Source of the DNA: Planctomycetota bacterium
Lineage (GTDB): Bacteria; Planctomycetota; SZUA-567
Direction: 5' to 3'
DNA: 64,000 nt
Assembly: GCA_963675945.1 (NCBI GenBank)
Contig: OY780932.1
Location: 1,640,503 to 1,704,502 of the forward strand
Shown here: positions 1 to 64,000 of the stretch, piece by piece
Position numbering within the stretch: the stretch's first letter is position 1
How the letters are laid out: the number at the start of each line of letters is the position of its first letter
Notes under the pieces: generated by a model
The model's input: only the letters and a program-made list of their open reading frames with translations
Told to the model about the DNA's origin: nothing
Database searches by the model: none
Translations under genes and position numbers: made by a program

Positions 1-770
1 TATCCGGCACTCTTCTTTCTGCGGGCGCGTTTGTGCGCGGTTTTTGCATTCTTCTTTTTGGCAGGTTCTTGCCGGGCTTCTTTGTGCATGATAAACAGGT
101 AGTTGAAACCGCGGAGGAAGAAGTTCTCCTCGGCGGCGGCTTTGCGGTAATTGCCTTGCTCAAGCGTCTTGTTGTGCCGGACTACCGCGATGATATCCAC
201 CGGTTCGAAGTAACGCTGTAGAATGCAGAAGAGTTCAAAGCCGATAGGCATGAATTTCTTTTTTTTATTGATATATGAGTCTGAGACGTAGAGCCCGAGG
301 TAACGGTCAGGCTTTAGGACGCGGTAGAGCTCCCGGATGACATCTTCCATGGCAATATAGTAGTCATTGGTCTGGGCGCTCAGTTTGCCGATACAGCGCG
401 GGTCGTCCGAATAAGCGATATGGGTAGAGTAGGGCGGATCGACAAAGGCAAAGTCCATGCTCTCGGCTTCCAGTGGGAGCCGACGCGAATCGGTATGGAC
501 AATGTCTTCCCGCTGGGGATTGAGATCGAAGCCGAAGCCCTGGCGTTTGAGATCCTGGGCTACATCCAGGGTCGTGCCGCTACCGCACATCGGGTCGACC
601 ATACTCTGCCCTTCTTTTGTGTAACGCTGGAGCAGGTTCCAGATAATATAACTCGGAGTCGCCCCAATATAATTGGCATTTCCCTGTATCTCTTCTCCAT
701 AATGCTGGGAAGGGTATTCCCAGAGGGTTGATACCTGAATATTCAGTGGTGGTTTCTTATGCCGACTCAT
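1..770 (-). CDS. SAM-dependent amino-methyltransferase (DNA N6-A/N4-C or RNA m2G type), 5' part only; gene runs off window start
   Basis: Minus-strand translation from ATG at 770 gives MSRHKKPPLNIQ...SMVDPMCGSGTT (motif I) ...FAFVDPPYS (motif IV, DPPY), about 256 aa with no stop before position 1. It is absent from the ORF track because it is unterminated inside the window. Confidence 0.6.
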   Translation of the reverse strand, partial: MSRHKKPPLNIQVSTLWEYPSQHYGEEIQGNANYIGATPSYIIWNLLQRYTKEGQSMVDPMCGSGTTLDVAQDLKRQGFGFDLNPQREDIVHTDSRRLPLEAESMDFAFVDPPYSTHIAYSDDPRCIGKLSAQTNDYYIAMEDVIRELYRVLKPDRYLGLYVSDSYINKKKKFMPIGFELFCILQRYFEPVDIIAVVRHNKTLEQGNYRKAAAEENFFLRGFNYLFIMHKEARQEPAKKKNAKTAHKRARRKKSAG

Positions 771-790
771 CTGGCGAGCCTTTCTGCAAG

Positions 791-2170
791 TTAGAGAATA
801 AAGCGTGAAAGATCCTCGTTTTCGGTGATATCCGCAAGCTTGTCATCGATAAAGCCAGGGGTGACGGTAAAGGTCTCACCCTTGCGTTCCGGTGCTTCAA
901 AGGAGACCTCTTCAAAGATCTTCTCCATCACTGTATGCAGACGTCTGGCGCCGATATCATCGGTGGTCTGGTTTACCTTGGCGGTTATCGCCGCAATATG
1001 TGCGAGAGATTCAGGTGCGAATTCGACCTTGATGCCCTCGGTCTCCAGCAGCAGTTCGTACTGCTTGGTCAGGGCATTCTTCGGATGAGTGAGGATGCGT
1101 TCAAAATCCTCCTTGGTCAGAGACTCCAGCTCTACCCGGATAGGAAATCTCCCTTGAAGCTCGGGGATGAGGTCGGAAGGCTTCTTGCCGTGGAAGGCGC
1201 CGGCGGCGATGAAGAGGATGTGGTCGGTCTTGACTGCGCCGAATTTAGTGGAGACGGTGCTGCCTTCCACGATCGGCAGTAGATCGCGCTGTACCCCTTC
1301 TCGGCTCACATCCGGCCCGTTCTCCTTGGCTGTACCGATAATTTTGTCTATCTCGTCGATGAAGACCAGACCTTCCTGCTCGGCTCGCTCTATGCCCTGT
1401 TTATTGATCTCTTCTTCGTCTATCAATTTCTCCGCCTCTTCCTGGGTGAAGATGCGCAGTGCTTCCTGCACCGGTACTCGGCGTTGTTTCTTCTTGCCCG
1501 GCATCAAGCTGGAGATCATATCCTGCATCTCCAGACCCATCATATCATCGCCGCCGATGGCACCGATTACGCCGGATACCGGAGTCTTCTCCTGGGCGGC
1601 TATCTCCACCGGCTTCTCTTCCATATCGCCACTGCGTAGACGATCACGGAGTTTGCCGCGGGTACGCTCCCAGCGCCCACGTGATTTTTTGATTTCTTCA
1701 TCGGTACCAGTATGTTCCGGCTCGGGCAGGAGAATGTCGAGTACGCGCTCTTCGGCGTGCAGTGCGGCTTCACCCTTTACCCGCTCAATTTCGCGGTTTC
1801 TGAATTCGCCGACCGCAACCTTGACTAGATCGCGTATCATGCTCTCGACATCCCGGCCGTGGTAACCGACCTCGGTGTACTTGCTCGCTTCCACCTTGAC
1901 AAAGGGAGCGTCGACCAGGGTGGCGAGCCTGCGGGCTATCTCTGTCTTGCCTACGCCGGTGGGGCCGATCATGAGAATATTTCGTGGCATGATTTCTTTG
2001 CGCATTGATTCGTCAATCTGTTTGCGACGCCAACGGTTACGTATAGCGACGGCTACCGCCCGCTTACCTTGATCCTGACCGACAATATATTCATCCAGTT
2101 TATTGACTATCTCTTTAGGAGTCAGTGAGTTGCCTGATTTCTTATTGAGCAGCTTGTTGATTATTTCCAT
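791..2170 (-). CDS. hslU: ATP-dependent protease ATPase subunit HslU
   Basis: 459 aa; the N-terminus EIVNKLDEYIVGQDQGKRAVAVAIRNRWRR, Walker A MIGPTGVGKTEIARRLA and overall length match the HslU family. Confidence 0.9.
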   Translation of the reverse strand: MEIINKLLNKKSGNSLTPKEIVNKLDEYIVGQDQGKRAVAVAIRNRWRRKQIDESMRKEIMPRNILMIGPTGVGKTEIARRLATLVDAPFVKVEASKYTEVGYHGRDVESMIRDLVKVAVGEFRNREIERVKGEAALHAEERVLDILLPEPEHTGTDEEIKKSRGRWERTRGKLRDRLRSGDMEEKPVEIAAQEKTPVSGVIGAIGGDDMMGLEMQDMISSLMPGKKKQRRVPVQEALRIFTQEEAEKLIDEEEINKQGIERAEQEGLVFIDEIDKIIGTAKENGPDVSREGVQRDLLPIVEGSTVSTKFGAVKTDHILFIAAGAFHGKKPSDLIPELQGRFPIRVELESLTKEDFERILTHPKNALTKQYELLLETEGIKVEFAPESLAHIAAITAKVNQTTDDIGARRLHTVMEKIFEEVSFEAPERKGETFTVTPGFIDDKLADITENEDLSRFIL

Positions 2171-2459
2171 GTAAGTACCTTTTCGTGTTATTAGTTTGCT
2201 CTGTATGCGTGACCAAATCTATATTCTAGCGGTCGAGCGTAATTTAGCAATAGAGTAATTTGATCTCTAGCTCGGGTTTTTTTGGTATTTAACGGTCTGT
2301 AGGACAAACTTTGAGTCGATCAATACCAGTGCTTCTGACAGTAAAATTAATGAAGCTAAGGCTTGGACTCGGGTAGAATTGTTCATGCTGAAGTTGGTTT
2401 GTAGTTGTAACAAACAGATTTAAAGATTTATGATAAAGAGTGGATTAAGGGGTAAAGGC

Positions 2460-3119
2460 TTAGAAGGAGGTATAACTGTTGAGGCAGTCGTTGCAGAAAG
2501 CAGGTTGACGGTGGTATTTGGCTTCGTCTACCAGGCATTCACGATAGTATAACTCGCGGATATCGATCTCCTGGCAGTCAGCGTCGGATTTCGCGGTATC
2601 CACGGCGGCGGTCAAGCGGTATTCGGCGCCGGCATTGCTCAAGTTATTGATGCTCTCGATAGTTGAACCGTAGTCGCTGGTGTTGCCGATAGTTATTATT
2701 ATACTGGTATCTGTAAGTCCGGTAGGCAGTGCAAAATACTGGAGAGCTTCAGAAAAGCTCTCTTCGCAGGGTGAGGAATACGGGGTATAATGATCATCGG
2801 TGGCGCCAAAAGTATTGATCGCATCATCAATGATTTCTGAGGTCTCTTCGGCTTGTTCACCATTGCAGATAACACATGCCATACCTTGATTCAGCAACTC
2901 CTGGGCGAGTAGCTCAATATGTTCGACTGAGATCTTACTGACAATATTCAGTAACGCACTGAAGGGGCGTTTTTTGAAAGGGAGTGTTAAAGGTTTACCC
3001 GCTTCGTAGCGGATGGTGTAGAAGGTCTGATCACCTATTTTGCCCAGTTTGCCCTGATGCGTATTTGAAAAATACAGCTTTTTCAAATCAGGCTGTTCTG
3101 TATCGTCCTCAAAATCCAC
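2460..3119 (-). CDS. hypothetical protein (acidic, Cys-containing, 219 aa)
   Basis: Clean ORF in the position upstream of hslU where hslV would normally sit, but it has no HslV N-terminal Thr protease signature. No motif recognised. Confidence 0.4.
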   Translation of the reverse strand: MDFEDDTEQPDLKKLYFSNTHQGKLGKIGDQTFYTIRYEAGKPLTLPFKKRPFSALLNIVSKISVEHIELLAQELLNQGMACVICNGEQAEETSEIIDDAINTFGATDDHYTPYSSPCEESFSEALQYFALPTGLTDTSIIITIGNTSDYGSTIESINNLSNAGAEYRLTAAVDTAKSDADCQEIDIRELYYRECLVDEAKYHRQPAFCNDCLNSYTSF

Positions 3120-3500
3120 TTATTTCCCCCAACTGTATATAATAAGCAGCTTTGCGTCCTATAATAGTGGACGTAATACTTGCTTCATTCCTTTTCCCAA
3201 TGCATACTGGATGTACACAACATCTGCTAGCATATATATTGTGCTTCCCAACAACATCCAAATAAGCGACTTCGTAATTATCTATTTATGGGGCGTGAGG
3301 TCAACACTAAAATTGTTTTTTTGCGCCTTTTTTGCTCGTCTGGAGCCGGATAAAACTTTTTAAGTTTGATTAACCTTATGCCCCAATTATTATTAGGGAA
3401 AATCAGGATAATTTCCGATAATACTAGAGGTGGTTATGAAAAATATGTATAATCACGGGAGTAGTCAGAGTATGAGGTTTGCTGAATATCCGGAGGTAGA

Positions 3501-5765
3501 ATGAAATATAAATTGTATGCTGTGGTGTTGTTGCTGGCTCTGCTGCTGGTGGCTTGTGAAGAGATGCCGGAGATACTCCAGGAGGATGTAGTGGTAGATC
3601 CCCGTTTAATTGCAGGTCCTTACATTATAGAGACCAGCTCGGAGAATGGCGTTGTTGCGTATATGCGCACCAATGTCGACACCATCGCCGGAATTAGGGT
3701 CGTCGATTCCAAAGATAGGATGGTGCGCCGCTATGGACGCAGTAGCAAAGAACATAAGCTTGACCTGAGTTCGCTGGTGGATGAGAGTGTGCCACTGCAG
3801 AAGTTCCTGGTTTTGATCGATGACTTCAAGAGCGCGCTGTTGACGCTTAGGCATCCGCAACCGACACAGACGACAACCATTGGCTTTCTCGGAGGGGGGC
3901 GTGGGCGTAAGGAGTTACTCAAACTCGCTGCCGACAAGCTTGCGACCTACTCCCCGGACGCTACCGTATTGACCGGCGCTTCTTTTCCGCTGGATGAACG
4001 GATCGCGACTTGGGATGACCTCTTCTTTACCCCGCTTCAGCAGCTAACTCCGAGCAGTCCGCTTATGCTTCTGCCTGAGGATCAGGCTATCTTGCCGATT
4101 GGAGCCGGACGGGGGCAGCCGGTACCGTATTGGAGTCGAAATATCGGTGTGGTACATATAGTATTTCTGGCTATGGACAGTCTTAAGCGCCCTGCAGAAC
4201 GGGCTCAGACTCTGAGCTGGTTGCAACATGATCTTGCCGGCAATGCCGAACGCTTCCGGATACTCGTCCTTGCTGAGCCGCTCTTTGCCGCGCAGCAGAT
4301 CTATGCCCGAGCGGTTGAGACTCTGGGAACACTCCTGGAGTCCGGAGGGGTGGATCTGGTAGTGAGTGGCGGCGGCAAGTATTATCAACGTACTCTGCCG
4401 ATACAGGCTGGCGGGAGTAAACCGGTGCGTTATATCGTCAGCGGCGGCATAGATACCGCTACGGGGCTGCCCGTAGGCAGGGAGTACCGAGCGGCGACCG
4501 CTGATCGGCCGCATATCGCGGTACTCCGGGCGACAGCGGACTCGCTGGTCTGGGAGGTGGTGGCTCTGGATAACTCCGAGGTTCTGGATGTGGTAAGTAT
4601 TGACCGGCAAGGGATGAGTGTGAGTGGTGAGCCGTCGATTGAGAAGATGGATATTCTCTCTGACGCGCTCTCAGCATTGACCCTGCAACGTGAGGTGGTG
4701 ACTATCGCTACGCAGGCGGCCAAAGCGGTGCGTAATCCTGCGGCAGCGCAAAGTATCTCGTTCTTATTAGCCAATGCTTCGGCGCAGAATATCAAGGGCG
4801 AATTGGTCTGGGATATTCCGTATGATTCGGCGTATATGGTAGAGCCTACTGCGCTTAAGTTTGGCCTCAATAGTGGTTATGAGAGTAAGACTGCGTTCAA
4901 GATCAAGCCGCTTACCAAGGGGGCGGATGCAAGTCTGCCGGTGCTCAAGGTGAATATTGACGGTATTGGTTCGGCTGCGCAGCCGTTGATCATTGCCAAG
5001 CGCAAGTATGCGAATATTCAGCGCTGGCAGGCGCAGGAGCAGGTATTGGTCGACGGAATCATGCGCGAAGAGGGCTGGAAAGCAATTACCCCGCTCACCG
5101 GCTTTACTGTACTCGGAACCGAAGCAGAGCCCAAGCAACCGCTGGAGGTGCGCGTCACTTATAATAATTTGGGTATCTATGTCCTGGCGCGGGCGGCGGC
5201 AAATCGTCCGGATCAGATCGTGACCCAGGCGGTCAACCATGATGATCCAGTGCATAGGGATGAGAGTATTGAGATCTTTATCGATCCAGCGAATAACGGG
5301 CGTAATTACTTCCAGTTTGCGGTCAATACTCGCGGGGTGACGCTGGATCGCTCCAATACCATGGGGCTTGCCTGGAATCCACGTTGGGAGGCGGTGGTAA
5401 AGACATATGAATCTTATTATACGGTTGAGGCCTTTATCCCGTATCAGGCGCTCGGGCTCTACTCTGTACCGAATAATGGAGCGAAATGGGGGCTGAATAT
5501 CTGTCGCAATGATTATCAGGAGAGTGCGGTGCGGGAGAATCCGTTTGCGTTGGCTAATACTGGCAGTGACGGTAGTGCTGAGGTGCAGATATCTCGGCTT
5601 AATATCGGTGAACTCGCTGAGCAGGAGCTCGGGGAGAGTGTCGCAGTGGAAACCGATGAAGCGACAGAAGGCGTAGGAGCCGGGTTTGAGGTGGTGCAGT
5701 GGGCCGATACTTATGGGGATAACTCCAGGAGCGGTCTGTATGGTGAGATTACCTTCTCGGAGTAA
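3501..5765 (+). CDS. lipoprotein with metallophosphatase-like N-terminal domain (degenerate motifs) and C-terminal CBM9/DOMON-like carbohydrate-binding-like domain
   Basis: Signal peptide plus lipobox (LLLVAC). VDLVVSGGGKYYQRT resembles the purple-acid-phosphatase GHxHxYER motif with the His residues replaced by Gly. The C-terminal DESIEIFIDPANNGRNYFQFAVN...YTVEAFIPY is CBM9-like. Confidence 0.5.
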   Translation: MKYKLYAVVLLLALLLVACEEMPEILQEDVVVDPRLIAGPYIIETSSENGVVAYMRTNVDTIAGIRVVDSKDRMVRRYGRSSKEHKLDLSSLVDESVPLQKFLVLIDDFKSALLTLRHPQPTQTTTIGFLGGGRGRKELLKLAADKLATYSPDATVLTGASFPLDERIATWDDLFFTPLQQLTPSSPLMLLPEDQAILPIGAGRGQPVPYWSRNIGVVHIVFLAMDSLKRPAERAQTLSWLQHDLAGNAERFRILVLAEPLFAAQQIYARAVETLGTLLESGGVDLVVSGGGKYYQRTLPIQAGGSKPVRYIVSGGIDTATGLPVGREYRAATADRPHIAVLRATADSLVWEVVALDNSEVLDVVSIDRQGMSVSGEPSIEKMDILSDALSALTLQREVVTIATQAAKAVRNPAAAQSISFLLANASAQNIKGELVWDIPYDSAYMVEPTALKFGLNSGYESKTAFKIKPLTKGADASLPVLKVNIDGIGSAAQPLIIAKRKYANIQRWQAQEQVLVDGIMREEGWKAITPLTGFTVLGTEAEPKQPLEVRVTYNNLGIYVLARAAANRPDQIVTQAVNHDDPVHRDESIEIFIDPANNGRNYFQFAVNTRGVTLDRSNTMGLAWNPRWEAVVKTYESYYTVEAFIPYQALGLYSVPNNGAKWGLNICRNDYQESAVRENPFALANTGSDGSAEVQISRLNIGELAEQELGESVAVETDEATEGVGAGFEVVQWADTYGDNSRSGLYGEITFSE

Positions 5766-5814
5766 GGACGACGGTTGGCTGGCAATTTATGGCTGGGTGT
5801 GAAGGAGAGCGGCG

Positions 5815-6627
5815 ATGGTGGAGTTGAACTTTGTCAAGATGCAGGGGGCGGGCAATGACTTTATCCTGATTGATAATCGGCGAGGAATTATCCCCACTGC
5901 GGCCAAGGCGGAACTGGCAGCAAGACTCTGCCCCAGAGCTGTAGCGGTAGGGGCGGACGGGATGATATTCCTCGAAAATGATCAGGAGTGTGGTGCGCGT
6001 TGGGATTTTTATAATTCTGACGGTTCGCTGGCAGAGATGTGCGGTAACGGGGCGCGTTGCTTTACCCTCTTTGCGCGAGAACTCGGGATTTTTGAAGAGA
6101 AATTCACCTTTAGAACCCTGGCGGGAATTATCGATGCTTCAGTTACCGGGAGTGCCAGAGCACGGGTACGGCTGCCGGATGCGCCGCCACTGCGTATGTT
6201 CAATGCGTTGTATTTTGCCGGAGTGATCCAGGATGTCTATTCGATCAATACCGGAGTGCCGCATATTGTGGTGCCGGTGGAGGATGTTGAGACTATCGAT
6301 GTTAAGAAGTATGGTTCGGCTATTCGGTATCATGATGAATTTGCACCGGCGGGAACCAATGTTAACTTTATCTGTGCCGAGGCAGCGGGGATCAAGATAC
6401 GTACCTATGAACGTGGGGTCGAGGACGAGACCCTCGCTTGTGGAACCGGTTCGGTTGCGGCGGCGATTGTAGCCGGGGCGGAATACGGGTTGAAACCCCC
6501 GGTTACAGTGCTGACCCGTAGCGGCGAGACGTTACGAGTAGAGTATACCGCTGAAGGGGTGCAGAATGTCGGGGTCTATCTGGAAGGGCCGGCAATAAAG
6601 GTTTATAGCGGGAGTCTGCAGTTGTAA
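5815..6627 (+). CDS. dapF: diaminopimelate epimerase
   Basis: FVKMQGAGNDFILID N-terminal motif, the second catalytic Cys region GTGSVAAA, and 270 aa length. Confidence 0.85.
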   Translation: MVELNFVKMQGAGNDFILIDNRRGIIPTAAKAELAARLCPRAVAVGADGMIFLENDQECGARWDFYNSDGSLAEMCGNGARCFTLFARELGIFEEKFTFRTLAGIIDASVTGSARARVRLPDAPPLRMFNALYFAGVIQDVYSINTGVPHIVVPVEDVETIDVKKYGSAIRYHDEFAPAGTNVNFICAEAAGIKIRTYERGVEDETLACGTGSVAAAIVAGAEYGLKPPVTVLTRSGETLRVEYTAEGVQNVGVYLEGPAIKVYSGSLQL

Positions 6628-6645
6628 GTATTTTTATAAAAAAAA

Positions 6646-6673
6646 CTCCCTGCCCGTGTATCTGGGCAGGGAG
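6646..6673. terminator. bidirectional rho-independent terminator hairpin (ctccctgcccgtgtatctgggcagggag) between dapF and the convergent DksA-like gene
   Basis: Perfect 10-bp stem flanked by an A8 run on the + side (6637..6645), which reads as T8 for the minus-strand gene ending at 6704. Confidence 0.6.
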
Positions 6674-6703
6674 ATAATATATGACTGTCGAATCAACGCT
6701 GTT

Positions 6704-7657
6704 TCAACTGCTTTCGTTATCAGCTTCATCCCCGTCAAGGAAGGCCCAGGAAGAAGTAGCTTCTTTTTTGCTCTTGGTCTTTTCATAGTCCTGACGACAA
6801 TTGACGCAGCGAGTGGCGAAAGGAAGGATCTTGAGCCGGGAAGGGGAGATGGTAACATTACATATCTCACAGAGCCCGTAGGTGCCTTTTTCTATCTTCT
6901 CCAGTGCGGATTCAATCTGTTCAAGCTCTTCATCACTGTTGGCGGCAATTTCGAAGGTGACATCGTCGTCATAGGCATCGGCCGCTTGATCTACCGGGTC
7001 GGCAGAACTGGAGGAGGCGCGGTGACGGTAATCTGCCAGCTCTTTGCGCATATTCTCCAGAATACTCTCACGGAGTTCGATAAGCTTTTTGCGAGTAATT
7101 TTGAGTTCTTCTTCCGTCATGCGTCTGAACTCCTTGGGTTCGGCGCAGACGGTTGAAGCTTCGTTTTTTGGCTTTTTTGCGCCACTGAGCATTACTCCGG
7201 GAGCGAGTTTCAGGCCACCGGAAGGTTTTCTGGCGGTCACAATATGCCTCTGCTTTGCCCGACGGGATCCGGTCTTACCGGTTTTTTTGGGTGGGTGTAT
7301 GGTTTTTTTGCCATTTTCCACACTCTCGAGTTCCTTGATTTCCTTGCGGAGATGATCGCCTTCAAGATTGAGCGGGATAATCTCTTCGTCATCGGAATCT
7401 TGTAGATCGTCTTCAAGCTCCACTTCGGAATCAGTATCGAATTTGTCAAGATCGTTCTCGGTATCACGAGTATTTTCGACTACCTCGGTCTCTTGCTCCA
7501 GAGTGCTAGCTTTGGTGCTGCTCTTTTTGGCTACCTTTTTGCCGGACTTTTTGGCTGTTTTTTTTGAGGTTTTTTTGGCTACTTTCTTGGCTGTCTTCTT
7601 CCTCTCGGCTTTGGCTGTATCTTTTACAGTTTTCTTTGGAGCATCTTTTTTTGCCAT
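6704..7657 (-). CDS. DksA/TraR-family C4 zinc-finger protein with N-terminal lysine/alanine-rich histone H1-like tail
   Basis: The C-terminus CEICNVTISPSRLKILPFATRCVNCRQ is a DksA/TraR-type CxxC...CxxC finger. The N-terminal ~60 aa are KKxAKK repeats, followed by an acidic linker. Confidence 0.65.
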   Translation of the reverse strand: MAKKDAPKKTVKDTAKAERKKTAKKVAKKTSKKTAKKSGKKVAKKSSTKASTLEQETEVVENTRDTENDLDKFDTDSEVELEDDLQDSDDEEIIPLNLEGDHLRKEIKELESVENGKKTIHPPKKTGKTGSRRAKQRHIVTARKPSGGLKLAPGVMLSGAKKPKNEASTVCAEPKEFRRMTEEELKITRKKLIELRESILENMRKELADYRHRASSSSADPVDQAADAYDDDVTFEIAANSDEELEQIESALEKIEKGTYGLCEICNVTISPSRLKILPFATRCVNCRQDYEKTKSKKEATSSWAFLDGDEADNESS

Positions 7658-8099
7658 ATTGTTCTCCTTTTATCTGCAGTCAAATGCGGTTGCAGATAGT
7701 CTGGGTATTTGCTTGTCTCTAACCGGTATGGGTATAGAGGGGTACTGACATTTATTCTCTTCAAACACGACTATATAAATTGTATACTCTGTATCCTTGT
7801 GTAACCAAATGCCATAATTTTATTGAACCTAACTGCTTTGTTGGAATATGCGCAAACCTTTTTATCTGAAAACGTTCGAGAGTTAGAGCAAACTTATTTG
7901 TTGTTTTAATATGTAAAATCGCACAATAAGTATGGTGTTTGGGAGGTTAAATTCAAGAGTAAAATGCACAATTCTGTATTTTTTTCGCATGATTGATTAT
8001 ATCTTCTTCTGTAGTAAATAGTTGTGTGAGAAATTTTTGGGTTGTATTTGTGTGTTTTTGGGGGAGACGTGAGAGAGTGGAAAAAATAATATTAATATC

Positions 8100-8127
8100 T
8101 TGCTTATACGGGGTAAACGCATATAAT
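8100..8127 (+). promoter_or_regulatory. candidate sigma70 promoter for tRNA-Leu (TTGCTT-N16-TATAAT)
   Basis: -35 TTGCTT at 8100..8105 and -10 TATAAT at 8122..8127, about 25 nt upstream of the tRNA 5' end. Confidence 0.4.
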
Positions 8128-8152
8128 TTTTTCCACATTAAACTTGGTACAA

Positions 8153-8239
8153 GGGCGAGTGGCGGAATCGGCAGACGCAAGGGATTTAAAATCCCTTGAG
8201 ATTTATCTCGTACGGGTTCAAGTCCCGTCTTGCCCACCA
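8153..8239 (+). tRNA. tRNA-Leu (anticodon TAA)
   Basis: 87 nt including CCA. Acceptor stem GGGCGAG/CTTGCCC, anticodon stem AGGGA/TCCCT with loop TTTAAAA, long variable arm, T-loop TTCAAGT. Confidence 0.85.
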
Positions 8240-8244
8240 ATAAC

Positions 8245-8539
8245 AATCCCCCTCGACATTTATGTCGAGGGGGATTATTATTGGTGGTAGTAAGTAAGGG
8301 TCTCCCGTTTGTCCTGAGATGCTTTTGCAGGCGAGTAGTCGAGCGTGCAAAAGTGCCCACCAATTCCTTTTTCTGCGAGCATTTATGTCGAGGGGGATTA
8401 TTATTGGTGGTAGTAAGTAAGGGTCTCCCGTTTGTCCTGAGATACTTTTGCAGGCGAGTAGTCGAGCGTGCAAAAGTGCCCACCAATTTCTTATTCGTCG
8501 ACATTAATGCAGGCAGGGATTATTATTGGTGTCAGTGAG
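8245..8539. repeat. tandem direct repeats (about 123-bp period; two full copies and one partial) immediately 3' of tRNA-Leu; each full copy ends in TGCCCACCAAT, a copy of the tRNA 3' terminus
   Basis: Copy 1 spans 8247..8380, copy 2 8381..8503, and the partial copy 8504..8539. Copy 1 begins with a 32-bp perfect palindrome, aatccccctcgacatttatgtcgagggggatt. The tgcccaccaat motif occurs at 8231 (tRNA), 8354 and 8477. Confidence 0.8.
8526..8539. repeat. left copy of the 14-bp direct repeat TTGGTGTCAGTGAG bounding the RM/defence island (attL-like junction)
   Basis: The identical 14-mer recurs at 18715..18728. The repeat-unit homology is interrupted exactly here and resumes at the right copy. Confidence 0.6.
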
Positions 8540-8830
8540 AGAGTATAATGGTCTAAGAAATTTGGATAGTTGAATAAGGTAGATTTTCCCGATAATATTA
8601 TGAGAGAATTGATGTAAAATATAAGTTGGGGCTGAAGACTAGTACCACTTTTGTTGTATTATAGGGGTTAAGTTGAACTTAGAATGTATACAGTAGAAAA
8701 TAAGTACCATATTGTTATTGCTTTGTGCTCTTGAGGTTGTATTTTGCTTGCGCAGAAAGTGATTTAGGGTAGGATTGTAGGGTGGTAGTAATTTGGGTAA
8801 GAAGTTATTTGATAGAAGGATAATGGAACA

Positions 8831-10297
8831 ATGATAACTGGGGAGCTCAGGAATAAGGTAGATGCGATTTGGGATGTGTTTTGGGCTGGGGGGATTGCTA
8901 ATCCGATGACGGTTATTGAGCAGTTTACTTATCTACTTTTTATCAAGGGGCTTGATGATAGGCAGAATGAGCTGGATAGTAATGACTCGTTGATAGGGAC
9001 TGTGAGTGAGAAGATATTTCCAGATGATAAGCAGGAGCTTCGGTGGAGTACATTTAAGCATTTGCCGGCGGAGAAGATGTTTGAGTTGTTTGTTGATCCG
9101 AAGGATGGCGTGTTTGCGTTTATCAAGAATTTGCATGCGGATAAGGATTCGGCATTTTCTAAGTATATGGGGGATGCGATATTTGCGATACCGAAGGCGG
9201 GAATGCTGGAGAAGATTGTTACTTCGATTGATAAATTGGAGATCAAGGGGAAGGATGCGAAGGGGGACTTGTATGAGTATCTGCTGTCGAAGATAGCGAC
9301 GTCGGGGCAGAATGGGCAGTTTCGGACACCGAGGCATATTATCAAGATGATGGTGGAGCTGATGAAGCCGGTGCCGACGGATACGATAATTGATCCGGCT
9401 GCGGGGACGTCGGGGTTTCTGGTGGCTGCTGGGGAGTATTTGCAGGAGCATCATGATGAGATATTCAAGAAGCAGGAGTTAAGGGAGCATTATAATAATG
9501 AAATGTTCTTTGGGTTTGATACTGATACGACGATGCTGCGTATTGGGGCGATGAATATGATGCTACATGGGGTGGAGAATCCGAATATTGAGTATCGGGA
9601 TTCGTTGTCGGGTGATAATCATGAGCGGGAGAGGTGTTCGTTGATATTGGCGAATCCGCCGTTTAAAGGGTCGCTGAATTATGAGGATGTGTCGGCGGAT
9701 ATACTCAAAGTGACGAAGACGAAGAAGACTGAGTTATTGTTTGTGGCTCTTATGATCAAGATGCTCAAGAAGGGCGGGAGGTGTGCGTGTATTGTGCCGG
9801 ATGGGGTGCTCTTTGGGAGTAGCGGGGCGCATAAGATGCTGCGGAAGGAGATTGTGGAGAAGCATAATCTGCGGGCGATTATTTCTATGCCGAGTGGCGT
9901 GTTCAAGCCGTATGCGGGAGTTAGTACGGCGGTGATAATATTTGATAAGACTGGGATTGGGGGAACATCACAGATCTGGTTTTATGATATGGAGAGTGAC
10001 GGGTATAGTCTGGATGATAAGCGGACGGCGCTCAAGAGTTCTGATATACCGGATATTATCGAGCGGTTCGGGAGGCTGGAGAAGGAGAAGAAGCGGAAGC
10101 GGACGGAGCAGTCGTTCATGGTGCCGGTGAGTGAGGTGGTGAAGAATGAGTATGACTTGTCGATCAACCGGTATAAAGAGATAGTGTATGAAGAGGTGGA
10201 ATATGATGAGCCGGCGGTGATACTGGAAAGAGTGGCGGAGATGGAGAAGGATATTGGTAAGGGGATTAAGGATTTGCAGAAGATGCTGAGCAAGTAA
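8831..10297 (+). CDS. hsdM: Type I restriction-modification system N6-adenine DNA methyltransferase subunit HsdM
   Basis: HsdM N-terminal domain followed by the catalytic LANPPF motif and AdoMet motif DPAAGTSGFL; 488 aa. Confidence 0.9.
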   Translation: MITGELRNKVDAIWDVFWAGGIANPMTVIEQFTYLLFIKGLDDRQNELDSNDSLIGTVSEKIFPDDKQELRWSTFKHLPAEKMFELFVDPKDGVFAFIKNLHADKDSAFSKYMGDAIFAIPKAGMLEKIVTSIDKLEIKGKDAKGDLYEYLLSKIATSGQNGQFRTPRHIIKMMVELMKPVPTDTIIDPAAGTSGFLVAAGEYLQEHHDEIFKKQELREHYNNEMFFGFDTDTTMLRIGAMNMMLHGVENPNIEYRDSLSGDNHERERCSLILANPPFKGSLNYEDVSADILKVTKTKKTELLFVALMIKMLKKGGRCACIVPDGVLFGSSGAHKMLRKEIVEKHNLRAIISMPSGVFKPYAGVSTAVIIFDKTGIGGTSQIWFYDMESDGYSLDDKRTALKSSDIPDIIERFGRLEKEKKRKRTEQSFMVPVSEVVKNEYDLSINRYKEIVYEEVEYDEPAVILERVAEMEKDIGKGIKDLQKMLSK

Positions 10298-10313
10298 GGT
10301 AAGGGTATATTAT

Positions 10314-10739
10314 ATGAGTACTGAGATTGACTATGGAAAATTTAAGAAGGCATTGAAGTTGCTTGAGGAGCAGAATAACCGGCTTAATTCTGAGGTTGGG
10401 AGTATGGAAGAATGGGTAATTGATGCTGTTAAGGAGTCGACTATACAGAGATTTGAGACATGTTGGGACTGCCTGTGGAAGGTATTGAAGAGGTATTTGG
10501 AGATAGAGATAGGGCTTGCTGAAGTTCCGAATGGTCCGAATCCGATTTTGAGATTGGCGAATGAGAATAGTGTCTTGACTAGTTCTATTGAGGATTGGTT
10601 GATGTATGCGAGGGTAAGAGTTGGTACGTCACATGATTATAGCGGAGTGAAGGCTACTGATGCGTTGAAGTGTATGAGTAGTTTTATTGATGATGCGGTT
10701 AAGCTTTATGAGAAGATGAGTGGAGAGAGCTGGAGATAA
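10314..10739 (+). CDS. nucleotidyltransferase substrate-binding (HEPN, HI0074-like) toxin-antitoxin component
   Basis: 141 aa helical protein of the HI0074/NTase_sub_bind type. Its stop overlaps the start of the downstream minimal nucleotidyltransferase (ATAATG). Confidence 0.6.
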   Translation: MSTEIDYGKFKKALKLLEEQNNRLNSEVGSMEEWVIDAVKESTIQRFETCWDCLWKVLKRYLEIEIGLAEVPNGPNPILRLANENSVLTSSIEDWLMYARVRVGTSHDYSGVKATDALKCMSSFIDDAVKLYEKMSGESWR

Positions 10740-11056
10740 TGATTGATCATATACGTGATATAGATTTATCTGATGAGGAGTATCGTGAGGTGATGGCGTT
10801 GGTTGAGCGTTATATTCCTTGGGTTGAGGTATGGGTTTATGGTTCACGTGTTAAGCATACGGCAAAACCATATTCTGATTTGGATATGGTAGCTTTTGCT
10901 AGTGGTGAGAGTGTTTGTGCGGTTGCGGATTTGCGAGAGGCTTTTGAGGATAGTTATTTGCCATTCAGGGTTGATTTATTTATTTGGAAAGAGATACCGG
11001 AAGAGTTTAAGGAAGTTATTCGGGATGAGCATGTAGTTTTACAGGAAAAGAAATAG
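10739..11056 (+). CDS. minimal nucleotidyltransferase (MNT, HI0073/MntA-like) toxin-antitoxin component
   Basis: GSRVKHTAKPYSDLDM is the pol-beta-type NTase motif G[SG]x9-13Dx[DE]; 105 aa, translationally coupled to the upstream HEPN gene. Confidence 0.7.
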   Translation: MIDHIRDIDLSDEEYREVMALVERYIPWVEVWVYGSRVKHTAKPYSDLDMVAFASGESVCAVADLREAFEDSYLPFRVDLFIWKEIPEEFKEVIRDEHVVLQEKK

Positions 11057-11440
11057 GATTTGCAGAAGTAACGTTAATATAGCGTGTGATTTTAACCGAA
11101 GCGGTGAATACAGAATTGAGCGATCTGGCAAGCCAAGTAAATCGCTTTAGAAATTTACATAGTAGACTGAAGCGATACACAGGTCGCCAAGCAGGTGACA
11201 TTTTTCATCTGGGATGTATGTGAATTCCGAACTGGTGAGGAATGAGTCGTGTGCTTACTTTTGTCTGCTGGTCGGACGAAAAGTCAGTCGAAGTCTTCTG
11301 AGAATAGCGAATCCGACGCAGGAGGCGGGAGGATAGATGGAGCAACTTGTTGCGACACCCGAAGGGCAAGGACAGGGATGTCCGCAGTCAAGAAGGCTGA
11401 GAGTTTAGTCGTAGTTAAACTTGAAAATAGGGTTGAGTAA

Positions 11441-12598
11441 ATGAGTGAAAAGAAAAATAAAAAGCCGATTAATGAACATAAGTGGTATTTACTAATTATT
11501 ATTGTTGCTTTGGGGCTATTTTATATATATCCACTTTATACTCTGCTTGGAATTGGGTTTTTCTCACTAATAATTCATTTGCGATATGACCTTGATGACA
11601 TAGGAAAAATTGGTAGGAAGCATCCTGTATGGACAACAATTATATTATTTACATTTGGTATTGAGTTATATTTGTGGATTTATAAATATGGGTTATTATG
11701 GAAAGAACAGTATGCTCAACAGCCTTGGATAGAGTTGCTCGCAAATATTAAAAATGGTAAAGTTGTTGTAGGAAATAGTACCTTAGACTTTACTGAGTTG
11801 TTAAAAAAAGGCGTTGTTATGATGATTAGTACACCAGCATCAATTATTCCTATCATTCTTGCTCCGTATTTTTGGGTATTGTGGATTTGGAGGCATAATG
11901 ATAAAGAGTATGATAAAAAGAGAAATGAAGAGCTTGATGAGCAGGGTCGATTTAATCGGATAATTGATATGGTTGGGTCTACTGAGGTGAATTTACGATC
12001 AGGTGGAATGATGTTACTTGATGGCTTTCTAACTAGGTATGAAGATAATGATTTGGAATATAAATATTATTGTGGTGCTGCAATTTCTGTATTAGCAAAT
12101 AATTATTTCCCTGTTAATGATGGTATGTTTAATAGCAGAGTGATGTGTCATAAATCTTTTGCTGTTTGTTTAATATTACAAAATAAGCATTATAAAATAT
12201 GTGGAAAGCTAGCAGGTACTCCGTTATGTTTTGATTTTAATGTAAATGATTATATCGTCAGGTATTATGAGCTTTGTATTGATAATAGTCAGGAATTTGT
12301 TTTTGTTCGTTGTGTTGTAAGATTAGATATATTATTGTGTTTATTACGTAATAGTGAATATGCAAAAATATTTTCAAAAATGAAATTTAAAAAATCAATT
12401 TTTGAGATGACGGATTATTATTTAAAACATAGAATTCCCGATGATTTGATAGTTTTTTTTAGTGATAAAAATAAAGTTTATGAATGTTTATTGATGTGTC
12501 CTGAAGATAATTTTGCGAATAAGGAAGCATTTAAAATTATTAATAATTCAAATGATAATTTCTATATTGGTTTTAAATATGATAAAGAAGGAAATTAA
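11441..12598 (+). CDS. hypothetical multi-TM membrane protein, very AT-rich, translationally coupled to hsdS
   Basis: 385 aa with 3-4 N-terminal TM helices and a Cys-rich soluble C-terminal part; about 30% GC against about 45% in hsdM. Its stop overlaps the hsdS start (TAATG at 12596..12600). Confidence 0.55.
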   Translation: MSEKKNKKPINEHKWYLLIIIVALGLFYIYPLYTLLGIGFFSLIIHLRYDLDDIGKIGRKHPVWTTIILFTFGIELYLWIYKYGLLWKEQYAQQPWIELLANIKNGKVVVGNSTLDFTELLKKGVVMMISTPASIIPIILAPYFWVLWIWRHNDKEYDKKRNEELDEQGRFNRIIDMVGSTEVNLRSGGMMLLDGFLTRYEDNDLEYKYYCGAAISVLANNYFPVNDGMFNSRVMCHKSFAVCLILQNKHYKICGKLAGTPLCFDFNVNDYIVRYYELCIDNSQEFVFVRCVVRLDILLCLLRNSEYAKIFSKMKFKKSIFEMTDYYLKHRIPDDLIVFFSDKNKVYECLLMCPEDNFANKEAFKIINNSNDNFYIGFKYDKEGN

Positions 12599-13731
12599 TG
12601 AATAAATGGGAACTTGTTAAGCTTGGAGATGTAGTAACATTTCTTGATAATATGAGAGTGCCTGTAAAAGCTAGTGATAGAGTTGAAGGGGAATATCCAT
12701 ATTATGGGGCAAATGGACAGCAAGGAACAATTAATGATTATATTTTTGATGAATCATTAGTTTTGTTGGCTGAAGATGGTGGTAATTTTAATGATCCTAC
12801 TCGCCCTATTGCATACATTGCAAAGGGGAAGTATTGGGTTAATAACCATGCTCATGTTTTGCGCCCTTTAGAAATGATTACATTGAAATATTTATATTGG
12901 GTTTTAGCATTTTGTAATGTTATGCCTTATATTAAAGGGGCGACACGTCCAAAACTTACTAAAACTGACGCAAGTAGAATCAAAATCCCCCTCCCACCTC
13001 TGGCAACACAGAAACGCATAGTCAAGATACTGGACAAGGGGCAGGAGTTGATTGATAAGCGGAAGCGGCAGCTTGAGGAGATGGATGAACTGGTTAAGAG
13101 TTTGTTTTATGATATGTTTGGTGATCCTGTGACTAATCCTATGGGATGGGAAAAGGGAATAATTAGAGATTTAGCCGTGAAAACTCAGTATGGTACTAGT
13201 AAAAAGGCTCATGAAACAGATGGTGAGTTTCCTGTATTAAGAATGAATAACATAACATATAAGGGTACTTGGGACTTTAGCAGTCTTAAATATGTTGATT
13301 TTGATGAGAATGAAAAAGCAAAGTATTTAGTGTATAAAGGTGAGTTGCTTTTCAATAGAACTAATAGTAAGGAGCTAGTTGGTAAAACTGCTGTTTATAA
13401 AAATACTGAACCAATGGCATATGCTGGTTATCTTGTTAAGTTGATAGTGAATGAAAAAGCAAATTCTGAGTATATCTCTGCATATTTGAATTCAAATCAT
13501 GGTAAAGCAGTTTTGCTTAATATGGCAAAAAGTATTGTCGGTATGGCTAATATTAACGCTGAAGAATTAAAGAAGATTAAAATTTTGATCCCTCCTGTTT
13601 CGCTGCAAAATGAATTTGCAACCAGAGTACAAGCAATAGAAACAGAAAAAGAACGAATGCAGAAGTCACTCAAAGAGCTTGAGGATAATTTTGCAGCGTT
13701 GATGCAGAGGGTGTTTAAAGGGGAGTTGTAG
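12598..13731 (+). CDS. hsdS: Type I restriction-modification specificity subunit HsdS
   Basis: Two target-recognition domains, a central conserved LPPLATQKRIVKILD helix, a C-terminal coiled-coil repeat, 377 aa. Confidence 0.85.
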   Translation: MNKWELVKLGDVVTFLDNMRVPVKASDRVEGEYPYYGANGQQGTINDYIFDESLVLLAEDGGNFNDPTRPIAYIAKGKYWVNNHAHVLRPLEMITLKYLYWVLAFCNVMPYIKGATRPKLTKTDASRIKIPLPPLATQKRIVKILDKGQELIDKRKRQLEEMDELVKSLFYDMFGDPVTNPMGWEKGIIRDLAVKTQYGTSKKAHETDGEFPVLRMNNITYKGTWDFSSLKYVDFDENEKAKYLVYKGELLFNRTNSKELVGKTAVYKNTEPMAYAGYLVKLIVNEKANSEYISAYLNSNHGKAVLLNMAKSIVGMANINAEELKKIKILIPPVSLQNEFATRVQAIETEKERMQKSLKELEDNFAALMQRVFKGEL

Positions 13732-13871
13732 TTAGCTGAATACGCTGGCACGAAGCTTATATCTTGATGAATTTGGTAATTTGAATGCGGTGCTGGATTG
13801 TCATGAGGATTTTAATAGTAATATGAATTTTGTGGGTGAGTAGGTATATTTGAATAATAAGGACAATATTT

Positions 13872-14183
13872 ATGATTACCATTAAGATTAATAATGAATA
13901 CCGAAGGCTGAAAGATACGAGTAAAGAGTGGATTGTAAATATGTTTAGGAATATTCAAGCAGCGGGTGCTAACCCGTGGTATATTATCACTGTTGAAGAT
14001 CAGAATGTATATTCAGCATTTTGTTCGAATAATATTCCAACTTCACAAGAGTTGTGTCCGAAGTATACCCATACACTAGAAGAAAAAGAATTATCAGTTC
14101 TTTGGAAAACCCTTTGTGATGGGAGTAGTAACGTAAATGAAGTTTTGGCTTTTCTTGATAAAATTCCAAGTAAATATTTATAG
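13872..14183 (+). CDS. hypothetical small protein (103 aa) translationally coupled to downstream TIR-domain gene
   Basis: AT-rich ORF. Its stop at 14181..14183 is followed by GGAGGTG, the RBS of the TIR gene, 3 nt later. Confidence 0.45.
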   Translation: MITIKINNEYRRLKDTSKEWIVNMFRNIQAAGANPWYIITVEDQNVYSAFCSNNIPTSQELCPKYTHTLEEKELSVLWKTLCDGSSNVNEVLAFLDKIPSKYL

Positions 14184-14186
14184 GAG

Positions 14187-15146
14187 GTGATGATGGCAGG
14201 AGTATCGGTTTTCTTCTCATATTCGCATGCAGATGAAGAAATGAGAGATCAATTAGAGAAACACCTTACAATGTTAAAACGTAATGGTAATATATCAACA
14301 TTTCATGATAGAGAAATATTAGCTGGTGCTGAATTCGGTAATGAAATAGATCAAAATTTAATTGAAGCAGGAATAATTTTGTTATTAGTTAGTCCTGATT
14401 TTTTAGCGTCAGAATATTGTTATTCGATAGAGATGCAAACAGCTTTGAAAATGCATAAAGAAAATAAAGCAGTGGTTATCCCTGTAATTTTAGATCATTG
14501 CGATTGGCGAAGTGCTCCTTTTAGCTCTTTGATGGCTGTACCAAATGATGCAAAGCCAATTACTGAGTATGCAAATCAAAATAAGGCATTTGACGAAATT
14601 ACAACAGAGATAAGAAAAGTAGTTCAAAGTATTGCTGATACGGCTGATATCGCATGTTCAACAGCTAATTTTGAAGTTGAAAATTGTGAACCAAAAGTTG
14701 TTTGTAATGATAGATCAGCTAATTTGCATGTAAAGAAAGAATTTACTGAGCTTGATTTTAATGATTTTTTGAATAACTCATATGATTATATTGCAAAATA
14801 TATGCAGAACACACTTGAAGAATTTGAAAAAAGAAATGTTGGATTTCAAACAAGATTTAATTCTAATGATTCAAAAATTGAAATTTTAATATTTAATAAT
14901 GGAGTTAAAGTTGCTTATTGTAGAATTATGAAAGGAAGAGATGTTTCTTATATGATTGATTCGTTAGTATACTCTGAATCTGAGATGGGTAATTCTTTTA
15001 ATGATTCATTAAATATTGAAAATGATGGAACTTCTTTATTTTGGAAGCCAAGTTTTAATGTTGGGTATAGCCAAAAAGAAGAATTATTGTCGATGAAAGG
15101 GGCTGCTGAGTTTTTTTGGGATAAAGTTATTAGTAGGTTTCAGTAA
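14187..15146 (+). CDS. TIR-domain protein (N-terminal TIR_2-like domain plus about 170-aa C-terminal domain of unknown function)
   Basis: VFFSYSHADEEMRDQLEKHL ... IILLLVSPDFLASEYCYSIEMQTAL ... VIPVILD matches the bacterial TIR fold (SxSH, conserved Glu, hydrophobic beta-strand motifs). Strong RBS GGAGGTG. Confidence 0.7.
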   Translation: MMMAGVSVFFSYSHADEEMRDQLEKHLTMLKRNGNISTFHDREILAGAEFGNEIDQNLIEAGIILLLVSPDFLASEYCYSIEMQTALKMHKENKAVVIPVILDHCDWRSAPFSSLMAVPNDAKPITEYANQNKAFDEITTEIRKVVQSIADTADIACSTANFEVENCEPKVVCNDRSANLHVKKEFTELDFNDFLNNSYDYIAKYMQNTLEEFEKRNVGFQTRFNSNDSKIEILIFNNGVKVAYCRIMKGRDVSYMIDSLVYSESEMGNSFNDSLNIENDGTSLFWKPSFNVGYSQKEELLSMKGAAEFFWDKVISRFQ

Positions 15147-15297
15147 TTAGAATTAATGAAGTTTTCAACAAACTGCCCAGTGCGGGCTGCGCACCGAGGG
15201 ATGCAAGGGGCGAGGAGCCCCTGCGGAAGGGGTTTGGGGAAGGAACGTCCCCATTAGGAGTGACTTTGAACTATAAGGTTGGGTAAAAGGGATAGAG

Positions 15298-18200
15298 ATG
15301 AGTAACTTTGGGTTTTTGGATAAGCATAGTATGTTCAGGACGATTACGCCGCTGTGTAAAGAGGCGGAGAGTGCGCTCGGGGTGTCTAATGCTATCGCGG
15401 CGCTGTCGGCTAGGAGAGCGCTGGAGAGTGCGGTGAAATGGATGTACTCACATGACAGTACGCTTGAAGTGCCGTATCAGGATAACCTTTCCGCACTGAT
15501 TCATGATTATAAATTCAAAGACCTGATAGATGAAAGACTGTTTCCGAGAATCAAGTTCATTATAACACTGGGGAATAAAGCAGCGCATCAGTCTATGCCG
15601 ATGCGACGGGATGAGAGTGTGAAAGCGCTGGAGAATCTGTTTCATTTTATGAGGTGGATTACGTACGCTTATGGCGGTGAGAACTGTGCGGTGAAGTTTG
15701 AGGTTGGGAAACTGGCGGGTAGTGCTGAATATGAGCGGAAGACGAAGGCGATACAGGATGAGTTCAGAGAGAAGAAGGTTGAGTGGGAAGCGGAGAAGAA
15801 GAAGCTTGAAGAGCTGCTGCTGAGTAAGGAAGAGCGGGAAGAGGTAACGCAGAAGCGAGAAGAGAATGAGCAGAAGGCTGATTTTGCGTGTGAAGATATA
15901 TCTGAGTTCAAGACGAGAAAGGTTTATATCGATCTGGCGCTGGAGATGGCTGGCTGGGAGATTGGGGCTGACTGTAGGGAAGAGGTAGAAGTAAGCGGGA
16001 TGAAGAATGCTTCGGGAGTGGGGTTTGTTGATTATGTGCTGTATGCTGCTGACGGTAAGCCGCTCGCGGTAGTCGAGGCGAAGCGGGCGGCTAAAGATCC
16101 GAAGATTGGTAAGGTGCAGGCGAAGCTGTATGCGGATTGTCTGGAAGAGGAGTATGGTGTTCGACCGCTTATCTATTATACCAATGGATTTGAATACTGG
16201 TTGTGGGAGGATGCGTTCTATCCGGAGAGAAGGGTGTCGGGGATTGCGACGCGGGACAGCCTTGACTGGTACAGGCAGAGAGTAAAGACACGGAAGGATA
16301 TTTCTGCTGTTAAAGTGAATGATGAGATATCAAACAGACCTTATCAGAAAGCTGCGATTCAGGCGGTGTGTGAGAATCTGAGTAAGGCACAGAGGAAGTC
16401 TTTACTGGTGATGGCTACGGGGGCGGGCAAGACGCGTACGGCTATATCGATCGTTGATGTGCTGACTAAGAATAACTGGATTAAGAATGTCTTATTCCTT
16501 GCTGACAGGCGTGAGCTGGTTAAACAGGCTAAGCAGAACTTTTCTAAATTACTGCCGCATCATACAATCTGTAATCTGCTGGAGAAGAAGACGGAGGATA
16601 ATTCACTCAACAGTAGGATTATATTCTCTACTTATCCGACGATAATGAATGCGATTGATGTGACAAAGAAGGATGATGGTTCGACGCTCTTTACGGTAGG
16701 GCATTTTGACTTAATTATTATTGATGAATCACACCGTTCAATTTATAAAAAATATCAGGATATCTTTGCGTACTTTGACTCGTATCTACTGGGGCTTACT
16801 GCTACGCCGAAGAGCGATATCGGGAAGAATACTTATGGGTTCTATGATATTGAGAATGGAGTGCCGACGCATGCGTATACGCTGGATGAGGCGATACGTG
16901 ATGAGTGGCTGGTGCCGTATCGGGTGGTGAATACTACGCTGAAGTTTCTCACTTCTGGGGTTAAGTATGATGAGTTGTCGGATGAGGAGCAGGAGGAGTG
17001 GGAGGATAAGATTGGTGAGGAGATTGACAGTATCAGCAGTAACGAGGTGAACAGGATACTCTTCAATGATAATACTGTGGATACGGTTATTCAGGCGTTG
17101 ATGAATGATGGGATTAAGATTGAGGGCGGGGATAAGATCGGGAAGACGATTATCTTTGCTGCCAATACGAAGCATGCGGAGTATATTCTTGGGAGATTCA
17201 ATAAATTGTATCCGCATTACGCGGGGAAATTTGCTGCGACTATTTATAACGGGGTGAATTATGTTGATTCGCTGATCGATGATTTTAAGGAGGAGGATAA
17301 ATTTCCGCAGATTGCTGTGTCGGTGGATATGCTTGATACGGGGATTGATGTGCCGTCGATTGTCAATCTGGTCTTCTTTAAGAAGGTGCGCTCTAAAGCG
17401 AAGTTTCATCAGATGATTGGGCGTGGGACTAGGCTTTGTGAGGATCTCTTCGGTATTGGGGAGGATAAAGATGGATTTCGTATTTTTGATTATTGTTCGA
17501 ATTTTGAATTCTTCAAGGAAAATACGCAGGGGATTGAGACGAGACCGCAGAGGTCGCTCTCTGAGTGTCTGTTTATTATAAAGACTGAGATTGCGAAATT
17601 GCTTGAACATGCAACCTATCAGGAGAAGGAGTATATTAATCACCGTAAAGAGTTGGTGACTGGGTTGGCGAAAGAGGTGTATATGCTGGATGACTCTAGT
17701 CTTATCAATAGACTTCATTTAAAGTATATTCATGAATATCGTGATGTGAATGCATGGCAGAGTATATCTGACAAGATGCTGGCTGATATTAAAGAGCATA
17801 TTGCGCAGATTGTGATTCCGTCTACAGAGGATGAGTTGAAGAAACGGTTTGATTACTTGATGTATGCGATTGAGCATGCGTGTCTTGACCGGAAACAGCC
17901 TGCGCCGAAGAATAGGCGGAAGTTACAAACAACGGCTGAGAAGCTTGAGGAGAAGGGTAATTTGCCACAGGTGCAGCGTAACCTTGAGATTATAGAGTAT
18001 GTACAGTCTGAGGAGTATTGGGAGAATGCGTCTGTGTTTGATCATGAGCGGGTGCGTATTGCGCTGCGTGAGCTTGTGGTTCTCCTTGAGAGAGAAAACG
18101 CTGCAACGTACTTCACCAACTTTATGGATGAAGTGCTTGAGGTGCAGGAGATTGAGGGAGTGTACACTACGGATGAGTTTGTGAGCTACCGCAGGAAGGT

Positions 18201-18642
18201 TGAGGCTTATCTCAAAGAGCATCAGGATGACTTTGTTGTTTATAAGTTGCGTCACAATGAAACGCTCAACTTGAAGGATGTTGAGCATCTGGAGGATCTT
18301 CTGTGGAATGAGCTTGGGAGTGAGAATGATTACAAAACAGAGTATGGTGAGCAGCCCTTGCTTGAATTAGCTGCCAAACTTGTCGGCTTAGACCGTAATA
18401 CAGCGCAGGGTTTGTTCTCTGAATTTTTGTCTGATAATTCTCTCAATAGCAATCAGATTAATTTTGTCTCTCAGATTGTTGATTATATTGAGGATAATGG
18501 TGTGATTGATAAAAAGGTATTGCATGATCATCCGTTCAATCAGCAGGGGAGTATTGCTGAGCTGTTTGAGAATAAATTGCATGTTGTGACTAGTATAGCG
18601 AAAATTCTTGATGCTGTTAATGAGCGGGTTAGAGTGGGGTAA
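15298..18642 (+). CDS. hsdR: Type I restriction-modification endonuclease/helicase subunit HsdR
   Basis: 1114 aa. HsdR N-terminal region, PD-(D/E)xK nuclease motif FVDYVLY...VVEAKR, SF2 helicase Walker A MATGAGKTRTA and DExH box IIIDESHR. Confidence 0.9.
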   Translation: MSNFGFLDKHSMFRTITPLCKEAESALGVSNAIAALSARRALESAVKWMYSHDSTLEVPYQDNLSALIHDYKFKDLIDERLFPRIKFIITLGNKAAHQSMPMRRDESVKALENLFHFMRWITYAYGGENCAVKFEVGKLAGSAEYERKTKAIQDEFREKKVEWEAEKKKLEELLLSKEEREEVTQKREENEQKADFACEDISEFKTRKVYIDLALEMAGWEIGADCREEVEVSGMKNASGVGFVDYVLYAADGKPLAVVEAKRAAKDPKIGKVQAKLYADCLEEEYGVRPLIYYTNGFEYWLWEDAFYPERRVSGIATRDSLDWYRQRVKTRKDISAVKVNDEISNRPYQKAAIQAVCENLSKAQRKSLLVMATGAGKTRTAISIVDVLTKNNWIKNVLFLADRRELVKQAKQNFSKLLPHHTICNLLEKKTEDNSLNSRIIFSTYPTIMNAIDVTKKDDGSTLFTVGHFDLIIIDESHRSIYKKYQDIFAYFDSYLLGLTATPKSDIGKNTYGFYDIENGVPTHAYTLDEAIRDEWLVPYRVVNTTLKFLTSGVKYDELSDEEQEEWEDKIGEEIDSISSNEVNRILFNDNTVDTVIQALMNDGIKIEGGDKIGKTIIFAANTKHAEYILGRFNKLYPHYAGKFAATIYNGVNYVDSLIDDFKEEDKFPQIAVSVDMLDTGIDVPSIVNLVFFKKVRSKAKFHQMIGRGTRLCEDLFGIGEDKDGFRIFDYCSNFEFFKENTQGIETRPQRSLSECLFIIKTEIAKLLEHATYQEKEYINHRKELVTGLAKEVYMLDDSSLINRLHLKYIHEYRDVNAWQSISDKMLADIKEHIAQIVIPSTEDELKKRFDYLMYAIEHACLDRKQPAPKNRRKLQTTAEKLEEKGNLPQVQRNLEIIEYVQSEEYWENASVFDHERVRIALRELVVLLERENAATYFTNFMDEVLEVQEIEGVYTTDEFVSYRRKVEAYLKEHQDDFVVYKLRHNETLNLKDVEHLEDLLWNELGSENDYKTEYGEQPLLELAAKLVGLDRNTAQGLFSEFLSDNSLNSNQINFVSQIVDYIEDNGVIDKKVLHDHPFNQQGSIAELFENKLHVVTSIAKILDAVNERVRVG

Positions 18643-18714
18643 GCTACTCAATGAAGGTAGATTATGAGTAAGAAATATAAGAAGAAGATTACGTTGTTTA
18701 ATGTGTTGTCTGTG

Positions 18715-18728
18715 TTGGTGTCAGTGAG
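18715..18728. repeat. right copy of the 14-bp direct repeat TTGGTGTCAGTGAG (attR-like junction), followed by a repeat-unit remnant (18729..18768) homologous to the 8290..8330 and 8413..8453 units
   Basis: Sequence identity to 8526..8539, and continuation of the interrupted repeat unit (taagggtctctcgtttgtcctgagatgcttttgcaggc). Confidence 0.6.
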
Positions 18729-20277
18729 TAAGGGTCTCTCGTTTGTCCTGAGATGCTTTTGCAGGCTGGGACTTACGGGGAGTTTTTTGGAAGGGCTTAC
18801 TGCCGATAAAAATACGGCACAGAAGAGTAATTCCAGAAGCGGCAAGACAGATTACGGCAATGCCGCAGAGCATGTTTTTGATTCCCAGCCAGTGCATAAC
18901 CATCGGCAGAAAAAATACACCTGAAACAGCGCCGATCTTGGAACAGAAAGCGGCCAGCCCGTGGATTGTACCGCGCATTTCAGTCGGGAATATTTCCACC
19001 GGCAGCATGAAGGTGGTTGAGTTCGGTCCGGCGTTCATCAGTAAGTTGAAAATTATAAATCCGGAGAAGATAACCCACATTGCTGCCTGTGGCTTTCCGT
19101 CAGCTCCTAGAGCGTTGGAGAGGATAATTAGCCCTAGCGCCATTCCGATAAAACCAATAACTTGCAGACGGATTCGACCGACTCTTTCTACCAGAAGAAT
19201 ATTTAAGATAAATCCGCCCAGCAGGAAAAGATCGACAAAAGCAGAGCCTTCGGTTGAGAGCATTACATTGCTGAAGATGTTGTAGTGGCCTGAATGCGCG
19301 CCTTTGGATACGATATCGGTAATGATAAGCGGGGTGAATATGCCGATGCCGTAAGTTGCCACATCCATCAGGAACCAGGGAATGGTTACCAGAATTGTCC
19401 GCCAGATATATTTTGGGGTTAATAGTTCATGGTAGCACTGCCCATGTTTATTTATCAGGGTTTCCTGATATTCTTGCTCTTCTATAAGTATGCGTTCGAT
19501 GACTTTCATCTTGTAAGGCACATATTTGCGGATAATTTTGGCTGCGTCATGTACTCTTCCTTGCAGTAGGAGCCAACGCGGACTTTCTGGCACATATGAG
19601 CGTAGAAAGAGGACGATAACCGCGGGCAGAGCTAGAAAAGTCAGATATAGTCTCCAGGAAAAAATCTGATCCGGCAGCATCAGCATTATGCCGATGCCGC
19701 TCAGAGCTGCAAAGATCATCCCCACCGACTGGAAGGAGAAAGCCGCGATTAGCAGCCGCCCGCGCAGGTGAGAAGGCATTAATTCTGTGACGTAGGAAGC
19801 GGCGATGGGGTAATCCGAGCCTGCGGCGTAACCGACTATGAATTGGCAGACTGAGAGCATGTAGACATCACTGGAGAGTCCGCTGAGCAAAGCTCCTACA
19901 ACTGCTATAAGCATATTGAAGGTGAAGAAAAACCTGCGTCCGAAAATATCAGCAAGCCTGCCGGAAATTAGCGAACCGATAGCGGCGCCGAGGAGGGTCG
20001 AAACACCGGACAAGCCAAGCTGCCAGTATACCAATTCGAAATTATTCTTGATAAGCGGAAGGGCTACACCTATGGAAAAAATGCAGTATCCTTCAAGAAA
20101 TATCCCCATCGCCGCGAGAATCCAGACATAAAGATGAAGTTTGGAAAATTTTGCTTCGTCAAGCATTTCATTGAGGTTGGTTGCCACCTGATTTTTATTT
20201 GTCATTTTATGTCCTGTAAATTTTGTTGTTGCCTTGCCCGTGTAATGAGGCTTGGATTTTAATGTGATGTGTAACAT
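18721..20277 (-). CDS. MFS transporter (sugar/metabolite:H+ symporter-like)
   Basis: 518 aa with 12 predicted TM helices and a sugar-porter-like GRR/PESPRWL motif. The last 16 codons are encoded by the repeat/att region. Confidence 0.75.
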   Translation of the reverse strand: MLHITLKSKPHYTGKATTKFTGHKMTNKNQVATNLNEMLDEAKFSKLHLYVWILAAMGIFLEGYCIFSIGVALPLIKNNFELVYWQLGLSGVSTLLGAAIGSLISGRLADIFGRRFFFTFNMLIAVVGALLSGLSSDVYMLSVCQFIVGYAAGSDYPIAASYVTELMPSHLRGRLLIAAFSFQSVGMIFAALSGIGIMLMLPDQIFSWRLYLTFLALPAVIVLFLRSYVPESPRWLLLQGRVHDAAKIIRKYVPYKMKVIERILIEEQEYQETLINKHGQCYHELLTPKYIWRTILVTIPWFLMDVATYGIGIFTPLIITDIVSKGAHSGHYNIFSNVMLSTEGSAFVDLFLLGGFILNILLVERVGRIRLQVIGFIGMALGLIILSNALGADGKPQAAMWVIFSGFIIFNLLMNAGPNSTTFMLPVEIFPTEMRGTIHGLAAFCSKIGAVSGVFFLPMVMHWLGIKNMLCGIAVICLAASGITLLCRIFIGSKPFQKTPRKSQPAKASQDKRETLTH

Positions 20278-21007
20278 TTACAATTTTCATGAAGCTTGTT
20301 TGTATACCTCAAGCGGGCTTTTTTAATCCACGTCTCTTTCGTGGTCGACTGCCAACCTTCTTTGCTATTGCTTTCACCGATTCGTCAAGCTTATTTGCTC
20401 TGGGTTTGACCCTCCTTATCATGGCTTTTCTTTGGGCTTGCTTATTTCTATTGTTCACGCTGCTGCGGTTATGCCGTCTTTTACTGCTGATTGTACTTTT
20501 ATGTACCCTGAGAATTATGGTAATAAATATGAATCACTTTTTCCTCTTACAATATGACTTTGATAACTGAACGAGCTTAATAAGTAAGGTAATGATATTT
20601 CTGCCCTATGCGCTTTCCTTGAGTAGAATATGATAGTATACTTTTGGCGTAATATTTAACTGAGACCTTACTCTTTCTTCTTTTACTCGGGTATTGTCGT
20701 TGAAATCTGAATTTACAAGATTAAAGAATATCAGTTATTTGTTTGTATGGAAAGTTTGAAAAATGTTAGGATAAAGATTGTTTATGTGCAGCTTGCAGTG
20801 ATATGAGTTTGGTGGCAATTGATTTATGGTTTTGAGTAGCAGGTTGATAGCATTCTCTTTGGTTGGGGTTGCCTCTGGAATGATAAGAGCGTTAAGAAGT
20901 GCGGAATCTGAATTTTTTATTGTTGTATGTAATATCATGCCTTCAGAATGCGGTTATTCACTCTGAAGGCAGAATTGAATGCAGATTGCTTCTCATTATA
21001 AAGATAG

Positions 21008-21667
21008 TTATAACGGCTCGTAGCGGCGCATTATATCCCCGGTGATATCGATGATCTCGCCCTCTAAAAACGGCGGCGCCCCCTCTTCTGGGGCTGAGGC
21101 TTGGGGGTGGCGCAGCATCCATTTATTTGCTGAAACCAGGAGCTTATCCTCGCCGTACCCAGGCTGTGCCGGGGCAAGCTTGCCGCAGGTTCCCTGTAGC
21201 AGCGCTACGGCAACGCGGAAGCCCTTGCCCAACCTGCCGTCACACGGTGCATAATGCAGCGTATAGGGCAGGATCTCCAACATGGTGCCGGCAGGTACCA
21301 GGAATGCTTCTAAATGTTTGGTGTCGTATCTCTGACCGGTCATATCTGCGGTAGATCCTAAAATAAACACCGTAGCGCTTGCGGTTATGCAGAGTTCACT
21401 GCACTTGTGATATTCAACTGCATCCAGGGTTGTATTCGTCCCGTTACAGTAACCTAGCTGGATAGGCAGACCGCCGAAGAAACGCTGCCTGAGTTCGGGG
21501 AAGATACTCTGGCTCTCCAGCTCTGGCGCTGCCGCGACATAATTGAAACCGGTATTGGGGAGGGCGGTCACGGCTGTATAGTGCTCGACAAAGCCGGTGA
21601 CATCATACCCTTCTATTATCCGGGCGTACCGGGTAAAACTGCTGTCTTGAACAGATTTTAGCTCCAA
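21008..21667 (-). CDS. cupin-like protein related to the ureidoglycolate-lyase (AllA) / DUF4867 group, function unknown
   Basis: N-terminal pattern LKSVQDSSFTRYARIIEG resembles the AllA-like xLxxxxLSxExFxxYGxxIE start; last gene of the TRAP operon. Confidence 0.35.
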   Translation of the reverse strand: MELKSVQDSSFTRYARIIEGYDVTGFVEHYTAVTALPNTGFNYVAAAPELESQSIFPELRQRFFGGLPIQLGYCNGTNTTLDAVEYHKCSELCITASATVFILGSTADMTGQRYDTKHLEAFLVPAGTMLEILPYTLHYAPCDGRLGKGFRVAVALLQGTCGKLAPAQPGYGEDKLLVSANKWMLRHPQASAPEEGAPPFLEGEIIDITGDIMRRYEPL

Positions 21668-21703
21668 CGTCTACTCCTTTTTTAATAATCTATGATTCAC
21701 GGT

Positions 21704-22996
21704 CTATACCTCTATTCCGAACAAGCGGGGGAGCCAGAGAGTAAGCTCAGGGATAAAACCTGTAGCCAGAACAATCAAGAGGTTGAAGGCCAGGAACGGC
21801 AAGACCTCCTTACTGACTTTGAAGAGATCCACCTTTGCTAGATCGGTTATGGCAAAGAGAATATTCCCCACTGGTGGCGTGCAGAGGCCGATATTGGTAT
21901 TGATGATCAGCATGATTCCGAACTGAATTTCATTGAGCCCCATCTTGGCGGCAATCGGCCAGAGAATGGGGGCGAATAGAATGATCGATACTCCGGGATC
22001 CATCCAGGTGCCCATAAACAGGAAGAAGGCATTTACCAGCAGAACCAGGAGTATCTTACTGGTGGTGATGGAGAGGAAGAAGTTCTCGGCGACCTTCGGC
22101 ACCTGCTCTGCTCCGAAGACCCAGGTGATTACCGAGGCTCCGGCAATAATAAGATATAGTTTCGCCGAACTACGTGCTGCGCCCTTTAGCGATGCCAGCA
22201 GATCCTTCCACTTCAGCGAGCGATAAACGATAAAGCCGATAATCAGCGAATAGAATACCGAGACGGCTGCGGCCTCAGTCGGGGTGAACATCCCGGAGAG
22301 GATACCTGCAATAATTATCACCGGCATCAGCATTGCGAGGAAAGCATCCTTCAGGCTGAACATGAATTCTTTCGGCGTGGTTTTGACTACGACTTTCGGG
22401 TACTTGCGGTACGAGGAGATTGCTGCAACGACACCCATATCGGCGACGCCGATCAGCAGTCCTGGAATAATCGCTCCGAGGAACATTCCGCCTACTGAGA
22501 CCTTCATAACCGCTGCATACAGGACGATTACCGTGCTGGGAGGGATAATCGGGCCGACCAGCGACGAGGCTGCAGTCACCCCGGCGCTGAACTCCTTGTC
22601 ATAACCCTGCTTCTCCATCGAGGGGATAAAGATGGTGCCAAGTGCCGCAATATCACCTAAAGCTACCCCAGTTATCCCGGCAAACAGGATACTTGCCAGT
22701 ACATTTACCTGAGCCAAGCCGCCGCGTACCCGGCCAATAACGATATTGGAGAACTGAATAAGCCTGTCTGAGATTCCGGCTCGGTTCATGATATCGCCTG
22801 CCAGCATGAAGAAGGGGATAGCGGTTAGGACAAAGACATTTATCCCTCCAAATACCTTTTCCGGCATCATCATCAGGTTCATGAAGTCCCCGGAAAAGAG
22901 CAGATACAGAAAGCCGCTTATCAACATCGAGAAACCAACCGGCATCCCTAAGAATAAGAAGGCTAGAAACACCAGCAAAAAGACACCTAAGGTCAT
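21704..22996 (-). CDS. dctM: TRAP transporter large permease subunit (DctM family)
   Basis: 430 aa, about 12 TM helices, DctM-type sequence. Confidence 0.85.
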   Translation of the reverse strand: MTLGVFLLVFLAFLFLGMPVGFSMLISGFLYLLFSGDFMNLMMMPEKVFGGINVFVLTAIPFFMLAGDIMNRAGISDRLIQFSNIVIGRVRGGLAQVNVLASILFAGITGVALGDIAALGTIFIPSMEKQGYDKEFSAGVTAASSLVGPIIPPSTVIVLYAAVMKVSVGGMFLGAIIPGLLIGVADMGVVAAISSYRKYPKVVVKTTPKEFMFSLKDAFLAMLMPVIIIAGILSGMFTPTEAAAVSVFYSLIIGFIVYRSLKWKDLLASLKGAARSSAKLYLIIAGASVITWVFGAEQVPKVAENFFLSITTSKILLVLLVNAFFLFMGTWMDPGVSIILFAPILWPIAAKMGLNEIQFGIMLIINTNIGLCTPPVGNILFAITDLAKVDLFKVSKEVLPFLAFNLLIVLATGFIPELTLWLPRLFGIEV

Positions 22997-22998
22997 GC

Positions 22999-23538
22999 TT
23001 ACTCCTTTACCTGCAAGTCAAGATCTTTGTTGCCATACCTGTCCGGGTGCTTTAAATCTTGCAGAAAATTTCTAATCAAAAATATACTCATAATAATCCC
23101 GCTCAACGGTATGGCAAAATACGGCCACATCATGGAGATGCCGAGTCCGCTGGACCACATATACTCCATAAACAATGCAGTGTCAAACCCTACAAAAATC
23201 CAGATCAACATCGTCGCAAAGATACAGATATCAAAGAACAACCGCAGCACATAGCGCAGTAAACGGGGCAGGTGATCAAAAAAATAGTTTACTGTTATAT
23301 GCTCTCGCTCATAGGTTACGGTTGCAGCGGTAAGTAGAGCCATATATACAATCAGATAGCGGGTCAACTCTTCTGCCCAGGGAAAAGAGTATTTGAACAG
23401 ATATCGAGAGAAAACCAGCGCCGTCATCACTATTACCGAGATAAATAGCAGAATAGCCGAGAGCAGAACCAGTTTGTCTGACAGTCTGCTTAAAAATGAG
23501 CCGATAGACGTTAAAAGCCCTGAGGATGATGATTTCAC
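22999..23538 (-). CDS. dctQ: TRAP transporter small permease subunit (DctQ family)
   Basis: 179 aa, 4 TM helices, sits directly between dctP and dctM. Confidence 0.75.
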   Translation of the reverse strand: MKSSSSGLLTSIGSFLSRLSDKLVLLSAILLFISVIVMTALVFSRYLFKYSFPWAEELTRYLIVYMALLTAATVTYEREHITVNYFFDHLPRLLRYVLRLFFDICIFATMLIWIFVGFDTALFMEYMWSSGLGISMMWPYFAIPLSGIIMSIFLIRNFLQDLKHPDRYGNKDLDLQVKE

Positions 23539-23678
23539 TTATTATCCTTTCACGATAACAAATATCGAAATATATGCAAAACAGCTGTTGCTGATAGTTC
23601 TGGAAGCATCTGTACAAGCTCAGAATGAGCGTTACGAAAATGCTCCCAGCATCAATGTGGCGCAATGTGCTCTGCTAT

Positions 23679-24707
23679 TTATTCATAACCCAGTTTCTTC
23701 TCAACTTCGGTGACCTCTTTGAGTACAGCGTCAACCCATTTTGAACCGATATTGGAGTTGTCCCGGAGGTATTTGATAGCCGAAGGTTGGGTCGCTTCAC
23801 GGAAAGCATTCTTCTCGGCAATAGTAGGTTTGTAGACCTGTACCCCACACTCTTTTAATTTTTTAAGAGCGTTATATTCACCGACCACCGATACGCCGCG
23901 ATCTACTACGGTAGCCACCTCAACCGCATTGAGCACTACCGCCTGCAGCTCACGGGGCAAGGTGTTGAACCACTTTTCATTGAACACGAGTACGAGTGTA
24001 GCGTAAACATGACCATCCAGCACCATAAACTTCTGGACTTCCTCCAGCTTGGGAATGAGGAAGGTGGATACGGAATTCTCCTGTCCGTCAACTACACCGG
24101 TCTGCAGCGAGGTATAGAGTTCGCTCCAGGATATAGGGGTGGGGGAGGCACCGAGATCTTCCACAATCTGCATATGCAGCGGCACGTTCATGGTTCTGAT
24201 CTTCAGACCGGACATATCCGCAGGGGAGTGTATCTCCTTTTGATTATTGGAGAAATGCCGGAAACCGCCGCTCTCCGCCCATTTGAAAACGCGTAGACCG
24301 GTCTTCTGTGCCATATCGTCTGAGAGTTCCTTACCGATTGGACCGTCAAGAACAGTCCAGGCGACAGTACGGTCAGCAAAGAGGTATGGAATCGACAATA
24401 CCTGCAGTGGCTGATAAATTGATCCGACCACGCCGTCATTCTGGAGTGATACCTGAAGAATGCCGCGTCGGGTCTGGGTCAGCATCGATTCGCCGTTTCC
24501 CAACTGGCGGTTGGGATAATATTCAACCTTGATTCTGCCGTTGGAGTTTGCTTCGACCTCTCGGATAAATGTCTCCACCATCGCTCCGCCGTGATGCCCC
24601 CAGTTTCCCGCAGGGTCTTCAGTGCCGACCTTCATCAAGTAATCGGCAGCAAAACTCGGCACACAGCAAATACACATCAGCACAACTAGCATTGCAAATA
24701 TTCTCAT
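23679..24707 (-). CDS. dctP: TRAP transporter substrate-binding protein (DctP family)
   Basis: Signal peptide followed by a DctP-family periplasmic binding fold. Confidence 0.8.
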   Translation of the reverse strand: MRIFAMLVVLMCICCVPSFAADYLMKVGTEDPAGNWGHHGGAMVETFIREVEANSNGRIKVEYYPNRQLGNGESMLTQTRRGILQVSLQNDGVVGSIYQPLQVLSIPYLFADRTVAWTVLDGPIGKELSDDMAQKTGLRVFKWAESGGFRHFSNNQKEIHSPADMSGLKIRTMNVPLHMQIVEDLGASPTPISWSELYTSLQTGVVDGQENSVSTFLIPKLEEVQKFMVLDGHVYATLVLVFNEKWFNTLPRELQAVVLNAVEVATVVDRGVSVVGEYNALKKLKECGVQVYKPTIAEKNAFREATQPSAIKYLRDNSNIGSKWVDAVLKEVTEVEKKLGYE

Positions 24708-24892
24708 TTTTTCTCCTAATTTAAATAAGTTTCCATAATAAATTGATTCTATCTATTTGTCTGCAATCACAAACATGACACTCTGCCCGCATAAAGTACT
24801 CGGATATAATTTGTAACAGCTTCAATCCTGTTGCGGCAGCTTAATACCAGGTTTACCCCTAGCGTCTGGTACGCACTGCTGAGCGCTGACTC

Positions 24893-26083
24893 TTAGTTTG
24901 TTACCAAAACTTTCCGGCAGTTGGTCAACGCGTATTCTGAGAATTCATTGCCTATACCGGGAAGTTCGGGGACTTTATACTTTCCGTTTACCGGTTGATA
25001 ATCATGAATGCAGAGCCGCTTATTCAATTCGGTCAGGCAAATTTGGTGGTGTTCATGGATAACAAAATTCGGGATTACCGATTCCAGATGCAGCGCAACA
25101 GCGGTTGAGAGCGGGCTGGCGCATACATGCGCCTGGACATTGACGTCGTAGGTATATGCCATATCACAGATCTTCTTGCCTTCGGTAATACCACCGCAGT
25201 TGCCAAGATCCGGCTGAATCACTTGCACCGAGCTGTTCTCAAAATAACTGGCGAACTGCCACCTGCTGTAAATCCTCTCGCCATGGGCAATCGGGATATT
25301 TACCTTGTCAGCAATAAATTTGGCTAGCTTCGGGGTAGGGGTGTTGGGCTCTTCAAAATAGAAGATGCGGTATTTTTCGGCCATCTGTCCTAGCTGCACC
25401 GCTGTCTGGGCATCCAGGAAAGAATGATTTTCCATAATTATGTCAACTTTTCCGCCTACCTTTTCTCGTACTGCAGCAAGACGTTCTTCTACAAGCTCGA
25501 CGGTATCCGGTGCGAGTAGCCTGGTTGTGTGCTCTTCGTTGAGGAGTTTGGAATCACGGTCAAAGGTAAAGAAGTCCAGTTTGATTGCATCATAACCCTG
25601 CGCTACTGCTGCTGCTGCTGCTGCTGCGTAATCCTCCTTTTTGCCCAGATTCAGCTTTTCAGGCCCCCAGCCAAATTGAAGCTGACTGGCGTAGCAACGG
25701 AGATTGTCGCGACGTTTGCCACCCAGCAGTTTATAGATAGGCGCATTGAAGTACTTGCCTTTGATATCCCACAGGGCGATATCTATCGCACTTATCCCAG
25801 AGAAGACGACCGGCCCACCATTCTGTCCCCAGAAACTACGTTTATACATCTTGTCCCAGATAACCTCGTTATCCAAAGGATCCATGCCTATTACCATTGT
25901 GGCCAGATCTTGTATCATACCGAATGCAGCCGGTGCGCCAATACCGTATGCCATCGCCGCTTCACCATCACCGTAGATGCCTTCATCGGTGTAAACTCGG
26001 CAGATTACCGGACGCCAGGTAGGATCCTCTTGGCACTCTACCTGCATTACATCAATTTTTTCAATCTTCATTAATTGCTCCAA
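24893..26083 (-). CDS. enolase-superfamily sugar-acid dehydratase (mandelate racemase/muconate lactonizing enzyme family; D-mannonate/D-galactonate dehydratase-like)
   Basis: KIEKIDVMQV...VICRVYTDEGIYGDGEA capping domain followed by a metal-binding barrel; 396 aa. Confidence 0.75.
   Translation of the reverse strand: MEQLMKIEKIDVMQVECQEDPTWRPVICRVYTDEGIYGDGEAAMAYGIGAPAAFGMIQDLATMVIGMDPLDNEVIWDKMYKRSFWGQNGGPVVFSGISAIDIALWDIKGKYFNAPIYKLLGGKRRDNLRCYASQLQFGWGPEKLNLGKKEDYAAAAAAAVAQGYDAIKLDFFTFDRDSKLLNEEHTTRLLAPDTVELVEERLAAVREKVGGKVDIIMENHSFLDAQTAVQLGQMAEKYRIFYFEEPNTPTPKLAKFIADKVNIPIAHGERIYSRWQFASYFENSSVQVIQPDLGNCGGITEGKKICDMAYTYDVNVQAHVCASPLSTAVALHLESVIPNFVIHEHHQICLTELNKRLCIHDYQPVNGKYKVPELPGIGNEFSEYALTNCRKVLVTN
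25606..25626. repeat. (CTG)7 trinucleotide repeat inside the dehydratase gene (encodes Ala7 on minus strand)
   Basis: Read directly from the sequence; the protein shows DYAAAAAAAVAQ. Confidence 0.9.
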
Positions 26084-26112
26084 TTTGTATAATGTGTGTT
26101 TAGAAAAATTTA

Positions 26113-27285
26113 TTAGTGCTTCATCAGGAAGGTGAAGTCTCCGGGTTCGCCGTACTCAGCAGCAGTTGACAGCTCGCTGATTTTTTCGGCTAGTTTTGAA
26201 ACTTCTGCTTCACCTTGGACAATGCTTATGTTATGTCTGAACTTTATTTCGCTGTACGGGGCAATAGTTGCTACTCGTTTCTGGCTGCGTTCAAAGGCGC
26301 GGCTATTGGGCAGATCGGTACATGGATTCATCCCCGCGACGTAGCCTTCTGCCTCTGCGGCGGTGCGTTTCCACAGTATCGTATAGGGTAAGGTTAGGGG
26401 ATCAAAGGTTATATGCGCCGCCAGATCTTGCGCGGCATTTGTCAGCAGTTGATGCGCCAGACCGTCGGCGTCCGCCTGCGCGCGGTAGAGATACACCTGC
26501 TCAATAAAGCCGGGTGTCGGTTCGCTGAATTTTGAGATTTCGTCGCTAGTGTGCGCCCCGAATTCGTCACGGGGGACGAGCCGGGAGTAACTGCCGTAGT
26601 AATGCGATCCCTTCTCCAGGAATGGCGCGCCGAAATTCGTATGGTAGAGCATCTCATATTCACCTGGCTGCGCTCCCAGATTGCAGAGCGTATCCTCCAG
26701 CTCTATCGCGGTCGAGCCGGGGCGGAGCTGGAGGCTGGTTTTGAGTAGATAATTGACCCCGAAGACATTCTGCTCCGGTACCTCTCCTTCCAGTATCAAC
26801 GTTCCGTCAATACAACGCAGTACGACTCTCGAAGCCGGTGTCCAGCCGATCTTGCCGTGCAGCGGCAGAAAGATGGTGTTACTCTGCCCCTTATTATCAA
26901 TAACCTCATCCTCACCCATGGCTCCCGACCACTCAATGCCGCAACGGTTGAGCATCTCGTTGAACCCGTAATGGCAGCCGCGCCCACCCAGGTCGTATAG
27001 GTCAATGTACTGTGGATGCACAAGCTCTCTTACCGGAGAATTCCAGCCCAGATAGTGTTCACCACAGCTGCCGCTGACGATCCCCATACCGCGAGTGGGG
27101 CAGATGTTGAGGGTAATCTTGCCATTAGATATTTCGATTAGCTCTACACCCTGCTGTCGCCCTCCACTGAGGGTAGTCTTGCGGCAATATGCGTCTGCAC
27201 CTAGTCCTAGAGTCTGTCCGCTGATCAGAAAATCTGATGCGGAGAAGGAGGAGGCGCTATCCGTTATAATCCAATACTGTTCCAT
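26113..27285 (-). CDS. conserved hypothetical protein, possibly galactose-mutarotase-like (DUF4432-type) sugar-acid pathway protein
   Basis: 390 aa ORF inside the sugar-acid operon. The family assignment is from weak overall resemblance only. Confidence 0.3.
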   Translation of the reverse strand: MEQYWIITDSASSFSASDFLISGQTLGLGADAYCRKTTLSGGRQQGVELIEISNGKITLNICPTRGMGIVSGSCGEHYLGWNSPVRELVHPQYIDLYDLGGRGCHYGFNEMLNRCGIEWSGAMGEDEVIDNKGQSNTIFLPLHGKIGWTPASRVVLRCIDGTLILEGEVPEQNVFGVNYLLKTSLQLRPGSTAIELEDTLCNLGAQPGEYEMLYHTNFGAPFLEKGSHYYGSYSRLVPRDEFGAHTSDEISKFSEPTPGFIEQVYLYRAQADADGLAHQLLTNAAQDLAAHITFDPLTLPYTILWKRTAAEAEGYVAGMNPCTDLPNSRAFERSQKRVATIAPYSEIKFRHNISIVQGEAEVSKLAEKISELSTAAEYGEPGDFTFLMKH

Positions 27286-27295
27286 ATTTCTCTCC

Positions 27296-28675
27296 TTACT
27301 GTAGGTAGCTCAGATACTTAGACTGCAGCGAGATAATTGTATTCAAGCTCCTCTCGGCAGCGCTGACATTGTCGACGACCGGATCGAGCAGTAGCGCCTG
27401 GAGCGCCAACTCTTTTGATTGTTGTAGAACAGCTTCGACCGTCAATTCGCAGAGAAAGACCTGATTATTCAGTAGTCCGGCAAACCCTGTCGGCACCTTA
27501 CCGAGTCTGACCCCATGTATCCCGCCTGCGTCCACTGTTGCCGGTACTTCCACTACCGCTGAGGACGGGAGGTTCGCGATATAGCCGTTATTCAGTATAT
27601 TCACTGCCATCTCGTCATGCCCGGAGTTGCTGACGATTCCTTCAATAATCGGGATGTCTCTCCAGTACTCAATCTCCCGCGTACCCTTGATCCGGGACTC
27701 GGGAACCTGCTCCAGGCACCATTTTTTGTAAAAATGGTAGAAGTCCAGAATACCTTCATGATCGACCACCGAATACGCCCAGCTTACATACTCACCCAGA
27801 TGGCTGTCGGTGGTAATTGGAAAGACACCGAATTTCTCCAGCAGGACTCTGAAGAGTTCGCGTTCCGGCCAGACCTTTACCCGATCGGCTCGCCTCGCGG
27901 TTGTGCCGTTACCTTTCTGGGTCTTGGTCAGATCAATTAGTTCTTTGGTCGCGCCGAGGTTTTCATATGAACCTTCCGGCAAGGATTCAAAGTACGCAGC
28001 AGATTTGGCAATGATGTCCGGGTAGGCATCCTTGCCGTTATCCTTATAGCTGGCGCTGAGCAAGGCGCTGAAATGATTGAGACCACCCGCCTTCACCTCT
28101 AGCTTGTCCCACGGGGTACCGAGGATCTTCGGCAGATGCTCCATAAGCGAGACCACCTCATGGCAGAGGCCGACAGCTTTGAGCTCTGGATACTTGGTAT
28201 TGATCGCCTTGGTAATCCTGGTCATTGGATTGCTTAGATTGAAGACCCAGGCTTCAGGGCAGATACGGCTGATATCGTCGCAAATGTCAAGAATAGGCGG
28301 GATGATACGTAGTGAATGGAATAAGCCGCCGGGGCCGCCATTCTCCCCGTAAACCCCACGTAGACCGTATTGCAGGGGGATATGCCAATCTTGCTCCCAG
28401 AGTTCATAACGGTTGCCTACCTCAATAGCAATAATACAGAAATCAGCGCCCTGGAGGGCTTCGTTTCTGGAGGTTGTCGCCAGCAAGGTATAATCCAGTG
28501 AATTATCATTCAGATAGCGGCGGGCTACAGTTTCGACTTTGGTTAGGGCTTCCTTATTGATATCATGCAGGACAATCTCACTGCCGGTCAGCACCTTGCT
28601 CTTAAATATATTACCTACGGAACCAAGTCCGAACATCGCACTCCCAGCCCCAATCAATACAATCCTTTTGGGCAT
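27296..28675 (-). CDS. glycoside hydrolase family 4 (NAD+/Mn2+-dependent alpha-glucosidase/alpha-galacturonidase-like)
   Basis: N-terminal Rossmann motif IVLIGAGSAMFG, the NLSNPM motif, 459 aa. Confidence 0.8.
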   Translation of the reverse strand: MPKRIVLIGAGSAMFGLGSVGNIFKSKVLTGSEIVLHDINKEALTKVETVARRYLNDNSLDYTLLATTSRNEALQGADFCIIAIEVGNRYELWEQDWHIPLQYGLRGVYGENGGPGGLFHSLRIIPPILDICDDISRICPEAWVFNLSNPMTRITKAINTKYPELKAVGLCHEVVSLMEHLPKILGTPWDKLEVKAGGLNHFSALLSASYKDNGKDAYPDIIAKSAAYFESLPEGSYENLGATKELIDLTKTQKGNGTTARRADRVKVWPERELFRVLLEKFGVFPITTDSHLGEYVSWAYSVVDHEGILDFYHFYKKWCLEQVPESRIKGTREIEYWRDIPIIEGIVSNSGHDEMAVNILNNGYIANLPSSAVVEVPATVDAGGIHGVRLGKVPTGFAGLLNNQVFLCELTVEAVLQQSKELALQALLLDPVVDNVSAAERSLNTIISLQSKYLSYLQ

Positions 28676-28716
28676 TTTAATCTCCTTACTTTAAAAAAAG
28701 TTGGTTATTTTCTGAT

Positions 28717-28738
28717 AAAATGTTTGCGCAAACATTTT
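28717..28738. promoter_or_regulatory. perfect 22-bp palindrome AAAATGTTTGCGCAAACATTTT, LacI-family-type operator candidate in the GH4 promoter region
   Basis: Central CG with the TGnnnnCGnnnnCA pattern, 42-63 bp upstream of the GH4 start and divergent from the LacI gene. Confidence 0.5.
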
Positions 28739-28942
28739 GTGTCAACATAATAGAACTATGGAGTATAAATCAGCGTTAGTCAAATTATATTTGAAAATAA
28801 CCTAATTAATTTTATAATGCTGCAGAATATTTTATTGTATTAATTCAGTTTACAATAATTTAAATTAACCCATAATTATAGGGTGTTATAGCCAGAGCAG
28901 AGATTACTACCGGGTATGACCCGTCAGGGAAGAGGGGAGAAC

Positions 28943-29953
28943 ATGGCTTCACAACAGGATGTAGCAAAACTGGCCAAGGTATCGTTTATGACGGTATCAA
29001 GGGTTATAAATAACCAGCCGAATGTGCGCAAGGAGACCCGCGACAAAGTACTCCGCGCTATCAAGGAGTTGGGGTATTATCCCGATGCCTCGGCTCAGGC
29101 CTTGTCTACCGGTAAAACCAGAAACATTGGCGCAATTTTTCCGCATGCCGAGTACTCTTTCGCCCATCCTTTTCTGGTTGAGCTTTCAATTAATCTTGAA
29201 GAGCAACTCAACAAGCATGGCTACCATCTCTTTATCGGCTCTAACCGCAAGGGTGAGGAGTATGCCATGCCGACTCCGCTACTCAATGAAAAAAAAGTCG
29301 ATGGGCTGATTATAATAGCCCCGGCAAAGACCGATCCCTTACTCAGGAGTCTCAGAAAATCTCCCATTCCCTTTATTCTGCTCAACGGTAGGGATAATCA
29401 AAGGTCGGCTTTTGTGGATTCGGATAATATTCAGGGAACCGAGCTCTTGCTGCAGCATCTGTTTGAACTCGGACACAAGAATATTGGTTTCGTCACTGGT
29501 GATATGCAGGAGCAGAACGCCAATGACCGTTATGCTACCTATCTTGCTCAACTTGAGCAGCACAAATTCAAAGTAGACGCTAGGCTTATTTATAATGGCA
29601 ACTGGTCGATTGAGAGCGGATATGCCGGATTCAATACCCTTGTGGAGCATAACCGGGATATCTCGGCTATTGTCTTTTCCAATGACCAGATGGCGCTGGG
29701 CGGAATCAGGGCGGCACATGAAAAGGGTATAGGCATACCTCGGGATATCTCGATCTGTGGGTATGATGATACTAAATATGCCCGGTACTCTGTTCCATCT
29801 TTGACGACTGTTCACCAGTCGCTCAACCGGCTCACCGAGGTCGCAGTGCAGATGATCATTGCCAAGATCGAGGGCATGAAGAATGTTCGGAGCAAGGTCA
29901 TTCCTTCAGAACTCAGGCTGGGTGAATCAACCAGGGCGTTTTCCGGGAAATAA
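28943..29953 (+). CDS. LacI-family transcriptional regulator
   Basis: HTH region MASQQDVAKLAKVSFMTVSRVIN followed by a periplasmic-binding-protein-like effector domain. The start at 28943 (MASQQ) is preferred over 28916 because of the RBS GAGGGGAGA. Confidence 0.8.
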   Translation: MASQQDVAKLAKVSFMTVSRVINNQPNVRKETRDKVLRAIKELGYYPDASAQALSTGKTRNIGAIFPHAEYSFAHPFLVELSINLEEQLNKHGYHLFIGSNRKGEEYAMPTPLLNEKKVDGLIIIAPAKTDPLLRSLRKSPIPFILLNGRDNQRSAFVDSDNIQGTELLLQHLFELGHKNIGFVTGDMQEQNANDRYATYLAQLEQHKFKVDARLIYNGNWSIESGYAGFNTLVEHNRDISAIVFSNDQMALGGIRAAHEKGIGIPRDISICGYDDTKYARYSVPSLTTVHQSLNRLTEVAVQMIIAKIEGMKNVRSKVIPSELRLGESTRAFSGK

Positions 29954-30329
29954 TTATTGTTGCTTGTGAACTTTGGATTACCTGCATAATACTTAAAATT
30001 ATTGATGAAAGGTCTGGCTGCTAGGTATTTTTATTGATATTTGCAAGTGTATGGGGAGGTTATGGGGTGGAAATTCAGAGTGTTTCCGTAGTGCTAAATC
30101 AAATCTGAATAATAGGCAGAAGGTGAATTTTCTGATTAATTCTTGGTGTGAGGGCATGGAGGTGCAATAATTATAGAAATTTTTTAAATGAATTTTCTGT
30201 CAAAAATTTGAGGTTAGACGTTGTGTTGTATTACGTTATAGGTTTTTCTGTCTTGTGTTTGGATGTGACAAATTTATAAATACGTATTGACATGCCGCGC
30301 GATATCGGTATTGTTTTAAAACATAATTT

Positions 30330-30415
30330 GCGGAAGTGGCGGAACGGCAGACGCGCCTGGTTCAGGTCCATGTGATAGCAATATCGTGGAGGTTCAAATC
30401 CTCTCTTCCGCACCA
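30330..30415 (+). tRNA. tRNA-Leu (anticodon CAG)
   Basis: Acceptor stem GCGGAAG/CTTCCGC, anticodon loop TTCAGGT, long variable arm, T-loop TTCAAAT, CCA encoded. Confidence 0.8.
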
Positions 30416-30714
30416 AAAACTAGAGTGGTGTGTAAACTTAGTGTTTGCACACCACATTTTTATGTACCATACCTTAATATGCTAATATGCTTTTGACAGT
30501 GCAGAGACAAATTTGCTGTCGGACACCTCTTGTTATATACATGTAAAATATGATACAAAAAGCGCAGTAGCCTCTTGACTTTAGTAAGCAAATATCTAAT
30601 ATTGATCCTGGCGGATAAATGTTGCTATCACGTATAAAACTGCTATAATTTTATGATAAATATTGGTGGTGATTTTGCGTGGTTTTACATTTTAATTAGA
30701 ATGCGTGTTATGGT

Positions 30715-31266
30715 GTGAATATGGAAGAAATATTTAGTAGCTGGTCGAGCTTTGAAATGGTAATGTTCTGTAGCGCCGCCGTCTTTACTGTGATCTTTTT
30801 TATCCAGGTGATACTTGCTTTTGTGGGCTTCAGCCTTGATTCCATCGATGCTTTAGGATTGGCCGGTGATGATGGCTTGAGCTTTTTTACTCTGCGTAAT
30901 ATGGTCACTTTCTTTGCTTGCCTGGGTTGGACAGCTTTTTTTCTCAGTGTCAATGATGTCCATGAGCTGATCGCCCTGGTTAGTGGTATTGTGGTAGGGT
31001 TATTCGCCATGTTACTTAATTTCAGTGTTATGCGTTCGCTCAGTCGTCTGAACGAGAATAATGCTTTCGATCTTCAGGCGACAATAGGGGCTTCGGCCAA
31101 GGTGTATACACCTATTACGCCGGAGAAACCCGGATTGGTGCAGATAAGCTATGGTGGGGGGCTGCATGAAGTGTATGCCCGCGCCGATACGGCAATAGCC
31201 AGTCATACTCCGGTAGTTGTTACGGAAGTTCTCGGTGCAAACTTAGTCTTGGTTAAGCCGCTTTGA
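30715..31266 (+). CDS. NfeD-family membrane protein (short form, C-terminal OB-fold)
   Basis: Three TM segments and a C-terminal beta domain; sits immediately upstream of the flotillin gene. Confidence 0.65.
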   Translation: MNMEEIFSSWSSFEMVMFCSAAVFTVIFFIQVILAFVGFSLDSIDALGLAGDDGLSFFTLRNMVTFFACLGWTAFFLSVNDVHELIALVSGIVVGLFAMLLNFSVMRSLSRLNENNAFDLQATIGASAKVYTPITPEKPGLVQISYGGGLHEVYARADTAIASHTPVVVTEVLGANLVLVKPL

Positions 31267-31301
31267 TTATTGTCAGATAGTATGCTTTTGAAAGGATTTT
31301 T

Positions 31302-32699
31302 ATGATTGCTTTAGGTCTTGGTATTGTACCGTTAATTATTATTATCGGTCTATTTGCTATTGTTATCGCTGCTCTGGTCTTTTACAAAAAATGCCCTTCG
31401 GATAGAATTCTGGTTATTTACGGTATGATTGGAAAATCGGATGATGGGCAGAAGCGCACAGCAAAGTGTATTCACGGTGGTGCGGCATTTATCTGGCCGA
31501 TAATTCAAGATTACAAGTGGCTCAGCCTGATTCCGATGCAGATTGATATTGACCTGCGCGGCGCTCTTTCCAAGCAGAATATCCGGGTAAATATCCCTGC
31601 TTCATTTACTATCGCTATTTCTAATTCTACCAGTATCATGCAGAATGCGGCAGAACGCCTCCTTGATCTCAGTTCAAATGAAATAAAAAAACAAGCGGAA
31701 GATATCATCTTCGGCCAGTTGCGCCAGGTTATTGCCACCATGTCAATCGAAGATATAAATGCGGATAGGGATAAATTTATCGAGAATGTGACCAATAACC
31801 TGGGGATTGAACTGAATAAAATCGGGCTTGATCTGATAAATGTTAACATCAAGGATATTACCGATGAATCCGGGTATATTGAAGCACTTGGTAAAAAAGC
31901 TGCGGCAATCGCTACCGAGCAGGCTAAAATTGATGTGGCTGAGCAGGAGAAAGCAGGTGATACCGGTAAAGCTAAAGCCGATCAGGAACGCCGTGTTAAA
32001 GTGGCGTCGGCTAATGCCGAGGCGGTCAGCGGTGAAAACCTTGCGTTGATAGTAAAGGCGAATTCTGATGCGGACAGGCGTGAGAATGAAGCGAAAGCTC
32101 ACTCTAGAGCGGTAGCTGCGGAATCTGTACAGAGTGCAAATGCGGAACGAGAGGGGTATATGGCTCAGATTGAAACCCAGAAGACCCTGGCCGAACTCAA
32201 TCGCCAGAAAGAGACTGCAAATAAGATTGTGCCCGCCGAGATTGCCAAACAAGAGGTGATTATTGAGGCGCAGGCGGAAGCTGAAAAGCTGAGGATTGAG
32301 GCTGAAGGCGCAGCACAGGCAGTATTTGTCAAGATGAAGGCTGAAGCTGAAGGTAATTACGAGATCCTCAAGCAGATGGCTAAAGGTTTTGATGAGACGG
32401 TCAAGGCGGTTGGTGGCGCTCCAGAGCAGGCGGTGATGATGATGATCGCGGATAAATTAGAGAACCTGATGAAGATTCAGGTCGATGCGATAAGTGGTAT
32501 TAATATCGATAAGATTACGGTTTGGGATAGCGGAACGGGAAGCAATGGCAATACTTCAACTGCCAACTTTGTTCGAGGGCTGGTACAAGCGGTGCCGCCG
32601 ATTCAGGAGATGTTCAAAATGTCGGGTATGGAGCTGCCAAAATGGCTGGGGAGTGAGGATAAGGAGGCGACTGCCTCTGCTGTGGACGGAGAAGAATAG
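31302..32699 (+). CDS. flotillin-like SPFH/band-7 domain protein
   Basis: N-terminal TM, an SPFH domain, and long Ala/Glu-rich coiled-coil repeats (AEAEKLRIEAEGAAQA). Confidence 0.8.
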   Translation: MIALGLGIVPLIIIIGLFAIVIAALVFYKKCPSDRILVIYGMIGKSDDGQKRTAKCIHGGAAFIWPIIQDYKWLSLIPMQIDIDLRGALSKQNIRVNIPASFTIAISNSTSIMQNAAERLLDLSSNEIKKQAEDIIFGQLRQVIATMSIEDINADRDKFIENVTNNLGIELNKIGLDLINVNIKDITDESGYIEALGKKAAAIATEQAKIDVAEQEKAGDTGKAKADQERRVKVASANAEAVSGENLALIVKANSDADRRENEAKAHSRAVAAESVQSANAEREGYMAQIETQKTLAELNRQKETANKIVPAEIAKQEVIIEAQAEAEKLRIEAEGAAQAVFVKMKAEAEGNYEILKQMAKGFDETVKAVGGAPEQAVMMMIADKLENLMKIQVDAISGINIDKITVWDSGTGSNGNTSTANFVRGLVQAVPPIQEMFKMSGMELPKWLGSEDKEATASAVDGEE

Positions 32700-32739
32700 T
32701 CTGCGGGCGGTGCTGCGGACAAGTAAGGGTTATAATTGA

Positions 32740-32776
32740 GTTGAGACCTGGGTTGGTACTGGGTCTCAACTTTTGT
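32740..32776 (+). terminator. rho-independent terminator after flotillin gene
   Basis: Stem gttgagacc / ggtctcaac with a 13-nt loop, followed by TTTTGT. Confidence 0.6.
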
Positions 32777-33005
32777 ATGTAGCTTGCCGTATGCGGCAGT
32801 GGACGAGCGTTAATATATTCTTCTGGGTGCACAAGGGGGGAGGCTTGAGGTTTATGCGGCGATAATTGAGGAGAAAATCTGATCCAGCTTGACAATTGCG
32901 GTTGTATGCCTATTATTTAGTTAGCTACAATATTGTATAAAATGGTTGGCTGAGCGGTTCCAAGTGTTGTTATAGCTACTGCCGCGAAGATTACTGGAGA
33001 TAAGA

Positions 33006-34277
33006 ATGAGCGATAGAACAGCAACCGAGGTTGAAGCGATCCTGGCGACAGACATTACTACCTTGCTTGCAGAATTTCCCAGCCTTGGCGGCGAGTTTAC
33101 GGCGAGGGGGCTGGGTGCATTCTGTACTGCGGAAGCAAAGGCGGGAATCGGACGCTTTCTTCATTTGGAGACGGTGTTGCGCCGACGTGAGATTGATGCG
33201 TTGGGTTTTGTTAATGAGTGTATTCTGCCTGTAATTCACGAGCAGGATGACGACCTGGGTGAGCTGCGGGATGTGCCGACCTCTGAAGTTATCAATTACG
33301 GGGCTGGGGCGGGGAGCGTGTTGGCGCTACTGCCCTGCGGTTTGAAGCGTTCATACCATGCCGGAATAAAGGAGTTTGCCAGTGCACAGCCGGAGGATTA
33401 TGCGCAACTTGATTTTCTTATTCAAGGAAATGTCAATCATGAACTCTCGTACTACCCGCACTTGTCGCGGGTTCAGTCCGAGGGGGAGATACCGGAGATG
33501 CTGTTGGTCTCGGATTTTAACTGTCTCTTTCACCATGATTTTATAAAGCGTTTTGTAAATCCCGGCCTCTTTGCGGCTCCGGCGGGTTATCCAGGTGCTG
33601 ACGCCAGTAGAGCCTTTCAGGAATGCGGTTATTTTGATCCGCAGAATAAGTACATGATGTTGACTGCCAATCCGCTGATTATGGTTGTTGATCGAGCAAG
33701 GTTGGGCGGCAAAGCCGCCCCGCGTTCCTGGCGGGAGCTGATAGAAGGGGATTATCGCAATGAGGTCAGCATTCGGGGGGATGGCAGTTTTTTCTGCAAC
33801 GGCGTACTCCTCCCGCTGTATAAGAAGTTCGGTTTTGACGGATTACGTAAGCTTGCGGCGCAGGTTAAGAACGGCCTGCACCCTTCCCAGATGGTCAAGG
33901 AGCTTTCGCAGAAGAGTCCGCAGCGTTCGGCAATCTATATCATACCGTATTTCTTTGCGCAGACTATCTCGGGTAATAATGAGTGTGAGTTGATCTGGCC
34001 GGAAGAAGGGGCGATTATTAGTCCGGTATTTATGGTGGCGAAGGAACGGAGTCTGTCGGTTATGGAGCCGCTGATCAAGTATTTCTGCAGCGAGCGTTTC
34101 GGGCGCATTCAAGATAATGCTTACTTTCCGCCGGTCTCGGAGATTGCCTCCAGCTTTGATCCGGCCGATAGGAATTTCTATTGGCTGGGCTGGGATTTTT
34201 TGCGCGGTGAGGACAGTGGCCGGATAAAACAGGAGATAGAGCAGATGTTTGTGCCTGCGGTGGAGTCTACCCGGTAG
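33006..34277 (+). CDS. cytoplasmic protein with C-terminal ABC-type periplasmic-binding-protein-like (SBP_bac_1/8-like) domain and unknown N-terminal domain
   Basis: No signal peptide. The segment PRSWRELIEGDYRNEVSIRGDGS...YIIPYFFA resembles Fe/thiamine/polyamine-type SBP folds. 423 aa. Confidence 0.45.
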   Translation: MSDRTATEVEAILATDITTLLAEFPSLGGEFTARGLGAFCTAEAKAGIGRFLHLETVLRRREIDALGFVNECILPVIHEQDDDLGELRDVPTSEVINYGAGAGSVLALLPCGLKRSYHAGIKEFASAQPEDYAQLDFLIQGNVNHELSYYPHLSRVQSEGEIPEMLLVSDFNCLFHHDFIKRFVNPGLFAAPAGYPGADASRAFQECGYFDPQNKYMMLTANPLIMVVDRARLGGKAAPRSWRELIEGDYRNEVSIRGDGSFFCNGVLLPLYKKFGFDGLRKLAAQVKNGLHPSQMVKELSQKSPQRSAIYIIPYFFAQTISGNNECELIWPEEGAIISPVFMVAKERSLSVMEPLIKYFCSERFGRIQDNAYFPPVSEIASSFDPADRNFYWLGWDFLRGEDSGRIKQEIEQMFVPAVESTR

Positions 34278-34332
34278 TCTCCGCTCTGGTTATGATGGTA
34301 TTTTGTGTTTTGATTGGATTGAGATTTTAGCT

Positions 34333-35040
34333 ATGAGACTTATTACCATATCCGGCCCTCCTTCAAGTGGCAAGACTACCCTGCTGCTGCGAATCGTTGA
34401 GTCATTACGGCAGAATAGACTGACGGCAGGGGTGGTGAAGTTTGATTGCCTGGCTAACTCCGACAAGCAGGTATTTGCGGCTAACGGGGTGCCGGTAAAG
34501 GTAGGACTCTCGGGCGGCCTCTGCCCGGATCATTTTTATATCAGCAATGTGGAGCAGGCACACGACTGGGGGCAACGGAGAGGGTTTGACTACCTCTTCT
34601 TTGAGAGCGCAGGACTCTGTAACCGTTGCAGTCCGCATCTGAAGGATATTCTGGCAGTCTGTGTGATCGATAACCTCTCGGGCCTCAATACTCCCTATAA
34701 GATTGGGCCGATGCTCAGGGGGGCGGATGTTGTGGTTATAACCAAGGGTGATATTGTCTCGCAGGCTGAGCGCGAGGTCTTCGCTTTCCGGGTGCGTCAG
34801 GTTAATCGCCGAGCCAGGATTATCCCGGTAAATGCGCTGACCGGGCAAGGGGTACTGCTTCTGGTAAACCTCTGTATGGGGGCGGAGCCGCGGTCTGAGC
34901 TTACCGACTGTCAGTTGCGCTTTACGATGCCGGCGGCTCTGTGCAGTTATTGTCTGGGGGAGACCTCGGTCGGTAAGGACAAACAGATCGGTATGGTAAA
35001 GTATATTGATTTTTCAGATGGGGAGGCGGTAGATGGTTGA
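34333..35040 (+). CDS. G3E-family P-loop GTPase (HypB/UreG-like metallochaperone)
   Basis: Walker A GPPSSGKTTLL, SGGLCPDH in the position of HypB GKGCHLDA, switch/Walker B FFESAGL, an NKxD-like VITKGD, and a C-terminal CSYC. The start at the internal ATG 34333 (MRLITISG) is preferred over 34249. Confidence 0.6.
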   Translation: MRLITISGPPSSGKTTLLLRIVESLRQNRLTAGVVKFDCLANSDKQVFAANGVPVKVGLSGGLCPDHFYISNVEQAHDWGQRRGFDYLFFESAGLCNRCSPHLKDILAVCVIDNLSGLNTPYKIGPMLRGADVVVITKGDIVSQAEREVFAFRVRQVNRRARIIPVNALTGQGVLLLVNLCMGAEPRSELTDCQLRFTMPAALCSYCLGETSVGKDKQIGMVKYIDFSDGEAVDG

Positions 35041-36040
35041 GCCGCAGGTGAAGGTCAAGGATTTTCTGGGGATGACCCTGGAAGAGATCCGCCGCGAGGA
35101 GACCGATCTCTGGCAGATGCTCCAGGCAATGCTGGGGGAATGGCCGTTGTTGACCAAAAGTTTGGCGGTGAATATTGCGGCACTGGATGAGGGACAGCTC
35201 AAGGACAGGGGGCTCAGCAGAGAGGTTATCCGTGGTGCAGTCAACGATTTTGCGGAGCATGTGGCTAATTCCAGGGTGGATTCAGCGGTGGAGATGATTA
35301 CCATTATCGGGGGGCAGGCTAAGGATGGCACGCCTGAAGGTGTTAATTTGGATATCTGCCGCGGGAAGATAAGTTGCCTGGTGGGGGCGACCGGAGCTGG
35401 TAAGAGTCAATTACTCAACGATCTTGAATGTCTGGCGCAGGGAGATACCCCGAGTAAGCGACGGATCTTACTGGACGGGCAGAGCCCGGATGATGAGCTG
35501 CGGTTTTCTATCGAGCGTAAAATTGTCGCTCAGTTGACTCAGAATATGAATTTTGTCATGGATATTCCGGTGGGAGAGTTTATCCTACTCCATGCTCGAA
35601 GTCGTCTCAAGGCCGAGCCGGAGCGACTTACCCGGGAGGTTTTGCAGACCGCAAATAACTTGGCTGGAGAGAAGTTCTCCCCGGATACCCCGCTAACAGG
35701 ACTCAGCGGCGGGCAGTCGCGGGCGTTGATGATCGCCGATACCGCCCTTATCTGTGATTCGCCGGTGGTGCTGATTGATGAGATCGAGAATGCTGGAGTA
35801 GATCGGCGTCGGGCGCTTGATCTCTTGTTAAATCAGCAGAAGATCGTGATTCTGGCGACCCATGATCCGGTACTCGCCTTGCTCGCTGATCAGCGCATAA
35901 CTATCCGGGACGGGGCGATTGTGGCGGTGTTGGAGACGACCTACGAGGAGAAAAAACTTCTTGAGTCCCTGCTGGTAGCGGATGAACGGATAAGCAAAAT
36001 TAGAACTAGCTTGCGTAACGGAGAGCGCGTCGGTGGGTAG
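35033..36040 (+). CDS. ABC-type ATPase with about 110-aa N-terminal extension (no cognate permease nearby)
   Basis: Walker A GATGAGKS, signature LSGGQ, Walker B VVLIDE, H-loop ATHD. Its start overlaps the stop of the GTPase gene. Confidence 0.7.
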   Translation: MVEPQVKVKDFLGMTLEEIRREETDLWQMLQAMLGEWPLLTKSLAVNIAALDEGQLKDRGLSREVIRGAVNDFAEHVANSRVDSAVEMITIIGGQAKDGTPEGVNLDICRGKISCLVGATGAGKSQLLNDLECLAQGDTPSKRRILLDGQSPDDELRFSIERKIVAQLTQNMNFVMDIPVGEFILLHARSRLKAEPERLTREVLQTANNLAGEKFSPDTPLTGLSGGQSRALMIADTALICDSPVVLIDEIENAGVDRRRALDLLLNQQKIVILATHDPVLALLADQRITIRDGAIVAVLETTYEEKKLLESLLVADERISKIRTSLRNGERVGG

Positions 36041-36148
36041 AGATGTGGGAATGGTTAAATGGGTGTATCTTCTGACTGTAATGAGTTTTAATCTTTCACC
36101 CGGTATGGCTATACTGGGTTTGGGCTGAGGGTATGATGATGGCGTGTT

Positions 36149-39100
36149 TTAGGAGTGGCGGCCGGTGACGGTAGCTATGGCCTTATTGATCTGGGCGCGG
36201 GTAAACGGCTTTTGGATAAAGACCTCGACCCCGGCTGTCAGCAGATCACTGGCGGCGCCGTTGAGGCTGTAACCGCTGGAGAGTATGGCTCGGATATCAG
36301 GATTGATTGCCCGCATAGCGTTGAAGGTATCTTTACCGTCCAGCTTTGGCATGATCATATCAAAGATGACTAAGTCGAATTCTTGCCAGCGTTCTTGGTA
36401 GATTGCCAGTGCCTCTGCTCCATCGGCAGCAGCTGTAACCGTACAACCTTCGTCCTCAAGAATATCGGTCAGCAGGGTGCGGATACTCTCTTCGTCTTCG
36501 ATCACCAAGATGTGCAGTTCGGCGATGTCGTGGGATTGCGGGATAAATTCCTTGACCGTGGTGTCGGCGTCTTTTTCAGTTAGGGGCAGATAGACCCTGA
36601 AGATGGTGCCGATCCCGGGTTCTGAATAGACGTTGATTGCGCCTTGGTGATGTTTGACCGTACCGTAGACGGCGGCCAGTCCCATCCCGGTACCTTTGCC
36701 GAGTTCCTTGGTGGTGAAGAATGGCTCGAATATCCGCTTGAGATCTGCCGGGGCGATTCCGCAGCCGGTATCGCTGATAGATATTTTGAGGTAAGAACCG
36801 GCTGTGATCTCATAAGGTATAGTCTTACAGTATTCTGTATCAAGCATTTCGTTGCTCGTCTCAAAGGTGAGTACACCGCCTTCGGGCATCGCATCCCGGG
36901 CATTGATGGCCAGATTTAACAGGGCGTTTTGCAACATGGAGGGGTCACCGATAACCGTAGTGACCTCGGTGTTGAAGAAGGTTCGTAGTTCGATTCGTTT
37001 GTCTATGGTGTGCTTGAGAATCGAGGTGACCTCGTGGATAATATCCTGGATGTTGACCGGTATGGCTTGGCATTGAGCTTTACGGGAAAAAGCAAGTAAT
37101 TGCTGGGTTAGGTCTGCAGATTTATTGGCGGCGCTGATAATTGCTTGAATATACTTCTCCTGTCTTTCGGCATTGTCTTCATAAAGCAGCATATCGGCAT
37201 AACCTAATATTCCGGTCAATTGATTATTGAAGTCATGGGCAACCCCACCGGCGAGCTGGCCGATAGCGTCCATCTTCTCGGTCTGGCGGATACGTTCTTC
37301 CAACTGGCGATGTTGGGTTATGTCCATATGGGTTCCGCACATACGCAGCGGTTGACCGTTGCTATCACGTTCTACAACTCTGCCCCGGCTCAGTACCCAG
37401 ATCCAGTCGCCGTTCTTATGCTGCAGCCGGTACTGCATACTGTAGTGTTCGGTCTCGCCTTGCATATATTGGTTCAGAGCTTCCTTGACCTCCGGCATAT
37501 CATCGGGATGGAGCAACTTTTCCCAGGAACTTATATATGGAGCAACATCTGTGGGTTTATAGCCGAGCATCTCGACCCAGCGCTCATCAAACCATAGCTT
37601 CCCACTGCTAATATCCAGATCCCAAGCTCCAAGATCGCCGCCTTTCAGCGCCATTTCTGTCCGTTCTTCACTGGCCTTGAGGTTTGCTTCGGCCTTGAAT
37701 TTGGAGAGTGCTACAGCCAGGTATTCAGTCAGACGCTCCCACTGATGGATCAAATCAAGAGTAAAACGATTGTACTGTTTATCATTGAGTTGCAGCAGAC
37801 CATACCGTTCACTTCCGGATCGCAAGGGGAGCAGCGCTACTGATTCATAACCTGAACCATTGCAGCGGTTGCGGGTATTGGCTTGCCTTTGGGCGGCGGT
37901 AGTGCTGGCGAGAAGCTCGGTTGTGCAGTTCGACCAGAAGCTGCCGCGTTCGGTGAAAAACGGCAGGGCAGGGTCGAATCTGCCGCAGATGACATTGCCG
38001 CACATGCACTCAAGCATCGGTTCGCCATTCTGATCACAGACGGCTCTGCCGTCAACATCATAGGAGCAGAGTTTGTTCTCCAACTTTACGAATTCGGCTG
38101 GGAAGCCATGGGTCTCGTAATATGGATAATCCACCCCGTCCTTCAAGCGAATACCTACTGCCTCACAACCGGATATCTGTTGAAAAAATGCTGTGGCTGA
38201 TTGAATCAGTTCCTTGAGCGATTTGCTGTTATTGACCAGCCCGAGAAATTCAATTGCCCAGTCACGCTCTAGCTCCCACATTTTACGGTCTGAGATATCC
38301 GTAATCAGGGTAATCACTGCCGGGGGGTCTTCGTCGGGGAGTAGAGAGTATACCTTATGTACCCACGCAATCTTTTTATCCTTGCAGATAAAGCGGTTTT
38401 CGATTTCGAAATCTGTGATCTCGCCGTTAAGCAAACGCTGAATTTTTCTGAGGTTGGCATTACGGTCATCCGGATGAATAAATGAAAAAAAGGGATTACT
38501 ACGGATTTCCGCTTCGCTGTAACCGAGTATCCGGCAGAAGGCCGGGTTGCACTGGATTATTGAGCCTTCCGCGGTCTCAATGACAATACCCAGAGCCGCG
38601 TATTTATAGATACGGCCAAAGCGCTCTTCCAGACGATGGCGCAGTTTGCGCTCTTTATGTACACGCTTGGCAATTTCCCGTAAGTCATTCTGAGGCGTAT
38701 TCAGTCTTTTGGTTAATTCGACATTGGTCATAGCCACCGAGGCGGCATCGGCAAGGCTGAACAGAATTTCCAACTCCTGTTGGGTTGCAGTATGGGGCTG
38801 CGCCCAGTAGGCGCCGATTGCTGCTACCGGATCTGTCCGGCGCACTGGAGCCATGGCCAGACTTTTGACAAAGGTTGGACGGTAGGCATCAGCAGGTATA
38901 CGCGCGTCTGCAAAGATGTCAGGGATAATGACCTCCCGTTTGTTGAGCATTACCCAGCCGGAGATGCAGATACTCATGGGGAAGCGTTTGCCTTTCCACA
39001 AGGGAGCGATCGCATCCTCTTCCGCATAATAACACTGATCACCGTCACGCAGGACAAAGGTAACTCCATCGGCACCGATTGTCTCACGTGCGGTTACTTT

Positions 39101-39220
39101 GACAATATCCATGACCGCCTGCAGGGTCTTAGCCGAAGCAAGCTCGCGAATGGCAGAGGCAAGATTGATATCTATGTTCATATGAATCTCCCAAGCTCTA
39201 ATTTTAGTAACACAAAACAC
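36149..39220 (-). CDS. hybrid sensor histidine kinase (GAF and PAS sensor domains, HisKA, HATPase_c, C-terminal REC)
   Basis: H-box [15 protein letters not shown], an ATPase domain, and the receiver motif [14 protein letters not shown]. An alternative start at 39181 (MNIDINL) is possible. Confidence 0.8.
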
Positions 39221-39788
39221 ACTGCCCTATATTTAATTGTAAGATCAAAATTCGGATTAGTCTATCAATTTTTCTAAATATGATTATTATATTTTTCTAA
39301 CTGTCAGCAAATATTAGGGTAGAAAGGTTGGATACAGAAATTTTGGCGGACATATGGTTAAAAAAAATTGAGGAAATGCAGGTGGCTTACAGACTGTGGT
39401 GCGGTAAAACAAGGGATTAGATGATTTAATCCCGGTGATGTTTAAATTTATATCCTGAACTCAAGATCGGGCGCATATTTGATCATATGACAATAACGTT
39501 GTTTCTGATATTATTGTAAAATAGTAATAATATTAGTTTTGTTTAAGTATTTTTGAGCAGTGAAGAGTTTTTTATGCGGGAGGAATAGTAAAGGTACGGA
39601 GTTAGAAGAAGGTGGGAGGGATGGTTGAGGTTTGCTACTAGGGTTTGAGACTACGCATAAACTGTAATTATTTTAGAGATAAAATTTGATAAGATTTGTG
39701 AAATTGTGGGTTTATGGAGCAGAGTATTTAGGGTGAGACTTGGGTTGTGATTTGGCATTATGTCGCTATTAGGTCTGATTATAGAACA

Positions 39789-39830
39789 GACAACTCCCTG
39801 GTTGTTGGCCGGGGAGTTGTCTGTTTTTTT
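39789..39830 (+). terminator. strong plus-strand rho-independent terminator hairpin in a region with no annotated plus-strand gene
   Basis: Stem acagacaactccc / gggagttgtctgt of 13 bp, followed by TTTTTTT. Confidence 0.5.
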
Positions 39831-39952
39831 GGTTAAAGATCACTACCTTTGCGCGGGCTAAGTGTGAGTTATATTGATATTTCCGCTTACGGCTTAGGAC
39901 TCGAACAACTGCGGTAAGGGTTGTTCACCTTAAAGGCGCATGTAACGAGCGT

Positions 39953-40930
39953 TTAGAGGCTGGTGCGCGGCGCACCGGCTGTAAACAGACGGTAGAGCAG
40001 GTAGCAGACAGCGATTACGATGACTGCACCTATAACCCCTGCTATTCCGGTAGAGATAGCCGGGTTGGTAATACTGGTGAGGCTATAGTCAGGCAGTGGG
40101 GAACTGGTCCAGAGCTCCTTGATGCGGTCGATAAAGCCCATGTCCTCGGCAACTCGTTCCAGACCATCCGGTGAAGATGAGGCGAAGGGACTGAGGAAGG
40201 CTGCAAGCAGGAAGGAGAGACCGACACCGATCAGGGCTATCGGCCAGATCCGTGACGGACGGTGGCTGGAAGGAGCGAGCTTGGAGAAGCCTGTCCAGTC
40301 TGGAAGGAGATCCGGGCGGGAATAGGCAACGGCTCCGACGATGGCGCAGGAGATCAGACCCTCGCCGATACCGATGAGCGCGTGGGTACCGACCATTGCT
40401 GGCAGCCCTGCCGCAAGCGGAACGCTACCGGAAAGCGCCAGCTCAATACTGCAGGCGATTGAGGCGAGAATTACCGAAGCCCAACTGGCAATACCGACGG
40501 CTCCGAGAAATCCGACACGGTTTTTTGGTAAGAAGAGCATTAGACCGCGGAGAACACCGTAGCCGACAAAGCCGCCGATTACACCCATATTGAAAAGATT
40601 GGCTCCCAGAGCAATTATACCTCCGTCAGCAAAGGCGAAGGCCTGAACCGCCAGCACGCTGAGCATGATCAGAAAAGCACGGCAGGGGCCGAAGAGTGCA
40701 GCCATGGCCAGGGCGCCGAGAAAGTGGCCGCTGGTGCCGGAAGCTACCGGGAAGTTGAGCATCTGGGCTGAGAAGACTACACCAGCAGCAGTAGCTGGGA
40801 GTAGGCTTGAGCCCTTGGCCTTGCTTTGACCCTGGCGAATCTTGGCAATACTCAGGCCAAGAGCGCCCAGCGAGACTGCCGCTGTAGTCATACTTACGGG
40901 AAGTGAACAGAAACCATCAGGAATATGCAT
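39953..40930 (-). CDS. cbiM: CbiM/NikM-family ECF-transporter substrate-capture (S) component fused to a C-terminal PDGLE domain
   Basis: N-terminal MHIPDGF metal-binding signature, multiple TM helices, and a C-terminal SPDGLERVAED...TM segment. 325 aa. Confidence 0.75.
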   Translation of the reverse strand: MHIPDGFCSLPVSMTTAAVSLGALGLSIAKIRQGQSKAKGSSLLPATAAGVVFSAQMLNFPVASGTSGHFLGALAMAALFGPCRAFLIMLSVLAVQAFAFADGGIIALGANLFNMGVIGGFVGYGVLRGLMLFLPKNRVGFLGAVGIASWASVILASIACSIELALSGSVPLAAGLPAMVGTHALIGIGEGLISCAIVGAVAYSRPDLLPDWTGFSKLAPSSHRPSRIWPIALIGVGLSFLLAAFLSPFASSSPDGLERVAEDMGFIDRIKELWTSSPLPDYSLTSITNPAISTGIAGVIGAVIVIAVCYLLYRLFTAGAPRTSL

Positions 40931-41156
40931 TTTTTTTCTCCTATCAGAAAGGTGTGGAATTAGTTCGATCCGTTGATTCCTTGAGTTACTTGTATTACAT
41001 CTCCAATAATACCTAAAATAATGATGAAGAAAAGGTTTTTTTGTGAAATAAAATTAAGTTTGTCGACTTGTCTTGCTGTAGGCTGGGTGGGCGGTATTGG
41101 CTAAATATACCAGGTTACGACGTGAGAGACGGTTGGGAGTCAGATCAGGTATGGGC

Positions 41157-43862
41157 TTATGGGTTTGGATTATCCGGGTCGAGATCTGGGATATCCTGTA
41201 TCTGGGTGTCTTGAGGAATCTTGGTAACGCAGCGATTGCGACCCTGTTCCTTAGCGTAGTATAATCTTCTATCGGCGCGTTTGAAGAGGGTATCCTCATC
41301 GTCATTTGCTTTAACCTCGGCAATACCGATACTTACCGTAAGTTTTTTTTCTTGGTTTAGTTTGAGTTCGGACTCGATTTGCTGGCGGATCTTCTCGGCA
41401 AGGGTGGCTGCGTTATTCAGGTCGGTGTTGGTAAGGAGGATGACAAACTCCTCTCCGCCGATACGGAAGATATAGTCGGTCTTGCGGATAATTGATCTGA
41501 GCAGCTGGCTGAAGGTGATCAGTATGCTGTCACCGGCCTTGTGACCGCAGGTGTCGTTGATCTCTTTGAAGTGATCGATGTCGAGTATCAGCATGGTAAA
41601 GGTGGTGCTGTAGCGGTTGCACTGGGCAATGAGTTCGTTTATCCGTTCGTTGTAGGCCTTGCGGTTTGGGAGTTGGGTGAGTTCGTCGGTATAGGATTGG
41701 GTCTTTATTATCTCAAAGGCGGTGTGCAGTTCGGTGAGGTCGATACTGGTCATCAGGTACTCGGTTTTATTCGGCATCAGTACTATCGATGATCTGATGA
41801 TGCGGGAGGCTCCATCTTTGCGGATATACTCCATCTCGAAATCTTCGACATATCCCTTCTGCAGTACATCATTATAGACACATTTGGTGCGGTCTACATT
41901 ATTTTGGAGTATCAGGTCGTAACAGTGCATCAAGGTAAGTTCTTCCTCAGAATAGCCTAGAAGTTCGCAGAACTTCTTGTTTACCCGTTTGAATCTGGTG
42001 TCCAACCCCAGCAGGGCGATACCTTCCAGTGCGTTATTGAAGATGGTTGAGAACTCATCCCGGCTGCGGATAATGACGCGTTCGGCTTCTTTCTGCGAGC
42101 TGATATCACGCTGAGAGGCGTAGATATAGAGTTTGCCTTCAAGTTCTATGACTTTGGTGTTAATCTGGACGTCAAAGAGTGAGCCGTCCTTGCGGCGGTG
42201 GATGGTCTCAAAGGTTCTTTGCGTGTCAACCCCTTCCTCCAAGAATTCCTTAAAGCTAGTGAAACCGGTACGCGTCAGATCCTGATCCCAGTCAGTGAGG
42301 TTGAGGTTGTACGCTTCGTCCAGGGTGTAACCGAGATTTTGGGCAAAGGAGATACTGCACTCAAGGATATTACCGTGCGCATCGAGAACGTGGATACCAT
42401 CGGCAGCGTTTTCCAGCAGACTCTTGTATTTCTGTTGGGATATAATATCTTTGGTGACATCCTGATTGGTGCCGATAAGGCGCAGCGGTTCAGCGGATTC
42501 GGAGAATTCGTTGATCCAGAAGATATTGATGCATTTACGCTTCCCGCCCGGGGTTGTTATCCAGAAGTTAGAGCTATTCTCTACCTCCCCGTTATCCAGA
42601 TCTGCCATAAGCATATCTTTAATTCTCTGCTGATCATCCTGGTCGATATAATTCCACCAGGATTCCAGCGTAATTTCTGAGTTAGGGTTGAACTCATATA
42701 TCCGGTGCATCTGTGCATCCCAGGTTACTTCCTGGGTTTGCAGATTCAGCTCCCAGATTCCGAGTTTCGAGGCCTTGAGCGCAAGATTATTACGGAGTTG
42801 GAGGTGCCGGAGATGCTCGTTGAGGCTTGTGACCTTGTCCAGATTGAGCAGGGTGCGGCTGAAGATCTTGATGATGAAGAAGGTTAGGACGAGTGAGAGG
42901 ATAAATACCAGGAGCGAGATGGTGAGGTAATGGTTTTGGCTATTCTTCTCCTGCGACTCAATATAGGATTGCTTGAGCTGGAGAATCAGGATCAGACCTC
43001 CTGTGATGGGCAGGTCGAGCTTGCGGGAGACAAAGGAACTGTTGGTGTATATTTGGTTATTCTCTATCTCTTGAAAGTGCTGGGGGAATTCGGTAGAGAT
43101 ATTGTACGTCGGATACTGAAAACGCCCCCAACAGCGCGAGTGATCATTATTGAAGTGCTGGTAATGGAAGATGGTATAGCCTGCATCGTCGCAGAGTATC
43201 ATATCGTAGAGTGGGGTGTAAGTCAGTTGTTCAATCAGCTCTTCGACAAAGTAATTGATGATCAGGATGCCGGCGAATTCACCATTCTGCTCTACCGGGA
43301 GGGTGGCTCTGAAGGTCGGCCGGTGTGGCACCTCGATCTGGTTGTTCTCGCTATTGAGGTCGAAGGCGGAGAACCAGACCTGTTCAAGGGGGTTAGTCTG
43401 TGAATCGGTGAAGAAGTAACGCTCAACTTTATCTTGAAGCTCGGCAGCGGCTACGGGGTGGACGGGAGAACCGTGACTCTGCCGGTCTATGCGAAGCTGT
43501 TCTCTACCCTGGCGGTCGATAAAACGGAGTTTCATGATGTCGGGATTGGCGGCGCCGATGGTCATAAATAACGCTTCCAAATTGGATTTGGTTCCAGCAT
43601 TATCCGGGTTCTGGAGGTAGGCGGTGAAGAAGTCTGACTGGCGCACAGCCATAAGGTGTTCAGCAGCACTGTCGAGGAAGGAACGGAGTACAGCTTCACG
43701 TTCCTTACTCTTGTTTACGGCATTATCCAGAGCAACTGTCTGGGCTCCCTTTTCAAAGAAGAGATCCTCCATAATCATGATGGCTAGGGAGAGTATCAGC
43801 GAGAAGGTGATGAAGATAATTATTAGCTGTTTTATATTATTGTCACTAGTAGCAGTTTTCAT
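41157..43862 (-). CDS. membrane sensor diguanylate cyclase (periplasmic Cache-like domain, 2 PAS domains, GGDEF)
   Basis: Active-site motif RIGGEEFVILL, N-terminal TM-periplasmic-TM topology; 901 aa. Confidence 0.8.
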   Translation of the reverse strand: MKTATSDNNIKQLIIIFITFSLILSLAIMIMEDLFFEKGAQTVALDNAVNKSKEREAVLRSFLDSAAEHLMAVRQSDFFTAYLQNPDNAGTKSNLEALFMTIGAANPDIMKLRFIDRQGREQLRIDRQSHGSPVHPVAAAELQDKVERYFFTDSQTNPLEQVWFSAFDLNSENNQIEVPHRPTFRATLPVEQNGEFAGILIINYFVEELIEQLTYTPLYDMILCDDAGYTIFHYQHFNNDHSRCWGRFQYPTYNISTEFPQHFQEIENNQIYTNSSFVSRKLDLPITGGLILILQLKQSYIESQEKNSQNHYLTISLLVFILSLVLTFFIIKIFSRTLLNLDKVTSLNEHLRHLQLRNNLALKASKLGIWELNLQTQEVTWDAQMHRIYEFNPNSEITLESWWNYIDQDDQQRIKDMLMADLDNGEVENSSNFWITTPGGKRKCINIFWINEFSESAEPLRLIGTNQDVTKDIISQQKYKSLLENAADGIHVLDAHGNILECSISFAQNLGYTLDEAYNLNLTDWDQDLTRTGFTSFKEFLEEGVDTQRTFETIHRRKDGSLFDVQINTKVIELEGKLYIYASQRDISSQKEAERVIIRSRDEFSTIFNNALEGIALLGLDTRFKRVNKKFCELLGYSEEELTLMHCYDLILQNNVDRTKCVYNDVLQKGYVEDFEMEYIRKDGASRIIRSSIVLMPNKTEYLMTSIDLTELHTAFEIIKTQSYTDELTQLPNRKAYNERINELIAQCNRYSTTFTMLILDIDHFKEINDTCGHKAGDSILITFSQLLRSIIRKTDYIFRIGGEEFVILLTNTDLNNAATLAEKIRQQIESELKLNQEKKLTVSIGIAEVKANDDEDTLFKRADRRLYYAKEQGRNRCVTKIPQDTQIQDIPDLDPDNPNP

Positions 43863-44163
43863 TATTCTCTGATCTTTCAGTATTTTATGAACAGTCCTAT
43901 ATAGTATATTTTAGTACAATTTTCCGGGAGATGCAGGCTTTTTTCGGAAAAAATTTATATTTTATTCGCAGAGTAATAAGCTTTGCCAGGATGGGATTGC
44001 AGTATTGCTATCTGTCAGGGGAGGTGTGAGGCGTTGAAGCGTATTCTCACTTCTATTGCCGGATATAGCCCGCCCCGGCTTGGATGGTGCCGGGGCGGGG
44101 TGTATTAGTATCTTTGGTATTCGGATAATCTGTCGCTTGCAAATAATGGGTCAGATTTTAGGG

Positions 44164-45684
44164 TTAGTTCTGGAAGAGTTCGAAGATACCGTTGTCATGG
44201 AGCACGGTATAGACCCGGCGCAGTGCTTCCTTCTTGGCTTTATAGATCTGGATATTTTCAGGATTGGGGGCGGTGGTTCGCTGTATCTTGATGAAGCGGT
44301 CGACGGCGGCAAAGGACGGGAGGGCGCCTACGCCGACACCGCCGATGATGGCGGCACCCATACTGCTGGCGCCTTCGAGTACATTGGGTACCTCGATATG
44401 CCTATTAAAGGTGTCTGCCAGCACCTGGCACCAGAGTTCGCCCTGCGCCCCACCACCGATGGCGCGTACTCGGTCGAAGCTCTGATTGTTGGCGAAGACC
44501 TCGAGAATCAGCCCGAGATTGGCGCTGATACCCTCAATAATCGCTCTGAAGATGTCGGCGCGGGTATGCTCGAGCGAGAGTCCGAGAATGCCGCCCTTAC
44601 TCATGCTGTTCCACCAGGGGCTGCGTTCGCCGAGGAGGTAGGGCATGAAGAGCAGTCCTCTGGCTCCCGGAGGTGAGGTCTCGATGAGGCGGTTGATCAG
44701 CTCATACGGGCTGCTGCTGTTCTTGGCGGCTTCGATGGTCTCGGCATGCGCGAGCTCATCTTTGAGCCAGTTGAAGGAGCGTCCGCCGGTCATCATCGGG
44801 CCGGTCGGCTGGAGCAGACCCTCAATCGGGTGGGCAAGGGTGAAGATTGCCATCTCCGGATCGTCGAGCATCTCGGTGGAGCTGGAAGAGATCCAGGAGG
44901 AGGAACCGAGATTGCAGTAGGTGATCCCGGGTTCTATTGCACCGATACCGATATTCGCTGCGCCTCCGTCGCCGGTACCGGCGACTACCGGGGTGCCGGC
45001 CTTGATCCCGGTGGCTTTGGCGGCCTCGGCGGTTACCTCGCCGATGACTGTGGCTGAGGGGACGGCTTCAGGGTATTTATCCCGGTCGATGCCGGAAGCT
45101 TCGAGGATCGTGTCCGACCAGTCGAGCGTGTTCAGGTCGAAGACCAGCGTGCCTGAAGCATCATTGTAATCCGAATACATGTTACCGGTTAGCCGGAAGT
45201 TGATATAATCTTTGGCTTGGAGAAATTTGTAGGTCTGATCATAGATGTCGCGGGCATTCTCCTTGAGCCACATAACTTTGGGGTTGGTCAGGGTCGGGTT
45301 GGGGCGGTGACCGGTGATAGCGTAGATCTCGCGGACTGAGAGCTTCTCCAGAAGTCTGTCGATACTGGTTTTGGCACGTTGGTCGCAATAGAGCATGTGG
45401 TTGGCCAGAGGGGTGCCGTTACGGTCTACCGGCAGACAACCCATCATATGTCCGCTGAAGCAGACAGCGGCGATCTTGTCCGTATCTATCCCCGCCAGTA
45501 GTTCCTGGCTGGATTTGCAGACCGCTTCCCACCAGTCCTGCGGGTTCTGTTCGGCCCAGTTGTCATTGAAATACCTTGATTTGTAGGATTCGGTAATACT
45601 CTTGAGCAGTTCTCCCTCAAGGGAGAAGAGGGTGGCTTTGTTGCCACTGGTACCGAGATCATGGGCGAGGATATACTCTTTCAT
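44164..45684 (-). CDS. FGGY-family carbohydrate kinase (xylulokinase-like)
   Basis: N-terminal AHDLGTSGNKATLF and the FGGY C-terminal domain; 506 aa. Confidence 0.8.
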   Translation of the reverse strand: MKEYILAHDLGTSGNKATLFSLEGELLKSITESYKSRYFNDNWAEQNPQDWWEAVCKSSQELLAGIDTDKIAAVCFSGHMMGCLPVDRNGTPLANHMLYCDQRAKTSIDRLLEKLSVREIYAITGHRPNPTLTNPKVMWLKENARDIYDQTYKFLQAKDYINFRLTGNMYSDYNDASGTLVFDLNTLDWSDTILEASGIDRDKYPEAVPSATVIGEVTAEAAKATGIKAGTPVVAGTGDGGAANIGIGAIEPGITYCNLGSSSWISSSSTEMLDDPEMAIFTLAHPIEGLLQPTGPMMTGGRSFNWLKDELAHAETIEAAKNSSSPYELINRLIETSPPGARGLLFMPYLLGERSPWWNSMSKGGILGLSLEHTRADIFRAIIEGISANLGLILEVFANNQSFDRVRAIGGGAQGELWCQVLADTFNRHIEVPNVLEGASSMGAAIIGGVGVGALPSFAAVDRFIKIQRTTAPNPENIQIYKAKKEALRRVYTVLHDNGIFELFQN

Positions 45685-46531
45685 CGTTGCTGCTCCTTAC
45701 TGTGAAGTCGCAGGGCTGTAGGTTTAGCTAAGCGTATCAGCTCTGTTGGGCTTCTCTGAGATTAATTGTGAATTATTCCGCTAATAGCAAGATATTATAG
45801 TAATACCGCAAAGGGATGACAAGATGTATGTATTAAGATTAGGTGTAAAAACAATCTGGAAGTCGTCTTCTTCCGGGCTGACTAAGGGAGTATGGGGGTA
45901 ATTATGATAAAACTAAAGGACACCTGCGGGATGCGAGGGTGCCCTTTAGTATGCTCGCCTTATTTGTCTGCCATGTTGCTTCCCCGCCCCGTGACATTCA
46001 TAACGAGCCATATGTTTTATTATAGCACTTTATAAACCCTATGCAAGAAAAGATTGCTGGCAAGATTGGTATATTTGAGTAATATGCTGGTTTTATCAGG
46101 GTTTTGTACTTAATTTTTTTTTTAGATATCTACTTAGCTAAAGCTATTGTGGCTATAACTTATTTTATACTAAGTTGTTAGGTGATTGCTGGCTGTGGAT
46201 TGAAGGCTGGTTTTAATGAGCATAATATCGTGATGTTTTTATCAGTATGACCGGGGTATTTATCTAATTACTGAATTTGTAAGTGCTTATATTAAAAAAC
46301 GGAATGGAGTCAGTAGCTGAGTTGTGAGGTTGTTTTTTCGGTAAAGATTGGGGTGTGGATAGTTAATACCGGCGAATTGGAGTGAGTTTGGCTGTGAGGC
46401 GGTACCGCGTCTGTGTGTGGAAGGCTCAACTATGAGCAGAAATCAGAATTCTTAAGGGAGTTATTTCGGGCTATTGCCGATAGAGTATAGAACTTATTAT
46501 TAATATTTAAACAGTATAGGTTAGAGATTCG

Positions 46532-47299
46532 ATGGATAGAAGAGATTTTATCAAGGTGTGCGGCTCGGTTCTGGCGCTTGGCGGACTGGCCGGTTGTAGT
46601 AGTGGCAGTAATACGAATATGAGCAGCAGTTATAGCCAGGAGGTATATAGCGGTGATATCCTCTCGGGAGGGCCGTTTCCGCATAAGCGAGATAGGTATG
46701 CAAGTAACGAGCATTTCTCCCCGAGTACTACCCCGAAGTTGGGGCGTAACGAGGTAAGTCTTGATACTCACACTGCGCCGCAACGAAGTGAGCGTATCCA
46801 GGCTTATTCCCGAAGCAAATGGCAGGCTGAGGATATTATTCCCAGTCGGATGCGGCCGATGAACGGAGTGGAGCGGATAACGGTGCATCATGAAGGAAAC
46901 CCCAGACCCAATATTGCTACCGCCCCGGCAGAGGTTGAGCGGTCGATTCATCAAATTCAGCAGACCCATTTCAGAATCCTGAAAGCTGGGGATATTGCGT
47001 ATCATTATATTATTGACCGCGCCGGGAGAATCTGGCAGGGACGTAATATCAAGTATCAAGGAGCGCACGCGAAGCATAATAATAGTCATAATATCGGTAT
47101 TATGTGCTTGGGAAATTTTGAGATTCAACAGCCTTCATCCTGCCAGGTGGCGACTCTGGAGACACTCTGTCTTCGGCTTATGCAGGGTTATAATATTCCG
47201 GCGAGTAAGCTCTATGGGCATCGGGAACTCAAGAGTACGGCTTGTCCGGGGAAGAATCTCTTCCCTTATGTTAAGAAGATTCGGGCGCTAGCGGTTTAG
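46532..47299 (+). CDS. N-acetylmuramoyl-L-alanine amidase (Amidase_2/PGRP domain, AmiD-like) lipoprotein with Tat-type signal
   Basis: RRDFIK twin-arginine motif plus lipobox LAGC; Amidase_2 zinc-ligand region ITVHHEG...GAHAKHNNSHNIGIMCLGNF...CPG. Confidence 0.75.
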   Translation: MDRRDFIKVCGSVLALGGLAGCSSGSNTNMSSSYSQEVYSGDILSGGPFPHKRDRYASNEHFSPSTTPKLGRNEVSLDTHTAPQRSERIQAYSRSKWQAEDIIPSRMRPMNGVERITVHHEGNPRPNIATAPAEVERSIHQIQQTHFRILKAGDIAYHYIIDRAGRIWQGRNIKYQGAHAKHNNSHNIGIMCLGNFEIQQPSSCQVATLETLCLRLMQGYNIPASKLYGHRELKSTACPGKNLFPYVKKIRALAV

Positions 47300-47314
47300 C
47301 TGGGAGGGTTATAG

Positions 47315-47365
47315 CAGCCAGTAATGCAGTTACTGGCTGAGGCTGCTTCTACAGCCCGCTTTTTA
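47315..47365 (+). terminator. tandem hairpins plus T-run terminator after the amidase gene
   Basis: Stem cagccagtaa / ttactggctg, then a second hairpin ggctg...cagcc followed by CGCTTTTTA. Confidence 0.5.
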
Positions 47366-47452
47366 TCCCTAGATGTTTGAAAATATGAACTGGTGTAATA
47401 TTTTCAGGCATGAGCGTTTTCCGTTAGTACGCATGCGAATTCCGAACTGATA

Positions 47453-47476
47453 GAGAAATTGCGTAGGCAATTTCTT
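47453..47476. promoter_or_regulatory. palindromic site GAAATTGCGTAGGCAATTTC (copy 1 of 2)
   Basis: Arms aaattgc / gcaattt with a gtag spacer; an almost identical copy lies at 47690..47713. Confidence 0.45.
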
Positions 47477-47689
47477 GTTTGATTATAAGTATGGGTTACT
47501 GGTTTAGCGTAAGATTATAGGTGTAGCTGGTTAGCGAAAGGGTATAGGCCTGCGGGTTGAGGTTTTAGGCTGGCTGGAGTCCGGGCTTTGCGCAGGGCTA
47601 ATATCTTGACTTAACCGCTACTCTGCTTACGCTTACATTCTCAGCCACTGCTCGCCAAGCAGGCGACCTGTGTAGTGTTTCAGCGAAAT

Positions 47690-47713
47690 ATGAAAATTGC
47701 GTAGGCAATTTTC
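47690..47713. promoter_or_regulatory. palindromic site GAAAATTGCGTAGGCAATTTTC (copy 2 of 2), 35-55 bp upstream of the GT87-like gene
   Basis: Same arms as copy 1, extended by 1 bp on each side. Confidence 0.45.
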
Positions 47714-47746
47714 TGGGATTGGCGGGAATCTTTGGTGTAGCGGGAT

Positions 47747-48979
47747 ATGAAAAATGCAGGATTAAATCATATGTCTAAATTAGCAGATAAGATTTTAACG
47801 TTGTTGGAGCAACCTAAGATTCGTTATTCGGCTTTTGCGGCTATAGGCGGAATTACTATCTTCTTGTTTGTTCAGAGTATCGGCTGTGCCCTCCGCCCTA
47901 TAGGCTATGACTTTACATCATATTATATGTCTGCACAAGCTCTGTTGAACGGCACCGATCCGTATAATAACGGTACCGCTTTCCCTTATGTCTACCCCCT
48001 GACCTTGGCTTTCGCCATCATTCCTCTGGCAGTCCTGCCTTATTGGCTTGCTGCTGCGCTCTGGTTCATTCTAACCGCCTTGTGTCTGGTCGGTGTGTTC
48101 TGGTTGCTTATCATGATATTTAAGGACAATGGATATGGGTTGGCTTTGCAACGCGCACCCGGGGTCATACTAGTATTCTACATCTTATTATTTGAGATAC
48201 TTCAGAATAACTTCAGGAACGGGCAGGTGAATCTGCAGGTGCTACTCTTATGCGTATTGTTTATCTATTGTTATACTGTAGAGCGAAAGTACCTGGCCGC
48301 AGTATTTCTGGCGCTGGCTATAGCTTGTAAACTGGTGCCAGGATTTCTAATCCTCTTTCTTCTCTACAGGGGAGAGTATAGAGTATTGCTAGCGACCGTG
48401 TTATTGACCCTCGGGTTCTGCTTTATCCCGATTATTATTACCGGGGCAGAGATATTCACTTATTACGGGGTATGGTTTGAAGATTTTATCCTGCATGATC
48501 TACAGCATCAGACCTCTGCCCCGGGTACCTTTTTGAGTTATAATCTGGCGGATACGCTGGGAGTCCACCTGCATCTACCGATGCGCGTAGCCAGGCCGCT
48601 GGCTTTCGGTCTGGTGATAGGCGGTTTTGGGGTAATAGAGCTGGTATGCCGCAAAGCAAGGGGCAGCTTGAAGGATATAGCTATTTTCTCCCTCTACTTA
48701 CTCGGTATGTTGCTGTTGTCTCCCAGATCGCAGACACATTATCTCGTATACTTATTTCCTGCGCTATTTGTCGCTTTCACCCTGTTGGCAGCTGAAGAGC
48801 AGAAAGGGCGGAAAATACTCATTGCGGCCTTTGTGGCGATATTTATACTGCTGTTGATAGCAGAGAATTATAAGCACGGGGTCTGGTATTTCCTGGCCAT
48901 CAGCGACACTTTTATAGTTCTGACATACCTCCTGTTTGCTCACTTCGAATATGAGAAGAAGCTTACTCTGGAAGAATAG
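47747..48979 (+). CDS. polytopic membrane protein of the DUF2029 / glycosyltransferase family 87-like group
   Basis: 410 aa with about 11 TM helices and the DUF2029-typical hydrophobic organisation; no soluble domain. Confidence 0.5.
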   Translation: MKNAGLNHMSKLADKILTLLEQPKIRYSAFAAIGGITIFLFVQSIGCALRPIGYDFTSYYMSAQALLNGTDPYNNGTAFPYVYPLTLAFAIIPLAVLPYWLAAALWFILTALCLVGVFWLLIMIFKDNGYGLALQRAPGVILVFYILLFEILQNNFRNGQVNLQVLLLCVLFIYCYTVERKYLAAVFLALAIACKLVPGFLILFLLYRGEYRVLLATVLLTLGFCFIPIIITGAEIFTYYGVWFEDFILHDLQHQTSAPGTFLSYNLADTLGVHLHLPMRVARPLAFGLVIGGFGVIELVCRKARGSLKDIAIFSLYLLGMLLLSPRSQTHYLVYLFPALFVAFTLLAAEEQKGRKILIAAFVAIFILLLIAENYKHGVWYFLAISDTFIVLTYLLFAHFEYEKKLTLEE

Positions 48980-49121
48980 CCGGTTATTCATAGATTAATG
49001 CAAATCAATAGGTTTCAGCCGCCGGTGCGTGAAATATCAGGCATCGGGGCTCGCGCTTGTCTACTCTTATCATATTAGTAAAAAAGTTATTAAAACTACT
49101 TTTGTAACTTGACTAAGCACT

Positions 49122-50363
49122 TTGACGGGGTATACTCCAGGTATTATGCTTAAAAATGAAAAGGGCAGATCGCTCAAACAAAGTAACAGGTATATAATTC
49201 TCAACACCCTGCGTGGGGTGCAGGATATCTCTATAGCCGGGTTGGCGCGATTTACCGAACTGAGTAAACCAACGATTAAGAAGGTGTTGGATCACTTTAT
49301 TGAGCAGGGGCTGGTATGTGAAGTTGGGAAGGGCAGCTCTACCGAGGAGGGAGGGAAGAGACCGCTACTCTATAGCTTCAACGCGGATTATTCGCGGGTA
49401 ATAGCTATCCATCTGGGGCCGAATTTTATAATTAGCACCTTACTCAATTTTCGGGGTGAAGTAGTCAAATCCGAGTCGGTTGAGCTTGGCGCCGGAGTGA
49501 GCTTTACTGAAGTGATTAATGAGTTGGTAGGGCATATTCATGGCTTCAGTGCGGGGCGAAAAGGCTGTGAAATAAGTGCTATTGTGTTGGCTCTACCCGG
49601 TATTGTCGATCCTGTACAAGGGAGGCTCAGGTATTCGCCTCACTTCGATTCCTGGGAGAGTGTGGAGTTCCGGCGGGAGATTGAGCAGCGTATCGGCAGG
49701 GATATTCCAATCTATGTGGATAATGTCAATCGTTATCAGACATTCGCCGAGATGCATAGCGGCAAGGCGGTCGGGGTGGATAATTTTGCGGTGATCGATG
49801 TGCTGGAGGAAGGGGTCGGCAGTGGTTTGATCCTTGAGGGTAGACTCAAGCACGGCAAACAGAACCTGGCTGGGGAGATCGGACATACCATCGTCAATAC
49901 TGCAGGCGGAGCGGAGTGTATCTGTGGTGGAGTTGGCTGTTTTGAGGCGGAAGTTTCCTGGAAGAACGTTTATCGGCTTATTGAGACGGGGCGGCAGCAG
50001 TATCCGGATTCGGCGCTGTTTCAGCAGGAGCGCTTGAGTCTGCAGAAACTCTTTGATGCGGCCAGAGGCGCAGATAAGCTGGCGCTTATGGTGATGGATA
50101 AGGTGACGACCTATTTTGCCCGTGGCATAAATAACCTGGTGCTGGCGACAGATCCAGAGTTGATAATTATTCAGGGTGTGTATAATGCGGCCGGAGAGGG
50201 TTTTATCCAGCAGATCAAGCATAAGGTTGATAGCTTGTCGCTGGTCTTATTGCGCCGTGATATCAGAATAGTGTTTTCTGATTTCGGGATGGATAGAGGA
50301 ATTCACGGAGCGGGGATGTACTGGATATCGCGGTTCTTCGAAGAGGACAGTCTGTACGAGTAA
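49122..50363 (+). CDS. ROK-family transcriptional regulator (NagC/Mlc/XylR-like)
   Basis: N-terminal wHTH, a sugar-kinase-like domain, and the ROK zinc motif CICGGVGCFE. An alternative start at 49146 is possible. Confidence 0.8.
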   Translation: MTGYTPGIMLKNEKGRSLKQSNRYIILNTLRGVQDISIAGLARFTELSKPTIKKVLDHFIEQGLVCEVGKGSSTEEGGKRPLLYSFNADYSRVIAIHLGPNFIISTLLNFRGEVVKSESVELGAGVSFTEVINELVGHIHGFSAGRKGCEISAIVLALPGIVDPVQGRLRYSPHFDSWESVEFRREIEQRIGRDIPIYVDNVNRYQTFAEMHSGKAVGVDNFAVIDVLEEGVGSGLILEGRLKHGKQNLAGEIGHTIVNTAGGAECICGGVGCFEAEVSWKNVYRLIETGRQQYPDSALFQQERLSLQKLFDAARGADKLALMVMDKVTTYFARGINNLVLATDPELIIIQGVYNAAGEGFIQQIKHKVDSLSLVLLRRDIRIVFSDFGMDRGIHGAGMYWISRFFEEDSLYE

Positions 50364-50492
50364 GGCTCAAGCATGGGCGCGGAAATCTGTCTCTTTGAAC
50401 ACCTGGGGGATAGGAGCGGGATTTTATTGAAATTAATTTATGCTAAATTATTAGTAGTGAGTGGTGTTTGGGTTACAGGAAAGGTAGATATT

Positions 50493-50978
50493 ATGAAGAT
50501 CAAGAGTGTAGAGTTGCAGAGTGCTGAATTTGCGCCTTATGGCGAGATAATGGCCGGAGGTGATCTGGGTGGTTTTACGCCGCTAGGGGCAGATGACGCG
50601 TATACCTATACTAGCACGACCTGTGGGGTGCCAGTAGGCGAGGAGTGCTGCTCGGGGATGCTTATTTGCAAGAATCGGGAGATGGTATTTCAGAAGATGG
50701 AGTATCACGCGCATACCTCGGAGATTCTGGTGGCGCTCAAGAATGATTATGTGCTCTGTGTGGCGCCGAAGAATGCCGAGAAGCCCGAACTGGATAAGCT
50801 CAAGGCGTTCAAGGTAAAGCAGGGAACCGTGTTGGCAATGTCGCAGGCCTGCTGGCACTGGATTCCCTTCCCTCTGGGTACGGAGAATGCCGACGTGTTG
50901 GTTATCTTCAAGGATAAGACCGGCGAGAATGATCTGATATATGCCGATCTGCCGGAACCGGTGGAGGTGGAACTGTAG
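50493..50978 (+). CDS. ureidoglycolate-lyase-like (AllA family) cupin protein
   Basis: The N-terminus MKIKSVELQSAEFAPYGEIM parallels AllA [20 protein letters not shown]. About 161 aa from the internal ATG with RBS AGGAAAGG. Confidence 0.55.
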   Translation: MKIKSVELQSAEFAPYGEIMAGGDLGGFTPLGADDAYTYTSTTCGVPVGEECCSGMLICKNREMVFQKMEYHAHTSEILVALKNDYVLCVAPKNAEKPELDKLKAFKVKQGTVLAMSQACWHWIPFPLGTENADVLVIFKDKTGENDLIYADLPEPVEVEL

Positions 50979-51036
50979 CGCTAGGTTGTTTGGCGTCTGA
51001 AGTTTTTTTCTTTTTGATAGATGAATGGGGTTAATT

Positions 51037-51831
51037 ATGGATCTTAAGCTGAAAGGGAAACAGGTATTTATTACTGGTGGGAGTGTCGGCATCGGACTTG
51101 GTGTAGCCAGAGCCTTTGCGGCAGAGGGAGTTGAAGTGGCGATCTGTGCGCGTAATCAGGAGCGGGTCGAGGCCGAGGCTGAGAAGATAGCGACAGAGTT
51201 CGGGGTCAAGACTCTCGGGATTGCTGCCGATGTGACCAAACCTGAGGATATAGAACGGGCGCGAGCGCGGATTGAGGAGGAGTTCGGCGGTATAGATATC
51301 CTGATTAACAATGCCGGGGTCGGTACCGAAGAGACAATCATGGAGGCACCGGATGAGAAGTGGTATCGGGTCTGGGATCTGCATGTGATGGCGGCGATAC
51401 GCACAGCGAGAGCCTTTATCCCGTATATGCGTAAGCGCGGCGGCGGGGCGATTATCAATACCGCGAGTATCTGTGCCAAGCAGCCGCTCGGGTATGAGCC
51501 GATATATAATGTTACCAAAGCGGCTCTGGTGATGCTCGGTAAATGCCTCTCCAATGAGGTGGTCGGCGATAATATCCGGGTCAATACCATAAGCCCGGGA
51601 TTGGTACTTACTCCTGACTGGCGCAAGACCGCTGGTATTCTCTGTCAGAAGGATGGTATAACCGCGGATGAATTCCTCGATAGAATCGCCGAGGGGAATG
51701 CGCCGATCAAGCGTTTCTCCAGCCCGGAGGAGGTCGCCTATACCTATCTCTTTATGGCGTCAGAGTGCGCAAGCTATACGCTTGGGTCTAACTATTCAGT
51801 GGATGGCGGCTGGCTTCAGGTAACCGACTGA
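51037..51831 (+). CDS. SDR-family oxidoreductase
   Basis: TGGSVGIGLGVARAF cofactor motif, the NNAG motif, and YxxxK with Tyr inside the catalytic region. Confidence 0.75.
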   Translation: MDLKLKGKQVFITGGSVGIGLGVARAFAAEGVEVAICARNQERVEAEAEKIATEFGVKTLGIAADVTKPEDIERARARIEEEFGGIDILINNAGVGTEETIMEAPDEKWYRVWDLHVMAAIRTARAFIPYMRKRGGGAIINTASICAKQPLGYEPIYNVTKAALVMLGKCLSNEVVGDNIRVNTISPGLVLTPDWRKTAGILCQKDGITADEFLDRIAEGNAPIKRFSSPEEVAYTYLFMASECASYTLGSNYSVDGGWLQVTD

Positions 51832-51983
51832 GTAGCAGTTGTGGGTTGCGGTATCTTGAAACGAGTAGGCGTGCTGGGTTAGGCGGCGGGATAATCTCAA
51901 TAAAGCGGTTGTAAAATCTAGGAATTCGGGTAAGATCTGAGTACTTATGGAGATTAGGGTTTTTCTAGGTAGTTGAGGAGTTT

Positions 51984-52226
51984 ATGGATACCAAGACTGA
52001 ATTTGCCAGGCGGCGCAGGCTGATAAGCATAATGCTCTTTGTGATGGCTTGTCTGATGCTCTCGTTGTTCTTTATTCGGATTACGCTCTGGGATGTGATT
52101 GTGGTTATTGTCTCGGCGGTGCTGGTGGCGCTGAGTATGCGCCTCAATCGTTGCCCGGCGTGTAATGCTAAGATCAAGAATGATGAGGCCAAGGAGTGTG
52201 AGAATTGTGGGGCGGAACTGCGCTGA
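51984..52226 (+). CDS. small membrane protein with C-terminal CxxC...CxxC zinc-ribbon
   Basis: 80 aa; two TM helices followed by CPACNAKIKNDEAKECENCGAEL. Confidence 0.4.
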   Translation: MDTKTEFARRRRLISIMLFVMACLMLSLFFIRITLWDVIVVIVSAVLVALSMRLNRCPACNAKIKNDEAKECENCGAELR

Positions 52227-52258
52227 GTTATGTTTTGCCGAGTCGTGATAGTTTACGA

Positions 52259-52288
52259 GAAGGAAAATTGCTTCTGCAATTTTCCTTC
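52259..52288 (+). terminator. terminator hairpin after small zinc-ribbon gene
   Basis: Perfect 13-bp stem gaaggaaaattgc / gcaattttccttc, followed by TTTGCTG. Confidence 0.5.
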
Positions 52289-52306
52289 TTTGCTGATATT
52301 ATAAAT

Positions 52307-52331
52307 CAGCCAGCAACGAAGTTGCTGGCTG
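52307..52331 (-). terminator. terminator hairpin downstream of hcp (minus strand)
   Basis: Stem cagccagcaac / gttgctggctg; on the minus strand it is followed by A/T-rich ATTTATAATA. Confidence 0.4.
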
Positions 52332-52347
52332 TGGCGTTGGAGATTAC

Positions 52348-53952
52348 TTACTTTAATGCGTCGGCGATATCGGCGTCGGCGGTGGTGGTCGGAGCGATAT
52401 TAAAGGTATCTACGAGTACCTGCAGCGCTTCCTGAGTGATAAAGGCGGGCAGGGTTGGCCCGAGTTTGATATTCTTGACTCCGAGGAAGAGGAGGCTGAG
52501 GAGTATGGCCACAGCTTTCTGTTCGTACCAGCTCAGGATGATTGAGAGCGGGAGTTCGTTTACCCCGCAGCCGAAGGCCTGGGCGAGCATGAGGGCACAC
52601 TGGACGGCGGAGTAAGCATCGTTACACTGGCCGATATCGAGCAGTCGGGGCAAGTCGGCGACGCTGCCGAAATCAAGCTTGTTGAAGCGGTACTTGCCGC
52701 AGGCGAGGGTGAGGATGATCGAGTCCTGTGGAACCTTCTCAGCCAGCTCGGTATAGTAGTTTCTGCCGCTCTTGGCGCCGTCACAGCCGCCGATAAGGAA
52801 GAAGTGTTTTACCGCGCCGCTTTTGACCGCTGCGACCACGGCGGGAGCGGCATGCTCCAGGGCGTTGTGGCCGAAACCGATGAGGATCTTCTTCTCCGGG
52901 GCGGTCTCGCTGAAGCCGTCTGCAGCTAGCGCAGCTTCAATGACCGGAGTAAAGTCTTTTTCTGCACCGATGTGCGTGACGCCGTCGAAAGCGACTAGAC
53001 CGGTGGTGAAGATACGCGCGGTGTAGGTGGTAGGCTTCTGAATGCAGTTGGTGGTCATGAGGATGGCACCGGGGAATTCGGCGAATTCCTGCTGCTGATC
53101 CTGCCAGGCGCCGCCGTAATTTCCGGCAAGGTGTGGATATTTCTTGAGTTCGGGGTAGGCCAAGGCGGGTAGCATCTCGCCGTGCGTATAGATATCAATA
53201 CCTTTGCCCGCTGTCTGTTCGAGCAGATCCTTCAAATCCTTGAGGTCATGGCCGGAGACGAGTATGCACTTGCCGGCGCGGGGCGTGACTGCGACCTCAG
53301 TCGGCTCGGGATTGCCATACGCGGTAGTGTTGGCTTTATCCAGGAGTTCCATGGCTTGGAAGTTCAGCTCACCCGTAGCCAGTGCCTGCTCCAGCAGCTT
53401 TTCGACTGAGTCCGGTTCTTCGGCGAGAAAAGCGAGTATCGCGCGGAGTTTAGCGTATACCTCTTCAGCTTCGACCCCGAGTACGCGGGCATGATGGAGG
53501 TAGGCGGCGGCGCCCTTGAGGCCGTAGAAGACTACTTCCTGTAGACCAGCGACGGTGGCACCGTACTTTTTTTGCCTGGCAGTGATGGAGACACTCTCGG
53601 CAGTCTTCACGTTCTGGGTTATATCTGAACTGATAGGGATGTCGATCCCGGTGATAGCGGCAGCGGCAGTCGGCTTGAAGCTGGCGCGCAGATCGGCTCC
53701 GGCGAGGATGAGCTCCTGCATCCGGGATTCTGAGAAGTTCACATTGGTAACGGTGGTAAACAAGGCATCGACCAAGTAACGGCTTACCTCTGTATTATTT
53801 TGGGCAGAATTCTCTGCCAGCCAGGCGAGCCCCTTGGCTACTTCGTTCAGTAGATCCTGCAGCCCGGCGACTGACTCTGACTTTCCGCATACACCCTGCT
53901 TGCTCTGGCAGCCTTGGCAATTGACGGTCTGTTCGCACTGATAACAAAACAT
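52348..53952 (-). CDS. hcp: hydroxylamine reductase / hybrid-cluster protein
   Basis: Starts MFCYQCEQT, the N-terminal Cys cluster of Hcp; 534 aa. Confidence 0.9.
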   Translation of the reverse strand: MFCYQCEQTVNCQGCQSKQGVCGKSESVAGLQDLLNEVAKGLAWLAENSAQNNTEVSRYLVDALFTTVTNVNFSESRMQELILAGADLRASFKPTAAAAITGIDIPISSDITQNVKTAESVSITARQKKYGATVAGLQEVVFYGLKGAAAYLHHARVLGVEAEEVYAKLRAILAFLAEEPDSVEKLLEQALATGELNFQAMELLDKANTTAYGNPEPTEVAVTPRAGKCILVSGHDLKDLKDLLEQTAGKGIDIYTHGEMLPALAYPELKKYPHLAGNYGGAWQDQQQEFAEFPGAILMTTNCIQKPTTYTARIFTTGLVAFDGVTHIGAEKDFTPVIEAALAADGFSETAPEKKILIGFGHNALEHAAPAVVAAVKSGAVKHFFLIGGCDGAKSGRNYYTELAEKVPQDSIILTLACGKYRFNKLDFGSVADLPRLLDIGQCNDAYSAVQCALMLAQAFGCGVNELPLSIILSWYEQKAVAILLSLLFLGVKNIKLGPTLPAFITQEALQVLVDTFNIAPTTTADADIADALK

Positions 53953-54149
53953 AAACTCTCCTTTTTTAGAATGGTAAAGCTTGGTTGCACTGTGAGTGAG
54001 TACTGACCTTACTCTAACCTGAAAAAAAACAACTAGTTATAAATAACCTGAAAATGCGAATAATAAATAACGCTGGGGGTATTTGTTTGTTGCACTCAAC
54101 GGTATTAAAATCTATAATTACAGAGTACATTAATGCTTGAAGAGTTTCC

Positions 54150-54163
54150 TTGACTTAAGTCAA
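54150..54163. promoter_or_regulatory. perfect palindrome TTGACTTAAGTCAA (Crp/Fnr-family-type half-sites) in the hcp / amidotransferase divergent region
   Basis: TTGAC-N4-GTCAA, about 200 bp upstream of the hcp start and about 40 bp upstream of the plus-strand gene start. Confidence 0.4.
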
Positions 54164-54201
54164 TAGTCAGGATTTTTTTTTGATAAAATTAGAAGGTATT
54201 T

Positions 54202-54918
54202 ATGGATACTGTATATATTATCATGCACTCTGAGGCTGAAGATGGAGGCAATATCAGGCTCTGGGCTGCGCAGAGAGGTATTGGAATATGCCCGGTGAGG
54301 ATCTTTGCCGATGAACCGCTACCGGAGGTTGAAGCTGGGGATATGGTGGCGATTATGGGCGGGGCGATGAGCGTCTATGCTACCGGACGTTATCCGTGGC
54401 TCGCCGGGGAGGTGACCTGGCTGCGGGAGGTTATTGAGTCCGAAGTGCCGCTGCTCGGAGTCTGTCTGGGGGCGCAGTTGATTACTCTGGCTTTAGGGGG
54501 GCGGGTAGAGGAGAACTCCTGCCGCGAGGTGGGTCATACTACCATCTGTGTGGTGCCGGGAGGTGAGGTGGGCTCGCTCTTTGTGGATTTGCCCAAGAAG
54601 TTCAGTGCTTTTCAGTGGCATAGTGATGAGTGTATACCGCCGAAGAGCGTACGTCTGTTGGCTAGGTCTCTGCATTGCAAGGTGCAGGCCTTTGAATATA
54701 AAGAATTGGTGCTCGGTATTCAGTTTCATCTGGATTACGACGAAACGGCGGTACGCTATAATTTGGATAATTTCCCGCAGGCACTTGAACCCGGCGAGTC
54801 GGTACAGAGCCGGGAGGAGATACTGGCTGGGCTGGAGAATCTGGTGCAAGGCAGAGAGTACCTGAATCTGCTCCTGGATAGGCTCCTGGCTAGGGCAGGC
54901 AAGGTTAGAAAGAGGTAG
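54202..54918 (+). CDS. class I glutamine amidotransferase-like protein
   Basis: GATase1 fold with the catalytic nucleophile motif GVCLGAQL and a His/Glu region (QFHLDYDE). Confidence 0.7.
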   Translation: MDTVYIIMHSEAEDGGNIRLWAAQRGIGICPVRIFADEPLPEVEAGDMVAIMGGAMSVYATGRYPWLAGEVTWLREVIESEVPLLGVCLGAQLITLALGGRVEENSCREVGHTTICVVPGGEVGSLFVDLPKKFSAFQWHSDECIPPKSVRLLARSLHCKVQAFEYKELVLGIQFHLDYDETAVRYNLDNFPQALEPGESVQSREEILAGLENLVQGREYLNLLLDRLLARAGKVRKR

Positions 54919-54920
54919 GA

Positions 54921-55979
54921 ATGGGATTATTGGAAGAGACGGTTGTACAGCTACAGCCACAGGATGAAACGAAAAGAAAAGAAGCCAAAGAGCGCCTGGA
55001 TAAGCTGGCAATACCGCACTGGTCGCTCGGTAAATTGCAGGATCTGGCACTGGAACTGGCCGGGATGTGCGGGAGTATGACCCCGGCGGTGGCGCGGCGG
55101 GTGGTAATTACCTGTGCGGGCGATCACGGGATTGTCGCCCAAGGGGTGAGTGCATTTCCCAAAGAAGTTACGGTAGAGATGGTGAAGAACTTTCTTCGCC
55201 GCGGGGCGAGTATCAATGCCTTAGCCAAGGTGAGCGGTACCGAGGTGTTGGTCGCAGACTTTGGCGTTGATGCAGACCTCAGTGATCTCGGAGGTGGGCT
55301 TATCGCTAAGAAGGTCGCGCGGGGTACGAAGAATTTTTATGTTGAACCGGCGATGAGTCGGGAAGAGGCGGTGCGGGCTATCGAAGGCGGAATTGAGATA
55401 GTCCAGGATAATCTGGATAAATATGATGTCTTCGCCACCGGCGATATGGGAATTGGTAATACTACGCCTTCGAGCGCGATCTGCGCGGCGTTGACCGGTC
55501 TGCCGGCGCTTGAGGTGACGGGGCGCGGTACCGGGATCGGCGATCCGGCACTTCTGAAGAAGGCCAAGGTGATCGATGAGGCGTTGGCGCGGCGTCAGCC
55601 GGATATTAGTGACGGGTTGGATATTCTGGCCAAGGTCGGTGGTTTTGAGATAGGGGGGATTGCCGGGATAATTCTCGGTGCGGCCGCGGCGCGCCGGCCG
55701 GTGGTGGTCGACGGTTTTATCTCTACCGCTGGAGCGATGATTGCTGCGACGCTAAATCCTCTGGCCAAGGAGTATATGATCTCCGCGCATAAGAGCGTGG
55801 AACCGGGGCATATTCAGATGCTGAAATACCTGGGTCTTGATCCGTTGCTTGATTTGGATTTCAGACTCGGGGAAGGCACCGGCTCGGCGGTCTGTATGGG
55901 ACTCCTTGACGCGGCGGTAGCGGTGCTTACAGACATTATGACCTTTGAAGAGGCGGCGGTCAGTACCCGTATAGATTGA
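54921..55979 (+). CDS. cobT: nicotinate-nucleotide--dimethylbenzimidazole phosphoribosyltransferase
   Basis: GDMGIGNTTPSSAI signature; 352 aa. Confidence 0.85.
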   Translation: MGLLEETVVQLQPQDETKRKEAKERLDKLAIPHWSLGKLQDLALELAGMCGSMTPAVARRVVITCAGDHGIVAQGVSAFPKEVTVEMVKNFLRRGASINALAKVSGTEVLVADFGVDADLSDLGGGLIAKKVARGTKNFYVEPAMSREEAVRAIEGGIEIVQDNLDKYDVFATGDMGIGNTTPSSAICAALTGLPALEVTGRGTGIGDPALLKKAKVIDEALARRQPDISDGLDILAKVGGFEIGGIAGIILGAAAARRPVVVDGFISTAGAMIAATLNPLAKEYMISAHKSVEPGHIQMLKYLGLDPLLDLDFRLGEGTGSAVCMGLLDAAVAVLTDIMTFEEAAVSTRID

Positions 55980-56017
55980 GTACCTAGATCTACTTTGTAC
56001 GGAAAGGATGGAGGCAG

Positions 56018-56839
56018 ATGTATCAGGAGAATGTGTTACCGGCGTTTGGTCTGGTCTTATTCGCTGGTCTGTCGACCGGTATCGGTAGTACCCTGGCGTT
56101 CTTCGCCAAGAAGACCAATACCAAATTTCTTTCGATTGCTCTGGGGTTCAGTGCAGGAGTGATGCTCTATGTCTCCTTTGTTGAGATCTTTCAGAAGGCT
56201 CGAGTCGCGCTGACCCAGCCGGAGGTGTTTGGAAACTTCTGGGGAACCTGGGCGACGGTCGGGGCGTTCTTTGCCGGGATGGTGCTGATTGCGCTGATCG
56301 ATAAGCTGGTGCCAACGGTTGAGAATCCGCATGAGATGCATGACGTGCGGGAGATGACCCCGAAGCAGGTCGAGGAGCATAAGTCCAAGCGGCTGATGCG
56401 GATGGGGTTGATGTCGGCGTTGGCGATCGGTATTCACAACTTTCCCGAGGGGCTCGCGACCTTTGCTGGAGCGCTACAGGATCCGGCCGCAGGTATTGCT
56501 ATTGCCGTGGCGATTGCAATACATAATATTCCTGAAGGAATTGCGGTATCGGTGCCGGTCTACTACGCGACGGGGGATAAGAAGAAGGCCTTTATCTACT
56601 CCTTTGCCTCCGGTCTGTCTGAACCGATCGGGGCGCTGCTCGGGTACTTCATCTTTATGCGCTGGTTCTCACCGGCGATGTTTGGGATGATCTTTGCCGG
56701 GGTGGCTGGAATTATGGTCTTTATCTCACTTGATGAACTGCTGCCTACAGCTGAAAAATATGCTGAGCACCATCTCTGTATCTACGGGCTGGTCGCGGGT
56801 ATGGCGGTGATGGCGCTGAGCCTGCTGCTCTTCTTGTAA
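56018..56839 (+). CDS. zupT: ZIP-family zinc transporter ZupT
   Basis: 8 TM helices and HNFPEG / HNIPEG metal-binding motifs; 273 aa. Confidence 0.85.
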   Translation: MYQENVLPAFGLVLFAGLSTGIGSTLAFFAKKTNTKFLSIALGFSAGVMLYVSFVEIFQKARVALTQPEVFGNFWGTWATVGAFFAGMVLIALIDKLVPTVENPHEMHDVREMTPKQVEEHKSKRLMRMGLMSALAIGIHNFPEGLATFAGALQDPAAGIAIAVAIAIHNIPEGIAVSVPVYYATGDKKKAFIYSFASGLSEPIGALLGYFIFMRWFSPAMFGMIFAGVAGIMVFISLDELLPTAEKYAEHHLCIYGLVAGMAVMALSLLLFL

Positions 56840-57019
56840 TATTTTCCACTATAACTGGTTAGGTTTTGCCTGATTGTGGTTTGGCTGGATACTGGGGTTG
56901 GGGTGTGGAGTGGCTGGAAATATTGTTAGTAAAAAATTAGGAAGGCTATTGACATTAGCGGGTAATCCCGTATTATTCTCTTGTTAACATATTGCTTGAG
57001 TGGTATGTTGATGCTAGAA

Positions 57020-57097
57020 GTTCCCATCGTCTAGCCTGGTCCAGGACGACAGATTCTCAGTCTGTAAACAGGGGTTCGAATCCCCTTGGGAATGCCA
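57020..57097 (+). tRNA. tRNA-Glu (anticodon CTC)
   Basis: Acceptor stem GTTCCCA/TGGGAAT, D-arm GTCTAGCCTGGTCCAGGAC, anticodon stem ACAGA/TCTGT with loop TTCTCAG, T-loop TTCGAAT, CCA encoded. Confidence 0.8.
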
Positions 57098-57363
57098 AAT
57101 ATTAAGCTCTGTATACCTAGTGTATATAGGGCTTTTTTTGTCGGTATACATAGGATCTGAGATACTTGCGCTACTCAGTGTATTTATTTCATTTTTGTTC
57201 GAATGGGTAGACGTGAACCCGCTCCTCTTGGGCAATTTTTGGTCAATATTTGGCCAGTTTGACATATGTATCACCATTTCTCAAAGTACTAATTGTGCTG
57301 TCTACTTTAAAATTTACAATTATGCTAAAAGGGTAATTCTACCCAGCACAAATTTTAATTAAA

Positions 57364-57400
57364 GAAAAGTCTTGACCATAGCGTATAGCTACTATACACT
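57364..57400. promoter_or_regulatory. imperfect palindrome gaccatagcgtatagctactatacactatggtc overlapping the MarR start, candidate autoregulatory operator
   Basis: 14-bp arms with one mismatch around the centre TAGCTACTA; a related palindrome lies at 58112..58138. Confidence 0.45.
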
Positions 57401-57862
57401 ATGGTCATGCTTATTAATAAAAGAAATAACAATCGCATAAGTTATGACCTTTTAACTGTAACTTGGAAACTATTTGAATCTGATAAAAAGCTACGGAATT
57501 TCGGTACAGACACGATATTATATGAAGCAGAAATTCATATGATTATGTATATTAAGGATAATCCTGATTTACATGTTTCTGGTTTGGCAAAAAAGATAGG
57601 TGTTACTAAAGGCGCTGTTTCTCAGATAGTCACAAAGCTTGTAAAAAAAGGCATGGTGGTAAAAACTAAAGACGAAGCAAATTTATCGCGAACTTTACTA
57701 CGTTTAACAGGTAAAGGCGAGGTTGCTTATAAGGTGCATGAAAAAATGCATAATGAATTTGATCTAGGAGTAGAAGAAATACTGACAGATGCAACTGTTG
57801 AACAACTAGAATTTCTGCACGATTTCTTAAGAAAGCTTGAAAACTATATAGATGAAAATTAA
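57401..57862 (+). CDS. MarR-family transcriptional regulator
   Basis: wHTH region VSGLAKKIGVTKGAVSQIVTKLVKKGMV; 153 aa. Confidence 0.8.
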   Translation: MVMLINKRNNNRISYDLLTVTWKLFESDKKLRNFGTDTILYEAEIHMIMYIKDNPDLHVSGLAKKIGVTKGAVSQIVTKLVKKGMVVKTKDEANLSRTLLRLTGKGEVAYKVHEKMHNEFDLGVEEILTDATVEQLEFLHDFLRKLENYIDEN

Positions 57863-57892
57863 GGTTCATGACAAGATAACTTTGCTTAATCT

Positions 57893-58106
57893 CCTATAAA
57901 GGGTTCTTACGAATTATCTTCAAAACCAGTTTATACAAATCATCATCTCGATGATTAAAACGAAATTCGCACTCTTTTAAGTGCAAGTAAAAAGTCTTTT
58001 TGCTAATACCACGATACTTACTTAATCTGGTTTTAGCTATAGACCAAAAGTTTTCAATACCATTAATATGATTTTTGCCTTTTGCAAATTCACTATTAGA
58101 GTGGTT
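57893..58106 (-). pseudogene. IS1595-family transposase, C-terminal fragment only (about 70 aa)
   Basis: Minus-strand translation gives NSEFAKGKNHINGIENFWSIAKTRLSKYRGISKKTFYLHLKECEFRFNHRDDDLYKLVLKI, which matches the conserved IS1595 transposase C-terminus. There is no N-terminal part and a stop immediately upstream. Confidence 0.65.
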
Positions 58107-58111
58107 TTAAA

Positions 58112-58138
58112 CGTAGCGTTTAGCTACTAAACGCTTGG
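58112..58138. promoter_or_regulatory. palindrome aaacgtagcgtttagctactaaacgct related to the MarR-promoter palindrome
   Basis: It shares the AGCGT(A/T)TAGCTACTA(T/A)ACNC core with 57364..57400 and lies between the IS fragment and the MATE gene. Confidence 0.4.
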
Positions 58139-58262
58139 AGGATTCAAATGGATGTAAATGAGAGCAAAATTAAAATCACAGTATGAGGGATGATTTCTTG
58201 AAAATATCATCAGCGCTTTTCAGAAATTAAGCTTACCTGCAATCACATGAGAATGTAATTAA

Positions 58263-59544
58263 ATTTTTTTAAACGTCATTAATGCCTTATATAATCTCGT
58301 TGATGCTTATTTTGTAGGTGGGTGGGCTAGGCACTAGTCAAATTGCAGCAGTATCAATCGTTTTTCCTCTGGTTCAAATTATTATTGGTATAGGCCTAAC
58401 CTTTGGAAGTGGCGCCGCCATGTCAATTTCTCGAAAACTTGGAGCAAAAGAATATACTAAAGCAAGTGTAACAGCTTCAACTGCAATTTTTTACAGTATA
58501 GTTAGTGGAGTTATTATTACGGCGATTTCGCTACTGTTTATAGATAAAATTTTAGTCTCTCTTGGAGCATCAGAAACAATTTTACCATACGCCCGTAGTT
58601 ATGGTATGATATATCTTGCTGGATGCATACTGCATATCTTCTGTATTGCTATGAATAATATAGTCCTTTCAGAAGGAGCTGCTAAGATGACAATGTTTGC
58701 TATGATTTTAGGTGGTGGATTAAATACAATACTTGATCCAATATTAATTTATACATTTGATTTAGGGATTTCGGGGGCGGGTATCGCCACAGTCTTATCT
58801 CAAGGCATAACATTTTTAGTATTTCTCTGGTATATTATAGCTAAAAAGGGCATATTAAAAATAAATTGGAGATTATTTAACTTTGAACGAAGTACAATAA
58901 TAGAGATATTAAAGTTTGGAATACCCGTATTACTATTACAAGTTTTTTCAGGTATGGCTATGGGATTAACAAATACGGCAGCGAGTTCTTATGGTGATTC
59001 CGCTGTCGCCGCTATGGGAATTGTCGCTAGAGTTATTGCTTTGGCTTGCTATATTGTATTTGGTTATGTAAAAGGGTTTCAACCAATAGCTGGGTATAAC
59101 TATGGAGCGAAAAACTATAAAAGACTGAATCAGGCTATTTCTATTTCGTTAAAATGGACTTTCATATACTGCGTGCTTGTAACAGTAGTATTTATTACTT
59201 TTCCTGCAAACATCATGCATCTATTCAGTAAGAGCGACCAAAGGTTGATATCACTTGGTATTCAAACACTTCAAGCGAATGCATATGTATTTATATTCTT
59301 TGGAGCTATTATGGTATATTCAACATTATTCCTTGCTCTTGGTAATGCTAAGGAAGGGAGTATTTTAAGCTTCGCCCGTCAAGGTATTTTCTTTATACCG
59401 GCAATATTTTTACTACCATATTTCTTCGGATTAAATGGAGTTATTTATGCACAGCCTTTTGCTGATTTATTAGCTTTTTTCCTAACATTGTGCTATGCTT
59501 TACCACTTCATAAGAAGCTTAAATTAGCATATGGAAAAATATAA
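58263..59544 (+). pseudogene. MATE-family efflux transporter, 5'-truncated and frameshifted
   Basis: Frame A (58263..58334) reads IFLNVINALYNLVDAYFVGGWARH*. The main ORF from 58318 continues GGLGTSQIAAV..., so the conserved LYNLVD.YFVG.LG motif is split by an extra GTGG/TGGG repeat at 58317..58326. About 20 N-terminal residues are missing, and stops in all frames lie upstream. Confidence 0.65.
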
Positions 59545-60306
59545 CTAAATAGTTGGATTTATTAATAGCAACGAAGAGCAGCGATGCCTGCTGTGCGGCA
59601 TCCGTCTCAGGCATTCCTCCTGCCCTAATCTACCCAATCGCTCGCACTACTACATTTTTCGCATCAAATGTCAGGTTTTATATCTGCCTGTATCGCGCCT
59701 TAAGGCTTTGAGTTTATCTGAGATACGCCTTGAACCATAGAAGAGATGCTTCAGATATATCTAATCAATTTCACGTTTCAGCAGATTATCTCCTTCATGA
59801 TTTTTTACTGAAGCATAATGATAAGCAGATCTAGATATACCGAGTAATTCACATTGTCTGCTGATTGAAATATTTACAGACAGATTATTGATCAGTGCCT
59901 TGCGTTCAGAGAATCCCAAGCTCATCAGATTTTTTTTAAGCTAGTCTACCTCAATTTTTAGGCGACCGATTTCTTCGAATAACTTTGCTTCGTAATGTTC
60001 TTGCTGCTGCTTCATTTTCTTTCTCTTGCCGAAGAAAATATCTGGCAGATTATTCAAAAGCTCCTTCTTCCATTGCCGCACCTGATTTGGTTGGACATCG
60101 TATTTAGATGATATTTCAGATAATGGCTTGTCATCTTTTGTCGCTTCAAGTGCTACTTTTGCATTAAACTTTGCTGTGTACTGCTTAACCGGCTTCACAA
60201 GTAAGGTGTAGATATTTCTGCTCCATAGGCTCTCCTTGAGTAGATGAAATAGTGTGTTTCTGGCTAAATATATATCGACCACCTTATTATTTCTTCTTTT
60301 ACTCAA
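59545..60306 (-). mobile_element. IS3-family insertion sequence remnant (orfA-like HTH gene 59941..60306 plus frameshifted/truncated orfB 5' part 59761..59925 and below)
   Basis: orfA contains KQYTAKFNAKVALEA...LSEISSKYDVQPNQVRQWKK. The orfB fragments translate to MSLGFSERKALINNLSVNISISRQCELLGISRSAYHY and YGSRRISDKLKALRR. There is too little DNA for an integrase core. Confidence 0.6.
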
Positions 60307-60427
60307 GTGCTGTATTTGGAATTAGAATCGACCAAGTAATAATTTGACTAAAGGTTAATTTTGTAATATATTATCAGGGGTGTGGAACTGTGTTCGTCAT
60401 TGTAGAATAATCATCAGGAGATAAAAA

Positions 60428-61432
60428 ATGTTGGAAAAATTAGTATTTGCGGTTATGGCTGTTGCTATAGGTTTACTGGGAATAAATAACTTGAGTGCGG
60501 GCGAGCCAGTAACTCTGTCTTTCTCTTCGCAAAGTGTACCAAATGATGCACATACTCAGGCTATGTATAAATTTAAAGAAGAGGTAGAGAAAATTTCCAA
60601 TGGAGAGATCACGGTAGATGTCTATGACTCTGGGCAGTTGTTTACTCAGGATGGTGAGCAGACGGCAATTATGCGTGGTTCGGTAGATATGATTTACTCC
60701 AGTGCTCCATGGATTGCACAGCAAATACCCTATATCTCTATGTTGGGCGGTGTATATACCTTTGCCGGGTATGACCATATGAACAAGGTGATGACTGGAG
60801 ATATCGGTAAGAAGATATTTGAAGATGTTACAAAACAGATAGGAATCAGACCTCTTACTGCATTCTACCTCGGTACTCGTCAGTTGCTTCTTCGTGATAT
60901 CGGCAAGGAGGTAAGATCTCCAGAGGATATGAAAGGGGTAAAACTTCGCGTACCTAACTCTCCTACTTGGATTGCTCTGGGTAAGGCTCTGGGTGGTAAC
61001 CCGACTCCAATGAGTTTTGGTGAGGTATACCTTGCTCTTAAGACAGGCGTTGCTGATGGGCAGGACAATCCTATGCCGACCGATAAAAATGCTAAGTTTT
61101 ACGAAGTATCAAAATACCTGATCCTTACAAATCATGTTGTCGATACTGTCTGGCCTACAATTAATGAAGCAAAGTGGAATACCCTCACAGATCAGCAGAA
61201 AGAGTGGGTAATGACTGCTCTTGCAAAAGCAAAAGAGCTATGTGATTCCACCAATATCTCTGCTGAAGCAGGGCTTGTAGACTTCTTCAAGAATAACGGC
61301 ATCGTCGTTATTGAAGATCCAGACATTGAGGCATTCATGAGTTATGCAAAGAATTCATATCAGACTGAGAGTAAGGATATCTCTAAAGACTGGGACTGGA
61401 AACTTTATGAGCAAATTCAAGACGCTAAATAG
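60428..61432 (+). CDS. TRAP transporter substrate-binding protein (DctP/SiaP family)
   Basis: Signal peptide plus a DctP-family fold; 334 aa. Confidence 0.8.
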   Translation: MLEKLVFAVMAVAIGLLGINNLSAGEPVTLSFSSQSVPNDAHTQAMYKFKEEVEKISNGEITVDVYDSGQLFTQDGEQTAIMRGSVDMIYSSAPWIAQQIPYISMLGGVYTFAGYDHMNKVMTGDIGKKIFEDVTKQIGIRPLTAFYLGTRQLLLRDIGKEVRSPEDMKGVKLRVPNSPTWIALGKALGGNPTPMSFGEVYLALKTGVADGQDNPMPTDKNAKFYEVSKYLILTNHVVDTVWPTINEAKWNTLTDQQKEWVMTALAKAKELCDSTNISAEAGLVDFFKNNGIVVIEDPDIEAFMSYAKNSYQTESKDISKDWDWKLYEQIQDAK

Positions 61433-61575
61433 TCGTCTGTAGTTTTTTGCTGCAGATAATTTGATTATGCCACTCTGGAGTGCAGTGTAATACTGCGCTC
61501 ACTGAGTGGTATCTTTGTAAAAAGTGGTTTGAAGTCTGAAATAAAATAACCAGTATCTATAAGGTTTTACGCATA

Positions 61576-62058
61576 ATGAAAGTAATAAAAATAATAGCAA
61601 AATGTATAGCGGATTTATTTGAGCTATACTTGCCGTGTACTACTTTTTGCATAATGTTTTTAGCATTTATTACGCAAATTGTCAGCCGGTATATCTTTAA
61701 TCACCCAGTCTCATGGGCATTTGAAGTTACAACCTTTGGTTTTGTTTGGACTGTTCTCTTAAGCGCGCTATATGCAAAGAGAACGAGAAGCCATGTCAAG
61801 TTTTCAATTATATATGACTTATTCTCACCCAAGACTAAATTATGGGTCAGGCTCTGTGGAAATTCACTTATTGTCTTTTCATTTGTTGCTGCTGTATATC
61901 CAGCGTGGGAGTACATCATGTTTATGGGCTATAAGAAATCAACTATATTGAATATTCCATACAGCATACTGTATTTTCCATTTATTATCTTCCTTGTCGG
62001 GATGATACTCAGGTTTTCAATTGATATTATCAACGATCTCAAAACAATCAGAAAATAG
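61576..62058 (+). CDS. TRAP transporter small permease (DctQ family)
   Basis: 160 aa, 4 TM helices, gene order P-Q-M. Confidence 0.7.
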   Translation: MKVIKIIAKCIADLFELYLPCTTFCIMFLAFITQIVSRYIFNHPVSWAFEVTTFGFVWTVLLSALYAKRTRSHVKFSIIYDLFSPKTKLWVRLCGNSLIVFSFVAAVYPAWEYIMFMGYKKSTILNIPYSILYFPFIIFLVGMILRFSIDIINDLKTIRK

Positions 62059-62138
62059 TAATATAAATTGTCCGTGAGTAAGCTAGTCGCTAGCGACTGG
62101 TTTATGATTATGTTTATGAAAAGAAGCAAGGAACAAAA

Positions 62139-63434
62139 ATGAATTTTCCATTAATTATATTTTTTGTCAGCTTTGCTATGATATTTGCACTGCGCCTTCC
62201 GATTGCTATTGGAATGGTGACATCCAGTGTGCTCTATTTCATGGTCTCTAATGCTCCGGGGACAGGTATCGATATGGTCGCAGAGAAGATCATGACAAAC
62301 CTGGAAGCTAATTATATTATCATAGCAGTCCCGCTATTTATCTTTATGGCTCAAATTATGAACTCTGGAAAGATTACTGATATGATCTTTCAGTTTGCTA
62401 ATGCTGTAGTAGGGCACCGTAGAGGCGGGCTAGGGCATGTGAATGTTATCGCTTCAATCATCTTCTCGGGAATGACTGGCTCAGCGGTTGCTGATGCCTC
62501 AGGACTTGGGATGATGGAGATCAAAGCGATGAAGAAGAATGGCTATGATGATGGCTTTAGCTGTGCTATTACCGCGGCATCTGCTACTATAGGACCGATC
62601 TTCCCGCCAAGTATTCCCATGGTGTTTTACGCCATGCTCTCCGGCGCGTCCATTGGTAACCTCTTTCTGGCTGGGATGGTTCCAGGGTTACTTATTGGAG
62701 TTGCTCTTATGGTATATATAGCCTGGATTGCGGATAAAAGAGATTATCCGAGAGGTATAAAAGTCGCTTTTAGAGATCTTATCGCAATTACAATAAAAGC
62801 ATTTCCCGCACTCTTTTCGGTAGTTGTGCTCTTAGGAGGGATCTACTCTGGTATTGTTACTCCTACTGAAGCAGGAGCATTAGCTTCGGCGTATGCAATA
62901 CTTGTGGCGGTGCTCGTTTACAGAGTTATGGGTTGGAATTATCTAGGACTTGCTGTAAAGGAAACAGTTAGAACGACAGGTGTAGTGTCTATTATTGTAG
63001 GATGTACATATACATTCTCTTACATTATAGCTAGAGAGCATATCCCGCAGTATGTAGCAGCTCTTTTGCTGGACGTAACGACGAATAAGTATCTGCTCTT
63101 GTTATTAATAAATATTATATTCCTTGTTCTGGGAATGTTTATAGATACAGCAGTGATTACTGTTGTCTTTATCCCTATGGTACTTCCTCTAGTAAATATG
63201 CTTGGCATCGACTTGGTGCACTTTGGTGTAATTGTGGTAATCAATATGATGATAGGCCTATCTACGCCACCGTTCGGGATGCTGCTATTTATAGTATCAG
63301 GGATATCAGATACTTCACTAAGCAGAGTAATTAAAGAGGTTATGCCTATGATTATTGCGATGCTTGTAGTGCTGTTGCTGGTAACTTATATACCACAGAT
63401 TGTGTTGTTCTTGCCGAATCTACTAGGGTTTTAA
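62139..63434 (+). CDS. TRAP transporter large permease (DctM family)
   Basis: 431 aa; paralogue of 21704..22996. Confidence 0.85.
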   Translation: MNFPLIIFFVSFAMIFALRLPIAIGMVTSSVLYFMVSNAPGTGIDMVAEKIMTNLEANYIIIAVPLFIFMAQIMNSGKITDMIFQFANAVVGHRRGGLGHVNVIASIIFSGMTGSAVADASGLGMMEIKAMKKNGYDDGFSCAITAASATIGPIFPPSIPMVFYAMLSGASIGNLFLAGMVPGLLIGVALMVYIAWIADKRDYPRGIKVAFRDLIAITIKAFPALFSVVVLLGGIYSGIVTPTEAGALASAYAILVAVLVYRVMGWNYLGLAVKETVRTTGVVSIIVGCTYTFSYIIAREHIPQYVAALLLDVTTNKYLLLLLINIIFLVLGMFIDTAVITVVFIPMVLPLVNMLGIDLVHFGVIVVINMMIGLSTPPFGMLLFIVSGISDTSLSRVIKEVMPMIIAMLVVLLLVTYIPQIVLFLPNLLGF

Positions 63435-63471
63435 TTAATATTATGATTGTTTTATATGAAAGGTTGGATAG

Positions 63472-64000
63472 ATGGATATTGATAGAATTTCACCTGATGG
63501 TATGTGGGTGACAATGATTACGCCGTTTACTGATGAAGGTAAGGTTGACTACGAATCATTGAAGCGTCTGGTTGAATGGTATATTGAAGGTGGGCTTGAT
63601 GGTATCTTTGCAATTTGCCAATCAAGTGAGATCTTTTTCTTAACACCTGAAGAGAAAATAAAGATCCTGAAAGCAACTATAAAAGCAGCTGACGGGAGAA
63701 TACCTATTGTTGCCTCCGGGCATACTAGTGATAATGCTAAAAAGCAACTTGATGAACTCAAGGCAGTCGCTGATACCGGAGTAGAGGATATTGTGCTCAT
63801 AGTAAATAGATTTGCCAAGGTAGATGAGAATGATCATATCTGGAAGAATAACCTTGATAATCTTGTTGATAACCTTGATAGTTCGGTTGCTCTAGGTATG
63901 TATGAGTGCCCTTATCCCTATCACAGGTTCCTCAGTGAGGACAATATTAAGCATATCATTGCCAATGAAAGGTTTGTGTACTTCAAAGATACTTGTTGCT
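63472..64000 (+). CDS. DapA-family (dihydrodipicolinate synthase / N-acetylneuraminate lyase-like) aldolase, 5' part only; gene runs off window end
   Basis: MDIDRISPDGMWVTMITPFTDEGKVDYESLKRLVEWYIEGGLDGIFAICQSSE is the typical DapA/NanA N-terminus. RBS GAAAGG. The ORF is unterminated in the window. Confidence 0.7.
   Translation, partial: MDIDRISPDGMWVTMITPFTDEGKVDYESLKRLVEWYIEGGLDGIFAICQSSEIFFLTPEEKIKILKATIKAADGRIPIVASGHTSDNAKKQLDELKAVADTGVEDIVLIVNRFAKVDENDHIWKNNLDNLVDNLDSSVALGMYECPYPYHRFLSEDNIKHIIANERFVYFKDTCC

Follow-up and report, generated by a model that had tools for sequence, protein, structure and literature searches.

CIMEs are decayed ICEs or IMEs that have lost their integration and transfer genes while keeping attL and attR, and in Streptococcus they often lie in tandem at att sites, where they accrete at the 3′ ends of tRNA and other genes (PMC5704250). 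The NBU1-type integrative mobilizable elements of Bacteroides are integrated at the 3′ end of tRNA-Leu (PMC5704250, Table). Defense genes can also be nested in type I restriction-modification (RM) operons. For example, TgvAB lies inside that of VPI-2 (PMC11411939), and operons of this kind are the subject of a survey by Payne et al. (2024, bioRxiv 10.1101/2024.01.29.577857).

RM-operon nesting and att-site accretion, both known in Firmicutes and Proteobacteria, would now be represented in an uncultured PVC-group lineage by the locus described here and by related loci. Within the 64-kb stretch of DNA that was analyzed (hereafter, the window), an island of 10,175 bp (positions 8540-18714) lies between two copies of the 14-bp sequence TTGGTGTCAGTGAG and splits the third 123-bp repeat unit downstream from a tRNA-Leu(taa) gene (Table 1). 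We assign a probability of roughly 60% to the reading that this is a site-specifically integrated, horizontally acquired island that has become CIME-like and no longer has mobility genes of its own. If so, it changes no concept and belongs to a familiar kind, the decayed or hitch-hiking genomic island. It would nonetheless be a clean natural example of defense cargo that has outlived its vehicle, with a full type I RM operon and its nested defense genes standing between intact-looking junctions and every mobility gene gone.

Table 1. Features of the island and of the tRNA-Leu/MFS repeat array, in window coordinates
Feature	Position	Strand	Evidence or remark
tRNA-Leu(taa) gene	8153..8239	+	ARAGORN; Rfam tRNA 57.4 bits
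Repeat unit 1, 123 bp	8232..8354	+	Begins with true tRNA 3′ end GCCCACCAAT
14-pair hairpin directly 3′ of tRNA	8245..8276		Terminator scan
Repeat unit 2, 123 bp	8355..8477	+	96% identical to unit 1
Repeat unit 3, left part	8478..8539	+	Ends in left 14-bp repeat
Left TTGGTGTCAGTGAG copy	8526..8539	+	attL core or target-site duplication
IS3-family left-end remnant, 65 bp	8544..8608	+	4 bp inside left repeat
hsdM, 488 aa, full length	8831..10297	+	Pfam N6_Mtase 2.4e-67, HsdM_N; PADLOC MTase_I 1.2e-185
HEPN-type NTase-substrate-binding protein, HepT-like toxin	10314..10739	+	Pfam NTase_sub_bind 9.9e-18
Minimal nucleotidyltransferase (MNT), MntA-like antitoxin	10739..11056	+	Pfam Polbeta, NTP_transf_2
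Membrane protein, 385 aa, no assigned function	11441..12598	+	N-terminal hydrophobic segments in translation
hsdS, 377 aa, two target-recognition domains	12598..13731	+	Pfam Methylase_S 1.6e-41 (2 stretches); PADLOC Specificity_I 5e-103
103-aa protein, no assigned function	13872..14183	+	Conserved beside TIR gene
TIR-domain protein, ThsB-like	14187..15146	+	Pfam TIR_2 2.1e-15; PADLOC ThsB1 2.4e-94, profile 3-315 of 319
hsdR, 1114 aa	15298..18642	+	Pfam N-terminal DUF4145, EcoEI_R_C tail; PADLOC REase_I 2.5e-161
Island right tail, non-coding, 72 bp	18643..18714	+	No homologue, no inverted repeat of left end
Right TTGGTGTCAGTGAG copy	18715..18728	+	Includes MFS stop codon
MFS/sugar-transporter gene	18721..20277	-	Pfam Sugar_tr 2.2e-47, MFS_1; 3′ end is insertion target
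Repeat unit 3, right part	18729..18766	+	Last ~13 codons of MFS gene

The two exact copies of the 14-mer (8526-8539 and 18715-18728), whose positions an earlier note on this DNA had given, are the only ones in the window, and the sequence is not a frequent word there. With up to two mismatches allowed, the window holds three matches (including the exact pair) where 0.35 would be expected, and none of 100 shuffles gave as many. For any one 14-mer, the probability of a chance repeat at a specified position is 4^-14, or 3.7e-9. Homology to the repeat unit stops and restarts exactly at this perfect direct repeat, and deletion of the island and one copy of the 14-mer restores a unit, which bears out the earlier placement of the island inside a single unit. 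A discrete insertion of 10.2 kb within one repeat unit is supported by these sequence features.

After GCCCACCAAT, unit 1 of the array contains the hairpin, a duplicate of the final ~15 MFS codons, and a 22-nt linker, GAGTAGTCGAGCGTGCAAAAGT. The 38-nt core of the unit occurs at three places only in 64 kb (0.00 expected), and it has no match in IMG/VR or in JGI metagenomes. A search of Rfam over the array region gave the tRNA as its sole match. The hairpin extends to 26-nt arms (8234-8259 and 8262-8287; an inverted repeat, 96% complementary) and probably represents the bidirectional terminator that ancestrally separated the tRNA from the MFS gene.

The earlier note had regarded the repeats as att-like sequences that carry the tRNA 3′ end. 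This is true of the units, each of which starts with the 10-nt GCCCACCAAT, to which their tRNA resemblance is limited, but not of the 14-mer that bounds the island. The latter covers the last MFS codons and the TGA stop (tca on the + strand at 18721-18723) and lies 287 bp downstream from the tRNA end (8239), and hence a tRNA-derived att for the island had to be abandoned. For the same reason, and because no integrase gene lies by an att site, a classical tRNA-gene-integrated island was rejected. A target at the 3′ end of a gene that is then reconstituted is usual for integrase-mediated islands. Here, the target is the 3′ end of the MFS gene, and the gene has been reconstituted, with its reading frame and stop codon kept by the right-hand copy of the core.

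Related genomes provide evidence for other states of this site. When the island and one copy of the 14-mer are removed, the window sequence becomes colinear, without gaps, with that of a related metagenome-assembled genome labeled Planctomycetota (L002), with 196 of 212 nt identical (92.5%). The site in this relative is uninterrupted and reads TTGGTGTTAGTGAG once, and thus the predicted empty-site allele with a single 14-mer exists. The L002 contig begins inside the array, with 93.7% nt identity over the MFS flank, and it is the terminal unit that is seen to be empty there. The left-flank contig of the same genome (L007) ends within dapF, 1.7 kb before the tRNA. L002 was the one close relative returned by a search for MFS homologues, in which the next best match is 46% identical. 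One 14-bp core and one empty site would make a small, testable substrate for finding the integrase of this locus.

The flank is 99.3% identical in a second relative, the strain L001, where unit 1 is followed by a different island that resembles a mobile element and includes DnaB_C and HTH genes. The 70-aa terminal open reading frame (ORF) of that island was suspected of encoding the N-terminus of an integrase, but neither a homologue nor a Pfam match was found for it. In the window, the 21 nt that follow GCCCACCAAT of unit 2 match the tip of the L001 foreign island at 18 of 21 positions, which is equaled by 1 of 1000 shuffles. This alternative occupant marks the tRNA-Leu/MFS locus as an integration hot spot. 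Of the earlier description of a site-specific integrated element, the clean insertion and the empty site hold, whereas it is what we infer that the junctions arose by site-specific recombination and not through duplication of a 14-bp target site.

The gene list first read from the ORFs of the island (hsdM, HEPN, MNT, a TM protein, hsdS, a small ORF, TIR, and hsdR) proved correct when the ORFs were scanned against Pfam, PADLOC, and NCBIfam. HsdM covers positions 2-490 of the 491 in its PADLOC profile, HsdS covers 6-390 of 392, and HsdR covers 9-1079 of 1107, and together they are predicted to form a full-length type I RM system. HsdR also matches the NCBIfam EcoAI-family R subunit (8e-78), below cutoff. 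The genes for the HEPN protein and the minimal nucleotidyltransferase overlap by 1 nt, their Pfam domains score above cutoffs, and as adjacent genes they are a candidate HepT/MntA (type VII toxin-antitoxin) pair; matches to the NCBIfam HI0074 family for the former and to MntA for the latter (2.1e-8) fall below cutoff. The 385-aa membrane protein has no match in Pfam, PADLOC, or NCBIfam, and none in metagenomes. Thoeris was considered on the basis of the ThsB1 match (2.4e-94) and was rejected, since no ThsA model matched any island protein. The composition of the island is foreign (GC 40.0% vs. 47.8%, with 28-33% in the embedded genes; GC skew +0.38 vs. +0.12).

The same hsd module is present in four other genomes (L003-L006) and in two other contexts, with amino acid identities of 90-92% for HsdM and 78-79% for HsdR. 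These genomes have no close MFS homologue, and their HslU proteins fall outside the 90% cluster of that from the window. Within the clade, the module is found in the tRNA/MFS repeat array, at a locus where a relaxase gene and a tRNA-Leu fragment also lie, and next to CRISPR; its bounds are tight in all three contexts and run approximately from hsdM to the stop codon of hsdR. Downstream from the module in L003 and L005 are a relaxase gene and a MobC/NikA gene, which are followed by a 28-bp copy of the 3′ end of this tRNA-Leu; L003 additionally has a C-terminal fragment of a tyrosine integrase. All of these are features of mobilizable elements and lie close to the module. The module lacks flanking direct repeats in L003-L006, which leaves no basis for defining a general att. 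When the island ends were compared with the att region of L003 and L005, the similarity was within shuffle expectation or marginal and was rejected. The search of other genomes for hsdM and hsdR that the earlier note had proposed located the module four times but revealed no donor.

The order of genes in the island (hsdM, embedded genes, hsdS, embedded genes, hsdR) is that of RM operons with embedded defense genes, and as in such operons the content varies among relatives, to include HEPN/MNT, TIR, SIR2, DUF3800, and DUF8370/8371. The HEPN/MNT pair is found only in the module of the window and has no counterpart in L003-L006. The slot of the 385-aa protein is filled by one or two paralogues (36-62% amino acid identity by blastp) in all five hsd loci, and the 103-aa protein is 80% identical in L003 and 73% in L006. 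What differs from the described operons is the identity of the embedded genes, which are candidate defense genes and include the recurrent membrane-protein family and the pair formed by the 103-aa and ThsB-like proteins.

Searches of Pfam, PADLOC, and NCBIfam found no recombinase, transposase, relaxase, or T4SS among the eight island ORFs, two of which are functionally unassigned. Furthermore, there is no integrase in the island or among the 28 scanned ORFs of the window, no recombinase within 8 kb of the island, and no remnant of integrase or mobilization genes left inside it. The absence of an integrase or recombinase from the island had been proposed earlier, and it stands. The element has cargo only, lacking integrase, relaxase, and conjugation genes, and is CIME-like in this respect. 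As in CIMEs, its boundaries are direct repeats and its site is a gene 3′ end; it also resembles them in the tandem att-like remnants and alternative occupants at its locus and in having cargo relatives that adjoin a relaxase and a tRNA-Leu fragment. It differs in that its 14-bp sites are putative att sites, in that no ICE or IME sharing their specificity was seen as a partner, and in its host, an uncultured PVC-group bacterium. Descent from an IME is what we infer.

A further comparison is with NBU1, whose common core is reportedly 14 bp. The island is ~10 kb in size, lies beside tRNA-Leu, and has a short identity core, and the related loci in L003 and L005 include a relaxase, MobC, and the tRNA-Leu 3′ fragment. 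However, NBU1 encodes IntN1 and a relaxase and has an oriT, none of which is found in the island, and the core of the island lies outside the tRNA, at the MFS stop codon farther downstream.

Under the reading we prefer, the island would have entered the last 123-bp unit of the hot spot by conservative site-specific recombination, in which a circular donor form recombined, through a 14-bp core that it carried, with the same 14 bp at the MFS stop codon. A tyrosine-type integrase probably made the junctions. The element may once have been larger, and an IS-associated deletion beside the left core could have removed the integrase. What remains would be cargo, namely the type I RM operon with its nested HEPN/MNT pair, membrane protein, and pair of small protein and ThsB-like TIR protein. 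Without a trans-supplied integrase whose specificity matches, such an element would be a fossil.

Integrase genes are usually placed next to the core, where the IS3 remnant stands, and a deletion of the integrase there is compatible with this remnant. The remnant aligns at 84% identity (local alignment score 80) with the left end of an IS of 1323 bp that L003 has in two copies, and it is cut off just past the start position of orfA. A match to the right end of the IS at 8597-8651 is not significant by shuffle test, and any resemblance of the right tail of the island to an IS is within shuffle expectation or marginal. Because the remnant is very near the core, the left boundary may itself have an IS-related origin. 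Together, the remnant and the relatives of the hsd module that lie beside a relaxase and tRNA-Leu fragment favor interpretation of the island as a decayed remnant. An attP-like junction and HsdM gave no match in IMG/VR, the whole island gave none against plasmids by megablast, and the collections searched yielded no attP form, no donor, and no further copy of the island ends. Exact-protein look-ups with the MFS, HsdM, HsdR, DctM, and DapF proteins of the window, and with P0001, returned no record.

The perfect 14-bp repeat fits a target-site duplication equally well. A trans-acting enzyme with a 14-nt stagger, whether casposase/Cas1-like or of an unknown kind, might have pasted in a linear or circular hsd cassette, a scenario that we regard as unlikely. 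An 8-nt zone inside the repeat is the most variable stretch of the unit (GGTAGTAA in units 1 and 2, TTAGTGAG or TTAGTAAG in L002), yet the repeat of the island is perfect, which a duplication would explain with no need for a matching attP. The tight ends of the hsd module in three different contexts also agree with such a mechanism. Casposons, which are Cas1-dependent transposons, make 14-15-bp target duplications and favor sites near tRNA genes or gene 3′ ends, and the island matches them in the size of the duplication and in its target, which adjoins a tRNA gene and is itself a gene 3′ end. However, the island lacks terminal inverted repeats (alignment score 15 vs. a shuffle mean of 15.3), and neither the island nor the scanned window encodes a Cas1, a PolB, or a transposase. 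A casposon is rejected on these grounds, as is a DDE transposon or composite IS. The sole transposase-related sequence is the 65-bp IS3-family end, and members of the IS3 family make target duplications of 3-5 bp. Duplications flanking the other hsd loci are also missing.

Illegitimate insertion is another route by which foreign DNA could have reached the array without a dedicated recombinase, through homology-facilitated illegitimate recombination following uptake of DNA or through template switching, with the 14-bp duplication being incidental. We consider this quite improbable. The array offers abundant homology for anchoring one end, and the lack of both a recombinase and a recognizable att architecture is what would be expected. 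But the usual outcome of such microhomology- or replication-based events is a deleted or scrambled target with microhomologies of a few bases, whereas in this case the target has been exactly restored, with an intact MFS stop, and there are independent signs that mobile elements use the locus. It is very doubtful that the type I RM operon, together with the defense genes nested in it, is itself a mobile cassette, moved among the three contexts by an unknown trans-acting enzyme that duplicates 14 bp of target. The ends of the cassette in that reading would run from ~120-290 bp upstream of hsdM to at most 72 bp past the hsdR stop.

No obvious inverted core-binding sites were seen in the 14-mer, which was also judged by eye not to be dif-like. 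An IMEX, the Xer-dependent type of integrative element that resides at dif in the replication terminus, was rejected because there is no sustained change of sign in GC skew within the window, the + strand being G-rich almost throughout. Finally, it is highly improbable that the junctions are a strain chimera created by metagenome assembly across the repeat array: although related genomes bear metagenome-assembler contig names, such that the window is probably metagenome-assembled too, and related contigs break within the array, a chimeric join would not yield a clean 14-bp duplication with both unit halves in register, and the exact HsdM, HsdR, and flanking proteins of the window are recorded on one 3.91-Mb contig.

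The island is bracketed by two exact copies of TTGGTGTCAGTGAG, the only ones in the 64-kb window (8526-8539 and 18715-18728), and the length between them is 10,175 bp. When up to two mismatches are allowed, one extra, unrelated match appears in the window (0.35 expected). The last of three tandem units lying between a tRNA-Leu(taa) gene and an MFS gene is split by the island: the left piece of unit 3 ends in the left 14-mer, and the right piece runs from the right 14-mer onward into the MFS gene. The earlier note had described this bracketing and the split unit, and both are confirmed. It had also proposed that the island repeat carries the tRNA 3' end, and this part of its interpretation, which is otherwise partly supported, does not hold. 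The duplicated 14 bp are MFS sequence and not tRNA sequence, made up of the gene's final codons, its stop codon, and 6 nt of 3' UTR.

Removal of the island together with one 14-mer creates the empty-site junction ...ATTATTATTGGTGTCAGTGAGTAAGGGTCTC..., and the putative excised circle would carry the junction ...GTTGTCTGTGTTGGTGTCAGTGAGAGAGTATAATGG.... The sole close relative of the MFS gene in the protein and genome collections (95% protein and 93.7% DNA identity) resides on contig CAUVYI020000011.1 (L002), from a metagenome-assembled genome labelled 'Planctomycetota bacterium' at NCBI. This contig begins within the array, where three or more units with linkers precede an unbroken final unit that leads into the MFS gene (...GGGGATTATTATTGGTGTTAGTGAGTAAGGGTCTCCC...). 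Once the island and one 14-mer are subtracted, the window aligns with this contig free of gaps over 212 nt, of which 196 are identical. The predicted empty-site allele is present in this genome and is demonstrated for the terminal unit, given that the contig starts inside the array. The MFS gene of L002 (10001-11556) is recorded as two products of 323 and 163 aa and may be frameshifted.

Coordinates of features at the island locus and at related loci (window positions unless a locus is named)
Feature	Position	Strand	Annotation
tRNA-Leu(taa)	8153-8239		ARAGORN and Rfam
14-pair hairpin after tRNA	8245-8276		arms extend to 26 nt
hsdM	8831-10297		Pfam/PADLOC/NCBIfam
HEPN/NTase_sub_bind gene	10314-10739		Pfam/PADLOC/NCBIfam
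MNT gene	10739-11056		Pfam/PADLOC/NCBIfam
385-aa membrane protein	11441-12598		no family match
hsdS	12598-13731		two recognition domains
103-aa ORF	13872-14183		
TIR protein	14187-15146		PADLOC ThsB1, full-length match, 2.4e-94
hsdR	15298-18642		DUF4145 and EcoEI_R_C domains
MFS ORF	18721-20277	minus	stop codon within right 14-mer
Other island	L001 1-3250		DnaB_C helicase fragment, weak HTH_17 (excisionase-like), HTH_3 (HigA-like), two ORFs of no known function
RT-Cas1 fusion (921 aa) and Cas6-family gene	L006 16497-23339		3 kb downstream of hsd module
Post-hsdR hairpin	L003 13457-13610		
Post-hsdR hairpin	L005 13456-13612		
Post-hsdR hairpin	L004 13752-13906		
Post-hsdR hairpin	L006 13736-13888		

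When framed from the motif GCCCACCAAT, which occurs in the window only at 8232, 8355, and 8478 (0.14 expected by chance), the array resolves into regular 123-bp tandem units. The first copy of this motif is the genuine tRNA 3' end. Each unit continues with a variably degenerate left hairpin arm, a right arm (...GGGGGATTATTATTGGTG), a variable 8-nt zone, a 38-nt copy of the last MFS codons (TAAGGGTCTCCCGTTTGTCCTGAGATGCTTTTGCAGGC, three copies in the window and no others there), and a closing 22-nt linker. The units are best read as putative remnants or duplicates of att regions, because each combines the tRNA-end motif with an MFS 3' copy and because 21 nt of unit 2 have a match at the tip of another island in L001, a 5.8-kb ENA contig from a close strain. 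Their later amplification by unequal recombination is supported by linkers that are identical across all units and by copy numbers that vary between genomes (three in the window, at least four in L002, and one plus a fragment in L001). Calling the array att-like is thus apt in the loose sense that it holds tRNA-end motifs and MFS 3' copies, and not in the strict sense of definable crossover points for past elements.

The L001 contig is 99.3% identical to the window across a DksA-like gene and the tRNA. It then carries unit 1 and GCCCACCAAT followed by 21 nt, 18 of which match window unit 2 (a score reached by 1 of 1000 shuffles), and beyond these its DNA is unrelated to the window. A 70-aa terminal ORF that reads into the array had no homologue anywhere. 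Judged from these sequences, the locus is a hot spot where DNA has entered at two or more points, because L001 holds a different island after unit 1 and the window has its own in unit 3.

Searches with Pfam, PADLOC, and NCBIfam bear out the earlier claim that the island carries no integrase or recombinase; transposase and relaxase genes are likewise absent from its ORFs. The same is true of 20 further window ORFs, including all within 8 kb of the island, which are housekeeping or transport genes. The island has a GC content of 40.0% versus 47.8% in the rest of the window, and a GC skew of +0.38 (up to +0.55 in single genes) versus +0.12. The window plus strand is G-rich nearly throughout, with the +0.12 skew outside the island holding irrespective of gene orientation, and hsd genes in all five genomes have coding-strand skews of +0.22 to +0.46.

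The terminal 150-bp stretches of the island have no inverted repeat in common (score 15 versus a shuffle mean of 15.3). The left tip of the island holds a 65-bp stretch (8544-8608), separated from the left 14-mer by 4 bp, that matches the left end of an IS3-family element of 1323 bp at 84% identity and is cut off near the start of orfA. Two full copies of this element, 99.9% identical, occur in L003 (ERZ21862645 ctg38544l; 3976-5298 and 21794-23116), where one disrupts a homologue of the 385-aa membrane protein. Scores at or close to those of shuffled sequences were obtained for a candidate right end of the IS, for IS-like matches in the island's right tail, and for resemblance of the island ends to the att region of L003/L005. 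A second IS3-family remnant in the window (~59535-60271) is a longer internal fragment adjoining a MatE gene and is 77.7% identical over 533 bp to L005 (ERZ21878204 ctg9573c) 14898-15424.

We favor, with a probability of roughly 0.6, site-specific integration through the 14-bp identity core followed by loss of the mobility genes, because the duplication is clean, the MFS end is restored, inverted repeats and transposase are lacking, and the locus is a hot spot. A site-specific recombinase, most likely a tyrosine recombinase, would have integrated the element, and the IS remnant beside the left core is a plausible site for the subsequent deletion. We infer both the recombinase-made junctions and a once larger element, for which the L003 and L005 loci offer a possible picture of the former vehicle. 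The main rival, a 14-bp target-site duplication made by a trans-acting enzyme, would leave exactly such a repeat, perfect although it falls in the unit's most variable zone, but nothing further speaks for it and we consider it unlikely. Illegitimate insertion is slightly less probable again, misassembly is very improbable, and an Xer/dif mechanism is rejected, as GC skew does not switch within the window.

NBU1-type mobilisable elements have a 14-bp core. They integrate at a tRNA-Leu 3' end, and cis-mobilisable elements (CIMEs) have lost integration and transfer genes but retain attL and attR, and often sit in tandem at the 3' ends of genes or tRNAs (PMC5704250). CIMEs are the closest described class, sharing with the island the absence of mobility genes, although its flanking repeats resemble theirs only formally. 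Assignments as a classical tRNA island, DDE transposon, casposon, IMEX, or Thoeris system were rejected. Type I restriction-modification (RM) operons with nested defence genes are established (PMC11411939), and we regard the island as an ordinary but tidy case of an already known phenomenon.

One HsdR match, at 100%, lies on a 3.91-Mb contig and represents the genome from which the window itself derives; those that follow, at 78-79%, come from four other assemblies, L003, L005, and L006 (each 3.8-3.9 Mb) and L004, and all others are at most 60% identical. These four loci share the order hsdM, one or more membrane-protein paralogues, hsdS, variable genes, and hsdR. Their DNA is homologous to the window only between 8708, which precedes hsdM by 123 bp, and 18641, where hsdR stops. 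None of the loci compared has a homologue of the 72-bp right tail or of 8609-8707, and comparable repeats do not flank the modules of L003-L006. HsdM is 90-92% identical among these loci and the window, and HslU of the four genomes falls outside the 90% cluster of window HslU. Because HsdM is more conserved than this housekeeping protein, the comparison suggests that the module has spread horizontally. The four genomes contain no close MFS homologue.

Downstream of the module, L003 and L005 carry three small genes, further cargo, and a relaxase with a MobC/NikA gene (L003 17174-20467; L005 20218-22766), and then 28 bp that perfectly repeat the tRNA-Leu(taa) 3' end, where the full tRNA gene is absent. 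A 133-aa C-terminal fragment of a tyrosine integrase (Phage_integrase) comes next in L003. This region resembles the right-hand portion of a mobilisable element that is associated with tRNA-Leu and holds a related hsd module. In L004 and L006, the module adjoins an RT-Cas1/Cas6 locus.

An irregular hairpin of ~115 nt with a T-tract terminator is kept downstream from hsdR in all four related loci and is missing from the window island, which ends 72 bp past hsdR. It matches no Rfam family at the gathering score; RNAalifold gives 40 pairs, seven with compensatory double changes, from only three distinct sequences. Between hsdM and hsdS, each of the five loci encodes one or two members of a family of ~350-440-aa membrane proteins with a Cys-rich C-terminal part; the copies have diverged to 36-62% aa identity, and the family has no match in Pfam, PADLOC, or NCBIfam. 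The HEPN/MNT pair (10314-11056) is an additional insertion that, among the five loci, only the window has. It sits between the hsdM stop and intergenic segment 11097-11302, whose counterpart directly follows hsdM in L003 (3318-3515) and L004 (3513-3621; 92.7% over 109 nt).

HsdS recognition domains differ among the five loci, and the slot before hsdR holds the 103-aa/TIR pair in L003 and L006, Ymh and SIR2 in L005, and DUF8370/8371 in L004. ThsA is absent from the island by Pfam, PADLOC, and NCBIfam, and does not accompany the pair in L003 or L006 either. The full-length ThsB1-like TIR protein always follows the small ORF, which is 73-80% identical between loci (window 13872-15146, L003 8561-9835, and L006 8686-9869). 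The small ORF and TIR gene may constitute a previously undescribed TIR module of two genes that is nested in type I RM operons.

What the first reader, a model, noticed from the sequence alone, without database searches (positions are those of the whole stretch)
8245..8539. Tandem ~123-bp repeat units that each carry a copy of the tRNA-Leu 3' terminus and a pseudo-copy of the MFS gene 3' end
Each unit ends with gtgcccaccaat, matching the tRNA 3' end cttgcccaccaat. Each unit also contains agtaagggtctcccgtttgtcctgagatgcttttgcaggc, which at 18729..18768 encodes the last 16 codons of the convergent MFS transporter (..QPAKASQDKRETLTH*). Every unit therefore looks like an att scar that supplies both a tRNA 3' end and a replacement 3' end for the target gene. 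This is what serial integration and excision of elements at this tRNA/MFS site would leave behind. Unit 1 also opens with a perfect 32-bp palindrome, aatccccctcgacatttatgtcgagggggatt, a possible recombinase or terminator site.
Basis: seen in the sequence. Interest (0 to 1): 0.55.

Follow-up and report, generated by a model that had tools for sequence, protein, structure and literature searches.

The report
Tandem-duplicated tRNA-Leu/MFS intergenic spacer array
The spacer between a leucine tRNA gene and a transporter gene has been copied head-to-tail about three times, taking the last bases of both genes with it; it lies in a hot spot for mobile DNA, but it looks like an ordinary local repeat array, not a series of integration scars.

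Summary
tRNA-Leu(UAA) (8153-8239) is followed by 2.5 units of a 123-bp tandem repeat (8231-8543). Each unit carries TGCCCACCAAT, which is the last 9 nt of the tRNA plus 2 nt. Each also carries a 52-nt copy of the MFS 3' end (true copy at 18715-18766, not 18729-18768).

In the one close relative, a Planctomycetota MAG with 92.6% nt identity in the flanks, the MFS gene runs directly into at least 3.5 such units. The real tRNA end and the real MFS end are therefore the first and last units of one array.

The 21-nt junction filler is identical in every unit within a genome. This points to one founding duplication followed by unequal crossing-over, not to serial integrations.

True integration scars at this tRNA in more distant relatives look different. 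They have a 34-nt tRNA fragment, integrase genes or pseudogenes, and a 25-kb mobilisable element with a homologous type I R-M system.

In the window, unit C is cut by the terminal 56 nt of an IS3-family element. A 10-kb R-M/ThsB/HEPN-MNT island then separates the array from the MFS gene.

No other copy of the unit was found in any accessible sequence. Verdict: a locus-specific minisatellite in an island hot spot, of modest interest.

The parts
8153..8239 (+). tRNA-Leu(UAA). Its last 9 nt (TGCCCACCA) plus 2 nt form the start of unit A.
   Evidence: ARAGORN; Rfam tRNA, 57.4 bits. The 3' end CTTGCCCACCAAT is identical in all relatives.
8229..8295 (.). Long hairpin. The perfect palindrome core is 8245-8276. 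The outer stem pairs the tRNA 3' end (CTTGC/CCACCAAT) with ATTGGTGG..GTAAG. It resembles a bidirectional terminator.
   Evidence: pair I2: 26-nt arms, 96% complementary; terminator-like, 14 pairs; -45.4 kcal/mol, z = -11.5.
8231..8353 (.). Unit A (123 bp), continuous with the tRNA. Only this unit has the perfect left hairpin arm AACAATCCCCCTCGA.
8354..8476 (.). Unit B (123 bp). It matches unit A at 97 of 98 positions after its first 25 nt. Its left hairpin arm is degenerate (TCCTTTTTCTGCGAG).
8477..8543 (.). Unit C, truncated and more diverged. It carries the MFS-proximal variant TCAGTGAG and ends where the IS remnant starts.
   Evidence: (family D2).
8281..8332 (.). Copy of the MFS 3' end in unit A (52 nt). 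The second copy is at 8404-8455.
   Evidence: family D3.
8333..8353 (.). 21-nt junction filler GAGTAGTCGAGCGTGCAAAAG, repeated at 8456-8476. Its last 11 nt are an inverted copy (10 of 11) of the adjacent MFS-derived CTTTTGCAGGC. Together they form hairpin 2 (8322-8353).
   Evidence: Direct reading; fold; identical in all junctions of a genome.
8544..8599 (+). Remnant of the left terminal 56 nt of an IS3-family insertion sequence, abutting unit C.
   Evidence: 84% identity to positions 3-58 of a 1323-bp IS present twice in a relative. That IS encodes HTH_Tnp_1 and rve proteins.
8544..18714 (+). 10.2-kb defence island that splits the array. Genes: hsdM 8831-10297; HEPN-like 10314-10739; MNT 10739-11056; unknown 11441-12598; hsdS 12598-13731; small ORF 13872-14183; ThsB-like TIR 14187-15146; hsdR 15298-18642.
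   Evidence: Pfam; PADLOC; 40% GC and GC skew +0.38; homologous R-M in relatives.
8526..8539 (.). Left copy of the 14-bp direct repeat TTGGTGTCAGTGAG that flanks the island.
18715..18766 (.). Terminal partial unit, which is the real MFS 3' end. It includes the right copy of the 14-bp repeat (18715-18728) and the MFS stop codon (18721-18723).
18721..20277 (-). MFS (sugar-transporter family) gene, convergent with the tRNA. Its last 15 codons lie in the repeat unit.
   Evidence: ORF; Pfam Sugar_tr and MFS_1; the C-terminal tail is variable among homologues.

Best explanation
The stretch is a locus-specific tandem array (minisatellite). It was made by duplicating the whole convergent spacer between tRNA-Leu(UAA) and the MFS gene.

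Structure (shown):
- Each 122/123-bp unit runs from the last 9 nt of the tRNA (plus 2 nt), through the terminator-hairpin region, to 46 nt inside the MFS reading frame.
- Units are joined by a 21-nt filler.
- The functional tRNA end is the first unit. In the MAG, the functional MFS end is continuous with the last unit.
- Array and flanks diverge equally between the two genomes, so the array predates their split.
- Unit C is cut by an IS3-family end. This IS remnant and a type I R-M/ThsB/HEPN-MNT island lie between the array and the MFS gene.

Origin (inferred):
- One founding duplication created the junction. The filler contains an inverted copy of the adjacent sequence, which fits a template-switch event or a single aberrant recombination event.
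- Unequal crossing-over, slippage and gene conversion then changed copy number and homogenised the units.
- The perfect palindrome of unit A could be a quasipalindrome correction. It could also have been selected as the working tRNA/MFS terminator.
- The array has no demonstrated function of its own. It supplies repeated homology and hairpins at a site where mobile DNA keeps landing.
For: - Both ends of the array blend into functional genes. The tRNA end is identical in relatives that lack the array. The MFS gene is continuous with the array in the MAG.
- Fillers are identical within a genome and differ by one base between genomes: GAGTAGTCGAG in the window, GAGTAGGCGAG in the MAG.
- The period is 123 in the window and 122 in the MAG. 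Copy number is 2.5 plus a terminal 0.4 unit in the window, and at least 3.5 in the MAG, where the contig ends inside the array.
- Both genomes have positional subtypes: GTAAG near the tRNA and GTGAG near the MFS gene.
- Unit identity between genomes is 89-93.5%. Flank identity is 92.6%.
- No integrase and no ORF-bearing DNA lies between units.
- The unit was found nowhere else. Searches covered the rest of the 64-kb window, about 22 kb of MAG loci, six relatives' loci, JGI metagenomes and IMG/VR. The array-translated ORF has no homologue among 1.84 billion protein representatives.
- The filler forms an inverted repeat with adjacent sequence.
- The island's left junction is an IS end, not an att site.
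Against: - Only two genomes carry the array, so the pre-duplication state has not been seen.
- The 21-nt filler is not explained by a simple tandem duplication.
- The 11-nt tRNA-end copy in exact register, and its inverted partner ATTGGTGG in every unit, could be recombinase sites.
- The island is flanked by a 14-bp direct repeat, and TATTGGTGGT recurs at 30661 near the far edge of the variable block. Both hint at site-specific events.
- The same tRNA is a proven integrase target in relatives.
- The rest of the 3.9-Mb genome could not be scanned for dispersed copies.
Confidence: 0.55

Rival explanations
1. One element-mediated founding event. An integrative element at tRNA-Leu excised aberrantly and carried off the chromosomal spacer and the MFS 3' end, as in specialised transduction. 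It then re-integrated and duplicated that segment. Deletion of its interior left the 21-nt filler, and the unit was later amplified by unequal crossing-over.
For: - The tRNA is an active integrase target in relatives, with tandem remnants.
- The filler resembles neither the tRNA nor the MFS gene.
- Internal units keep CCAATT(T/C)CTTAT, closer to the relatives' native flank CCAATTTGTAT than to the window's own tRNA-proximal CCAATAACAAT.
Against: - The filler has no match to the P or P' arms of the relatives' element. The P-arm comparison gave p about 0.06.
- The tRNA-derived block is 11 nt, against 34 nt for that integrase family.
- No element remnant is detectable.
Confidence: 0.2
2. Each unit is an independent att scar left by serial integration and excision of elements that bring both a tRNA 3' end and a replacement MFS 3' end.
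For: - Each unit carries copies of both gene ends.
- The locus is a hot spot in relatives.
- Tandem arrays of integrative elements at tRNA genes are a known phenomenon (PMC7192596, read).
Against: - The identical 21-nt filler at every junction argues for amplification of one junction.
- Precise excision leaves no scar.
- No integrase or element DNA lies between units.
- True scars in relatives contain a 34-nt tRNA fragment plus integrase pseudogenes.
- In the MAG the array is continuous with the intact MFS gene.
Confidence: 0.08
3. The units are members of a dispersed REP/BIME/MITE-like repeat family, and the similarity to the gene ends is secondary.
For: - Units contain two hairpins and occur in tandem, as BIME and BOX modules do.
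- Most of the genome could not be inspected.
Against: - No further copy occurs in the other 63.7 kb of the window, in about 22 kb of MAG loci, in relatives, or in two public collections.
- The first unit is continuous with a tRNA end that is conserved in relatives lacking the repeat, so the tRNA is the source and not the recipient.
- No terminal inverted repeats or target duplications bound the units.
Confidence: 0.05
4. The array is functional. It could be an iterated pseudo-attB 'landing pad' for recombinases, with the tRNA-end core CCACCAAT and its inverted copy ATTGGTGG in every unit. Alternatively it could be an iterated terminator or RNA element between convergent genes.
For: - A 14-bp direct repeat containing TTGGTG flanks the island.
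- TATTGGTGGT recurs at 30661, near the far edge of the 22.5-kb block that is absent from L010.
- The array has been retained since the split of the two genomes.
- Hairpin 2 is invariant.
Against: - The island's left junction is an IS end.
- In a periodic array, two independent breakpoints give an overlap of 18 bp or less about 15% of the time, so the 14-bp repeat is weak evidence.
- Hairpin 1 decays in internal units, and unit B's fold is not better than shuffles (z = -0.87).
- There is no Rfam match.
- The promoter-like count is no higher than in shuffled sequence (3 found, 3.9 expected); the two terminator-like hits are the unit A palindrome itself and the tRNA anticodon stem.
- No recombinase gene lies nearby.
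Confidence: 0.08

Closest known systems
Bacterial intergenic minisatellites / VNTR loci (the kind used in MLVA typing)
   Same: Head-to-tail copies of a unit of about 100 bp in a non-coding spacer. Copy number and period differ between close relatives. Units evolve in concert. No mobility genes are present.
   Different: The unit boundaries reach into two functional genes: 9 nt of a tRNA and 46 nt of an ORF. Units are joined by a 21-nt filler that forms a hairpin with neighbouring sequence. The array lies in an island-integration hot spot.
Tandem arrays of integrative genetic elements at tRNA genes, bounded by displaced tRNA gene fragments (Islander/TIGER framework, PMC7192596)
   Same: An intact tRNA gene is followed by direct repeats of its 3' end. 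The same tRNA carries integrase-bearing elements, and tandem remnants of them, in relatives.
   Different: The repeated tRNA segment is 11 nt here, not the 34-nt block seen in relatives. Nothing but 21 nt lies between repeats. There is no integrase. All junctions are identical.
Integrative elements that carry a replacement 3' end for a protein-coding target gene (for example the icd-targeting elements mentioned in PMC7192596; general principle from my own knowledge)
   Same: Duplicate copies of a gene's 3' end lie next to the gene.
   Different: No element is associated with the copies. In the MAG the real gene end is continuous with the array. The duplicated tail is a variable, dispensable C-terminal extension, and a TAG codon truncates it in the MAG.
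REP/BIME, BOX and other modular intergenic repeats
   Same: Hairpin-containing modules that can occur in tandem between convergent genes.
   Different: Those families are dispersed at tens to hundreds of loci. This unit is seen at one locus only and is derived from its own flanks.
Quasipalindrome template-switch mutation (own knowledge)
   Same: Unit A differs from the other units by a cluster of changes. These make its left arm an almost exact complement (20 of 21) of the right arm.
   Different: This is inferred from the sequence pattern only. Selection for a strong terminator would give the same result.

Membership tests
Tandem integrative-element array / att scars at a tRNA gene | An intact tRNA gene at one end of the array | tested here: met
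   tRNA-Leu(UAA) at 8153-8239.
Tandem integrative-element array / att scars at a tRNA gene | Direct repeats of a displaced tRNA 3' fragment covering the integrase's identity block | tested here: inconclusive
   Only 11 nt (TGCCCACCAAT) are repeated. The bona fide scar in the relative repeats 34 nt, GGGTTCAAG...CCAATTTGTAT. The filler upstream shows no similarity to the tRNA body (p about 0.86).
Tandem integrative-element array / att scars at a tRNA gene | An integrase gene or pseudogene next to an att site | tested here: not met
   tblastn with both relatives' integrases finds nothing in the 64-kb window except a spurious hit antisense to the tRNA. Pfam found no integrase in the island or in the flanking ORFs tested.
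Tandem integrative-element array / att scars at a tRNA gene | Element DNA, or differing remnants of it, between successive repeats | tested here: not met
   Only an identical 21-nt filler lies between units.
Minisatellite / VNTR | Head-to-tail copies with a constant period | tested here: met
   TRF: period 123, 92% matches, score 473. The MAG has period 122.
Minisatellite / VNTR | Copy-number or unit variation between related genomes at the same locus | tested here: met
   The window has 2.5 units plus the terminal partial unit. The MAG has at least 3.5 units. Only two genomes are available.
Minisatellite / VNTR | Confined to one locus | tested here: inconclusive
   No other copy in the window, the MAG loci, the relatives, JGI metagenomes or IMG/VR. 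The complete genome could not be fetched.
REP/BIME/MITE dispersed repeats | Many copies at unrelated loci | tested here: not met
   Single locus in all accessible sequence. A genome-wide test was not possible.
REP/BIME/MITE dispersed repeats | Terminal inverted repeats and target-site duplication bounding each unit (for MITEs) | tested here: not met
   Units abut directly and their ends are continuous with the flanking genes.
Integron cassette array (attC sites) | An intI integrase with attI, and ORF cassettes separated by attC sites | tested here: not met
   No integrase. No ORFs lie between units. The 122-nt period in the MAG breaks any reading frame.
CRISPR array | Short repeats separated by unique spacers | tested here: not met
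   Units are contiguous with no unique spacers.
Structured RNA family (Rfam) | A match to a curated covariance model | tested here: not met
   Only the tRNA passes. All other hits fall far below their gathering scores.

The most novel reading that the evidence does not exclude
The array may be an amplified set of pseudo-attachment sites built on the tRNA-Leu 3' end. Each unit offers the core CCACCAAT and its inverted copy ATTGGTGG. A recombinase acting in trans could use these units as a chromosomal landing pad to capture gene blocks that lack an integrase. Three observations would then be footprints of the same site-specific system: the R-M/ThsB island flanked by TTGGTGTCAGTGAG, the sugar-utilisation block, and the TATTGGTGGT copy at 30661.
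Probability: 0.07. Interest if true: 0.65.

Novelty: new member of a known kind. Interest (0 to 1): 0.3.

Why it matters
The main value is a caution. Short tRNA-end copies beside a tRNA gene are easily read as integration scars. Here, comparison with a sister genome shows a locally generated repeat array whose end units are the real gene ends.

The finding also documents, in a barely sampled Planctomycetota lineage, how one tRNA-Leu locus varies between genomes. The states seen are: empty; integrase remnant; integrase with decayed R-M; a full mobilisable element with a type I R-M system; and, in this genome, an R-M/ThsB/HEPN-MNT island that has lost integrase and relaxase and sits behind an IS remnant inside a repeat array.

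If the units did turn out to be used as recombination sites, this would be a new kind of integration platform. The present evidence does not favour that.

Tried and rejected
- Exact-protein look-ups of the window's MFS, HsdM and HsdR found nothing on record, although HsdR is listed at 100% identity. The rest of the genome and other strains could therefore not be read.
- Three unit-derived patterns gave 0 hits: two in JGI metagenomes and three in IMG/VR.
- phmmer of the 102-aa ORF that runs through the array, against 1.84 billion representatives, gave 0 hits. The 122-nt period in the MAG also argues against coding.
- The MAG's tRNA-side contig could not be reached. Its DapF contig ends 152 bp after the gene fragment.
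- Filler as a degenerate tRNA 3' half: rejected (local alignment p about 0.86).
- Unit hairpin region homologous to the native tRNA-Leu terminator of the empty-site relative: not significant (p about 0.14).
- Filler compared with that terminator stem: suggestive only (p 0.003-0.04, uncorrected for six tests).
- Island right end homologous to the P arm of the relatives' element: not significant (p about 0.06).
- IS right end at the island's right junction: no match.
- Rfam search of 7900-8900: only the tRNA.
- Promoter-like matches inside the hairpin (TCGACA-17-TATTAT): no more frequent than in shuffles.
- tRNA-like fold of a unit ending in GCCCACCA: no 5' partner for an acceptor stem. Unit B's fold is not better than shuffles.

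Full report
**1. What is there**

ARAGORN and Rfam place tRNA-Leu(UAA) at 8153-8239 on the + strand. Tandem Repeats Finder reports one array at 8254-8531: period 123, 2.3 copies, 92% matches, score 473. It is the only tandem repeat scoring 60 or more in the 64-kb window.

Read in register from TGCCCACCAAT, the units are:
- A, 8231-8353
- B, 8354-8476
- C, 8477-8543, truncated

A unit contains, in order:
- TGCCCACCAAT, which is the last 9 nt of the tRNA plus 2 nt
- a hairpin region
- ATTATTGGTG(G), an inverted copy of the tRNA end
- a 52-nt copy of the MFS 3' end
- a 21-nt filler, GAGTAGTCGAGCGTGCAAAAG

GCCCACCAAT occurs three times in the window, against 0.14 expected. The true MFS copy is 18715-18766. 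Of this, 46 nt are coding and the stop codon TCA is at 18721-18723.

The perfect 32-nt palindrome is at 8245-8276. It extends outward into a 29-bp stem that includes the whole 3' strand of the tRNA acceptor stem. As RNA it folds at -45.4 kcal/mol, z = -11.5.

**2. The surroundings change the picture**

Between unit C and the MFS gene lies a 10.2-kb block, 8544-18714. It has 40% GC and a GC skew of +0.38. It encodes:
- hsdM
- a HEPN-like/MNT pair
- an unknown 385-aa protein
- hsdS
- a small ORF
- a ThsB-like TIR protein
- hsdR

These assignments come from Pfam and PADLOC. The block encodes no integrase.

Its first 56 nt (8544-8599) are 84% identical to the left terminal 56 nt of a 1323-bp IS3-family element. 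That element is present in two copies in a relative, where it encodes HTH_Tnp_1 and rve proteins. So the left junction of the island is an IS end that hit unit C, and the IS was later truncated.

The island is flanked by a 14-bp direct repeat, TTGGTGTCAGTGAG (8526-8539 and 18715-18728).

**3. The sister genome**

Only one close relative exists in the collections searched. It is a Planctomycetota MAG (CAUVYI02; MFS 95% aa identity; flanks 92.6% nt identity).

In the MAG the MFS gene runs without interruption into at least 3.5 units of 122 bp, and the contig ends inside the array. The real MFS 3' end is therefore the terminal unit of the array, just as the real tRNA 3' end is the first unit. The MAG is also an 'empty site' for the R-M island.

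Aligning all units shows several things:
- The filler is identical at every junction within a genome. It differs by one base between genomes (GAGTAGTCGAG in the window, GAGTAGGCGAG in the MAG).
- Both genomes have a tRNA-proximal subtype (..GTAAG) and an MFS-proximal subtype (..GTGAG).
- Units are 89-93.5% identical between the genomes, the same as the flanks.

The array therefore predates the split of the two genomes. It has since evolved by copy-number change and partial homogenisation. In the MAG a TAG codon ends the MFS nine codons early. MFS homologues have variable C-terminal tails, so the part of the ORF inside the unit appears dispensable.

**4. More distant relatives show what real scars at this tRNA look like**

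These relatives have 61-66% DapF identity. The DapF-DksA-tRNA-Leu(UAA) synteny is conserved in all of them. The states seen are:
- L010 and L012 are empty. The tRNA is followed by CCAATTTGTAT and a native terminator. In L010, synteny then resumes with window 30714-32656.
- L011 has an integrase pseudogene after the terminator.
- L009 has an intact 446-aa integrase followed by decayed fragments of an hsdM homologous to the window's.
- L004+L007, one 3.9-Mb contig, carries a mobilisable element of about 25 kb. It encodes an integrase, DUF4365, HigB, HTH_17, a DnaB-like protein, a type I R-M system with the same ThsB-like gene, a radical-SAM protein, and relaxase/MobC. It is followed by a 34-nt tRNA 3' fragment (GGGTTCAAGTCCCGTCTTGCCCACCAATTTGTAT) and a second integrase remnant.

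The window's R-M is homologous to that element's R-M: 85% nt over hsdM and 74% over TIR-hsdR. The homology ends exactly at the hsdR stop codon.

But authentic scars there carry 34-nt tRNA fragments and integrase debris, not 123-bp units. No unit-like sequence and no comparable tandem repeat occurs near the tRNA in any of these loci.

**5. Best explanation**

One founding duplication of the tRNA-MFS spacer created a junction with a 21-nt filler. The last 11 nt of the filler are an inverted copy (10 of 11) of the adjacent CTTTTGCAGGC, and the two form hairpin 2. That pattern fits template switching, or a single aberrant recombination event.

Unequal crossing-over and slippage then produced 3-4 units. 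Serial independent integrations are unlikely, because independent decay would not leave the same 21 nt each time.

Unit A differs from all other units only in a 15-17-nt cluster. That cluster makes its left arm 20 of 21 complementary to the right arm. This could be a quasipalindrome correction, or selection for the working bidirectional terminator. Both are inferences.

The 14-bp repeat around the island need not be a target duplication. Two independent breakpoints in neighbouring units of a 123-bp periodic array overlap by 18 bp or less about 15% of the time, and the left breakpoint is demonstrably an IS junction.

**6. What remains open**

- The origin of the filler is unknown. It is not tRNA-like (p about 0.86). 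It is only weakly similar to the relatives' terminator stem (p 0.003-0.04 uncorrected).
- A third TATTGGTGGT lies at 30661-30670. This is in the 300-nt spacer just before synteny with the empty-site relative resumes, and it is conserved in the MAG. It is unexpected (about 6e-4, assessed post hoc) and unexplained.
- Dispersal of the unit elsewhere in the 3.9-Mb genome could not be tested, because the contig could not be fetched.
- Searches of JGI metagenomes, IMG/VR and 1.84 billion protein representatives found nothing.

**7. Comparison with what is known, and verdict**

The closest known kinds are intergenic minisatellites (VNTRs) and tandem integrative-element arrays at tRNA genes (PMC7192596).

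The array meets the defining features of a minisatellite: constant period, inter-genome variation and a single locus as far as could be seen. It fails three of four defining features of an att-scar array: there is no integrase, there is no element DNA between repeats, and the tRNA block is far shorter than in the authentic scars nearby.

It is a new member of a known kind. What is unusual is that its units reach into two functional genes and that it lies in an island hot spot. Interest is modest (0.3).

The most novel reading not excluded is that the units serve as iterated pseudo-att sites. I put this at about 7%.

Noticed in passing
window 14187-15146 (also L007 8882-9835): A full-length ThsB-like TIR protein (PADLOC ThsB1, E = 2.4e-94) sits between hsdS and hsdR of the type I R-M operon. 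No ThsA was detected. It is conserved at the same position in the relative's R-M system.
   Followed up: partly
window 8544-18714: The R-M island is strongly G-rich and C-poor on its coding strand. GC skew is +0.38 over 10 kb, reaching +0.46 for hsdM and +0.54 for HEPN/MNT. The homologous R-M in the relative shows +0.33. Flanking DNA shows about +0.07 to +0.16.
   Followed up: partly
window 30661-30670: A third copy of TATTGGTGGT, the hairpin right arm of units A and B, lies in the spacer just before synteny with the empty-site relative L010 resumes at 30714. It is conserved in the MAG. It could mark the far edge of the 22.5-kb variable block, or it could be chance.
   Followed up: partly
window 8242-30713: The whole 22.5-kb stretch is absent from the empty-site relative L010, where the tRNA is followed directly by the homologues of 30715-32699. 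The stretch comprises the array, the R-M island, a sugar-utilisation cluster (MFS, DUF4867, DUF4432, GH4, LacI) and tRNA-Leu(CAG) at 30330-30415.
   Followed up: partly
window 21689-25886: About 4.2 kb carrying four minus-strand ORFs (430, 179, 342 and 396 aa) lies inside the sugar cluster. It is absent from the otherwise collinear MAG (92.6% nt identity on both sides).
   Followed up: no
window 10314-11056: A HEPN-like (NTase_sub_bind) and minimal nucleotidyltransferase pair is inserted between hsdM and hsdS. It is not present in the relative's otherwise collinear R-M operon.
   Followed up: partly
window 11441-12598: A 385-aa predicted protein has no Pfam or PADLOC match and very low GC (28.5%). 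It lies inside the R-M operon. Its homologue in the relative is interrupted by the IS3-family element.
   Followed up: no
window 59941-60306 (-): An IS3-family orfA (HTH_Tnp_1) fragment lies next to a MatE gene (58318-59544), MarR and tRNA-Glu (57020-57097). In the relative, a MatE gene is also interrupted by the IS.
   Followed up: no
L004 12312-13877 and L009 12298-13638 (minus strand): The integrase ORFs of the relatives' elements read through the antisense of the tRNA-Leu gene, giving the C-terminus ...WWARRDLNPYEKKSQGILNPLRLPIPPLA. The called int gene therefore overlaps attL and the tRNA by about 90 nt.
   Followed up: no
window 6704-7657 (-): A DksA/TraR zinc-finger protein has a long lysine-rich, low-complexity N-terminal extension. 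It is conserved immediately upstream of tRNA-Leu(UAA) in all relatives examined.
   Followed up: no

Follow-up and report, generated by a model that had tools for sequence, protein, structure and literature searches.

What does a gene for a TIR-domain protein, preceded by a small gene, do between hsdS and hsdR of a Type I restriction-modification (R-M) operon? Such a pair lies in the window, the 64,000-nucleotide stretch of DNA analysed here, and a sequence-only reading had taken it for an undescribed anti-phage module. The structural and comparative data support, with moderate confidence, a single-protein sensor-NADase for abortive infection, here called TIR-Y4lF, accompanied by a dispensable accessory regulator, S. 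It is plausibly a new form of TIR immunity, a type of defence already known, and does not amount to a novel class of system. The argument refers to the following features, with TIR-Y4lF residues numbered by the 319-aa open reading frame.

11441..12598, + strand: gene for a 385-aa membrane protein, in the same hsd operon
12598..13731, + strand: hsdS, the upstream flank (Pfam Methylase_S 1.6e-41, two stretches)
13872..14183, + strand: small gene S, 103 aa, stop TAG at 14181-14183; a divergent member of an unannotated family of ~100-aa proteins
14183..14189, + strand: Shine-Dalgarno-like GGAGGTG, read from the sequence, overlapping the last base of the S stop
14193..15146, + strand: TIR-Y4lF gene, 317 aa from ATG 14193 (longest open reading frame from GTG 14187, 319 aa)
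14208..14627, + strand: TIR domain, residues ~8-147 (Pfam TIR_2 and TIR)
14430..14432, + strand: GAG, codon of the putative catalytic Glu, E82 (E80 in the 317-aa protein)
14628..14708, + strand: variable linker, residues ~148-174, of low identity among distant homologues
14709..15143, + strand: Y4lF domain (PF27176), residues 175-319, an alpha-beta(6)-alpha sandwich
14712..14726, + strand: RSANL, the invariant RSxNL motif, residues 176-180, leading into the first helix of the Y4lF domain
15298..18642, + strand: hsdR, the downstream flank (Pfam ResIII, HSDR_N and EcoEI_R_C)

Both reading frames of the cassette are found on the + strand at the coordinates first claimed for them, and both are more than chance reading frames. 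S has a dN/dS of 0.105 against an 80%-identical orthologue and belongs to a family of 776 representative homologue clusters. The TIR gene has a dN/dS of 0.16-0.24, and its product matches Pfam TIR_2 with 57.7 bits (cutoff 28, residues 8-115) and TIR with 37.9 bits (cutoff 21.3), both above the gathering threshold, as expected of the TIR domain originally reported. The coupled junction, in which the S stop runs into GGAGGTG and then a start codon, is likewise present in the sequence, although the protein is probably 317 and not 319 aa long. Start candidates lie at GTG 14187, ATG 14190 and ATG 14193, and translation would begin 7-10 nt on from the point where the stop overlaps GGAGGTG; the last candidate is favoured by the 317-aa length of the database copy P0001, which is 100% identical, and by alignment with two related genomes. 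The same alignment shows TAGGAG followed 7-10 nt later by ATG in L001 and L002.

The setting of the cassette is a complete Type I R-M operon. Pfam confirms the identities of HsdM (N6_Mtase and HsdM_N), HsdS and HsdR, and hence the placement between hsdS and hsdR; the operon itself is an insertion adjoining tRNA-Leu. The GC content is 0.30 in the TIR gene and 0.33 in S, compared with 0.48 in hsdM and 0.45 in hsdR, and GC3 follows the same order (0.18 and 0.27 against 0.61 and 0.52). The low GC of the cassette, from which separate acquisition had been proposed, is thus upheld and indicates foreign origin, but the low-GC tract is wider than the cassette: it runs from ~11400 to 15150 and takes in the 385-aa membrane protein gene (GC3 0.21) and hsdS (GC3 0.30). 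Alongside the cassette, the operon carries a HEPN/MNT pair and the membrane protein gene, and relatives' hsd operons contain DUF3800, IS elements and a pentapeptide protein. Because the cargo is so varied here and in relatives, the operon looks like a general insertion hotspot, a possible landing pad for three separate cargo cassettes, into which the TIR cassette would have entered as foreign cargo. A scan around the cassette gave no convincing separate promoter or + strand terminator, which is weak evidence for co-transcription with hsd.

Two membrane proteins were considered as further components and set aside. The 385-aa protein, as a candidate effector, has no Pfam, PADLOC, NCBIfam, PHROG or plasmid match, and nothing ties it to the TIR gene; outside the window's own genus its family does not appear, and within that genus it always sits between hsdM and hsdS. 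A membrane protein of 187-199 aa lies 5' of S in L001-L003 only; it has left no remnant at 13601-13900 of the window and is missing from the other loci that carry S and TIR-Y4lF.

The putative catalytic residue E82 is present and invariant among 20 diverse homologues, and it aligns with the Glu of the WC..E-type motifs of L6 (SKWCL-MEL), Cat1 (DWCWD-EL) and the TIR of 7uxr (W-TEYEL), a position that we take to be catalytic from established knowledge of TIR NADases. By profile, the closest solved relative of the domain is Cat1, a CRISPR-associated TIR NADase (E 2.2e-9), and the second PADLOC match of the protein is SAVED_TIR (3.8e-14). No solved ThsB is as near to the TIR domain as are Cat1 and TIR-SAVED, both NAD-depleting effectors. 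Reading the sequence by eye, no secretion signal or membrane segment was seen.

The remainder of the protein had been described as about 170 aa with no recognisable motif. This description does not hold: the C-terminal ~145 aa are the Pfam domain PF27176, named Y4lF. The assignment is a precomputed match on P0001, made with a model newer than the Pfam copy used here, and the same match is present on all 120 homologues among the matches listed. More than 1,142 homologues of ~317 aa share the TIR and PF27176 architecture. At 90% identity the family comprises more than 1,100 clusters, distributed over chromosomes, megaplasmids and symbiosis plasmids; y4lF of pNGR234a is a full-length homologue, 39.7% identical. 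The PADLOC model PDLC00420 (ThsB1) also matches over the full length (E 2.4e-94), with residues 7-318 aligned to positions 3-315 of the 319 in the model. The TIR protein, though uncharacterised, is thus already catalogued. Literature searches found no paper using Y4lF in this sense, no account of an hsd operon that contains a TIR gene and no experiment on any member of the TIR-Y4lF or S family.

Structure prediction (AF2) gives a confident model of the Y4lF domain, a frataxin-like alpha/beta sandwich of alpha-beta(6)-alpha order. Within the RSANL segment, which is coil in the model, R176, S177, N179 and L180 are invariant. The domain is presumed to serve in sensing or assembly. Mean identity to distant homologues falls from 57% in the TIR domain to 35% in the Y4lF domain and 11% in the linker, and the rate of evolution of the gene exceeds that of its flanking genes (dN 0.28-0.30, versus 0.14 for hsdR and 0.055 for hsdM). 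A conserved TIR, a divergent Y4lF domain and fast evolution are together what one would expect if a conserved effector were joined to a sensor engaged in an arms race. Profiles of the Y4lF domain and of S found nothing significant among PDB sequences. A kinship between Y4lF and the C-terminal halves of the DUF4062 proteins that accompany S elsewhere was rejected, as profile comparison and HMM search revealed no similarity.

No ThsA, cyclase or STING partner occurs at the window locus, as first read, or in ~80 related loci; in PADLOC, none of S, the 385-aa protein and the HEPN/MNT pair matches ThsA. The most widespread neighbour family is present in at most 12 of 84 loci, and SIR2, SLOG, Macro and cyclase are absent from the families listed for the 143 nearest large neighbours. 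With no recurrent large partner, the function of TIR-Y4lF must be self-contained, and the absence of ThsA across these loci makes it a standalone TIR protein and not a Thoeris system. S stands beside ~10% of TIR-Y4lF genes, adjoining 8 of the ~77 loci in the non-redundant TIR-seeded set and occurring in the window genus as well, and ~15% have an unrelated 164-aa downstream gene, D. One plasmid carries DUF2188 there, and most members are solo. The neighbours do include many defence or mobile-element genes, in keeping with the defence setting first suggested: Type I and ISP R-M, AbiEii, a PLD anti-phage protein, OLD/AAA_15, HipA, BrxL, TIR-WD40, integrases and T4SS genes, with the family borne by 49 plasmid records. 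This context is mixed, however, in that many neighbours are ordinary genes.

The small partner is a soluble protein of ~100 aa with no enzymatic or membrane motif. Profile and structure searches place it in an unannotated family with no Pfam, PDB or fold match; its own fold model is confident and has no precedent. PHROGs gave no match for S, TIR, D or the 385-aa protein. Two Trp, several Arg and a loop rich in Gly are conserved across the S family, and the S of the window lacks most of the family-conserved residues, among them both Cys, R27/R28, the GGGGR loop and K96/Q97. Three assignments of S were rejected: Imm33-like (PF24719; 14 bits against a cutoff of 27, in 1 of 64 family members) was taken as chance, and hhalign gave probabilities of 0.04% for kinship with DUF2188 and 0.5% for kinship with the D family.

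The pairing of S with TIR-Y4lF crosses phyla. The two genes are directly adjacent in Planctomycetota, Thermodesulfobacteriota, Gammaproteobacteria and Bacillota MAGs, on the same strand and usually 9-65 nt apart, and S seeding adds four further lineages. The proposed small partner thus stands as a conserved cross-phylum companion, but not as an obligate one. S also lies beside DUF4062 NADases of 346 and 348 aa, a PLD-like gene, a WYL-like gene and unknowns of 132 and 161 aa. The gene order is reversed in L059 and in L084, the latter being S with DUF4062. In L001, S is broken by a 1-nt insertion while the TIR gene is intact; this could be a long-read assembly error. The low frequency of S beside TIR-Y4lF, the L001 interruption and the variety of its other partners make S look accessory. 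Two phage homologues were found, IMG/VR locus L097 and QJD55417.1 of Vibrio phage vB_Vipa4291; one copy is a moron right behind the portal gene of a lambda-like head module and the other lies in the accessory region of a Vibrio inovirus. The metagenome scan for S yielded one locus, a low number due to confirmation against the divergent window sequence, and the viral scan, with a typical member as first sequence, also yielded one.

From these data we infer a self-contained sensor-effector, composed of an N-terminal NAD+-cleaving TIR domain with E82, a variable linker and the frataxin-like Y4lF domain. In uninfected cells TIR-Y4lF would be inactive. Upon infection, the faster-evolving Y4lF domain would recognise a cue supplied by the phage, most probably one of its multimeric proteins; binding of the cue would gather the TIR domains, and the resulting NAD+ hydrolysis would stop the growth of the infected cell. 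S would share the transcript of TIR-Y4lF, its amount coupled to that of the enzyme, and would be an accessory and not a second core component. Its most likely role would be that of a modulator restraining or tuning the NADase, a role put forward by analogy with the dispensable accessory genes of Vesta and Metis and not on direct support.

The nearest competing possibility is a Thoeris-like pair, in which TIR-Y4lF senses infection and makes an ADP-ribose-derived signal and S, or the 164-aa or DUF2188 protein, is the receptor, effector or host-encoded buffer of that signal. The TIRs of Thoeris produce signals instead of using up NAD+, two activities that cannot be told apart from sequence; the PADLOC label, with its full-length match, is ThsB. 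The different small neighbours of different clades (S, D, DUF2188) recall the effector swapping of Thoeris. S moreover accompanies TIR-like NADases of the DUF4062 type, in which the C-terminal half has no kinship with Y4lF, so the shared feature of these partners is an NAD-processing domain, and the Trp, Arg and Gly-rich loop of the S family could form a nucleotide pocket. Nevertheless, a signal generator with no effector would be useless, and most TIR-Y4lF genes have no recurrent neighbour. S is small and soluble, shows neither an enzymatic nor a membrane motif, has a fold without known relatives, and also accompanies non-TIR genes (the PLD-like, WYL-like, 132-aa and 161-aa neighbours); in the window copy the Gly-rich loop is missing, as are most of the Arg and Cys that the family conserves, and the TIR domain itself sides with Cat1 and TIR-SAVED. 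The Thoeris-like pair is accordingly judged rather unlikely. Less probable still is a guard in the manner of PrrC, whose gene lies between hsdS and hsdR in EcoprrI. Here HsdMSR would hold the TIR protein and S inactive until a phage anti-restriction protein disables the complex. The matching position, its retention in three related genomes, the single strand throughout and the lack of a + strand terminator-like site at either cassette end would suit this arrangement, as would Type I R-M links in L039, L056/L057 (1-nt gap to hsdM), L075 (2-nt gap past hsdS) and L086/L087, and the S plus DUF4062 pair of L084. Such adjacency, however, amounts to ~5 of ~80 independent lineages (the window, L039, L056/L057, L075 and L086), which by a rough estimate is no more than expected for defence-island genes. 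The insertion-hotspot character of the hsd operon, and plasmid copies that are solo or beside unrelated genes, further argue against a guard.

A toxin-antitoxin function, with a constitutively toxic TIR NADase and S as the antitoxin stabilising an island or plasmid rather than sensing phage, is a similarly slim prospect. It would account for a small gene upstream of an enzyme with coupled translation, for the abundance of the family on plasmids and mobile elements, and for the S homologues of two phages, as phages sometimes carry antitoxin mimics. It predicts obligate co-occurrence, however, and ~90% of TIR-Y4lF genes have no S. Nor does it fit the reversed order in two loci, the intact TIR gene beside a possibly disrupted S in L001, the lack of a DNA-binding fold in S, whose family pI is near neutral, or the greater conservation of S than of the TIR protein between close relatives (80% versus 60% identity). 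Finally, TIR-Y4lF might have no immune function, serving instead as a housekeeping or host-interaction protein in NAD metabolism or scaffolding beside which S lies incidentally. The y4lF gene does sit among non-defence genes on the rhizobial symbiosis plasmid pNGR234a, and ordinary metabolic or regulatory genes are common neighbours. Incidental adjacency is difficult to reconcile with S beside TIR-Y4lF in eight TIR-seeded lineages, the window genus and four S-seeded lineages from four phyla. The patchy, horizontally mobile distribution, foreign composition, fast protein evolution and recurring defence neighbours, together with the apparent absence of a secretion signal or membrane segment, also oppose a non-immune function, which is considered improbable.

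Of the two genes, S is the more original element. A tentative extension, in our estimation doubtful, is that S is a portable trans-acting control module for abortive-infection enzymes, acting as a safety catch or trigger adaptor, and captured by phages as an anti-defence factor. S may have been combined repeatedly with unrelated suicidal effectors, namely TIR-Y4lF, DUF4062/NIR NADases and a PLD-like nuclease, and could thereby show how suicidal enzymes stay safe or how phages disarm them.

Comparison with known systems places the layout of TIR-Y4lF within an existing kind, contrary to the original view that it fitted none. Swarozyc (KpSwz), Evangelion (Eva01) and Vulcan are validated DUF4062 precedents for an N-terminal NADase with a C-terminal sensor: each has an NAD+-cleaving N-terminal domain with a catalytic Glu and a diversified sensing C-terminal region, and phage proteins trigger NAD+ depletion and abortive infection, Swarozyc being a portal-activated NADase. 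TIR-Y4lF is likewise one polypeptide with a catalytic-Glu domain followed by an auxiliary region, and the S family pairs with proteins of the same DUF4062 type. Unlike these systems, TIR-Y4lF has a canonical TIR_2 and not DUF4062/NIR (PF13271), and its family HMM has no match to the S-associated DUF4062 protein; its auxiliary domain is a frataxin-like sandwich and not winged-helix or HEAT; and the accounts consulted of the three systems describe no small partner gene. If the assignment is confirmed, a large cross-phylum family would join the one-protein "sensor plus NADase" immune systems, a class that so far rests on the TIR-like DUF4062 domain.

With Thoeris ThsB (types I-XI), TIR-Y4lF shares a TIR with catalytic Glu, the ThsB1 match, mobile or defence-rich settings and clade-varying small neighbours; it differs in having no ThsA (SIR2-SLOG), Macro-TM or recurrent effector beside it, most members being solo. 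Effector swapping is seen across 29 putative Thoeris types, with DUF2188 listed as a putative effector, and the 2025 systematic Thoeris survey explicitly left out standalone TIRs. Because such surveys deliberately set standalone TIRs aside, TIR-Y4lF falls between annotation schemes: PADLOC recognises it as ThsB, yet would call no system without ThsA. TIR-SAVED and TIR-STING of CBASS and Cat1 of type III CRISPR also join a TIR to a C-terminal regulatory domain, and Cat1 and TIR-SAVED are the closest in sequence. The Y4lF domain belongs to none of the ligand-binding types SAVED, STING and CARF that mark the TIR effectors of CBASS, Pycsar and type III CRISPR; neither cyclase nor CRISPR genes lie near TIR-Y4lF, and a second-messenger source is not evident. 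Like PrrC in the EcoprrI Type Ic R-M system, TIR-Y4lF is a putative suicidal effector encoded on the same strand between hsdS and hsdR, but it belongs to an unrelated family in which Type I R-M linkage is occasional and not a family trait. The proposed arrangement of an effector with its own sensing domain and an operon partner has counterparts in Vesta (VstA/VstB) and Metis (MisA/MisB). Neither system needs its accessory gene for defence, and MisB protects uninfected cells from toxicity. The Vesta effector is NAD-depleting and that of Metis otherwise toxic, and each has its own sensing domain. Their partners are recognisable phosphatases, unlike S, which has no recognisable fold or catalytic motif.

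The cassette sits in a Type I restriction-modification (R-M) operon, and both of its open reading frames lie on the plus strand where the sequence-only reading had placed them.

8831..10297, plus strand: hsdM (Pfam)
12598..13731, plus strand: hsdS (Pfam)
13872..14183, plus strand: gene for the 103-aa small protein S, stop codon TAG
14183-14189, plus strand: GGAGGTG, its first G being the last base of the S stop codon TAG
15298..18642, plus strand: hsdR (Pfam)

The TIR gene has three candidate starts: GTG 14187, ATG 14190, and ATG 14193. Because the identical database copy (P0001) has 317 aa and alignment with two related genomes identifies ATG 14193 as the conserved start, the reading frame stands and its product is more probably 317 aa than the 319 aa originally assigned. 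Residue numbers given here follow the 319-aa form. Alignment further shows that the TAGGAG-then-ATG junction is kept in two related genomes despite protein divergence. Both genes are under purifying selection, the dN/dS values being 0.105 (S gene) and 0.16-0.24 (TIR gene). In the related 3.8-Mb genome L001, the S orthologue (7629-7989) is split by a 1-nt insertion after codon ~38 beside an intact TIR gene; either the S copy is a recent pseudogene or the long-read assembly is wrong here.

Residues 8-115 of the TIR protein match Pfam TIR_2 (57.7 bits), and the PADLOC ThsB1 model covers residues 7-318 (E 2.4e-94), the second PADLOC match being a CBASS TIR-SAVED effector. More than 1,142 homologues came up in a database search; the 120 matches listed span 310-374 aa (mostly about 317 aa), and all 120 combine TIR with Pfam PF27176, which takes its name, Y4lF, from an ORF on the Sinorhizobium NGR234 symbiosis plasmid. 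The description of the C-terminal part as lacking a recognisable motif is therefore outdated. Conservation of the TIR catalytic glutamate is confirmed: E82 is invariant and aligns with the catalytic Glu of solved TIRs, L6 and Cat1 among them, the closest solved relative being Cat1, a CRISPR-associated TIR NADase (E 2.2e-9). AlphaFold models residues 170-319 with confidence (pLDDT 86.4): a long helix is followed by six strands in antiparallel arrangement and by a helix at the C-terminal end. Identity to distant members is 57% in the TIR domain versus 35% in the Y4lF domain. The linker between them is hypervariable; its exception, an RSxNL invariant across the family and directly before the Y4lF domain, may serve for docking, cleavage or autoinhibition. 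In the window this is RSANL (14712-14726), modelled as a coil packing before Y4lF helix 1.

When all neighbours at 80 genome loci, retrieved with the TIR protein as seed, were clustered, the most widespread family reached at most about 12 loci. Among the 143 nearest large neighbours, Type I methylases and integrases were the commonest families, with 3-4 members each, ahead of TraG/T4SS, HipA and Mrr with 2 each; the PADLOC and Pfam families listed for them include no ThsA-like protein (SIR2, SLOG, Macro) or cyclase, as first noted for the window locus. TIR-Y4lF is thus in essence a standalone family.

Two small-gene families recur beside it. S directly adjoins TIR-Y4lF in the window and, likewise on one strand with it, in loci L001-L004, L011, L013, L025, L030, L076 and L078, and lies downstream in L059; TIR-Y4lF genes usually lack it. 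D, a family of ~164 aa unrelated to S, lies directly 3' in about 12 other loci (for example L028, L037 and L046), including that of y4lF itself.

L095 (pNGR234a) 4977-5462: D gene beside y4lF

D genes start 4-10 nt downstream of, or overlap, TIR-Y4lF genes and belong to one large clade; the family has invariant W62, E73, D75, E76 and W134 and no Pfam or PHROG match. S and D occupy separate parts of the neighbour-joining tree, both patchily, and in one plasmid a DUF2188 gene lies upstream in their place. Comparing the adjacent small ORFs all against all at higher sensitivity revealed no other large family.

As a single query, the window S matched its 80%-identical orthologue alone. A profile built from nine locus-derived members retrieved 169 clusters at 90% identity and 776 representative clusters, of which 595 fall below 1e-10. 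Most listed members are about 100 aa long, and a minority reach 115-173 aa through N-terminal extensions; none is annotated, and the family has no annotation in Pfam, PADLOC, NCBIfam or PHROGs. The window S is a divergent branch (about 20% identity to the family bulk) that retains W20, W78, E71 and the AFL motif and lacks two Cys, several Arg and a Gly-rich loop conserved elsewhere.

Eleven S-seeded contexts were looked up. TIR-Y4lF lies directly 3' of S in four, and a DUF4062 protein (346 or 348 aa) beside it in two; three have small neighbours that are unknown or WYL-like; one S gene neighbours a PLD-like gene in a Vibrio inovirus accessory region, and one occupies the portal/prohead protease interval of a lambda-like phage head module. 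Given these mixed neighbours, S shows a non-exclusive link to TIR-type enzymes.

L084 4948-6306 and L096 2265-3627: directly adjacent S and DUF4062 genes, DUF4062 being a TIR-like NADase
L097 5001-5306: S homologue between portal and S49 prohead-protease genes (IMG/VR UViG 2619618995)
L106 5001-6155: S homologue QJD55417.1, f237-like inovirus accessory region of Vibrio phage vB_Vipa4291 (MT188665.1)

The C-terminal halves of the two DUF4062 proteins are unrelated to Y4lF, and the L084 pair lies directly 5' of another Type I R-M operon, with DUF3800 also in the operon. The L097 module reads terminase, gpW-like, portal, S, protease, decoration, major capsid; this position of S is notable because the portal protein triggers the DUF4062 system Swarozyc. 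In L106, S is followed by a 236-aa PLD-like protein annotated 'DNA repair protein'. Found beside several suicidal enzymes and in phages, the S family is the most original lead.

The foreign composition ascribed to the cassette is borne out by strikingly low GC3 (TIR gene 0.18, S gene 0.27) versus hsdM (0.61) and hsdR (0.52); the low-GC tract extends over hsdS and the 385-aa gene 5' of it. The operon and its cargo (about 8540..18714) form an insertion beside tRNA-Leu(taa) (8153-8239), with no integrase inside. In the flanks (8153-8539 and 18715-18766), the third unit of a 122-nt tandem repeat (first units 8257-8378 and 8380-8501) is interrupted at 8539 and continues from 18715. Within the window, the 14-nt TTGGTGTCAGTGAG occurs at the two junctions only. 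At 10314-11056, between hsdM and a membrane gene, lies a second cargo cassette, of HEPN/MNT toxin-antitoxin type: a HEPN-like protein (NTase_sub_bind, 141 aa) and a minimal nucleotidyltransferase (105 aa; also matching PADLOC 'Specificity_I', 2e-21), stop and start overlapping. The membrane gene (11441-12598), whose stop overlaps the hsdS start, encodes 385 aa: some four membrane helices at the N-terminal end and a soluble C-terminal half that is very AT-rich (GC3 0.21). Pfam, PADLOC, NCBIfam, PHROGs and plasmids gave no match to it; its homologues were seen in the same genus only (L001, two copies; L002; L003), always between hsdM and hsdS. The TIR-hsdR spacer holds a GC-rich stretch (15170-15260) adjoining the AT-rich TIR gene, with a 45-nt core (15208-15252) found once in the window and a minus-strand terminator-like hairpin (15176-15198).

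Taken in aggregate, the standalone family, the architecture and the optional S argue that sensing and effector functions may both reside within TIR-Y4lF. By analogy with DUF4062 systems, we propose that a phage cue would be recognised by the Y4lF domain, that the TIR domains would then be brought together, and that E82 would cleave NAD+, aborting infection, with S as a putative accessory modulator. The same self-contained logic was shown for the TIR-like DUF4062/NIR domain in three 2026 preprints: Swarozyc is switched on by assembly of its C-terminal auxiliary domains around a phage portal, defence by the single proteins Evangelion and Vulcan depends on their auxiliary regions, and the operon partner of Vesta is dispensable for defence, as is MisB of the related Metis, which prevents toxicity in uninfected cells.

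A Thoeris-like TIR that makes a signal and leaves NAD+ undepleted is unlikely, though retained because the sequence is compatible with it, the two activities not being separable at that level. Guarding of Type I R-M in the manner of PrrC is attractive for the window locus, but R-M genes adjoin only about 5 of 80 TIR-Y4lF lineages and the window hsd operon is a general cargo hotspot. A toxin-antitoxin pair of TIR-Y4lF and S is disfavoured because the pairing is non-obligate and variable in gene order.

The cassette first noted is confirmed as an observation, and its interpretation as an undescribed anti-phage module is supported in part: Pfam and PADLOC already catalogue the TIR family, S is a novel, optional partner, and the whole is a reasonable candidate defence cassette. 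The locus would be best described as a single-protein TIR NADase with an auxiliary sensor, pairing a canonical TIR with Y4lF. Thoeris is defined by an adjacent effector, which the window locus lacks; with Swarozyc, Evangelion and Vulcan, TIR-Y4lF has its architecture in common, whereas domain identity differs.
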